From Harriotta raleighana (Eukaryota): a stretch of 64,000 nucleotides of DNA. The notes under the pieces were generated by a model. It ran no database searches and was not told the DNA's origin. It saw only the letters and a program-made list of their open reading frames with translations. A program made the position numbers and the translations under genes. Below are positions 1 to 64,000 of the stretch, piece by piece (positions within the stretch are counted from its first letter, which is position 1; each line of letters begins with the position of its first letter). The stretch is taken from assembly GCA_050575255.1 (NCBI GenBank), contig JBNZDD010013666.1, positions 4,252,293-4,316,292 of the forward strand. Direction: 5' to 3'.

Positions 1-150
1 AGATTATCAGTTCTTTCTCAGCAACTTTCTCAATTGTGTGAAACATGTCAATTAACCATGAATCTCCTTTCATGGTTAATAAACATGTAAGTAAAACACA
101 AGATGATTGCTATGCTCCTCTCCCAGATTCTGCAAAATAGCAGCATTAAG

Positions 151-423
151 AATAATAATAATCCTTCTTCTAGATATCTCAAAGCACTTCACAAAATATA
201 CTGTAAAGTGAATTGACTGTATACTTATAGGAGAAACATGGGAGCCAATTGCACAGCAGCGTCCCATAAACAGTCATGGATTGAAGTGACCAATTTTACT
301 ATTGTTTTTCTCCCGCTGTTGAGGGATTATTATCAGACATGTGAAGTAAGGAAACTTGTCTAAGGTTTCGCCCTGACCTGCCCGGGAATTGAACCCGAGG
401 CTCTCGCTTGCGAGGCGAGTGCA
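151..423 (-). mobile_element. tRNA-derived SINE copy, near full length
   Basis: Reverse complement of the family consensus, with (TTA)n tail at the left. Confidence 0.9.
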
Positions 424-1842
424 ATAGAAATAGAAATGCAACCATGTCTTGCGTATGAGTTAACTAATCTACACAGAGATGAGTTATATAGGTGTGACAT
501 TTTCTCCAGGGTGATTTGACGGTCGTAAACCATTTGAGCTTTGCTGTCTTAGTTCAGAACATTATCCAAGCCCTGGTAATTGATTTTCCATTTTTAAACG
601 CTTATTATTAAACAAGAATACACTGGATTCGATGGAGCCGAAAACCTAATGAAGCTCTTTTGCTTTTAATGTTTAGTTAATTACATCTGCGGACATCAGT
701 TTGCAAGCAAACTCCTTGCAAGTGATGCACGTTTAAACACCTGTGCGACTCAACGCTGCAGTGTGCAGTTTGAAGTTGGCGTTTACCAGATATACAGAGT
801 TAACTACCCTCATTCGTTCCAAGGAGATTAGCAGATGAAACCCCTTTATCCTTCCTCGGTAGACAAAGTGACTTTGTCAGCCTGTATATTTTGCATATTA
901 AAAGGCCATTTTCTATGTTCAGTCAGGTGGGTCAATATGGAATCTCTGTTGTGGTTATTATCTTGACCCTAATCAGAATTTACCCAATTAGATGCAACAA
1001 TATCCTTCACATAGGAATGCTAAGCAGTGCGTCCGAAAGCTTTCAGTGTGCATTGTTTAAAGATTAATTGACACCTTTTTTATTTGTGGTGATTGCTGAT
1101 GGTGGTGGTGGTGTGATTCTTAAAAATATATAGGTATATGTAATGTTTCATTCAACAATATTCACACAAGAGTAAATCATAAAGCTAGTGATTTTAAAGT
1201 ACAGTATTGAGATTCATGGGAAGAGTGGAAACTGTATTTACTCCCTTGAACCAATCCATGTCCGTACCCCCACCCCCACATCCACATCCACCCACAAAAA
1301 AAAAATTTTACTATAAATTTTTGAAGTACAGTACAAATTATGAAAAATGTATTTTTACTTTTATTGACACAGCTGATTCTCTCAAAACAGAAAATCCCAT
1401 TTCATTTTGAGATTGTCCTTTTAGTGAGTTCCTGCCTGAGGGTGTTTTACGGACAAACAGTACAGGCCATATTTCTAGACGTGATTACAAAAAAGTAGGT
1501 GATTCTTCAGGGGTATTTATTATTTGTGTGAACTCCAGTCGGTAAGTCGCCGATGTGTACGAGTGCCTGTCAAGGCTTTGGCCTTTGGTCTCAGACTTGC
1601 GAAATTTTAACAAGAAGGTGAAAGGAAACTGTGTTCAAATTTTGAATGATTTTCGATGCAGATCTGAGCCAGTTCTCTCCAGAAGCGTCTGTTTAATGTC
1701 TACCGACAATGGAGAGACTTCAGAAAGATTTCAGTTGATTCCCGGCCTCTAGGGTTTGCACGTCTTAAGAATTTGGGCCGTTCAACAGACTCTACAAACT
1801 TGTCGATTACCAGAGATCCTATTTTTAAACATAATATTGGAA

Positions 1843-2020
1843 TATAATAATAATCCTTGCATTTTGATAGAGCACTTTTCACATCTTCTAGATGTCTCAA
1901 AGCGCTTCACAGAATATACTGTAAAGTGAATCGACTGTATATTTGTGGGAGAAATGCGGCAGCTAATTGCGCACAACAGTGTCCCCCAAAAACAGTCGTG
2001 GATTGAAAAGACCAATTTTA
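1843..2020 (-). mobile_element. SINE, 5'-truncated
   Basis: Tail and central domain only. Confidence 0.88.
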
Positions 2021-2464
2021 TTCTGTAACTTTCGTCATTGTTTAATCACATTGTATTTATAAATCATTTCTTAATGCATATCAATCTTAAAATAGATTTG
2101 AATAGGCACCTTATCATTTAATAGTTTGTTGCCTCACATGTTTCTCAGCTAAGTATCGAGCAATTGACTGCCTCTAAGATGTGTTATTAGTGTACAAGTC
2201 ACTTTCCTGTGTTAAAGGATATATAACTTGACCCATCGAATTTTATAGGAAGTTTATTCTATTGTGAACTCGGGTTGATGGGTTATATGAGAATAATGTT
2301 AATAAAAACGTCTTGGGCAAATCTTATGGGAAACGTGTTAATTTCATGCATTCACTTCTCTACTGAGAAAACTCCTCTTATCGTTCATGGGAGCCACATG
2401 CTTCTCAATGTGATTTCCTGCCAGTTTCAATATATTAGCAAAGCCTGAGTAAGATATAAACTAA

Positions 2465-2610
2465 CCTCACAAGCGAGAGCCCGGGTTCAGTTTCCGGCAG
2501 GTCAGGGCAAAACATTGGGTCTGTTTCCTTACTCTGCACGACTGATAATAATCCCTTAAAAAAACCAATAATAAATGGGTCATTTCAATCCACTACTGTT
2601 TGAGGGGGTA
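2465..2610 (+). mobile_element. SINE fragment (5' half)
   Basis: caagcgagagcccgggttc...ggcaggtcagggc...ggtcatttcaatccac. Confidence 0.8.
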
Positions 2611-3504
2611 AATTTACCTTCTCTCTCTGCTCTCCTGTGGAAACCAAATTTCAACTTAATGTGACCAATCTGCAATAACTGTCATTTGGGGGGAACTCCA
2701 GGATTCCAGGGCTTTTCGTGTCATTTTCTGCAAACAATCATTGGCCAAAATAAGAAAGAAAGGAAAACTGAGAGTTCTACAGTGAAGACTTATGTACATC
2801 AGAGCAGGTATGCGTTTGCAGGTCACGAGAGATCGCAAATACCTTATTCCTGCTGTTGTGAGTGATGGTATTCAAATGCCTTGAAGAGGAGTTAATGTTG
2901 CCGAGGCTCTGATGTAGTTCAGATTCAGGCTTATTATATGAACCAGAAATATCATATCGAATCAGTTTAAATAAATGGTCCACCTCGAGACAAGCAACGA
3001 TTGGGGCGAGATTCAGTCAGTGCAACACAGATGCTGAAGTACACAGGAGTGTGATTACCAGATAATTAATTAATGATGATAGTGTAATCACTTCTAATTA
3101 ATTCAGTCTTAACCATTTGCGACACAATGTTCTTGAAAGTACTATATTATCAAGGGTGTCAGGTACGTAAAATTGATGCTGCTTTTACTAGTTCCCCGTA
3201 ACTGTTCAAAGTCTTGGACTTGAGAATGTAGTCAGTTTCGCCATTGGGATTCAGATTAGCTTTTATGTAGTAGCCACTCAACCATGGTGAAGGTTTTGTG
3301 TTTGTAACAGGAACCTGCGTAAATGTTAGTGGTGTGTAGGATGGGGATGGGAGATACAATGAAACAGGCCAGATATAGTGCACAGTAGGAACCATTCATT
3401 TGATATTTTAAATAGTGCAAAATGGTTTGATCCTAGTTATCTCAACCTTTTGCACCTTAGTGCAAGATTCTCTCTACCTCTGTGGCAAGCATTAGTGGTT
3501 GTGT

Positions 3505-3770
3505 AAAGCATGAGACCTGTGTGAATTGAGGCAGGTCGGGGCGAAACCTTGGGCACACACACTCCTAATAATATTCCGTACCCCCCAAAAAACCTATAAT
3601 AAATTGGTCATTTCAATCCATGACTGTTGTGGGACAATGCTGTGCGCAATTGGCTGCCGTGTTTTGCCCACAAATATAAAGTCAATTCACTTTATAGTAT
3701 ATTCTGTGAAGCGCTTGGAGACGTCTGGAAGACATGAAAAGCGCTATATTAAATGCAAGGATTATTATTA
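3505..3770 (+). mobile_element. SINE copy
   Basis: Matches the family body and tail. Confidence 0.88.
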
Positions 3771-4999
3771 ACAGAAAGGAGCATCTTCTTTAAAGCCACA
3801 CCTACAGTCAAAAGATCAGCCCTGGTCACACCATTCTTATCAACCCCTGACCTTGATGATTGCGGACTGGTGTGTGATTTATTTCCCTTCCAAAAGGTTT
3901 CCTCTTGGCTGTGCCCAGGACTAGTCACTGTGACCGGTGGCAGCCGCTGTTCTGTGTCCTCATAATCCCCCAATTAAGGAGAAAACCGATATTAAGATTA
4001 TATTTCAGAATTTTTCTCGACACTCTATAAAGTGCCACGTAAATAGACCCAAGTCCCATTTCTCCCCATATACGTAAATATTTCGCTCATGGTTAGATTT
4101 AGTCATATCACAATGTGTCTGATAAACTAATTTTTTTATATGTCAAATTGATAAAGTTTGGGTTTGTTTTTCTCCTCTCTCCTTCCTTCCCCCACCCTCC
4201 CAGGTACAATGGGCTACAAATTAATCTTGTATCACATTATCATCCTGCTGTAATAAGGTGCTGTTATCAGCTTTTCACTCTATTTGTGCTCCTAGAAGAT
4301 GTGCAAAGTTTAAGAGAATTTTTTTTATCTCTCAGGAGTCTGGACATTAAGAATTCAGGAGTAGTTTGCACCAGTGAGTCCTGCGTAATTGAACTGGGTT
4401 TTTCTATTCAGCCGAGCCTTTCAAAAGTACAGAGTCGATTAGAGTGGAGATTATTCATTTAGTATTTAGTCAGAGACAGGCGAGTAATCTGCATATAGCC
4501 GTGGATAGCTTTCATTTTCCCCCTTTACTTTTCATATTACTTGTACCTAAAAATTAATGTAGCATCACTCAATTTGCAGTTAAAAAAGAACAAAGAATTA
4601 CGATGTAATAGGCAGTGTTCTGCGACGTTAAATTTCTAATTACGTGCGGGACAGTTTTGAAAGAAAAGGAAAAGGGAAGGAAAATGCATAAATTTGTACA
4701 ATGAGCGCTGGGAGTTGGGAGTTGATTGAGGACAATTTCGGAGTGCGACTGTCAAGGGAAACAGATTCAAGAAATAACCAGGTTTTTTCTACCACGACAC
4801 GTTTAATCTGCAGCCTGATTGCTATTTAAATTAAGACCCTAATTGTCATGATAAATTATTTCTTCTATGAATTTTTGCGCAGGCAAGGAAGCATTTTTAG
4901 GAAATCTCTCCCTTTTTAAAATAAAATTGACCCCCTGTCTTTACTGTTTGATTTCAGTTAACCTTTTCCTGTGCATCTTTTCACTGATAAAACACCCAT

Positions 5000-5210
5000 T
5001 AATAATACTAAGAATCCTTGCATTTGATATAGAGCTTTTCATAATATACAGTATACCCACTGTATATTTTGTGGGTGAAACGCCGCAGCCAATTGCTCGC
5101 AGCAGCGTCCCCACAAACAGTCATGGATCAAAGGATTCGCCCTGATCTACCGGGAATCAAACTCGGGTCTCTCACTTGCGAGGCAAGTGCTCTGACCACT
5201 GAGCTACAGG
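5000..5210 (-). mobile_element. SINE copy with internal deletions
   Basis: Tail, central domain and tRNA head present; linkers missing. Confidence 0.85.
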
Positions 5211-5265
5211 AAAGAAGTAACCCAACTCTTGTTGTGAGGAAGAAATCTTAAGTAATCCTCTACAG

Positions 5266-5558
5266 TAGTGGTTCGCAACCTTTTACAGTAATGTACTCCT
5301 TGTTAATTTTCAACATTGTGGAGCACCCCTCACCCAACCACATACACACCCCCCACCCCCCACATTCCATTTGCATTTCATGACCAAGCTTTTCTTATAT
5401 AACAAAATAACTAGCACATACAAAAACAGGGGAATAACAATTAAATATACAATTTGAAAGGCTATAAAATGCTGAATAGGAGCTAAATAAATCAATGTAC
5501 CCCCTGGAAGTCATTTTGTATCCCCTGGGGTACATGTACCCCTGGTTGAGAACCGCTG
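5266..5558. mobile_element. hAT (Charlie-like) MITE
   Basis: TIRs tagtggttcgcaacc / ggttgagaaccgctg. Flanking 8-mers ctctacag / gcctacag match at 6 of 8 positions, consistent with a decayed TSD. Confidence 0.75.
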
Positions 5559-6679
5559 GCCTACAGTATATCCTGTGAAGTGCTCCGTGACGCTGCCCTG
5601 TGTAAAAGGGCTCTATATTATTGCACGTTGTTTTTATCCCATCCTCCCTCTAAACCTAACCTTAGGGGCCCATCTCCACAGTGTAAAACAACAAGAGTAA
5701 AAGCTATTCTGGAGTGACCACAAGCAAAATTAGATCACATGGAAAGTTTTCAATTCGATTTGAAACACAATGATGATTAAGAGTAGATTTGATGTCTTGT
5801 AGATCCCTTGTACCACATCACTATCCATTCCCCCCACCTTTTTAAAAAAAATAGTTTTTATATTCTCAAGAGCTTTTCCACATCTGCTCTTCGTAGTTTT
5901 CCAGCTTTGTCTACATCACCAAAGATAAAATAGTTCGCAATTTGGGTTCCCTTGCAGTCACCGAGTCTTTCTTACCCTCTCTGCTTTCTAATAGGAGAGT
6001 TTAAAAACATTTTTTTCTTTAAAAAAAGATGTTTGAACAATTGCATGATTTGAAAGAATCATTTTCTAAGGGAGTGGGGAGGGTGGGGTTGTGGGGGGTG
6101 GGGGGAGGTGTCTTGCTGCTTTTACCATGATATTCCCTCTCGCGCATGTCATAATCCTTGTACACTAGTTGAGATGGATCAGCGGGGGAGAGAGGTTCAG
6201 TTCCGACAGCTATAACAAAAGCTTTCGTTAAACCCAGACACAAAAAGCCAGAAATTTCCAGGGATACAATTCGATTACAACGAATCCCACACTATTGTGA
6301 CTGATATGTCATGTTACCAGCCTTGCTTTAAAAAAAGAGCCAGGTTATTGTACTTTACAATGTGGACGAGTGCTGCCCTTTGTGGCTCTCTCTCTCTCTG
6401 CCAGCAGCCGCCACATGTTTGATCATGTCCAGTCTCCCACCGATTTTAACTGGCCATCTAGTTCCTCTGTAAATTATACCTTGTGTTGGGGTCTCTGTAA
6501 TCTGTCTCATTCAAAAAGGGTTTTTATTTTAACCTGATGTGACTACAGTGGAAATCTTAATGCAGCAGTTACAAAAAATGCAGGGCCACACAAACGATAT
6601 AAGAAATAACACTTGTCATTCCTGGGAGCTGACACTGCATGTTCTCATCTGCCAATCATAATATTAATAATCATAATAC

Positions 6680-6888
6680 TCCACACGCTTAATAATAATC
6701 TGTCCCCAAAAACAAAATAAAACAATAACAAGTTGCTCATTTCAATCCACGACTATTTGTGGAACATTGCTGTATACAATTGGCTGCCGCATTTTACCCT
6801 CAAATATACAGTCAATTCACTTTATTCTGTGAGATGTCGAGAAGATGTGAAAAGCCCTATATCAACTGCAAGGATTATTATTATTAAT
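6680..6888 (+). mobile_element. SINE, 5'-truncated
   Basis: Body and tail. Confidence 0.85.
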
Positions 6889-7196
6889 CCAACCCTGCTC
6901 CTGTTTGGTTTCTCAAACTTTTGATCCCACGCTCGCTTAAATTTAGCAATGTTAAATTGAAACACTTAAGTTTCTTTCCCATTGTCCCAGGGAGGGGTGT
7001 TAATAGCATCACCTTGGCTGTGAGCATTAAATCAATCAAGTGACCCCAGGTATCTCCTGTTTCTCTTTGTTACAAGAAAAAAATGTTCTTAGACCCGTAA
7101 GATATAAATGCTGTTGTCTTTCAATCAAAATGTCTGTGGTACTAAGGTGATTAGCTAGTTGTCCTTCTCTCCAGACTGTAATCTTACCTCATTCAT

Positions 7197-7313
7197 TTAT
7201 TATCAGGCGTATGTGTGGAGTAAGGAAACTTGCCCCAAGGTTTCATCTTGACCTGCCTAGATTCGAACCTAGGTCTCTCGCTTGCAAGGCGAGGCTCTGA
7301 GCTACATGACTCC
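7197..7313 (-). mobile_element. SINE 5' fragment
   Basis: Reverse-complement tRNA head with B box. Confidence 0.8.
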
Positions 7314-7745
7314 CATGATTTGGGCACCATTCTAAATATTTCTTTGGTTGGGAAGATGTTGCTATCTTGACTTTGGAGAGTTTTAAACCGTTTCTGACTT
7401 GTAATACATTAAGCTGCGAGGCTGTGTATGTATTACAAACTGTAGGACTTAATTGAGTTTCCTAATTTGACTAATTCGGGCCTCTTTAATTATTAATTGA
7501 AAGATTGTGCAATTCCTGTGTATAGTATGGTTTGAAATGACCAATTTTATCATTGTGGGTTTGCTTCCTATTATTAAATTTCCAATCAAACTGAAATATT
7601 TTGGTAGATTTCATAGGTGTGTGTTTTTTTTGTTCAGTGTTCAGTCTCCGATAGCGACTTTGCTGAATAATAACCGAGACTTGCAGAAGATATTTTACTC
7701 TGAAGGAACATTGACCCTAAATAGTTCTCCGCTTTTGTCTTCCAG

Positions 7746-7870
7746 CACGGATAGGGAAAAACAAGAGGAAGAAGGCTTCAGAAGATGGACAGGTATGTCC
7801 GCTGTGCAATGACGCACTCTCTGGAACAGTGGAAGAAATGAGTAGGCATGTGGAGGCCTGTCTGGATAAG
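7746..7870 (+). CDS. RNF220: RNF220 coding exon (long form; short form ends at 7792)
   Basis: ttccag|CA CGG ATA GGG... translates (A)RIGKNKRKKASEDGQ-VCPLCNDALSGTVEEMSRHVEACLDK, matching recalled human RNF220 RIGKMKRRKQDEGQ. Donors are CAG|GTATGT at 7793 and AAG|GTAGTC at 7871, both phase 0. Confidence 0.9.
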
Positions 7871-9844
7871 GTAGTCAATGGGCATGTTGGTGTTCCAATA
7901 AGTCCCTCTTTTTATTGTTCTTTACCGCTAAGCTGATTCGAAGGATCTAATGTAAAAAAATCTGTTTTATTTATTTGTGAGCTGTAGGGGAATCCGATGG
8001 GTTTATTCGTGAGAGAGGAAATGTGATAGCTTTAATTGAGGAGAGAGATGATTATAAGTCGGTGACACAAGTATTAAACACCTTTCAGTGAACCTTGATA
8101 GCACTGAAGCATTTGTAGAGACTGTCAGTTGGTGATGTTGTTCTTTTATATATCATACAAAAATGTATATTCTCATGGTTACCATCAACTTCCGATTTCA
8201 TTGTTTAGGTTTTCGCACAAACTCCTGCAAAAGAGACTTTTTCATTTCAAAGGTTTTGTAAAGAAAAAACTCACCTTGTTAAAGATTTGTAGTTTCAAAT
8301 GCGCACTGGAGAATATTAAACCGCTATCTTGCGAATATACGGATATAAAATGGAAAATATTTGAGTCACATTATAGTTAAAACACAGTAACAAATCAGCA
8401 CATCGAAAATTCCATCGAAAGCATACTGTATCAAGATTCAAAAACCTTTAGAGTTGGACTTAAATCACCTGGAAGTGAATAGACGGCTTGTTCTGTACGG
8501 GGAAGATTACAAGGTAACAGCGGGAGAGCAAAATCAGAGGAATAACAGGCTAAGCCGAATATGAAAGAGCCTTTTTTTTGCTATTGCACAATGTATCATT
8601 TTAAATTATATTGACTTATGAATGTAATATTCCCTCGTAATTTTCTACCAGAAAAGAATATGGTATCAGTGTAGTACAGTGATTTAGTAAGCTAAACCTC
8701 AACATCTATCTTTATTTTCACCTCCGTCATGTTGGGTCTCAATACCTGAGGGTTGCTGTTCTTTATGAAATACAACATATAAGTTTGAAGGAGGGCATCT
8801 GTGCTATTTGGTCATAAAATCTATAAGTAATGAAAAGGATATGTGTACACTTAGCTGTGTCTGTTACTCTTTTTGTCTTTTTATGCTTTAGTCCTGTTGG
8901 TTAAAGGCAACCTGATAGCACTCGTTTTGTCTAGAACGCCATGATTGAAAAATTTCCTATAACCCACTGGCATGATGTCAGAGAAGTTTTACACAAAATG
9001 TTTGCTTCCAGATTGCCTTTAATAAGCAGTTCAGAAGCATGAAATGAAACCAGAGGTGACAGGAGATGAAGGTAAGTGTACAGATATGCCTCTTTATTGC
9101 ACGGGGCAATTAAACAGGATGTACTTTCAAATTTAACAAATTCTTAGCAGTGAGTTTGGGGCCAACGATAAACATTCTTGCAGTTTAATTGACCATAAAG
9201 TCCTTTGGGCTGTGTTCTAGCATTTATGATTACCTTAGACACCACTTTATTGTATTAGCGTTCTTTAACTTCCTGCCTGCCTTGCTCTGCCTGCCATCTT
9301 GTCATTCCAGAATACTTGCAGACTGAGGCTTTTTGCAATAGGAACATGCCAAACACATTTGATAATAAAATAGTATTTTTTAAAGACAAAACTGTTGTTA
9401 AAGGGGATGTAACTTTTTAAAGATCCTGGTGAGAATCCGGCACGCAGTCTGTAAATCCATCAACAGTTCACGTGGGGGGAATGATTGAGTCGGCCTCGAA
9501 ATCGGGTTTTGTGCATTTGTGGTTATCTTTTTAAGCTCTCGTTCAACAACACATGAGCATGGCTGGGACCACAAGCTCCAGTGGGACCTCATGTTGTGGC
9601 CTCCGTCACAACCAAATGGCTCAATTATTCCCCTAAACGTTAAGAGATGCAGCAAATGCAACACTATTGGAATACAACCCATTCCTGACCATTGTGCATT
9701 ACCCGCATTCAAAACAGTTGTCCATCTTAGGCTGAGTGTTCGTATCGTAAGGGATATTGACAGTGCGATGATTTAGGTGGCAGTGACAAGTTAAGACTAG
9801 GATTGAGTTATCAAGAGTTTACTGATCTCGCTTAGAATGAAACG

Positions 9845-10149
9845 TGGAGCTGCTGTAGCTCAGTGGTTAGAGCACTCGCCTTGCAAGCGTAAGACCTGTG
9901 TTTCGAATCCAGGCAGGTCATGGCGAAACCTTGGGCAAGTTTCCTTACTCCACACACTCACACGCCCAATAATAATCCCTCGAAAAAAAACACAATAATA
10001 AAATTGGTCATTTCAATCCACGGCTGTGTGTAATTGGCTGCTGCATTTCGCCCACAATTACACAGTCAATTCATTTTACAATATATTCTTTGAGACGTCT
10101 AGAAGATGTGAAAAAGCGCTATATCAAAGTGCAAGGATTATTATTATTA
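9845..10149 (+). mobile_element. Full-length tRNA-derived SINE
   Basis: Pol III A box TAGCTCAGTGG and B box TTCGAATCC, central domain, tail ...AAAAGCGCTATATCAAAGTGCAAGGA(TTA)n. Confidence 0.93.
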
Positions 10150-10319
10150 GAACGTTTGGTCAATCGCACTGGACTAGTAAAACTTGAGTATTAAAAGATG
10201 AAGTAAGTTTCAATGCGGTTTGTTACAATGGGTTCAATTACAATGTCAAAATACACTACAACTAGTCTTTCCTCCTGTGTGTTTTACCCATCGATAATCA
10301 CTTCAAAAAGATCTAAAAT

Positions 10320-10503
10320 AATAATAATTTGGTCACTTAATCCACGACTGTTTGCGGAGACCCAGCTGTGTGCAATTGGCTGCTACATTTTGCCCACAAA
10401 ATATACAGACAATAAATACCGTTTACAATTCGCTTCTGTGAAGCGCTTTGAGACCTCTCGCAGACGTGATAAGGCACTATATCAAATGTAAGAATTATTA
10501 TTA
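10320..10503 (+). mobile_element. SINE, 5'-truncated
   Basis: Central domain and tail. Confidence 0.85.
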
Positions 10504-10939
10504 ACTAAGCCTACAATGTACCATTATCCATCATTTCACTCAACACAAATCGATTTAGACTTTCAAACTGTCCTTTTCTATCAGAAATCCTATGTATTTA
10601 TTCATTCACCTGACCTTGCAATACAGGGTACAACTGGACTGGGTGCTGGCCTTGAAATGGAATTGGAAGGAAATATTTCTCCTGATAAATGAGTTCCGAA
10701 AGTATTATAATTTTTTGTTGTGAGCTCTGAAGAAAAGGGTACTTTTCAAAGTATGGAAAGTATATAAGCGCTCTCTAAACTGAAAGTTTAAGAGTTTCAA
10801 ACCTTCAATTTCATTGGCTTTAACCATGGGCGTATTCCTGGAATGCTTTTGAATAGCGAGCGAAGACCTTATCAAGAGAAATGGGCAAGGGGAAACGTTA
10901 CCACAACTTTTCTGTTGCAAAATTGCCACAGTTTTTTTT

Positions 10940-11130
10940 CTGCCTCGCCCCCTCCCTGGCCTCCTTCATGTCTCACCCCAAGATTCTCCTCTTTGATGGA
11001 CCCATCGGCAACTCCTAATTCCCCCTCCCCTTCCCTCCCCCCCGTCCCCAGCTCGGGTCTGAAACAGTAACTGTCCAGCGCCTTGGGATATCCCCATGAC
11101 GTGAAAGGCGCTATACAAGTGTCATTTTGT
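10940..11130 (+). mobile_element. L2-clade LINE 3' fragment
   Basis: Homologous to 17340-17535; tail cagcgccttgg...gtgaaaggcgctatacaagtgtc. Confidence 0.75.
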
Positions 11131-11200
11131 GGATGTTGAATAAAAAATATTTCACGCAACAAAACTGGTAAGTTAATTTGCAATCTGTTTCAACCCACAG

Positions 11201-11339
11201 CGAGATGGATCCTACACAAATGATGACGAGTCAGTGGATATGGAGAACGAGAGTGCAAGTGGGAACAGATTTGAGGAGTACGAATGGTGTGGGCAGAAGA
11301 GAATACGAGCCACCACCTTATTAGAAGGCGGATTTCGAG
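11201..11339 (+). CDS. RNF220: RNF220 coding exon
   Basis: cacag|CGA GAT...; RDGSYTNDDESVDMENESASGNRFEEYEWCGQKRIRATTLLEGGFR(G); donor G|GTACGC; 139 nt, phase 0 to phase 1. Confidence 0.97.
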
Positions 11340-12017
11340 GTACGCGACACTTCGCAATAAATTGACCCAGTTTGACCAGTTTTTAAAAAAAAATCTACGC
11401 CTGTATTTTCTTTTTGTAACACCTATTTACAACTGAAACCTTCAAAATTCAATCGGGTTTTCATTTGCAAGAGCAAACATTTCAAGTGTGTATCTAAATT
11501 TGCCCCTAAAAGGGGGAACCTGTCAGATCAGACCATATGCTCATCCCTAAATATTTGACCTTTACTTGACCAGTCCTGGGGAATGTAATTTTCGCAGGGA
11601 TCTGTTCCCGGCTCACTGAGGGCAGAGGAGCTGAGAAATGAGAGCTTGTCAAACAAAATTTCCTGTTATCTCCCTTGTTTTACCTAAATGAGGTAGGGCA
11701 GGGAGCAGCGTGTCTCATTTCAGAAGTTATAAAATATTGAAAGAGTCGGGTCTGTTGGGACCTGCTGGGGGGATTGCAGGTACAAGGTTCTGCGATCAAT
11801 TTGTACCGTTTTCCTAATGAAAGATTCAGAGTTTATGTCAGCTGTGCTTTCACACAGAGGCCTATTTATTTTGTCAGCTAAGGAGCTGGTTTGTAATTTT
11901 CAAAGGGATTCCAAAACCAGCTTGAAAGGGAAAGAATAATGCGCTTGGTGAAACTTGGGAATTTCAAAAATATATGATCATATATATTTCGATTACATAT
12001 ACAGTATTTATATTATG

Positions 12018-12350
12018 TAGCTCCTATAGCTCAGTGGTTAGAGCACTCGCCTTACATGAGACCTGTATTCGAATCCAGGCAGATCAGGGTGAAACCTTAC
12101 TTAGAATTTGGGCAAGTTTCCTCCACTCCCCCCCACACACACACACATCCCTCAAAAAAAAGAATAAAATTGGTCATTTCAATTCACGACTGGGGGATTT
12201 CAATCCACTGCTGTGCGCATTTGGCTGCCGTGTTTTGCCTACAAACACAGTCAGTTCACTTTACAGTATATCCTGTGAAGCGCTTTGAGACGTCTAGAAG
12301 ATGTGAAAAGCGCTATATCAAATGCAAGGATCATTAGTATTATAATTATT
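12018..12350 (+). mobile_element. Full-length SINE
   Basis: A/B boxes, body and tail. Confidence 0.9.
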
Positions 12351-13907
12351 ATATATCTATATCTCTATTTATCTACCTATGCTTTGCAGAGCTGTTGCGT
12401 GGGGTCCATCCAACAAAAACAAGTAGCAGACAATGCCATTTTAGCCTTGTAGAAAAAAATTGTGTTCGCTGTCATCCACTCACCACATCAGCCAAAAAAT
12501 GTAATTAAACTTTAGTGTACAGTGGAAATTGAGTGTATATTCTCAACCAAAACTAGGTACGTAAAAAATCTCAGTGCATTGAAGCCATAGGTGATTCCTA
12601 GCCACATCACCTGCGTTCTGAATTCTGTACCAGCTACTCGTTGGCAGTGTTACTATAATAATCAATCGATTTGTTATAGCCTCGGGATGCCTCAAAGTGC
12701 TTCATAGGATTTTACTCTGAAGTGTAGTGATTGTGTATTGGTAGGCAAACATCTAAAGCTGACTACTGGGGTGATGTGTGTATCTTTTCCTTTCAATCAG
12801 TCTCCGCTCATTCATACTTTAATCTTCCTGCTGAGAAGTGTATTCTGTTCAGAACTCTCTCTCTCTCCGGTTGAAGTTATGAAGTTTTGTTCCATGTGAA
12901 GCAAAGTCATTGTTCGAACCATCATCCCACAATGATGTGTGTCATTTAGAGTGCAGGTCCTAAACAAACATAACATCTGTCTTTATCTAGCAGTTGTGCG
13001 GATGAAGATACGTGTATACCTTCATAACATTTCCAATTATACTAGACATTAAACTACACTCTCCCTTTGAAGGTATGAGTGGAGGACAAATATCAATACC
13101 TTGCAAAGGCAAAATGCTGCTTAAAGAGATCAGTCAAATCCCAAATCTTTTCCTTATCCTCGTTTCCAATATCTTTTAAAGCTGCTTTTTTTATTTAACA
13201 CAGTGTGCTCTTCAAACAAAAGGAAAAGAAAAAAAATCCATTCATTCACCCCAAAATCACATTGGTTCATCTGTAGCTAGGGCTATCATCTTTAAATGAT
13301 TCATTGCGGTTTAAAGAAAGTGGCTGAGAACAGTAACTAACAGGCTGCTTTACAGATAGCCGGGCTATTGACAACATGTTGTGGATGAAACTATAGTAAC
13401 TGTGGAAATGAGCAAGGAGATAAGAAAGTAACGATGGCATCAGAAAAACGTTTGAAGCTGTGCTTTCATACCAGCTTTGTAATGTGACTTCAAAGCTCGG
13501 AGGGAGGGGGAGGGAGGGTGTTCTGCATGAGCAAGTCCCCACTCACTGCAAACTACCGACTGAGGAAATCTTTGGTTGTTATTTCGGCCTGAGCAGATGG
13601 GACTAAGTAGATTAGGTAGCGATAGGTCAGAGGCGGCCAGTTGTTCCCTTCTGTTCAGTTCCATTTAGGGATTTTGGGTCGATTGGCATCATGTGTCATT
13701 CCTCTAGTGATATCGCTCGGGTATTGATCCAGTCTAGACAAGAGCTGGAGGCATCGCACTGAGCGCGTGCTGCACCATGCATAATGTGATTGAAAGGCAG
13801 TTAGAATGCCACTGACCTTTTCAGGGAGGATTAGATTGCCTGCCAAGTCTGTTTAAACCAAGTGATAACGCGAGGTAAGGAAAACTGTCCGGACAACTTC
13901 AGAGTGG

Positions 13908-13938
13908 GAGAGAGAGAGAGAGAAAGAGAGAGAGAGAT
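13908..13938 (+). repeat. (GA)n microsatellite
   Basis: Seen directly. Confidence 0.9.
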
Positions 13939-14139
13939 ATACAGAGACGGGTTAGGGAAGAATGTTGTGCAGAGCTCTGCTGTGCTGTGCTTGCTGAAAT
14001 AGTCACTGTAAATAAAATATACGATTGAAGATGAGAGAAATTTGAGAGGAAACAATTGAGATCTTGTTTTTCGGAAAACTGGAAAGACTTTCACAATTTG
14101 CTTAAATTTGACCAGTATTGTATTTTTTAATATTCACAA

Positions 14140-14268
14140 TATTGCCCAAATTTCACCCACAAAATATATAGCCAGTTTAGTTTAGAATGTGTTCCGTGAA
14201 GCACTTTTTTGAGATATCTTGAAGATGTGATAAGGCAGCTATATCAAATGGAAGGATTATTATTGTTA
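14140..14268 (+). mobile_element. SINE 3' fragment
   Basis: Tail region. Confidence 0.75.
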
Positions 14269-15003
14269 TCATAAGATTGAAAACCAACTCTGGGTTAGCA
14301 AAATAATTTGATCAATTTCCTAACAAATTCAGGTGAAATTAACGTTTTTTTCATTAAAAAAATTCAGTGAAAGCAGCTGTGTTGCTTTGCTTCCCTTTCT
14401 GACATCCTTATATAGTTTATTAACAAAGGCCATAAAGTAAACCGATTACAGTATTAGTAAAAACGGTTTCCTTCCTGACTTGACAGCATGAGGTTTTGTT
14501 TTTAAAAAAATACACAGATTTTACGAGTTCTGTGTGTGGTTCAGGGTTTCAGTTCCTGATGTTGCCCAATGCTCAATCTGCTAGTTCCTTATATATAGAA
14601 GTGGCTTTTTATCCTGGGTCATAAGTGTTTGGGGGGAGAGGGAAGAGGGAAAAACCAAAACAGCATTAAAAAACCTAGTTAATGCAAGGTGAAGCAACTC
14701 TGTGAAAAGTTTTAGTATACCTGTTTTTTTTCTTTTTATTCTATGCAGAATTTGCTGGTTTTCAAATGTGGTTTGAGTCAGACTAGTTACCTAGTCAGAA
14801 TTGAGTGCTTAACCAGTGATGCAACTGAGATTTAGGAAAATAATCGTACAATACTTCTAATAATAATACAAAAAAATCCTTGTCCTATGAAGATTAAAAA
14901 GTTCAAACAGTGAAAAAGAACAAAAAAAAACAGTGATTTGGTCCATGTCTCTTGTTACAGTGTCCACAGTTGAATTGGATAACAGCTTCTAGAAGCATAT
15001 GTT

Positions 15004-15240
15004 TAATAATAATGATAATCCATGCATTTGATAAGACGTGTAGCGTCTTCTCACATCTTCGAGATATCTCAAAGCTCTTCACAGAATTATACTGTAAAGC
15101 TAATTGACCGTATACTTGGCGGACGAAACGTGGCAGTCAATTATTTTCCTAAATCACAGCAGCGTTTCCACAAACAATGGTGGATTGAGTGACCAAATGA
15201 TTATTTTTAAAAAATATATATTTTTTGAAGGGATTATTAT
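15004..15240 (-). mobile_element. Diverged SINE, 5'-truncated
   Basis: Reverse-complement body and tail. Confidence 0.8.
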
Positions 15241-16022
15241 CCCCATCTTCTCTCAATATTGGAAGAATGCTCTGTGAGAGCAGCTAAACATAAACTGTAT
15301 TAGGGGATGTTTGGCAAAGCCATAATAGAGTAATTGATCCCTATATTTGTACTTCTGAGGTTCACTTTGAGTTGAGTTTTAGCTGCAGAATTAAGAGACT
15401 AAGAACTGAATTAGACATATATGCGATGTGCATGTTACATTGGCATATTCCATCCTTCCTGCCCTCACCCACCCCTTTCCAATGTTGCCTTGATGAGAGT
15501 ACTGGACTCAAACAGACAGACTTATATTACATTTCACAGATATCAAATTTGAACTGAAATGAAGTTGTAATGAGAGTTGAAAGGTTACATTGAATTGAAT
15601 CTCCAGTTTGTACTTTTGGACAGGTTTACATTCAAGTTACATTTAATCTACTTGTCCAAGTCATAATGGCCAAATGGTTATAAGTGACATGACTGTGATC
15701 TTCGTAGTACATTAAGGCTGTACAATTATTTAAGCCGTATGTATTCGGCGATGATAAAACAGCGTGGTGACCTGCGGAACGCTGAATAGTTTAAATTCTG
15801 AATTAGTTCAGGTGTTTCTGAGTTTGTGATTTTCTGAAGTCCAGGGTAATTTCAGAATTTTTGTTTGAGGCTTAATGCAAAATTTTTCTGGAGATGCAGT
15901 AAATTTGGACAGTGCTCGATGGAACAAAGTGCACGTGAAGTATGCGTGGATGTACATTATGAAATACTATAAATATTATATACAGTGCATGGAAATATAT
16001 AAACAGAACCAAAGTGCAGGGT

Positions 16023-16735
16023 AACAACAATGACAATTTGCATTTGTAAAGCGCCCTCCCTCCACGCCCGGCGGCGTCTCAGAGCGTTTCTTAACGGTGG
16101 AGCCCGAGGCCGAGCCAGGGGGAGGGGAGGGGAGAAGGTGATCGTAAGTGTGGTCGATCGGTCGATGAGAAAGATCTTCAGGCGCGACCTGATGATGGGA
16201 AAGGAGGGGGTGAGATGAAGGGGTTGAGGGAGGGAGTTCCAAATTTCAGGGCCTAGTGGCTGAAAGCTTGGCTGCCTATCGCGGAGCAGAGGATTAGGGG
16301 GACAAGAAGGAGGCCAGACCCAGTAGAGTGGAGGCAGCAGGTACTACTTTGAGGAGAGAGGAGGTTAGAAAGGTGAGTGGGGTGCAGAGGAGTGGAGGGA
16401 TTTAAATACAAGAGTGAGAGGATCTAGAAGTTGATCCGCTTTGTGAGAGGGAACCAGTGCAGTTTGTGGAGGACTGGGGTAATCGGGATATGAAATTTGG
16501 TGCGGGTGAGAATGTGGGCGGCGAGTTTTAGATGAGCTGAATTTTGTGGATGGTGGAGGATGGGAGACCGGCGAGGAGAGCGTTAGATTAGTCCAGCCAA
16601 GAGGTGACAAAGGCACAGACCAGGCTTTGGGCAGCTTTTAAGGTGAGGAATTGCCGGAGACGGGCGATGCGGGGGAGATGGACGAGAGCGGGGCTGGTGA
16701 GGGAACAGGATGTGAGGGGAGGAAGGATCAGGCAA
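16023..16735 (-). mobile_element. L2-clade LINE, 5'-truncated and frameshifted
   Basis: Minus-strand translations include LTLVFKSLHSSAP and GPEIWNSLPQPL, typical of the L2 ORF2 C-terminus; (TTG)n-like tail at 16023. Confidence 0.85.
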
Positions 16736-17299
16736 TGCGTTTTGAAAATTCTTAAATTCTGCATTCATTTGAAGCTGTTACCATGGGTTAAAAACATCCC
16801 AATTGAGATTGTGCAGAATTTTGTGGGGAAAATTCCGTCATTCAATCTTCCATTGGAAAGCGATCGTCTCGAAGCTAAGACTGTGAGTATTTGCAGCCTC
16901 ATGAGCCGCTCTGCGAGCTCGGTGCTTGAGAGAATAATGAATGCCTAAAAATCATTCCAAGGAATCCGTTTGTTTTCTGCAATGATCCATGCTGATCACA
17001 TGATAAGGCTTTATTACCTTTTGGTGTCACTTTTGTTTTGCCAACACGGCAATTGATGTGAGATGATATCTGCGCGGCAGAGTTAAGGACTGTGATTTAA
17101 TCCCTACATGTTTCGAGTGAGCTGATTACTAGGACGTAATTCAGTCTGCAGTTGTACTTTGTTTAAAATAGATTATTAATATTATCGACCGCGCTTTCCA
17201 TTTTAAGGAGCGTAAGCCTCCGGTTTTGAAATTGAGTCTCTTAATTTTTTTTTGCCTCCACCGTGGTATCGTTCTCCACGGTTCGATCACCACAGTTCA

Positions 17300-17535
17300 T
17301 TGTCTCTGGAACTCCATCCCGCAATCCCTCCGCCTCTCTCACCCTCTCCCTGACCTCCTTCAAGTCCCTCCTCAAAACCCTCCTCTTCGACAGTCCCATC
17401 GGTCACCCCCCAAATCTCCCTTCCCTTCACTCTCCCCGTCCCCTGACCTCAGCTTGGGTCTGAAACACTGACTGTCCAGCGCCTTGGCACATCCTCCTGA
17501 CGTGAAAGGCGCTACGCAAGTGTCATGTTGTTGTC
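17300..17535 (+). mobile_element. L2-clade LINE 3' fragment, followed directly by a SINE tail (17535-17628)
   Basis: LWNSIPQSLRL...SFKSLLKTLLFD, the L2 ORF2 end motif. Confidence 0.85.
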
Positions 17536-19238
17536 AATTTGCTTTAAAGTATATTCTGTGAAGCGCTTTCGAGACGTTGATAAAATGTGAAAAGCGCTAT
17601 ATCAAATGCAAGGATTATTATTATTATTTACAAGTAAACCAGCCCCACAGTCTGTCCACATGTTCTTCCATCAAACTTTCTCCCTTTTTGCGGTCGGTCA
17701 CCTTGACTTATCCTTCGAGCCTCTTTTGTGGACTACCTTGAGAGTGATTGGCATGTTGTAGGTAGTTCTGAACCAAAACGCATCTGCGTGCGCCTGCCTA
17801 GACATGCACACACACGCACGCACACACCATACACCACANTTCTGAACCAAAACGCATCTGCGTGCGCCTGCCTAGACATGNACACACACGCACGCACACA
17901 CCATACACCACACACACACACACACACCAGTGTGCACCTATTGAGCAGCATCTTACGGGGGCTAAATGTATTTGACACACAGCAACTTCTCGCCTTCCAC
18001 ACCGGATAATTGCATTGTCAACTATTCAGCAAAGTGGCAGGTGACATGTGAGGCAATTGACTAGCCCGGTTGTTCTGTGCAGGACTGTCAGCTGTCCAAT
18101 CAATAGAGTTTACAGAAGACACCCTGATTGCATCTGTAACTAATTTAACTTTGAAACCCCCCCCCAGCTCTCCCCCGTTGCACAAAGTTGCAATTCTATT
18201 CAGGATGTACGCTGAGTGGCAGGTAGAAAAATCAATGACAGCTTTCTGCGGTCGTGCAGTCGTGGGCTTTTGCTGTGCATGGTTAACTAGCCGCCTTGAC
18301 TTCAAATCAATGAACTGATCAATTGATTAAATTAACAGTGATTTTCCTTTGGTTTAGCAGCCAGGGGCTCATTGTAAAGTGACATTATTGGTTGTGTTGT
18401 GTTTTGGGGTAACTCACATTTATAAAATTTAAGGCTTATTAACAGCTCAGCACTGGGAAATTCCACTTTTCCCTCTCACATGTAATGTTAATTATTTGGG
18501 CAGAGGCCACAGCCTACTGGGAGTTGGGATATATATCTGTGAAAGGACTGGATTGGGTTACAGGCTTTCGTTAGGCCTCAGCGTTCTTTCTCACCAGTTC
18601 AGACTCTGGTTAAATAGACCTGATAGCTAGAGCATGATTGATGGGGAAGTTTGTCTCCAGTAGTGTCAGAGACTTATAGAGGTGTCAGTCAAGATTGGGG
18701 CCTGAATTACTTGTCACATTCTGTGAAAGAATGTCGAAGGGACAAGGAACTGCCGCATTACTTTATTTTTCTCCGCTAAATGACGCGTGTCTTAGTTGTT
18801 TGCTGTTTTTAAGTTGCTGAAGGTTAAAATCAACAGGTTCAAACAAGCTGTGCTTTTTTTCTAAAAGAAAATTGTATCTGAAGACATTTTAATTGAATTA
18901 GATGCCTGAAGAATATGTGGGGAGAGCGGGGGAAATATGCTCATGTTGCCAAGTTTGAAGCAAAGGCTCCCTCCTAGATAAATAAGCAAACAGTGAGTGG
19001 GGGGAAAAAAAATCTTCATTCCAATCAAGGTAAAAATTTAACTGTATGTTTGGTGTTCTGATCAATTGATTGAATCATTTCTGAATTGGTTCCTGTTCAA
19101 TGAAACCCATCAAAATTCTAGGAAATTTGAAGGCAAATAAAAGCCACTGGTGAATTCTCCAAACCGTTCACCACACTCTCCCATAAACATCTTGCCAGTC
19201 ATCTTCCGATGTTTATGTGCATGTTGGCTATATTGGTA

Positions 19239-19400
19239 CAGTAAAACCCTATTTATCCGGCACCCACGGGACCTGGCCAGTGGAGGTTAAACGTTTTTTC
19301 CGGTTGAACAGATTTTTAAAAAGTATATATTTTTTAAATTAAAAATTATTTTAACACACACCACATTAATAATAGACCAAATAATAACCTGTTTAGACCT
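19239..19400 (+). mobile_element. Left end of a Tc1/mariner-superfamily (Tigger/pogo-like) MITE
   Basis: TA|cagtaaaaccctatttatccggcacccacggg, homologous to 26631 onward; no right TIR seen. Confidence 0.8.
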
Positions 19401-19902
19401 AATGGCCAACACACACACAGACACACATAGATACACACACAGACCCTCAAAGATATTCAGTCTGAATCCATCAGAAAATTCTGTCCACAATCCTCACCCG
19501 TCCCCCACCCTTTCATCTCTCCCCCCTCTTCTCTCTCTCTGCATCAACCTGCCTGTCATTACTCTCTCTCTCTCTCTTGCTCCATTATGCTTTCTCCCAT
19601 CTCAGCCTCAGAGAGAGTTTTATTGTCTTACTGCAATGTGCTAAACAGACTTATAAATATCAAATTTATGTTTGCACTGTAAACCAGATTTAAGGTACAT
19701 TGAATAATCTACATTAAGGTCCAACTTTGTTTTACGCTATACAGACACACGCACACTCATAAACACACACCACATGTAACTTAGATTAGAAACTCTTTTA
19801 CAACATGGTTATGATTTCCGTTATGATGTAGAGTGTTCATCACCATCCACATACTGTGTCCTTATTCCTTCATGGCATTGTATGTTGTATTTTTACACAC
19901 AG

Positions 19903-19999
19903 GATCCGGTTTCGTTACCTGTAGCAGTAAAGAGAATCATGACAGTGACGCAGATCTGGACGTGGATGGAGATGATACACTTGAATATGGGAAGCCACA
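19903..19999 (+). CDS. RNF220: RNF220 coding exon upstream of the U12-type intron
   Basis: cacag|GA TCC GGT...; (G)SGFVTCSSKENHDSDADLDVDGDDTLEYGKP(Q); ends CCA CA|GCATCCTT; 97 nt. Confidence 0.96.
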
Positions 20000-20137
20000 G
20001 CATCCTTATTTGACGGCTGTTTGTTTATTCCTGTTTTGGGGGGCTTTTACATTTGTGGTTTTTTAGGCTTGAGCTAAAAAAAAGGTTATTCCTTTACTCT
20101 CTACTTTTTCATCCTATAAATAGGATGTCCATATTTC

Positions 20138-20277
20138 GGAGCTCCTGTAGCTCAGTGGTTAGAGCACTCGCCTTACAAGCGCGAGACCTGTGTTTGAATC
20201 CGGGCAGATCAGGGTGAAACCTTGGGCAACTTTCCTTATTCCACACACACGCCTAATAATAATCCCTCCAAAAAAAC
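20138..20277 (+). mobile_element. SINE 5' half inside the U12 intron
   Basis: tRNA head with A/B boxes. Confidence 0.88.
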
Positions 20278-20342
20278 TGCTTTATAGCGTGTTAAGTACT
20301 TTACTCTGATTCACCTGAGCATGGTAAGGAGAGAGCTCCTTC

Positions 20343-20520
20343 AATAATAATAATCCTTGCATTTGATATAGACCTTTTTACGTCTCCTAGATATCTCAAA
20401 GCGCTTTACAGAATATACTGTAAAGTGAATTGACTGTATATTTTGGGTGAAACGCAGCAGCCATTTGTGCACAGAAGCGTCCCCCACAAACAGTTGTGGA
20501 TTGCAAAGACCAATTTTTGG
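20343..20520 (-). mobile_element. SINE 3' half inside the U12 intron
   Basis: Reverse-complement tail and central domain. Confidence 0.88.
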
Positions 20521-20687
20521 TCATTTTGTTTGAACAATATGTATTTTGTTTGAACAATATGAAAAATAAATGGGGGTGGGGGAGATTCCTTTATGATTGT
20601 GTTAGTGTAGTCAGGTAGAATCTACGATAAAGGTTGGAGTACATTTTCTTTTGTAGTTTCCCTATTTCCTTAACTCACCATAACCAG

Positions 20688-20774
20688 ATACACAGAGGCA
20701 GACATTATACCTTGTACTGGTGAGGAACCAGGTGAAGCCAAAGAAAGGGAGGCGCTACGTGGTGCAGTTCTAAA
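20688..20774 (+). CDS. RNF220: RNF220 coding exon
   Basis: accag|A TAC ACA GAG...; YTEADIIPCTGEEPGEAKEREALRGAVL(N); donor AA|GTAAGT; 87 nt. Confidence 0.97.
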
Positions 20775-20970
20775 GTAAGTAGCAGTGTATCAACGCAATA
20801 GAGGATTTCAGATTGTTTCTCTACTACAAAAACCGTCTCATTTCATCCTTTAAAAGCGCTTTGGGACGTCCTCCTGTCGTGAAAGGCACTATATAAGTGT
20901 AATTTTGTTGTTTAAAAAGATTTTTTTTTTTTTGGTGGGATGAGGGTTTAAAAACGCTACCCGTTTAACT

Positions 20971-21128
20971 ATCAAATTTTCCCATCTTATTTTTCCATGC
21001 TTTTGAGAATTTTTTCTTCTTGATTTAAAAAAAAGAAGGAATTTTCCTCATCTGACTTCCATTTCTTTTTTTTTGGGTGCGGGGGGTGGGGAAATGCCTT
21101 CGACAAGTAAAGGAGAGAGCAGTAAACT
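20971..21128 (+). pseudogene. Degenerate duplicate of the intron end plus 5' half of exon 22225-22306 (pseudo-exon)
   Basis: Aligns by eye to 22103-22261, including gaaatgcc(t/c)tcgacaagtaa(a/c)ggagagagcagtaaact. The acceptor AG is replaced by a G-run. Confidence 0.85.
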
Positions 21129-21562
21129 CGTCTCTGTCGGGACACTAGTTGAAATGAATTTGGGATCAACCCAGTTCTTTAATAGGTTTAAGTCTGAGTG
21201 TAAAGTGTTCAGTAATTTACCACTAAATTGCCACTAATTTGCCAGCCTTGCGCCGAGAGGCAGTGGTCTAGACGGCTCGTGCAAGAAATTGGCAATGTCA
21301 TATTGTTTGAGGTTTGAACGTTTTGAGTTCAAGGAGAAGGAAAAGGCTGGGGTGAAGTCCTTTCATTGTAAATTAATGATACAAATGAATGATTTAAATT
21401 TTTTTTAGAATGTTACACGTTTTAATTTTATTTAGCTAGTTTGTGGACTGTTTAATCACTTCCTCTGAACATTGAATTTTCCACAGCCCGACCATAGGCC
21501 CCAGAAAACGGTGGTAGGTTTAACAGTGATGACATTAACTAAGATGTATGGTCTCTTTGCAG

Positions 21563-21618
21563 TGGTGGAACTCCAAGCAATCGAATAACGCCAGAGTTTT
21601 CCAAATGGGCCAACGATG
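21563..21618 (+). CDS. RNF220: RNF220 coding exon
   Basis: ttgcag|T GGT GGA...; GGTPSNRITPEFSKWAND(E); donor G|GTAGGT; 56 nt. Confidence 0.96.
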
Positions 21619-22224
21619 GTAGGTAGTCAAAAAAGCTGACAAAGATCCTCATAATGTGAAAGGCGCCATACAAGTGGCATTTTATTTGTTTGTTTGTTAA
21701 AGCCAGTTTATAGAAGGAAGGAATTGCCTTTGTTCTTCTGATTTGCCCATTTTAATACAATGTTGGTGATTAACACTGAGGTGATCTAACTGACTGGTAA
21801 AGGCCAAATGGACGGAGATGGCTGTTGTGAATTGTATTGATATGAATGTTGCCTCTGTTTCCTTCTCTTTCCTTATCATCTCGTAGACTGGTCTCTGAAT
21901 AAAGGCCTAAATATTGTGGGAGAGGGAATGGAATTAAAATCCTTTCTCACCCCTTACACCTAAGTTAACGTCAAAGCCATACATACCAGTGGAATAAAAT
22001 TCTCTTCTGATCTCTGCTCGCTTTGAGTTCAAAGTGAAATACATTTCAAGTTGTTTGGGGGATTTGGGATCATACTAATTCCGAACACCCCATCATCTTT
22101 GCATCAAATTTGCCCATCTGATTTCTCCACGCTTTTGAGAATTTTTTCCTCTTGATTTAAAAAAAAATGAAGGAATTTTGTTGATGGATCCATCTCCTCA
22201 TCTGATTTCCATTTTTTTTCTTAG

Positions 22225-22306
22225 AAATGCCCTCGACAAGTAACGGAGAGAGCAGTAAACTAGAGGTGCAGACACAGAAGACGTGTAAAAACAGCGAGAT
22301 TGAAAA
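22225..22306 (+). CDS. RNF220: RNF220 coding exon
   Basis: ttcttag|AA ATG CCC...; MPSTSNGESSKLEVQTQKTCKNSEIE(K); donor AA|GTAAGT; 82 nt. Confidence 0.96.
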
Positions 22307-22414
22307 GTAAGTGTTGGAGTGTTGACAGAACAGATCAGTCTATTTCTGCTCTGACCAACTTACAGAACAGTTTGTGCTTCTGTTCTCTACAGCAACAGGT
22401 TGCCTGGTACCGGT

Positions 22415-22635
22415 AATAATAATCAGTCCACAAAAAAACCACAATAGTAAAAATTGGTCATTTCAATCAACGACTGTTTGTGGGACGCTGCTGTGCGCAA
22501 CTGGCTGCCGAGTTTCACCCACAAATATACAGTTAATTCACTTTATGGTATATTCTGTGAAGCGCTTTGAGATGTTGATAAGATGCGAAAAGCCGCTATA
22601 CCAAATAGAAGGATGATTATTATTATTATTATTAT
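22415..22635 (+). mobile_element. SINE, 5'-truncated
   Basis: Body and tail. Confidence 0.88.
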
Positions 22636-37175: not shown

Positions 37176-38269
37176 TTTATTATTCATTATTATATGAATT
37201 CAGATCTCATGATACACATTATTAAAAAGCTATTGCTCAAATTCATTTCTATCAAGCATTATGTTGAATTAATATATTATTATATACACACACTTATATA
37301 TATAATGCACTTTAATGCGCTGGTTGGTAATGTGAGACGCAGTACTTTGCATGCTCAGGCTGATTCTGGCTCTGCTCACCCGGTGATGGAACTGTTAAGG
37401 GTTTGGGTGCACACTGCCTTTGCCACAGTAAATCACACCACTTCACAATTACCATCTCCTCCCTGTAGCCACCTATGCCCTCAAAGCCCAGGGTCTTCTG
37501 ACTGTGTGTAAACAAACTGTCAGTTGGTATTGCATCAATCAGACTGCGCAGATCGCTGCCCGTTCCTGCCTCTCGTTTTGCTGTGTTCGAATATGCCATT
37601 TCCGAGAAGATGTTATTGTCTGAACCAATGGAAGAGAGAGAGAGAGAGTCCGTGTCTGTCACACGTTGCCTGTTCAAGCAGAGACTAACAATCAGGGCAT
37701 GATATTATCAATCTTGTTGTTATGACATATGCAGAGGTTGCAAACCACCCTCAAGTTTGGCCAAATCAAACGTCTGTTTGTCTTCCTCCCCCCCCCACCC
37801 CGCTCTCTCCCTTTTGTCAGAAACATCTTCAGATGGTTGCAGTTATGTTTCCTTTAAGGGGATTGAAGAGCGCAATCCCGTGACCTGACTAGGTGGAGAA
37901 CATTTCCTCTCATAGATATCACAAAACCTGTTTAATTGAATGGTTCTCTATCCCATTATGAAACCCATCTTAAGTTGAAATGGCCTTAAACCCCTCAATA
38001 CTGTTGGTACATTTTAATACCTGATTAATTAATAAAAATAATGATAATTAAAATATTCTTTCTGTTCTATTCTGATATCTATCTTTCAGGTCCTGGATTC
38101 TGACTAAGGACAGTCTGGTAACTATGGGTACTCCTTGCCTCCCATCCACTGTTGTGGACAGTATAGGGTCAGTGTAGGGTCTGGAGTAAGAATGTTTGAC
38201 AGTCATTAACTTCTACTTGGGAAAATGTGATCAAATCCTAACTGGGAACTTTGGATCCTCTGTTTGTGG

Positions 38270-38710
38270 TGCTGGGTACTGCTATTGGAGGGGAGAAGTG
38301 AAGAGAGTTTCTCCTGGTGTCCTGGCCATCAGCCCCTCAAGTAAAATTGGTTCATTTACATCATGGTTGTTGGTGGGACATTGCTGTGTGTGCAAATTGG
38401 CTGCCATGTTTGCCTACAAAATAATAATAATATTTGCATTTGATGTAGCGCTTTTCACATCTTCTAGACATCTGTGATATTGTCAGACTTCTAGATGTCT
38501 CAAAGCGTATCACAGAACATGCTGTAAAGTGAATTTTAAAGTAATTGTAAAGCAGCCAATTGGGTACAACATGTCCCACAAACAGTTGTGGATTGAAATG
38601 ACCAATTTATTTAGACAGTCACCACATTTTGCAGTGCAGTGTGAAGCACTTTAAGATGTCCTCCTGACGTAAAAGGCACTATAATCAAATGCAAGGATTC
38701 TTCTTATTAT
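38270..38710 (+). mobile_element. Old Deu-domain-like SINE interrupted by a younger minus-strand SINE (38421-38612)
   Basis: ctcctggtgtcctggcc...gtgggacattgctgtgtgtgcaaattggctgcc; the tail resumes at about 38615. Confidence 0.65.
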
Positions 38711-38794
38711 AAACTGTTGTAGTCTCTCCTCTACATTGACACTGGTATCAGAAGCATCTTCAGGTGGATGCAGTTGTGTCTTTGATACTGTTTT

Positions 38795-39145
38795 TTCAAA
38801 TCCGTCCACTCCTCTCCGATCGCCTCTCTCCTCAAACCAGATCCGTTTCCTTCACTCCTCCGGGTGTGGCTTCCTCCTTGACCCCCAAATCCTCCGCTCC
38901 ACCCTCGGCGGCTGTGCCTTTAGCCACTACTCCCCGAGGCTCTGGAACTCCCTTCCTCACTCCTTTCGCCTCGCCCCCTCTCTTCCCAGTTTCAGGTCTC
39001 AGCTAAAGACCTTTCTCTTTGACCGCGCCTTCAGTCACCTTTCTACCCCTGCCCCTGGCTCAGTCCCGGGATCCGTTGTTGTGAAGTGCTCTGAGATGTC
39101 GTCCGGCGCAGAGGGCGCTATATAAATCAAAGTTGTTGTTGTTGT
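38795..39145 (+). mobile_element. L2-clade LINE 3' fragment
   Basis: GCAFSHYSPRLWNSLPHSFRLAPSLPSFRSQLKTFLFDRAF; tail ...gggcgctatataaatcaaa(gtt)n. Confidence 0.9.
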
Positions 39146-39789
39146 TTCTTGCTAATCTCAGACAGCGAAATATGTGGGAAAGATGGGTCGGGGCAGATGG
39201 ATCCAGGCTTTTCCTGTATGCTTTTGTGTAAAACTCATACTTTTTTTTCTCTGCATTCATCTTAGTGACTGGCATCGTAGTGTAACATAATTATTCTTAA
39301 TTTGACTCTCCGTTTGACACCCTCTCTCTGCTGCCAACTGTTCAGTGACCTGACAAGTGTGAAGATCTAAATACAAGGCTGTCACTTAGCATTGTAGCAC
39401 TTACATTTGGGCACTTTCCAGAGGTGCTTTAAAACTTTCGCCTGCTTTCCAGTGACGTGCTTGTTAATCACTCTGCAATTTGTCAAAGGCAAATCCTGCT
39501 GAGCTAAGATTGTTGACTGCATCATGGTGCTCGTGTCTCTCTCTCTCTCTCCTGCGATGATTGTTGGGTGTCATTCTGTGACAAGATTGAACTATTAATG
39601 GCTAGAAAAATGAAACAGAACAAACCGACAGAGTTCAAACACACATTCAGAAAGGAACCATTTCTTTAACTCTTAGGTAATTCATATAATTTCCAGAATT
39701 CCCAAAGTGCTGGATTATTTTTCTTAAACCAGGATGTTAAAATAATTTGTGATTTTAGCATAATAGAGTATTTTGATCCTCAAAATATT

Positions 39790-40003
39790 AATAATAAGAA
39801 GAATACATGCATTTGATATAGCGCTTTTCACATCTTATCAATGTCTCAAAGCATTTCACAGAATTTACTGTAAAGTGAATTGACTGTATATTTCTGGGCG
39901 AAATGCGGCAGTCAATTGCACACAGCAGCGTCCCCACAAACAGTCGTGGATTTATACGACCAATTTTATAATTGTGGGTTTTTTTGGGGACGGATTATTA
40001 TTA
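39790..40003 (-). mobile_element. SINE, 5'-truncated
   Basis: Reverse-complement body and tail. Confidence 0.88.
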
Positions 40004-40132
40004 CGTTACCATAAATATGGTAAACTCACAAATGATTAGACCTGTGCAATTTTTTTTAAAAAGGAAAGTGTAAATCTATTATGACTCTTGATTCCCCCTT
40101 TAACTATTTCCCTCTTCTGTTTTCCTTCCCAG

Positions 40133-40241
40133 GATATCGGAGGATGCCACCGTCACGACAATCGAAGCGTTGAAAGCCCGTATCCGTGAATTGGAACGAC
40201 AGCTGTCTCGCGGGGATCGGTATAAATGTCTTATTTGCATG
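40133..40241 (+). CDS. RNF220: RNF220 coding exon (coiled coil and start of the RING finger)
   Basis: ttcccag|G ATA TCG...; ISEDATVTTIEALKARIRELERQLSRGDRYKCLICM; donor ATG|GTATGT; 109 nt. Confidence 0.97.
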
Positions 40242-40508
40242 GTATGTGTGGCGAGTGCCCTCGCTTTGCTCCACTGTGGAATTGTTAAATATAAAAAAAA
40301 TCCTCACCTCGTCTCTGTCGCTGCTAAACAATCAGTGACTAGCTCAAAGATCTATTTCTTTTCACATCAATTTGGGTGAAAGTATGTTGTTAAGTGAAGG
40401 CAGTGGATGGAGGCCCTTCTTCTCTCCCATTGCTGTTGTGGTCGCAGTATTCTTGAGAGAGTACTTTTTAACACTTTAACAGTGAATACTGTGCAACTGT
40501 GGAGTTGT

Positions 40509-40830
40509 GGAGCTCCTTTAGCACTCGCCTTACAATCGTGAGACCCATATTCCAATCCAGGCAGGTCAGGGCGAAACCTTGGGCAAGTTTCCTTACTCCA
40601 CACACACACATGCACGCGCACATGCCTGATAATAATCCCTTCCAAAAAACAATAATAATAAAATTGGTCATTCCACTCCATGACTGTTTGTGGGGACGCT
40701 GCTGTGCACAATTGGTTGCTGCATTTTGCCCACAAATGTACAGTCAATTCACTTTACAATTCTGTGAAGCGCTTTGAGACATTGATAAAATGTGAAAAGC
40801 GCTGCATCAAATGCAAGGATTATTATTAGT
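40509..40830 (+). mobile_element. Near full-length SINE
   Basis: Head (A box deleted), body and tail. Confidence 0.9.
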
Positions 40831-41079
40831 AGTAGTATTATGAACACTGAGAAATGCTGTATTTCATATGTGTCTTTAACCTGATGAGACTTTAGTGCAA
40901 ATAAGTTGCATATATTGGAAAGCTGGCTTGAGCATTTTCTGTTTGCTGCATCTATTAGTCGGTCAGTCATTCTTGGGTATTTAGAAGCTGTGGTTTGTGA
41001 ATCTGCTTTGCAATATAATTTTGACTACTGCAATCTTAAATGAAGGAGAGAATCAAAACACAATGAGTTTATTCTATTG

Positions 41080-41428
41080 TGGAGGTCCTGTAGCTCAGTG
41101 GTTACAGCACTCGCCTTACAAGTGTGAGACCTGTGTTTGAATCCAGGCAGATCAGGGCGAAACCCTGGGCAAGTTTCCTTGCTCCACACACACACACATA
41201 CACACACATACACGCGCCTAATAATAATCCATTCCAAAAAAACCACAATCATAAAAATTGGTCATTTTAATCCACGACTGTTTGTGGGGACGCTGCTGTG
41301 CGCAATTGGCTGCCGCATTTCACCCACAAGTATACAGCCAATTCACTTTACAGTACATTCTGTGAAACGCTTTGACACGCTGATAAGATGTGAAAAGCGC
41401 TATATCAAATGCTAGGATTATTATTATT
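41080..41428 (+). mobile_element. Full-length SINE
   Basis: Head, (CA)n linker, body and tail. Confidence 0.92.
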
Positions 41429-41429
41429 A

Positions 41430-41812
41430 CCGTAAAACCTTGTTTATCCATGATCTGATCAACCGGATTGCTCGACCCCCTCCCGGGGCAATTGCCCATT
41501 TCAGGAATCGCGAGTTTGCTCACTTTGCGCTTCGTGCAACGCGTGCTCATGCGCACTTAGTAAACTTACGAACTTGGGTTTTTTACCGATCGGTCAAAAA
41601 TGCTGTTTTACCGATTTTTTTTACCGACTGTGCTGGAATGCTTTATTGGTAAGTATATTCTGTTACTATGTAGTGTATTATTAACATGGTATGTCTTAAA
41701 ATAAGTAACATTTTTGTGTTGGGTTTTCAGTAACTTGTCCCCCGTTTATCCGGCACCGTCAATTATTTAGTCGACCCCCCCCCAAGCGGGCAGGATAAAC
41801 AAGGTTTTACTG
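41430..41812. mobile_element. Second Tigger/pogo-like MITE subfamily, inserted at a TA in a SINE tail
   Basis: TA|ccgtaaaaccttgtttatcc ... ggataaacaaggttttactg|TA; the internal sequence differs from 26631-27667. Confidence 0.85.
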
Positions 41813-43176
41813 TATTGTTATTGTTCCTCATTTGTACAATAGGAATTGTCATTATCTCACAGGAGATGTTGCTCAGACTGTTACGTCAGATTATTTACTC
41901 CTTTCTCTTATGCCCGAGATGTTATTGCAGAGGGTAGCCTGGATTTGTTATATCTCTCTCTCTCTCTTATACATAGCAGACTGTCTCTGTTTCACTCTTA
42001 CCAGAAGGAAATAAAACAACAACAGTAAAACAATCACATTTCTGTACCGCCTTTCCCGTCGGGAGACGTCCCAAGGCGTTGAGTTTGGATTTGAGTCGCA
42101 GCTTACTGAAGCTGACTTTAGTCAGGTTGGCTTAGGTTGATAGGTAACATTGTCTTGGTAGCTAACCTGTTACAACCAGCTCAGACACAGTTGATTTCAG
42201 ATGATTTTCCCTGTGGGATGATGACACCTTAAAATTTAAATCAAACTCCCCAGGGTCCTTCCCAGTGTCGTATTGTCATAACCCCTGTCTTTGTTGTGTT
42301 CCGTTATTACACGACTGTTTGACAATGTGAAGGCTGGTTTTTCGAGTCAGCAACCAAGAGTACAACAGCAGGAATGCACAAAAGCAATCGGAATGCGCTT
42401 TTCCCCTCAAAACACCAATAAAAAAAATCTGTTATAAAACAGGTTTTGACTTATTCAGTCACTGTAAAACAGTAGCTAGTGGCAAGAGACGTGACCTATT
42501 GCTTCTAATCTGTGCTGACTATTCCTTACACCGCGTGGGCTCTCTAGATGAGCATTAACAGCATTCCATATATTCCTCCTAAGCATTTTCCTGCTGGAGA
42601 TGTTAAGACGATCTGTGTATAATTCCCGATCTCACTGCTTGGTGGGAATAATTCGAGGAACCTCCCACCTGGAGATAAAACCATGTGTTTTATCTCCATT
42701 AAGAAAATATTTTGCGCGTTTTCAAAAAGGATTGAGATGTAAGCTTGAAAATGTAGACCATCTAACTAACATCTGCAGCAGCAAATTGTTTGAGAGGTCA
42801 GATTAGAAGCAGTCCCTCTCTCAAATAAATAACAGTGGTTTTTTTTTATTGCCACTTGCTATATCATCCAGTGAAAGGAGTTATCGCTTAATGAATAGGC
42901 TCAGGGCACTAGCTTTTCATATCAATAGAACAAAAAGCATTTTATCGATCTCGACAGTTAGTGTCCTTTGTAGCTTGGAGTGGTGGGACACTGGTGTTTC
43001 TACATATGTTATATGCCAGGACACAACTTGCTTTCACTTAGCAAATGTTAAAGCCTTGACTGCTCAGGGTGAGAAATGCTTTAGTGCTGTGACAATGAGG
43101 TACTCAATACTCTTCCCCCCACTCTCTCCCCCAAATCTGCCACATTCTTTACCAGCGCGAATTCTCACTCCATCCA

Positions 43177-43547
43177 GGAGCTCCTGTAGATCAGTGGTTG
43201 GAGAACTCACTCGCCTTACAAGCGTGAGACCTGTGTTCGAATCCAGGCAGATCAGGGCGAAACCTTGAGCAAGTTTCCTTACTCGACACTCACACACACA
43301 CACACACATGCACACACACAGATACACACACAATAATAATCCCTCCAAAAAATTACAATAATAAAAATTGGTCATTTCAATCCATGACTGTTTGTGGGGA
43401 CGCTGCTGTGCGCAATTGGTTGCCGTGTTTCGCTCACAACTACAGTCAATTCACTTTACAGTAAATTCTGTGAAGCGCTTTGAGACGTCTAGAAGATGTG
43501 AAAAGCGCTATATTAAATGCAAGGATTAGTATTATTATTATTATTAT
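43177..43547 (+). mobile_element. Full-length SINE
   Basis: Head, (CA)n linker, body and tail. Confidence 0.92.
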
Positions 43548-43959
43548 AACGTGCACTGGATTGCCATTCTATATGAATGTTTTCCTCCTAGACATTTTTT
43601 CTTTAAACAAAGATGAGCTTCCCTGTTTGATGTTCTGGTTTCTCATTGTGATCTCTGGTTGTTGTGTGGGGTGGGGGGTGGGGTTCTCAAAGCTGCCTAT
43701 TCCGGGAGGCGACTTAAGACGTGGCTCAAAATAGGACCTTATGTAGGAAGATTGAAAGATAACCTGATTGCCCCTAGATCCAAAGAATCAACAGTTGCCC
43801 AGATGATTTTCCCTGTGGGATGACGACAGCAGTAACTGTATCTCTCGGATCATATTCAAATCAATGCTTAACATTCTGCTTTTAATTTTTATCTGAAATA
43901 ATTGTGGGACCGACCCAGTCTGGGCGTACTGTGCTGTATAACATAAAATGAATTGGTGT

Positions 43960-44055
43960 TATCATAGAATCATACAATTTTACAGCACAAAAGGAGGCCA
44001 TTCGGCCCATTGAGTCTGTGCCGGCTCTTTAAAAAGAGCAATTTAATCCCATTCT
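43960..44055 (-). mobile_element. CR1-clade LINE 3' end fragment
   Basis: atcatagaatcata...acagcacaaaaggaggccattcggccca resembles the reverse complement of the (ATTCTATG)n CR1 tail with its GGGCCGAATGGCC hairpin. Confidence 0.7.
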
Positions 44056-44556
44056 TCAGCTCTCTCCCCATAATCACACAAACCTGTCCTCCCCAAATAG
44101 ATGTCTACCTCTCTTTTATCTCATATTCATCTGTAAAGGTACAAGTCAATTCATTTTTTAGTGCCAACTTTATGCGAGTGTTCCAACGGAATTGGGTTGC
44201 ATAGGTTAAAAACAAGACCATGTCTTTAACAATCAATACCTGTATAATTGTACAAATCTGTTAATCATTTAACATTCGGACTTGCCACAAGTCTGTCTTT
44301 AGATTTCATGTGTGCAGCCTTTAACCCTTTTAAAGCGCCAGTCACTTCATTTGCTGAGAATTTTATAATGTTCTGTTCAGTTAGGTCAGGAGCTCCGTAA
44401 TGTGACGCGGTTACATTTAAATCTGTGTGTATGAATGGCCTTTTTCTAGATCACTTCATTGAAAATCATTTGAGTTCCCCAAAAGGTGACATTACACAAA
44501 ATTATCGAATGCTTGTGTTATTTTTCTTGCCTGAGATTTTGAGGTGACCCCGGACA

Positions 44557-44775
44557 GAATAATAATCCCTCCAACAACAAAAAAAATAATAAAACTGGTC
44601 ATTTCAATCCACGACTGTTTGTGGGGACGTTGCTGTGCGCAATTGACTGCTGTGTTTCGCCCACAAATGTACAGTCCATTCACTTTACGGTATATTTTGT
44701 GAAGCGCTTTGAGACACAGTCCAGAAGACGCGAAAAGTGCTATATCAAATGCAAGGATTATTATTATATTATTAT
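44557..44775 (+). mobile_element. SINE 3' two-thirds
   Basis: Body and tail without head. Confidence 0.88.
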
Positions 44776-44818
44776 TCTCTTCATTTACAGTACAATTATT
44801 TTGAAACTTATTGGAGGA

Positions 44819-45106
44819 GGTTAGACAATAGGAGGCTTCAGAATAATTGACATATAAATACATTTCACATATCAATGAGCTTTACTCCCATCTACATTCA
44901 TGATCTCCAAACAACTTGACTTTCTCCTCTGTCCCCAAAAAAACATTCTGTTCCTCACTTACTTCTTAACATTAATTGCTGCAGTGTTAAATGTAACCTG
45001 CGCATGCAATGCTCTCCCAAGTAGTCAGGAAACAAAATTAAGTTTCCTGCACTTACTGTAAATGTATTTATATGTCAATTATTCTGAAGCCCCCTATTGT
45101 CTAACC
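44819..45106. mobile_element. Unclassified element with 47-bp inverted repeats (probable MITE)
   Basis: 44819-44865 is the reverse complement of 45060-45106 with one mismatch. Confidence 0.75.
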
Positions 45107-45114
45107 CCGGTTCA

Positions 45115-45198
45115 GTTTCGCCCGAACCTGCCTGGATTCGAACACAGGTCTCACGCTTGTAAGGCGAGTGCTCTAACCACTGAGTTACAGGAGCTCCA
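45115..45198 (-). mobile_element. SINE tRNA head only
   Basis: Reverse-complement A/B boxes. Confidence 0.88.
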
Positions 45199-46650
45199 CA
45201 ATGTTCATTGTGAAGATGCAACTGTTTGCTGGGTACAGTTGCACAACCAATCTCCAGGTCTCACACGCAAGTAAGCATTATCCACCTGCGAGCCTGGACA
45301 GTGGGCGGTGAGGAGCTGTGCGGAGGCGCTGGCACCAGAACACAATTTACACACCGCAATTTCACACAGGCCTTGGCCTTTCCTAACTGAGTTATCGAGG
45401 AAGCTTTTTTTATGCAAATGCAAACATGCAAATACTCCCGTAGTTGTTTTGTTTGGTGAACTCCACCGATTGTGCATTCCTCCTCTCCAATCTGATATAT
45501 TAAAGTTGCTTTTGAAACAGTATCGGTTGTGCCCTTATATTACTGTTCGACTAAAACCCGACCAGAGGCCTTTGAACGTAAAAGGAAATTCAGATTGATT
45601 GCAGCAACAAATCATAAGGTGTCAAATGACCATTGTTGAGGCAGTTGAGGATTACATCATGGCTTCTAGTCAATTCAGTAACCTGTTTATTACCTCCACA
45701 CTAACTTTTACAAGATGATAAATGCTTTTTTGTTTTCCAATTGTATTTTAACATTTGAATTTAAACTAAGTGACAGGAAACATTCCCGGGTGGACGTAAT
45801 GCATTACTCAGTGTCATTATGGCATTTTCCAATATAAGAGATCTGTTTTACTTTAGAATGTCACCAATTTAGTGTCCACATGCATGTAGAAATTTCACTT
45901 GAATGCAAACCTAAGCAGAGAAGAAATTCTCCTGAAATGCGTATTTGAAACCATACACAATTTAATTAAATGTTCCATCAAGGCTTCTTGCTTGATTTCA
46001 CCAAGAATGTTAGAAACCATGTTATCTGCTGCCTTCCTTAATGACGCAGTGGTCTTGCTCTGTATTTCAAAACGCTTGAAAATCATCTTTTCATTTCTGA
46101 AGATACTGAAAGCCTTCATTGGGGTTTACAGGAATTCCTGTACTTCCCTTACAAGGTGCATGTGATTTGTAACATTTGAATTTAGAGAAAGGAGTTCATT
46201 TTCATGAATTTCATTCAATGCTCATTAGATGCAAGTCGGGTAGAGAAGGAAAAATCGCAAAGGTTCTGGGTTTGGTAAAGTTCATAAAAATATTCTAAGT
46301 CTTTTTCCATGACAGAAATACTCTTACACTCACTGTTAAGTATACTTATTACATGTAGGTACGTACCTCTGTATACATACATTGTAAGATGCTACAGTTA
46401 CCCTTGAATACAGAGCAAATTTTCCGTTAAGAAGCATTAAGTGCTGTATTTGATTTTATATTTGAAAACAACACCACACATACACGGATATACACACACA
46501 CCCATCACTGTGATCAGCCGGGTATTATATTATTATATTAAAGGTGTTATACAAAAGTAATTTTGTTGTTCTTATATTTTTATTATGTTATATATTATAT
46601 TATTTTATAATTATATTATGTTGCAATATATTATTACATTATTATTGCTG

Positions 46651-46955
46651 TGGAGTCCTATAGCTCAGTGGTTAGAGCACTCGCCTTACAATTGAGAGAC
46701 CTGGGTTTGATTCCAGGCAGGGGGTGAAACCTTGGACAAGTTTTCTTACTCCACTATTATGCCATATAATAATCCCCCCATCAAAAAACTATAATAATTT
46801 GGTCACTCAATCCACAACTATTCTGCGCAATTGGCTGCTGTGTTTCGCCCACAAATATAGAGTCAATTCACTTTTCAGTATATTTTATGAAACGCTTTTG
46901 AGACATCTAGAAGACGTGAAAAGCGCTATATCAAATGTGAGACTTATTATTATTA
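46651..46955 (+). mobile_element. Full-length SINE, diverged
   Basis: Head, body and tail. Confidence 0.88.
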
Positions 46956-48329
46956 CATGCACTTCTTTAATCAGAGAGCAGACAGACATTGCCCATGAAA
47001 ATGATGCAGTGGTTTCCCCCAAGCTGTCGATACTCAATAGGCCTATTTAGAGTGTGACTGGGAGCTGGATTATGCTCAGTCTCACTCCGCACAATTACCT
47101 GTGGTGGAAGCACTTCTGGTTAGTCTCATTGCAATTATGTAGGTAAAATAATACTGTCCTTTCCGCAGACTCTCCCTGGTTATCGAACAAATAATTTGCT
47201 TGTGAAGAGGCGTCTTGTGCAAAATCACTTCTTTTTGGTGTCTCAGCTCCTCCTAGTGGCGGAGAAATGTGTGTGTAAAATTCAGCTGGTACAGGAATGT
47301 TTGAAACAACAAATAGTACTGGACTCGACGTACATCTGGTGAAGAATTAGATGGACAATTGTAAGGATAGCAATCTTATTATATTCGGTGAAATATGTTA
47401 GGCTCATGGGATGTTGTTTGTGGAATAGAATTGGCCGCAGTTGAATAGTACAGATTGTAATTTTAGACAGATGATTTGGAGGGTTTTTTTGTGTGTGGTT
47501 ACCTCTAACGGCATGTTTGTTTCTTCGTGTGAAGTGTTGAGCTCTCTCTGTCTTTTTTGGAGGTTTTACAAGTGAGTATTTACGCCCTTCGGGAGACTAA
47601 GTAAATGAGGTAAATCCGATTGGTGTAGCAACTTGCCAAAATCTTATGATAAATTGTTTCTTCTGAAAGATCGCTAATGGTGTAAGGCTGTTTGTTTCTA
47701 GGTTTTTAAAAAAAAACTTGCGCAAAAATGTTTTTCACAGACCAACATTTTCTTTTGGCTTTCTTCCATTCAGAACTTGATTTGTGTAAAATGTTCTACT
47801 CTAATTTGCCTCTTTTTAAAAATGGAATATTGTTTCATGAAACACTTCTTAAAAAAATCCCTTTTTTCTCTCCCTCTTCCCCTCTTCTCCACATGCACAC
47901 ACACACACACTCTGTAAAGACTAGTTAATTATATTTGAGCCTATATTGAGATATTAGGAAACCAGCAATCCCAAAGGTAGTGATTTTAGATGGATGTCAC
48001 TGTAACAGAGGATAATGGCTACTGCAATAGAAGTGAATGAATTCAAATTGCTTCCTGGATCAAGTGTGTGCTCAGTTCCCATAATCCAAGTGCTAACTGT
48101 TTTAACCTGTAGCCTAATGGGTCAGTTTAAATGAAGGCGCTTTGTTCTTTGTTTGCCTTCGGCCCAAACAAGGGATCCTCAGGAACACAGTGGTACATTT
48201 ATGAATTGTTTTAAGAATAGTCACTGTGCATACATTACTGGCTTTATTTATTTCTCAAATGAGAATGACAGATCAAATGGTCAACACAAAATGTTATGTC
48301 AATTAGCTGCTCACAGCCTCGAATCTTAA

Positions 48330-48550
48330 GGAACATAAGAGAACATGACAAACGCTGGATGAAAAAACACTTGAGATCCATCTAGTTTGCCTTCCACCTT
48401 CCCAGCGTTCACATACACATATGTCCCAACTTGCCTATCATCTCCAATGCAGAGAACGTACCTTATCAGTAGTGTTATCTTTGGGGGAAATGTCGGTACA
48501 GACTAGATGGGCCAAATGGCCTCCTTTTGTGCAATTTAATAAAATTCTAG
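48330..48550. mobile_element. CR1-type 3' end fragments
   Basis: actagatgggccaaatggcctccttttgtgc (+, about 48502) and gaacataagagaacat... (-, about 48330). Confidence 0.5.
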
Positions 48551-49213
48551 GATTCTTTGAAATACAATTTTTAGCTCCTTTTATTTTAGTCACGTCTTCA
48601 AAAAGTATCTGGTTGTGTGCAAAAGGAGCTGATAACCAATTTGTATTTTAACTTGCAAATCTGAAGCACTTTGAGACGTCTCGAAGACGTGATAAGACGC
48701 TATATCAAACGCAAGTAATCTTATTGTTATAACTTGGAACAGTCAGGAACAGCGAAGTGTTAGAATATCACACCTGTTTTTTACAACTTCACGTACTTTT
48801 TCATTATATTTTTCATCTTTTGACATCAGAGTGACTTACCTTTCACACAGGATTCCTAGAAACAGTTGCTTGTACAAATGTACCTTTGTATTTGCACAAA
48901 AATATTCAGAAACATCCCAACCGCAGAAGAAAAATTTGAATGGAATCATTTTGCCATAATGCAGGCTGACCAAAAAACAGTGATATCTACCCCATTATCT
49001 TTTTTAAAAAAAGCACAAAAAATATCATCATTTCATTTTAAAACTTATCAGACATTGTGATGGTATCATGACTCGTTGGTCACCAAAATATATATATATA
49101 ATATATATATCTAATATACGAAAGCATTCCTGAATCTGTAACTAGTTCTGAATTTTTTTTAAAGCTTTCTTCAAAATTATTTATTTTTAAAAAAACACTC
49201 TTGTTTTGCTTAG

Positions 49214-49288
49214 GACTCCTACTCGATGCCCCTCACATCAATTCAATGTTGGCACGTCCATTGTGAGGAATGCTGGCTGAGAACACTG
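49214..49288 (+). CDS. RNF220: RNF220 coding exon (RING finger core)
   Basis: gcttag|GAC TCC...; DSYSMPLTSIQCWHVHCEECWLRTL; donor CTG|GTAAGA; 75 nt. Confidence 0.98.
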
Positions 49289-49317
49289 GTAAGAATCTCC
49301 TTCCATTTCTTCATTTC

Positions 49318-49390
49318 CTTTCTCTCTCTCTCTCTCTCACTCCCTCCCTCTCCTTCTCCCTCTCCCTTTCTCTCTATCGCTCTCTTTTTC
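49318..49390 (+). repeat. (CT)n-rich low-complexity tract
   Basis: Seen directly. Confidence 0.9.
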
Positions 49391-49722
49391 TCCTTGTTCT
49401 GGCCTTAGTGCCTTCAGGGGGAAATGTTCTAATCTGTTCAAACATTGCAGTACAGAAGGAAGCAATTAATAAGAAAATGCTCATCTGTTTCGCAGCCAGA
49501 CTTTTCCAATACACAATTTATTATATAAACACTTTCACGACGTCCTTTAAAATTTGCTTGCTGTGTCGGCTTGTTACTAATGTTACCATTAAACCATACC
49601 CCGAAGACAGCAATAAAGTTGGAATGCTAGGGCCCTTGCATCTTTAATCAAAGTGAATGCGTGTAATCTCGTTACTCTGGTCTCTCTTTTTTTATGAAAC
49701 TCGCAGAGTTTTACATGGCAGC

Positions 49723-49768
49723 TGTGTGTGTGTGTGTGTGTGTGTGCGCGTGCGTGTGTGCGTGTGTG
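49723..49768 (+). repeat. (TG)n/(CG) alternating purine-pyrimidine microsatellite
   Basis: Seen directly. Confidence 0.9.
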
Positions 49769-50175
49769 CAAATGGAATACTCATGCACGTTATTCTCATT
49801 AAGTCGGTTTTGTTTTATCATAGAAAGATTTGTTTTTCCTTTGCCAGTTGAGGATGCGGCAGGGGAAATTGCTCCATGGATACACAACTTATATCATGTA
49901 ACTCTATAATTGCTGCCGTGGAAGATCGGAGCAGGGTTTTTTTTTGCTTTTCTCCGCGTGCTGCCACAGTCCTAAGTAGGGTTTGAAATATGAAACACTA
50001 ATGAACCAAAAGGCATACATTTATTGAGGGGTTTAAACACACCAGGGTTGAGCTAAGTTTATTGCTGCAATTAAGATACTCTTAGATTTTGATTAAACAC
50101 TTCCTTACTTGTAATCATTTCTTACCCCCACATTGGCGGGTGGGGTGGTGGTGGGGGAATGTATTCTGTCTTCAC

Positions 50176-50499
50176 TCCTGTTACTCAATGGTTAGAGCAT
50201 TCGCCTTATAAGCGTGAGACCTGTGTTTGAATCCAGGCAGGTCAGGGCGAAACCTTGGGCAAGTTTCCTTACTCCACACACACGCCTAATAATAATGCGT
50301 CCCCCCAAAAAAACTACAATAATAAAAATTGGTCATTTTCAATCCACAACTGTTTGTGGGGACGCTGCTGTGCGCAATCAGCTGCCGAGTTTCATCCACA
50401 CGTATGCAGTCAATTCACTTTACAGTATATTCTGTGAAGTGCTTTGAGATGTCGATAAATTGCGAAAAGCGTTACATCAAATGCAAGGATTATTATTAT
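50176..50499 (+). mobile_element. Full-length SINE
   Basis: Head, body and tail. Confidence 0.9.
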
Positions 50500-52225
50500 T
50501 TTGTAGTTTGTTTTCTTTAGATTTTCCCACAGCACATGTAACTGAGGCTTTCAGATTTGCAGTGTACTGTACTGTACTATTTACACTTCAATCCCCACCT
50601 CCCAATAGATCAGAAAGCTAAAAGACTCGATCTGCTTTGAGTCCAGTTTAATGTACCGATCGGTGTGATGGGTGATGTGTAGTCTGAACGTAGCGTTCAT
50701 TGAGAGGTATTATCTGGCCTAGAATTGATTAGGGGCAAAATTTGATCCCGCCATATGGAGTATCCAAATGACTCCACCAACAACAATAACAACTTAGATT
50801 TATATGGCACCCTCCATGCCAGTCAGGGCCTCAGAGCTCCTGCTTAAAGTTGTTTTTCTTCATGTTATTTAATCGCTGTAGCTCTGAGCACCAGTTGAGT
50901 TTGTTTGTGTGGCAAAAGAGAAGCAAACCTTGGGACTTGAGTTAAGTGGGGACAAGGTGGTGACAAATTTCCTTTGTGTCCTGTCCTGTGTTAAGCAATA
51001 TGGAAACCGGCTTATCTATAATAATAATAATAATCCTTGCATTTGATATAGCGCTTAGTTAAGCGTTCGGTGGGGTTGTAGTAGTGGTGTGAAATGACAA
51101 CCTCAGGGTGCGGAGGAGAGGGGTGGGTTTTAGTCAGCTATTTGTAATGATTCGATGGTACAGGCAATCCCGGTGTGATGTGGGTAGTTCAGTTAGAATG
51201 GCATGATTTTCAAAAGGCTTTCAAAGAATTTTTTGAGCGGCTGAAAATGTAGGTTTGTGTAATGTATTCAGATGGCACAGAATAGTTGTCAGCCTGGCTG
51301 AAGAGCTGTATCTTTTAAGCAGGTATGATATGGAAGTATGTTTCAGTTGGATATACTACACTCAGGGTTACAAACTGTTCACTCGTGAATAATCACCTCA
51401 CCATGTAAAGCAGGGTTGAGTTGGAATGCGCAGAAGCAAAATGTTCTGCTAATAATACTGTAATAATAATAATTCTTGCATTTGATATAGTGCTTTGAGA
51501 TATATAAGAGATTAAAAACTAAATCTAAGTCGTTAGATTTACACTACATATTAAATCACTCTCTGCTCCTCACTTCCAGACTCTGCTCATTCTCTGAATA
51601 ACCCTCATGATAAATGTGCATTAGTACTATTAATATATTAGTCTGATATTGCTGTTCAGAGTCCGGATTTAAGAGCAAACGTTTTGTCCCCAATTTGGTG
51701 TGGTATTACCAACGCAATTTGTTGTTGGTGGTGTTGTTGTTGATCATAAATTAGCAGCTTCTGCTCAGGAGTGAACAAATCTCATTGGTCAACGGTGATT
51801 AGGAGCTCGTCCGTTCCTTCTGTACATTTCCTCAGTTGAGATATAGACAATGCATTTACATTTTATTTCTGCTGGAAATGGCCATGTCGTGTAATCTGTG
51901 AACAGTGCAGCACTGACGGGGGTTAAACGTTAGACTAGTTTAGTTTTTTTTGTGAACTGTTAGCTCTTAACTCTTACCAAACTGCTGTGACTGACTGAAT
52001 GAAAGGGCTGTGGAATTGTCATTTAAATGGAGTTTATGTAAGCGGTGTTGTCATTTATACTATTTATTTTTACCGTTGCTTTTTGTTTTAAAAAAATAGT
52101 TTTTCTTTCTGCTTCCTTTTTGCTTCCTTCCACGATTGCTTCCTTTTTGTATGGATAGCCTTGTCTTTCTAAAAGCAAAGTACTCTTCAGGGTTTCTTAA
52201 GAGTGAAATTTTTAAAATATATTAG

Positions 52226-52500
52226 AATAATCTTTGCATGTGATATAGCGCTTTTCATGTCTTCTAGATGTCTCAAAGCGCGTCACAGAACATACTGTAA
52301 AGTGAATTGACTGTATATTTGTGGGTGAAACGTGGCAGCCAATTGCACCCAGCAGCGTCCCCCACAAGCAGTCGTGGATTGAAATTATTGCTTTTTTTAT
52401 TGGAGGGATTATTATTAGGCGTTTGTGTGTGGAGTAAGGAATCTTACCCAAGGATTCGCTTTGACCTGCTTGGATTCGAAACACAGGTCTCACGCTTGTA
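52226..52500 (-). mobile_element. Near full-length SINE
   Basis: Reverse-complement family match. Confidence 0.9.
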
Positions 52501-53261
52501 AGAAACTATTTGCGATCCAGACAACTTTGGACACTAAACAGGAGGCTGCCATTTGCACTTGCTTTAATCCTCTTAGATAGCAGTTGCCATCGAGTTAGGA
52601 ATTTGCCAGTTTGCAGCAAGCAAGACAAGAGCAAGACAGTCTCCCGCAGTCGTACTCAGGGATGGAGTCACTTAATGTTTGACCATGTTGGCTTTCTGTA
52701 GCAGATAGCAATGTATTATTTAGCTTGCATGCTGTGCTTCACTAAGTGACATTCCTCTCTACAGCGCGAAATGCTAAAGAAACTTGGCCGGCTTTGAGAT
52801 TACACCCCGTTTCTAACCTTTTGATAAAATCCTCATGACTAAATAAACTGAAAGACCATAAATCTATCAAGCTGTTAGTAAAACTCGGTTCTTCGCTTGT
52901 ATGTGTGTGTGTGTAAAAAAAAGAGAGAGAGCGTCCGAAAAGGTAGGCACGTTTAGCTCTGCGGGAGAAGTCGTATTTTGTAAGCTCTTGATTTATTAGA
53001 AGCTAAACAGTCGAGGTTTTCCCCAATGAGATATTCTACGGTGGTAATAGGAGTTCAGCGAGTGGTTAATCCGCTCCCCTGCAGCAACTTGTTTAACCTC
53101 GCTGTGCAGCCGAGTGGCGAGACGGTATTTAGTTTCAATAAAAAATGGCGAAAGCGAAGCCACACAGACATCGCTCCGCATGTGCGTTATTTGCCAACAG
53201 TATCCCCCCTCTCCCCCTCCCACCAACAATAGGCCCTCGCAAGTCAGCAAGTCAGCTCTAC

Positions 53262-53577
53262 GTGGAGTTCAGTGATTACAGCACTCACCTTACAAGCGTG
53301 AGACCTGCATTCGAATCCAGGCAGATCAGGGCGAAACCTTGGAAAAGTTTCCTTACTCCACACTCACGCGCTGAATAATAATCCCTCAAAAAAAATACAT
53401 TAATAAAAATTAGTCATTTCAATCCACAACTGTTTGTGGGGGATGTTGCAATTGGCTGCCGCAATTCGCCCACAAATATACAGTCTGTTCACTTTCCAGT
53501 ATATTCTGTGAAGCTCTTTGGGACGTCGATAAGATGTGAAAAAGCGCTAAATTAAATGCAAAGATTATTATTATTAT
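53262..53577 (+). mobile_element. Full-length SINE
   Basis: Head, body and tail. Confidence 0.9.
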
Positions 53578-53827
53578 CAGGCCCTTGCGATACAATCAAA
53601 TTAAACGTGACTTCTGTAAAGTAAGTGAGAGGTCCTGGTGGACTGTTTTAACTCACTGCTGGTGGGTAACTGAGGCCTACGACACCAAAGGCCCTTCCTT
53701 CCAATTCTAGTTAGGCCAGCTCAGGATTGGCGTCCCCTGGTTAAACTCCAGCAATGCTCTTGTGCTCACTCACTTTGCGTTCCCTGTGACTTCTCATCAA
53801 CCTGTGCCTAATAGCTTTAGAATTAGA

Positions 53828-54185
53828 TAACAACAACAACAACAACAAAATTGCACTTGTATAGCGCCTTTCAAATCAGGGGACGTCCCATAGTCACTGC
53901 TTCAGATCTGAGCAGAGGACAGTGGGGGGGAGGGCAGGAGGCATTAGGAGTTGCCCAAGGGTCCATCAAAGAGGAGAGTCTTGAGGCGAGACTTGAAGGA
54001 GGCCAGGGAGGGTGCCAGACTGCGAGACGGAGTTCCAGAGGTTGATTGAGGGCAGTGGCTGAAGGCTCACGCACCAATGGTGGGGCAAGTGGGTCAGGGG
54101 ACGTTGAACGGCCCAGAGCCTGCTGAGCGGAAGGAGGGGGCGGGCACGTTGATAAGGGGTTAGGAGGTCACGGATGAATACAAAG
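53828..54185 (-). mobile_element. L2-clade LINE 3' fragment
   Basis: (CAA)n tail on the + strand; LWNS motif on the minus strand; homologous to 10940-11130. Confidence 0.82.
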
Positions 54186-54485
54186 GGCATCCCTTCCCTC
54201 CAGAGAGAGTGTCTATTCACAGTGGAGAAATTTCCCTGAATAGATGGCGTGGAACTGTATTGGGATAGGTTTCTGCTTGTGTCAGACACTCAGCTGATGA
54301 AAAGAATGACTGTTGGAGGGTTGTCTCTGGTTGATTGACCAAAATATATATCAATTGTTTCTCAGGAATGTGTGGGGTTTGTACCCTGCGAGTGTGGAGG
54401 GTAGCGGGGGAGAGAGCGGAAACAAAACTCTAAAGTGCTTTAGGCAGATTGGGTTTGTGGTGTTATTTTGCCCTGATGCTGCTCA

Positions 54486-54832
54486 ATAATAATAATAATA
54501 TACTAATAATAATCCTTGCATTTGATACAGTGCTTTCCACATCTTATCGACGTCCCAAAGCACTTCACAGAATATACTGTAAAGTGAATTGACTGTATAA
54601 TTGTGGGCGGAATGCGGCAGCCAATTGCGCACAGCAGCGTCCCCCACAAACAGTCATGGATTGAAACGACCAATTTTATTATTGTGTTTTTTTTTGAGGG
54701 ATTATTATTAGGCATGTGTGTGTGTGTGGAGTAAGGAAACTTGCCCAAGGTTTCGCCCTGACCTGCCTGGATTCGAACACTGGTCTCATGCTTGTAAGGC
54801 AAGTGCTCTAACCACTGAGCCACAGGAGCTCC
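54486..54832 (-). mobile_element. Full-length SINE (a + strand tail fragment follows at 54885-54995)
   Basis: Reverse-complement family match. Confidence 0.92.
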
Positions 54833-56322
54833 AAATGGTTTAATATCTTAGCAGTTCTTGAGTTTTTTTTAATAGACATATATATATTTTGCCTACAAAT
54901 ATACAGTCAATTCACTTTACAGTATATTCTGTGAAGCGCTTTGAGGCGTCTAGAAGATGTGAAAAGCGCTATATCAAAAATTCAAGGATTATTATATGCA
55001 TTATATCTATCTATATACCCGTTAAATGTTTTCCTTCAATAGGTTAAAATTCACCCAGTGTCTCTCAAACAGCATAACTTCAGGAATTGACTGTGAATTA
55101 TCGTTGAAGGCAAATGTCATTATCTGGCCCGGTTGTCAAGTGAACTGGAGCCTCCCCACTTATTTCACTGATAATTCTGTTAATATTCAGCCTTGGCAGA
55201 GCAGTTAGCAGTGATCATTCTCACATTATCTCCTCTTACCACTCAAGCTTCTGATGGTAATTGAAAGTAAACACTCATTCTAATGCTTGTTCACACCTTT
55301 TTACTGTCATCTTCTGTGACAGATGAGTTGATAGTGGATTATTTACCTACTTGCATACATGGGTCACTATGATAAACCATCGCAAGATCTGAGTGAGCGA
55401 TTGACATTGTTTGAGCATTTTGATGACTAATAATTTAATTACTTGCAGTTTAACCATTAGAAGGCATTGATACCAGTCATGAATGTGCAGTTTATTAAGC
55501 CCAATGCCCAGTACTTTACATACTTTGATTCTAATAACAATTTGGTCACTCAATCCATGACTGTTTGTGGGGACAATTCAGAGCGCAATTGGCTGCCGTG
55601 ATTCAACGACAAAACATACAATTATTATTACTATTCCACTCAACACAGATTAATGTTCAATTTACAAGCTCGGAGCAAAAACCATGATGAGGTGTGTAGG
55701 TAGACTCTATAACACTAAACTACAAGGATATTTCTAATTGGAATATGTTTCCTCTCGCTCTGCAAAACATCTGAATAGAATTATCTCCCCCCCTGCCCCC
55801 CCACACCCCAATCTCCTTTAAATCATAACAGCGTTAGAAGCAAAAGAGTAGGAGCAAAGCCCCTTCATTATTCATACTGCCCGTTCATCAAAAAGGATGT
55901 AATAAAAAGGGTATTTTCTGTCTTTAGAGAGGAAACTTGAAACTATATACCTCTTATGTATTGTGTTCTGGTGAAGATTTAGTGTATTTAGATGATCCAC
56001 ATTATGCATTTAAGAATTGAAGCACCCAAATCATTATTATTTTAAGCGTTTGATAAAAAAAATGTTCTGAATAAACTCTTGCTACATACACTTTTGTCAT
56101 TCTGCTTTACAATATGCAGCATTGGAAACTGGCAGACAATCTTTCCCGATGTTATATGATAGACGGGGGCGGATCCAGGATTTGGGGAATGAGGGGGCAG
56201 AGTCTGACTTCAAAAGGGCTGGTAAAGTAATATTTACTATACTCTGATGTCCCTACAGTACTTACACACACCATCAAAGGAAGGTTATGTGGGCCAAATT
56301 GTTAATGATAATACCATATACA

Positions 56323-56650
56323 GGAATCCTGTAGCTCGGTGGTTAGAGCACTCGGCTCACAAGCGAGAGACCTGGGTTCCATTCCCAGCAGGTCAGGGCT
56401 AAACCGTGGGCATGTTTCCTTATTCCACAAGCCTGATAATAATCCCTCAAAAAAACATTAGTAATTTGAACACTCAGTTCATAACTGTTTGTGGGTCACT
56501 GCTGTGCGCAATTGGCTGCCGTGTCTTCTAGATGTCTCAAAGTGCTTCACAGAATATACTGTAAAGTGAATAGACTATATCTATGGGCAAAACGCGGCAG
56601 CCATTGCGCACAGCAGTGTCCCCCACAAACAGTCGTGGATTGAGTGACCA
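56323..56650. mobile_element. Two fused SINE pieces, + (56323-56522) and - (56523-56650)
   Basis: Orientation switches at about 56523; the central domain is present in both pieces. Confidence 0.85.
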
Positions 56651-57358
56651 AAATATTGACCTCAAGACCTTTAGAACATCTTACAGTTTATTTGGTAATT
56701 CCATATGAGCAGAATATGATACTTAATGTAACTGATGGCACAAATATAGTTTGTTTTGTGTTTTTATATGGTGAGTGATCTTGATTTGTGGTCGTTGTAG
56801 GCAGTTTTACCATGTGAGTTCTGAATTTAAATTGGAATTGACTCTTGTCTACATTATATTGGGGTATCTTTATTTTTAAAAGTGATATCTCTTAGAATGC
56901 TTTCTCACCCGTTTGTACATGTCAGAGGAGTACAGATAGAGAATTGAAGAATTTTGTGGACAAAAAGAATTGTTTCTGTGGTTAAAAAAAGATGTTTAAT
57001 TACTGCACATCAGGATGTTTGAGGGATTATACGAACCAACTAATACATCAATTAAATTACAAGATTAGCATAGAATGGACTCAAAAATATCACTTGTAGA
57101 TTGGATAATTTAGGCGACCGATGCATGTAAATTGTAGTTGCTGGAAATGCGTGCAGAGAGAATGTAGTTTGAAACAACACTGTGAAGAAAATTGTGCAAG
57201 AGAGGTTGCTTACTTTGGGGTAGAAATTACCTGCAATTTTCAGATGTAAATGTATGAGAATATATAGTACCTTTATTATAGGCTACAGTTATTATTATTG
57301 TAGGATTTTCTTTTTAGTCAGCGAGATATCTGACACATGCAGAAAGAAATACATCACT

Positions 57359-57500
57359 ATAATAATAATCCTTGAATTTGATGTAGCGCTTTTCACGTCT
57401 CAAAGCCCTTCAGAGAATATACTGTAAAGTGAATTGACGGCATATTTGTGGGCGAAATGCGGCAGCCAATCGTGCACAGCAGCGACCCCCACAAACAGTA
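57359..57500 (-). mobile_element. SINE 3' fragment
   Basis: Reverse-complement tail. Confidence 0.85.
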
Positions 57501-57942
57501 ATAATAACATTCAGAATAATAAATCAACCTGCTTAAGAGAATCAAACCGAGAATTCCATTCTCCCACCTCTACGTGAAAATTCCAGAGATGTTTATCAGA
57601 AAGGAATTCAAACTCTTTCCCTGCACACACATCCTGCTTATCTAATTACAGAAAGTATTTGGTGCATGTTGGCAAGAACTAAGGCACTCCCAAGATTCAA
57701 GTGTGTGTGTTTGTTCTGTGTGTCTAACCAGCTAAACTCATGTAGCTTGCCATTGAAAGCTCAGTCTAACTAAGCTTTCCCGTTGCTGGTCCAACTATGA
57801 CTATCCAGGGCTTTGGCTACAGGGTTCACAGGAGCTGTAGTGGGAAGATTCCCTGCCCCCCAGTGATGGGTCTGCCCTTTCCAGGTCCTGCTGATGAGCT
57901 AGGGCTGGGGCTATCATCAGCAGTGAGAGCGAGATCCCTGGA

Positions 57943-58101
57943 TAATAATAATACAGTAATAATAATCCTTGCATTTGATGTAGCATTTTTCACATTTTCT
58001 AGACGTCTCAAAGCGCTTCACACTATAAAGTGAATTCACTGTATATTCGTGGGGCGAAATGCGGCAGCCAATTGTGCACAGCAGCGTCCCCACAAACAGT
58101 C
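57943..58101 (-). mobile_element. SINE 3' fragment
   Basis: Reverse-complement tail. Confidence 0.85.
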
Positions 58102-58324
58102 AAAATGGACCCAGACTAGAGACTGTCACAGAGAGGGGCTGGGGCTCGATTCTGTATTCCGTTGGCAAACATGACAATTCAGCTCCAAGGAACCCTTGCT
58201 TATCTCCTGGCCTTGTCGAGGAGGAGGGAAGTTACAGTGGAGATAAATCATCTGATGTTAACAATTGTACCCCTTGCTGGTGTCTTAACGCTTCATTATT
58301 TTTTTTCCTTCTTCTTTTTCACAG

Positions 58325-58396
58325 GGTGCAAAGAAACTCTGTCCACAGTGCAACACCATCACATCCCCTGGAGATCTTAGACGTGTGTATTTGTGA
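58325..58396 (+). CDS. RNF220: RNF220 last coding exon (end of the RING finger, stop codon)
   Basis: ttcacag|GGT GCA...; GAKKLCPQCNTITSPGDLRRVYL then TGA. Confidence 0.98.
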   Translation, partial: GAKKLCPQCNTITSPGDLRRVYL

Positions 58397-60200
58397 AGGG
58401 CTTGGGGGAGGGGGGGTGGTGGGGGGGTGGGGGTTGGGAGAGGAGAAGGGGACGGGGGGGTGTGTGGGGATGGATGGAAAGGCCCCGTCATCGTGAAGCC
58501 TAGCTAGTTGCAAAAAACCTCCCGACAGGAAGAAAAACGAGAGCCTCTTCACGAACACTTGTGGGTGGCACCAACCAAAAGCCGACAAATATTCTGTTTT
58601 GGAAGGAGAGAAGCGTCCCAGCCGGGAAGGAGAACCTGATAATAAGCTGTTTGTTGTATTAATTTTAAAAAAGCATCCTACCCCGCCCTGCCCCACCCCA
58701 CCCCGCAATTTATCAGATGGATTGACTGACGCCCAGAGAACGCACAAACTCCTACGTGTAAACCCTAGTGGCTGGAGCTGTGATTACCAAGAGACCTTCT
58801 GGGGCTGTGCATTGTGAATGGACCTGTACTGTGTTCTATTGTGGTGTTAGTAACAAAAAAAACAAAAACGAAAGATGAAGCACATGTAATATAAATTATG
58901 TATGTTTACACCATTGATTGTGTATAAATGGAATAGACTTATGAACAGTGCATACTGATAAGTCCTTAATTGTTTTCAAAGAGAGAGAGAGAAAAAAAAC
59001 CCGAACTGAGGTACATTAAACCCACAGTATTTTTTACCCAGGCTGTCAGATTTAAATGTCTTTAGCTGTTGGTTAAAAAAAATCTGGTTTAATGAATGAT
59101 TTGTGGTGTATATTTCTTCATTCAAGTTCAAGTAACAGCTTCAGTAACGGCTGTAGTAAATACCCATAACTTAAATACTAAAGAATATAGACAAGTCGGC
59201 TTGTCTTAGTTGTTAACAAATGGGCTATTTGTTCTAGAAGCCTGACCCATTTAAAATATCAGGCAACCGCAGCAGCCTCCACCAGTGGGGAGAATTAGCC
59301 CGAGGCCTACATACAGGCAGCGGTCAGTCCCTGAGGTGAGAGCTGTGTTAGTTCTTGTGGACCAGCAGTGTGTGCTGTGTGTCTGTTGTACCAGAATATG
59401 TAATCAGTTATAATGTTTGTTATTCATGTGAAAAGTCCTGGACATACTGAGGAACTGGAAAGTAGATTTTTTATTTTTTTTTGTTTTGTTGTTGAAAGGG
59501 TGGCAGTGTTTTTTTGCAGGGGGAGAAATGCAGTGATTCTGCAATGAACAGCCGACCCGCAACGCTCGACAGCGGACGCCTCCGCTCCGCGCAAAGGAAA
59601 AGCTGATTGAATAGGCTGACAACAACTCTCCTCCTCCTCCGAAAGAAAGAAATATCCTCAGCATTTACCAATTGCAAAAGATGTATACAGTCCACCCTCA
59701 AAAGTGGTTGGACTCTTTTTGTCTCCCGGTTCTCCTTTCGTACCACATTTACGCTGTGTTTCTGGGAAAGTCACTGAACGTGCACCTCTCACATGGGAAA
59801 TGCTTAGCTTCCAAGGACGGCATTGCCAAGGAGGGTGAAGTGAACTCAATGGGTTAGTGCAGGGTAATGGGATCTGAGGAAAGACCTGAAAATGACTGTA
59901 TCTATCAGCGGTGTTTCAACAACAAAAAAACCCCGCACATTCAGTGCCCCAAAAGTGGTAATAAGGTCACCATTAAAACCTTTTGACGTAGATTGGATGC
60001 AGTTGCAATCTCAATTTTTTCTCTCGTTCCTTTAGTGGCTGGTTGCCATTTTAATCTTTCCAGTCATCCCCCACCCCCTGAATGCTGGACTTTTTAATTT
60101 TTTTTTTCACCACCGCCGTTTGTGTAACATGGTGTTTACTGGAGATTTCCACAAACACACTGGTGTTTCCTAATTTAAAAAGAGTTCAAAGTTCTTGCAG

Positions 60201-60206
60201 AATAAA
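60201..60206 (+). terminator. Candidate proximal polyadenylation signal
   Basis: AATAAA followed by GU-rich sequence (tgtggttgtctgtg...ttgttgattt). Confidence 0.4.
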
Positions 60207-62249
60207 ATGTGGTTGTCTGTGCTAGTGCAGAACCAATTGTTGATTTAATTGTAAGGTGTAAAAACTCTCAGATGACTCTCTGTTTGTTGCTTATTATTAG
60301 GGAATTGCTTTAAAAGGTAGATTCACACGGCTTGTTCTCTTACACTATTAATGCAATGCGGAAGGGTTCTTGACTGTTACCAATTGCTAGAAGTCTAGGT
60401 GCTGGCACTCTCAGAAAACTGCAAACGCATCTCCCTGGTTAATTTGGCATTGCGTGTCAGAGACTCACACACAGTGCTGTCAGCGGTGGGTGAGAACAGG
60501 GGTCAGTTGGGAAGATGGAATGTCTTGTTCTGTCTTTGATACTTCAACTTTCCTCAGTGAAATGAGTTGCTGCTCTCAACAGTTCCCAGTGGAAGCAAGT
60601 CCACGATTCAAAAGTGCCCACACTCAACTAATACTGTTTTATGTTCACCCTCCACCTCCCCCTCCCCCTCCCCTCCACCATTCAATCACACAAAATATTC
60701 TGTTGACAACTATCGAGTACTGTATGTATGTTAAGTAGCAGCTTTGGAAGGAAAGATAGACTTTGACAACAAAAAAAATTGTTATCTTTAAAAAGCTGTA
60801 GATGTCCTGTGTATGATTCGAGATTAATCACTTGCCTTTACATCTCCTGATATTGAGCTAAAATACTGACGTTTAGGGTATAATTGAATTTCTGATAAAA
60901 TGCATACACCTGCTTATTTACACACTTTTTGTTGTGTAAACATGTATTGTTGGGCGGATGATACACTAAGTTGCTGCCAAGTCATTTATTCCCCTGTGGA
61001 TGGATCGAATTGTAACTAATAGCAATCACTATATGCAGTGAATAGGGCACATTGAGATAGGTTCTAAGCATGTATGTATTTGGGCCTTTAGAAACCTTTT
61101 TTGTGTGTTCTTTGACTTCCGTGGAATTCTTCCTTCACTAATTTCTCCCATTCTCTTTGACGTCTGAGTAAATGTATTCTGTTCCTTCTTTCGGTCGAAA
61201 GGCTGTTTTTTTTTCTCTCCTTCCATCCCCCCCTGCCCCCCCGAAAAAAAAATATATCATTCGTACAACCGGTTTGTGAATGCGCAGATTGCTAAAATGT
61301 AATGGGATTAAAGACTTGGCAAATATCTAGGTGTACGTTTGAAATAAGCCAACACGGATTGAAAGTTTGGCCGTTTGTGTTTTTCATTTCCTTTAAAACA
61401 TCTCGTAGGTGATACCTTCATTCACTGAAGTGGACGTGTGCCTTCCTCCAGTGTAACTGAAGCCGTCTTGTCAGACGATACACTAAAGTTAAACAGGTAC
61501 AATTATCCTCTATCCCTAACACAAGGCTGCCATAGCATTATTTGTGGCTATTTGTTCCAGAATTCCTTGCCATCAAAAGAATAATATGAGCTAAATACTC
61601 TTAAAAACCCTTCAGACACTCGCCTCGCAATCCATTCCTTAAACCGTAGCACGTTATTGATGTTTCTTTTTTTCCCCCCCACCAAAAAAATAAAGTATAT
61701 AAACTTTCAATCCTTATGAATTTTCATCCAATTTTGTGCTGGAGAGTTCGAAGAATAGATTACCCAAAGTGTAAGTGTGTGTGTGAGGCAGAGAGATTCA
61801 CACCAGAGACTGAAAATATCTTTTGTGTTCATTCCCGGAACATGCTTTGTTTAATTTCATGGGATAATTCAAAGATTTGTTGGCTGCTCCATGCAAACCA
61901 TTATTTGTTTGCAATCCCTAGATGCTATTTTGGCTTTTACGAGACTAGCCTAATAAAACCTTCACGGATGAGTGTCGGGGTTGCATAATACTATATACAT
62001 GCAAGGAACGGGCCCACTACAGAAAGCAATAGAATTTTATTTAACCTTGTGTTCCTCAATATTTTTTTATATGACATTCGTATGTTTTTACTTAGCTAGA
62101 GTTTCTAAGGATCTTTTTCCGAAGTAAAATACCTTACCTTGTCACTGCTTAAATCATCCTCAAATGTGGCACTATTTCAGATGGAAGGATTTAAAAAAAT
62201 AAGATGTTGATGTGTACATTGCCTTTCAAACCCCAACAGAAGGGTGAGG

Positions 62250-62335
62250 AATAATAATAATAATATTAATAATAATCCTTGCACTTGAGATGTATTCAAA
62301 GCGCTTCACAGAATATAGTGTAAAGTGAATTGCCT
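62250..62335 (-). mobile_element. Short SINE tail fragment
   Basis: (AAT)n ccttgca...aagcgcttcacagaatata. Confidence 0.75.
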
Positions 62336-63654
62336 ATATTATACTTTGTACCATTTACACTTAGGCAGAGTATGGGTCTCATCACCCCCAAACCCTGACA
62401 TGGATCGAGTCACACACACTCTCCACCCTCTGCTGTCTCTGTTGCCCTGGATACGCATGGTTTACGTCCAAGGTTAGACCTTGGATTGATTCTCGGTCTC
62501 GGGTCAAATATCCCTTTTGTAGACACAGTCTGTCTTTCCTGCACTTGATCAACTCTGATTGGACTCCTGATGTTGGACTCTGACACTCAGCCCATTTGCT
62601 GCTGAAAATGGTGGGGATAAAAGTTCTTACCCTCTTCTTGTTTTTCCATGTTCCCTCAGTTTTTTTCCCCCCCTTCCCCCACATTCCCTCCCTCGTACCA
62701 AATACTAGCACAGTTCCTCAGGTAAACTATTCTATTGATTTAAGTAGGTGGAGAATTATTGACATTAAAATAAACGGGAACCTTATATGATGATATGGCA
62801 AACCTAGACTCTGGAATGGAATTTTCTCCCATTTATTGTAATCACCCGCCTGCCAATGCACCCACCCACCCAACCGATCGCTAGAGTTAAATCAGAACGC
62901 TCACAGAGAGAATCCATCCACTTCCACTGAACAGTTTGCTCAGTCGGCTACATTTCTGCTCTGTCTGAATGTCGGTGAGTTCAGATAGTCTTCGAGTCGA
63001 GGTTTAATTGAGATTTCTTTGTGAAACGGGTTCCCATATTGGAGCCCAGCTGCCGGCTAATTTTCAAACCAATGTGGAGAATGTCAGGTAGGGGCTGATG
63101 ATGGGGCCACGGCTCGCGAGATGGTCACCCGTGTAAAGTATGAGGATTCCAAAGTCTTTACAATATATTCAAAAGAAAAAATCTTAAGCGCGAAACAAAA
63201 CAAAAAATGAGGCCAAAGATGTAACAAGTTAAAACAACATTTTACGAGTATGCTTTTACCCCCATCCCCCACCACCTCCTGTCTCCCCCCCCCCCCCNNN
63301 NNNNNNNNNNNNNGCAAACGACTTGTCCCTGCCCCCCGCACCCCACCCAAAAAATAATAATCTTGTGCATTCAAAAAAATGTCTTCCCGACCCCCCCCCC
63401 CCCCCCCCCCCCCCACCCCGTTAAACAGTTAAACAGCAGGACTGTGTTGTGGGTAAGACAAGGCTACTGTAAGGTTGAGTGATTTAACCACCCCTGTCTG
63501 GTTTGCGATGTAAAGTTTATGCATTCTGTGACGTTGGCATAGACCGAAAGCCTTTTATTGTAGAATTTGCGCTTTTATTGTGTCTCCGTGTGAAGCCTGT
63601 ACCTTAAAGTATTGGATTTCTGAGTCTTGCTGTTGAAATACTTGTAAAGAAAAT

Positions 63655-63660
63655 AATAAA
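63655..63660 (+). terminator. Candidate distal polyadenylation signal
   Basis: AATAAA preceded by UGUA motifs (63597, 63642) and followed by U-rich sequence. Confidence 0.45.
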
Positions 63661-63924
63661 TTTTTTTGTAACTCACAATATACAAAAGAGTAACGAGATT
63701 ATTCTTTTTGCCTGCAGTAAAACATTAACTGGCAGGTCTGAACACTGGCCGACGAGAGAAACTGGTATTAATGAGCCCATCCAATGTCAGATACAATAAG
63801 GGCTCGAGGTGGACTTTTTTCACTTCTGGGTTCAAATTCAGTCCAAACAGAAAGGACAAAAGGGCCATCCAGTCTCCAGTGATTACAAATCCACAATACA
63901 ACACTAACATTATTATTATCACAC

Positions 63925-63960
63925 TTATAAGGCGAGTGCTCTAACGTCTGAGCTACAGGA
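63925..63960 (-). mobile_element. SINE head fragment
   Basis: aaggcgagtgctctaac...gagctacagga. Confidence 0.7.
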
Positions 63961-64000
63961 CTTGCTGAATAGGTTTGTGCTGAATTTGGAAAGATCACTT

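Follow-up and report, generated by a model that had tools for sequence, protein, structure and literature searches.

U12-type introns with GC-AG termini and a GCATCCT donor have been a named subtype since 2006, when they were defined by a GCATCC motif together with the branch site (Sheth et al. 2006, PMC1557818, in its accessible part). The same source counts four such introns in human (of 671 U12 introns), four in mouse, and one in fly, with the LZTR1 intron conserved. As a share of all U12 introns, GC-AG amounts to 0.61% in human, 0% in zebrafish, and up to 4.3% in fugu in the available portion of Moyer et al. (PMC7367187). Depletion of CENATAC affects the GC site of LZTR1, which loses out to GT-AG in competition, according to the available sections of de Wolf et al. 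2021 (PMC8280824). A lineage-specific GT-to-GC case is also already published: in the accessible text of Lin et al. 2010 (PMC2831892), twelve flies have GC-AG termini at the Drosophila SF3A1 (CG16941) intron, where bee and beetle have GT-AG. For donor recognition, the available text of PMC11874965 assigns recognition of positions -1 to +4 of the minor donor to SNRNP48, SNRNP35, and U11 stem-loop III, with positions +5 to +10 pairing with the U11 5' end; SNRNP48 cross-links to the U at +2 (bioRxiv 2023.12.22.573053, available part).

Here we describe a 64,000-nucleotide stretch of DNA from Harriotta raleighana (contig JBNZDD010013666.1, positions 4,252,293 to 4,316,292), hereafter the window, in which a minor intron of RNF220 carries a C at +2. 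Judged by its splice signals, this intron is a new example of the rare, already described U12 GC-AG subtype. It resembles the human and mouse LZTR1 intron in its GCATCCT donor, its optimal, normally spaced branch site, its non-U2 exonic context, and its AG end. LZTR1 is a different gene, whose intron is GC in human as well as mouse and has been studied functionally, whereas the RNF220 GC intron is known from sequence alone. SF3A1 is similar in having a lineage-limited GC donor where relatives have a U12 GT-AG intron, although it is an insect gene followed through 12 Drosophila genomes, while the GC donor of RNF220 may belong to chimaeras only or to all cartilaginous fishes.

RNF220 gene structure in the window

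The 3' part of RNF220 lies intact on the plus strand at 7746..58396, with 10 exons, 314 codons, and one terminal stop, as mapped by tblastn with retrieved RNF220 proteins, including chondrichthyan ones, and a frame check. All ten exons join into one open frame once the intron at 20000-20687 is removed, and the remaining eight RNF220 introns within the window are GT-AG. The coding exon 5' of the minor intron (19903..19999, 97 nt, plus strand), identified by tblastn and by the Pfam RNF220 domain (PF15926), has a single match across the genome and ends in ...CCA CA, such that a Gln codon is split after two bases. The coding exon on the 3' side (20688..20774, 87 nt, plus strand) was placed by tblastn and the frame check, and the last four exons (40133-40241, 49214-49288, 56120-56221, and 58325-58396, plus strand) contain the C3HC4 RING and the stop (tblastn, Pfam). 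With its upstream exon encoding the RNF220 domain, a C3HC4 RING downstream, and an open frame, the gene is identified as RNF220. Compared over 155 residues, the encoded protein shares 94.8-98.7% identity with six cartilaginous-fish proteins, Callorhinchus being the best match (153/155), and 80-87% with seven bony-fish and amphibian proteins.

Exon 56120-56221 encodes 34 in-frame residues inside the RING, between the last C3HC4-scored exon and the final CxxC, and matches Callorhinchus isoform X2 (P0040) at 100%. Isoform X6 (P0011) is without both this exon and the one at 49214-49288, which means that annotated isoforms include RING-altering ones. ARAGORN calls two tRNA genes, at 34376-34449 and 56325-56396; both overlap further copies of the SINE head present in the minor intron and are likely SINE heads rather than tRNA genes.

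Boundaries and splice signals of the minor intron

The minor intron, of U12-type GC-AG and phase 2, spans 20000..20687 on the plus strand (688 nt), as defined by sequence, frame, and orthologous position. Its ends are ACA|GCATCCTT...TTCCTTAAC...CAG|AT, and the window reads GGG AAG CCA CA|GCATCCTTATTT at 19999/20000 and ATTTCCTTAACTCACCATAACCAG|A TAC ACA at 20687/20688. The minor-type donor GCATCCTT (20000..20007) has ATCCTT at +3 to +8 and C at +2 (20001), the latter setting it apart from the canonical U12 subtypes, GT-AG and AT-AC with T at +2. Near the 3' end lies the consensus U12 branch site TTCCTTAAC (20666..20674), of the form TTCCTTRAC, in which A20673 is the predicted branch point, 14 nt from the end of the intron; this branch site is the sole copy in the window on both strands. 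The acceptor CAG (20685..20687) follows without a polypyrimidine tract between branch site and AG. In addition to these U12 features, the intron has the combination of GC...AG ends, GCATCC at +1 to +6, and a branch site at optimal distance by which the GC-AG subtype was described in 2006. While GCATCCTT alone is expected 1.6 times per window and is therefore uninformative by itself, ATCCTT at +3 to +8 together with TTCCTTRAC within 12 allowed places has a chance of about 3e-8 under an order-2 Markov model with exon ends fixed. The branch 12-mer also occurs in the Pign row of the MIDB table, where its score is 95.7; that of human and mouse RNF220 scores 87.4.

Joining 19999 to 20688 yields ...LEYGKPQ|YTEADIIP..., and YTE follows the KPQ motif in 125 of 200 retrieved homologues, the other 75 comprising 74 intron read-throughs and one exon-skipping model. 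Cartilaginous-fish RefSeq models also read KPQ|YTEAD, which supports the junction at the protein level. The GTs closest to the exon end are at 19962 (38 nt upstream of the donor) and 20019 (19 nt downstream). The initial annotation, which had placed the KPQ|YTEAD junction at 19999/20688, seen no GT near the exon end, read ATCCTT and a U12 branch site alongside a C at +2, and put the intron upstream of the RING exons, thus agrees with the sequence, the homologues, and the Pfam assignments on each of these points.

When donors were scored against the 11-position U1 consensus, the GCATCCTT donor had 3/11 matches, compared to 6-9 at the other donors (one of which was mis-set by one base). It thus lacks the strong U1 match at the remaining donor positions that characterizes U2-type GC-AG introns. 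Across the exon and the intron, position 20324 is the only GT or GC with at least 7/11 matches. This U2-like donor, ATG|GTAAGG (7/11), and an acceptor with a pyrimidine tract and AG at 20656 are nested inside the minor intron, and splicing from 20324 to 20656 would keep the stop at 20064. GT-AG alternatives starting from 19962, 20019, and 20023 were considered and rejected, as the in-frame pairs listed, up to donor 20027, would lose or substitute conserved residues. Some mammalian models show a nested isoform that stays in frame at the RNF220 minor intron (P0054, P0060, P0063, P0076, and P0085).

If the intron is retained, the reading frame meets an in-frame TAG at 20064..20066 (plus strand), which precedes the RING. 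Because this stop is far upstream of the RING exons, retention is predicted to trigger nonsense-mediated decay (NMD) and to remove the RING from the product. The branch site TTCCTTAAC itself contains an in-frame TAA (20671-20673). The intron further contains a tRNA-like SINE head (20138..20277, plus strand), recognized from its many window copies and its very high read and contig depth, and a second high-copy repeat segment (20343..20530, no strand assigned), recognized from window copies and from read and contig depth.

Orthologous RNF220 introns in other vertebrates

Human and mouse RNF220 are minor-intron genes in MIDB, with the donor ACA|GTATCCTTG and the branch site TTGTCCTTGACC (PMC6717393, available part). 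The human intron responds to morpholinos against U12, U4atac, and U6atac, and the zebrafish rnf220a intron responds to loss of rnpc3 (both from the accessible text of PMC11347168). The intron position is classed as 'minor' in human, mouse, and zebrafish, so the window intron shares its position with established minor introns. The human (chr1:44644795-44644994), mouse, and zebrafish rnf220a introns have in common with it the gene, the U12 donor at +3 to +8, a U12 branch site, and the KPQ|YTEAD junction, and human and mouse also share the exon end ACA|. The donor context is identical to that of human and mouse except at +2 and +9, position +2 being T in human, mouse, and zebrafish and C in the window. 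The branch site is TTCCTTAAC in the window compared with GTCCTTGAC in human and mouse RNF220, and the window intron, with its SINE insertions, measures 688 nt versus 200 nt in human, 177 nt in mouse, and 109 nt in zebrafish. The in-frame nested isoform of some mammalian annotations (YPWG...HHAR) is blocked in the window by stops. Going by these comparisons, the RNF220 intron position is an old, known minor intron in which only the +2 base is unusual.

The claim of the initial annotation that the intron is U12-type is upheld by its orthology to a U12-responsive human intron, and the rarity that it ascribed to U12 GC-AG introns agrees with their share of 0-1% of U12 introns in most vertebrates tabulated in the available part of PMC7367187. 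The cross-vertebrate comparison that it pointed to suggests that GC is lineage-limited, with T at +2 in human, mouse, and the named bony vertebrates. Its description of the intron as weak would hold by analogy, in that the LZTR1 GC site loses to GT-AG in a reporter.

The base at +2 in related sequences

In proteins whose annotated ORF runs past the exon end, the first intron-encoded residue gives the base at +2, with TAT (Y) indicating T and CAT (H) indicating C. The 74 read-throughs comprise 55 YP, 13 YR, 4 YH, 1 YL, and 1 HP; +2 is T in 73 of them, including Latimeria, Acipenser, Naja, and six mammals. The retrieved proteins are cluster representatives and not species. Rarer GC read-throughs may lie beyond these 200. 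The 13 YR, 4 YH (one from Naja naja), and 1 YL proteins deviate at donor position +6. The sole HP protein, P0001 (KPQ-HPFC), has a different intron sequence yet C at +2; its exon equals that of the window but it continues with HPFC where the window has HPYL, and it therefore derives from a different organism. Among the matches listed (the best 120 of 1236 in one search), none of the read-through proteins was named as a shark or ray. A metagenome scan recovered one orthologous locus, L002, with a GT donor; this donor, GTATCGTTT (L002:3113-3125), deviates at +6 and is paired with the branch site TTCCTTAAC.

Run X6, which bears another organism label, covers the donor at a contig depth of 27 over approximately 19883-20164; it has substitutions at 19994 and 20011 and, among the differences listed, none at 20001. 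X6 has six C>T places, three among those listed and three covered by repeat-region entries. Beyond those listed, X5, which lacks donor cover, has four C>T places, and X17, whose listed differences come only from repeats, has six; these tallies account for the three unlisted places of X6, so none is needed at 20001. We regard this as strong but indirect support for a shared C. Raw reads with the own-species label (X17) have a depth of 1-2 at the donor, below the three-read listing threshold, X5 has a coverage hole at 19988-20019 that spans the donor, and X14 covers the donor, with its donor positions outside the differences listed. At 20688, the first exon base past the acceptor, the window has A while X5, X6, X14, and L002 have G, a synonymous difference in a Gln codon. 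The spacing between branch site and AG is one base shorter in X5, X6, and X14.

In a 263-species orthology table, the RNF220 cell of Callorhinchus milii (column 409 of 675) reads 'minor-like' and not 'minor', a class that fits a deviant donor, although it names no dinucleotide. On this sequence comparison, the C at +2 is very probably not a sequencing or assembly error, and relatives appear to share it. From the state in bony vertebrates and the rarity of GC, we infer a T-to-C change at +2 in this cartilaginous-fish lineage.

Minor spliceosome components in the genome

The genome contains genes for U11 and U6atac (the latter full-length), with nothing unusual apparent in their donor-binding ends. 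The one U11 copy found (L003; G000:C13650:2704778-2704911, minus strand) matches the Rfam consensus in its AAAGGG 5' segment and AUCAAGA loop; because AAAGGG is intact, the helix with donor positions +5 to +8 is intact as well, and no compensating change is visible in U11 or U6atac. In this U11 gene, the first model position is U, and the basal stem has U-A pairs where the Rfam consensus has c-g. A zf-U11-48K exon, from a candidate SNRNP48, was also found, and the 43 U12 snRNA candidates scored, out of about 64,000, gave no match. Separately, at locus L021, a ZDHHC exon end with the donor GTATCCTT occurs in three tandem copies within approximately 190 nt.

Discussion

The reading that we consider probable is that an ancient U12 intron of RNF220 underwent a T-to-C change at +2 that was likely inherited within the lineage, and that U12-dependent removal of 20000-20687 is predicted to continue, less efficiently, and to be tolerated. 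The proposed mechanism would build on a donor that keeps +3 to +8 and a full-consensus branch site 14 nt from the AG. From the published mechanism and pairing by eye, CCUU at donor positions +5 to +8 would pair with the unchanged AAGG at the U11 5' end, while at +2, which is read by SNRNP48, SNRNP35, and U11 stem-loop III, C would lose a contact and leave the helix in place. U11/U12 would then bind donor and branch site jointly, with the optimal branch site offsetting the weak donor. We infer such buffering from two sequences, the window intron and L002, both of which have TTCCTTAAC. U1 would probably be unable to take over, leaving the intron U12-dependent, and transcripts that stay unspliced are predicted to hit the stop at 20064 and be lost to NMD. 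The most likely origin of the C is a T-to-C change that, assumed to be near-neutral, would have become fixed as such and not as a built regulator. By analogy with LZTR1, the window intron probably works in the same way and, for its rare class, is ordinary in mechanism. C-to-U RNA editing at +2 was dropped as an explanation because nothing points to it and introns of the subtype are known to function without editing.

An assembly error, or an allele private to the sequenced animal, is a most improbable source of the C: own-species raw reads are only 1-2 deep at the donor, but X6 has no difference at 20001 among those listed, P0001 independently has C at +2, and the C. milii orthologue is 'minor-like'. 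That the major spliceosome removes the intron, treating it as U2-type GC-AG or using another nearby GT-AG junction, is very unlikely. U2 GC-AG introns are far commoner in human than U12 GC-AG introns (1602 versus 4 in the accessible part of PMC1557818), 'minor-like' introns often bind U2AF1, and the intron contains the U2-like donor 20324 and acceptor 20656. The same source, in that part, has U2 GC donors requiring an extra-strong consensus, however, while this donor has 3/11 U1 matches. Furthermore, G at -1 marks the minor-like introns that escape the minor spliceosome and its absence those that stay U12-dependent, and the window donor has no G at -1; the alternative GT-AG pairs listed alter conserved residues, and the nested pair keeps the stop at 20064. 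We likewise see little likelihood that the minor spliceosome of this lineage has changed, with +2 relaxed genome-wide and RNF220 one of many GC minor introns. That U11 differs at position 1 and in the stem from its Rfam consensus would favor such a change, but the AAAGGG segment and AUCAAGA loop match that consensus, and human minor-intron positions in C. milii are 'minor' in 329 cases versus 'minor-like' in 15. In addition, 80 loci from three minor-intron-rich families contain two U12-like donors at Pfam exon ends, both of them GT, albeit in a tiny sample.

A different view accepts a real U12 GC-AG intron and holds that its weak donor was selected as a rate-limiting switch, with retention leading to NMD and throttling the RING ligase when minor spliceosome activity falls. 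Consistent with a switch are the loss of GC to GT in the competition reporter, the CENATAC dependence of the LZTR1 GC intron, the stop that precedes the RING on retention, the deviation of the same donor at +6 elsewhere (18/74 read-throughs, YR, YH, and YL, and L002), and a C that seems common to at least three distinct sequences. Yet the consensus donor is kept in 55/74 read-throughs as well as in human and mouse, tolerance with a strong branch site accounts for the deviations equally well, and neutral processes may account for much of minor-intron evolution, as the title of PMC10639083, a pan-eukaryotic survey, argues; we therefore consider selection for a switch unlikely. A broader form, in which the RNF220 donor was weakened independently in several vertebrate lineages, with the branch site optimal, and selection keeps the intron as a slow brake on the RING ligase that acts through NMD, would comprise +2 C in cartilaginous fishes together with the G or A at +6 of amniote-type sequences, cobra among them, and appears quite doubtful.

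Conclusions

A literature search combining RNF220, Callorhinchus, or elephant shark with U12, whose scope left out most subscription papers, found no paper on the RNF220 GC allele, and the accessible parts of PMC10639083, including its searched supplement, and of PMC13602164 add nothing on RNF220. The online intron databases (MIDB, intronIC) likely hold the C. milii copy, and the supplementary list of Sheth et al. 2006 may include the RNF220 intron. No GC donor occurs in the 794-row human/mouse MIDB table; this and the demotion of the C. milii orthologue to 'minor-like' amount to a blind spot in practice.

The RNF220 GC intron leaves knowledge of the minor spliceosome unchanged, and adds a vertebrate lineage-limited switch from GT to GC to a subtype with a handful of known members. 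If the donor has been weakened recurrently under selection, the GC allele of cartilaginous fishes would amount to a long-running natural experiment on U11 snRNP recognition of +2. Together with its GT orthologues, the intron offers a natural GC/GT pair for how far a strong branch site may offset a lost contact to the U at +2.
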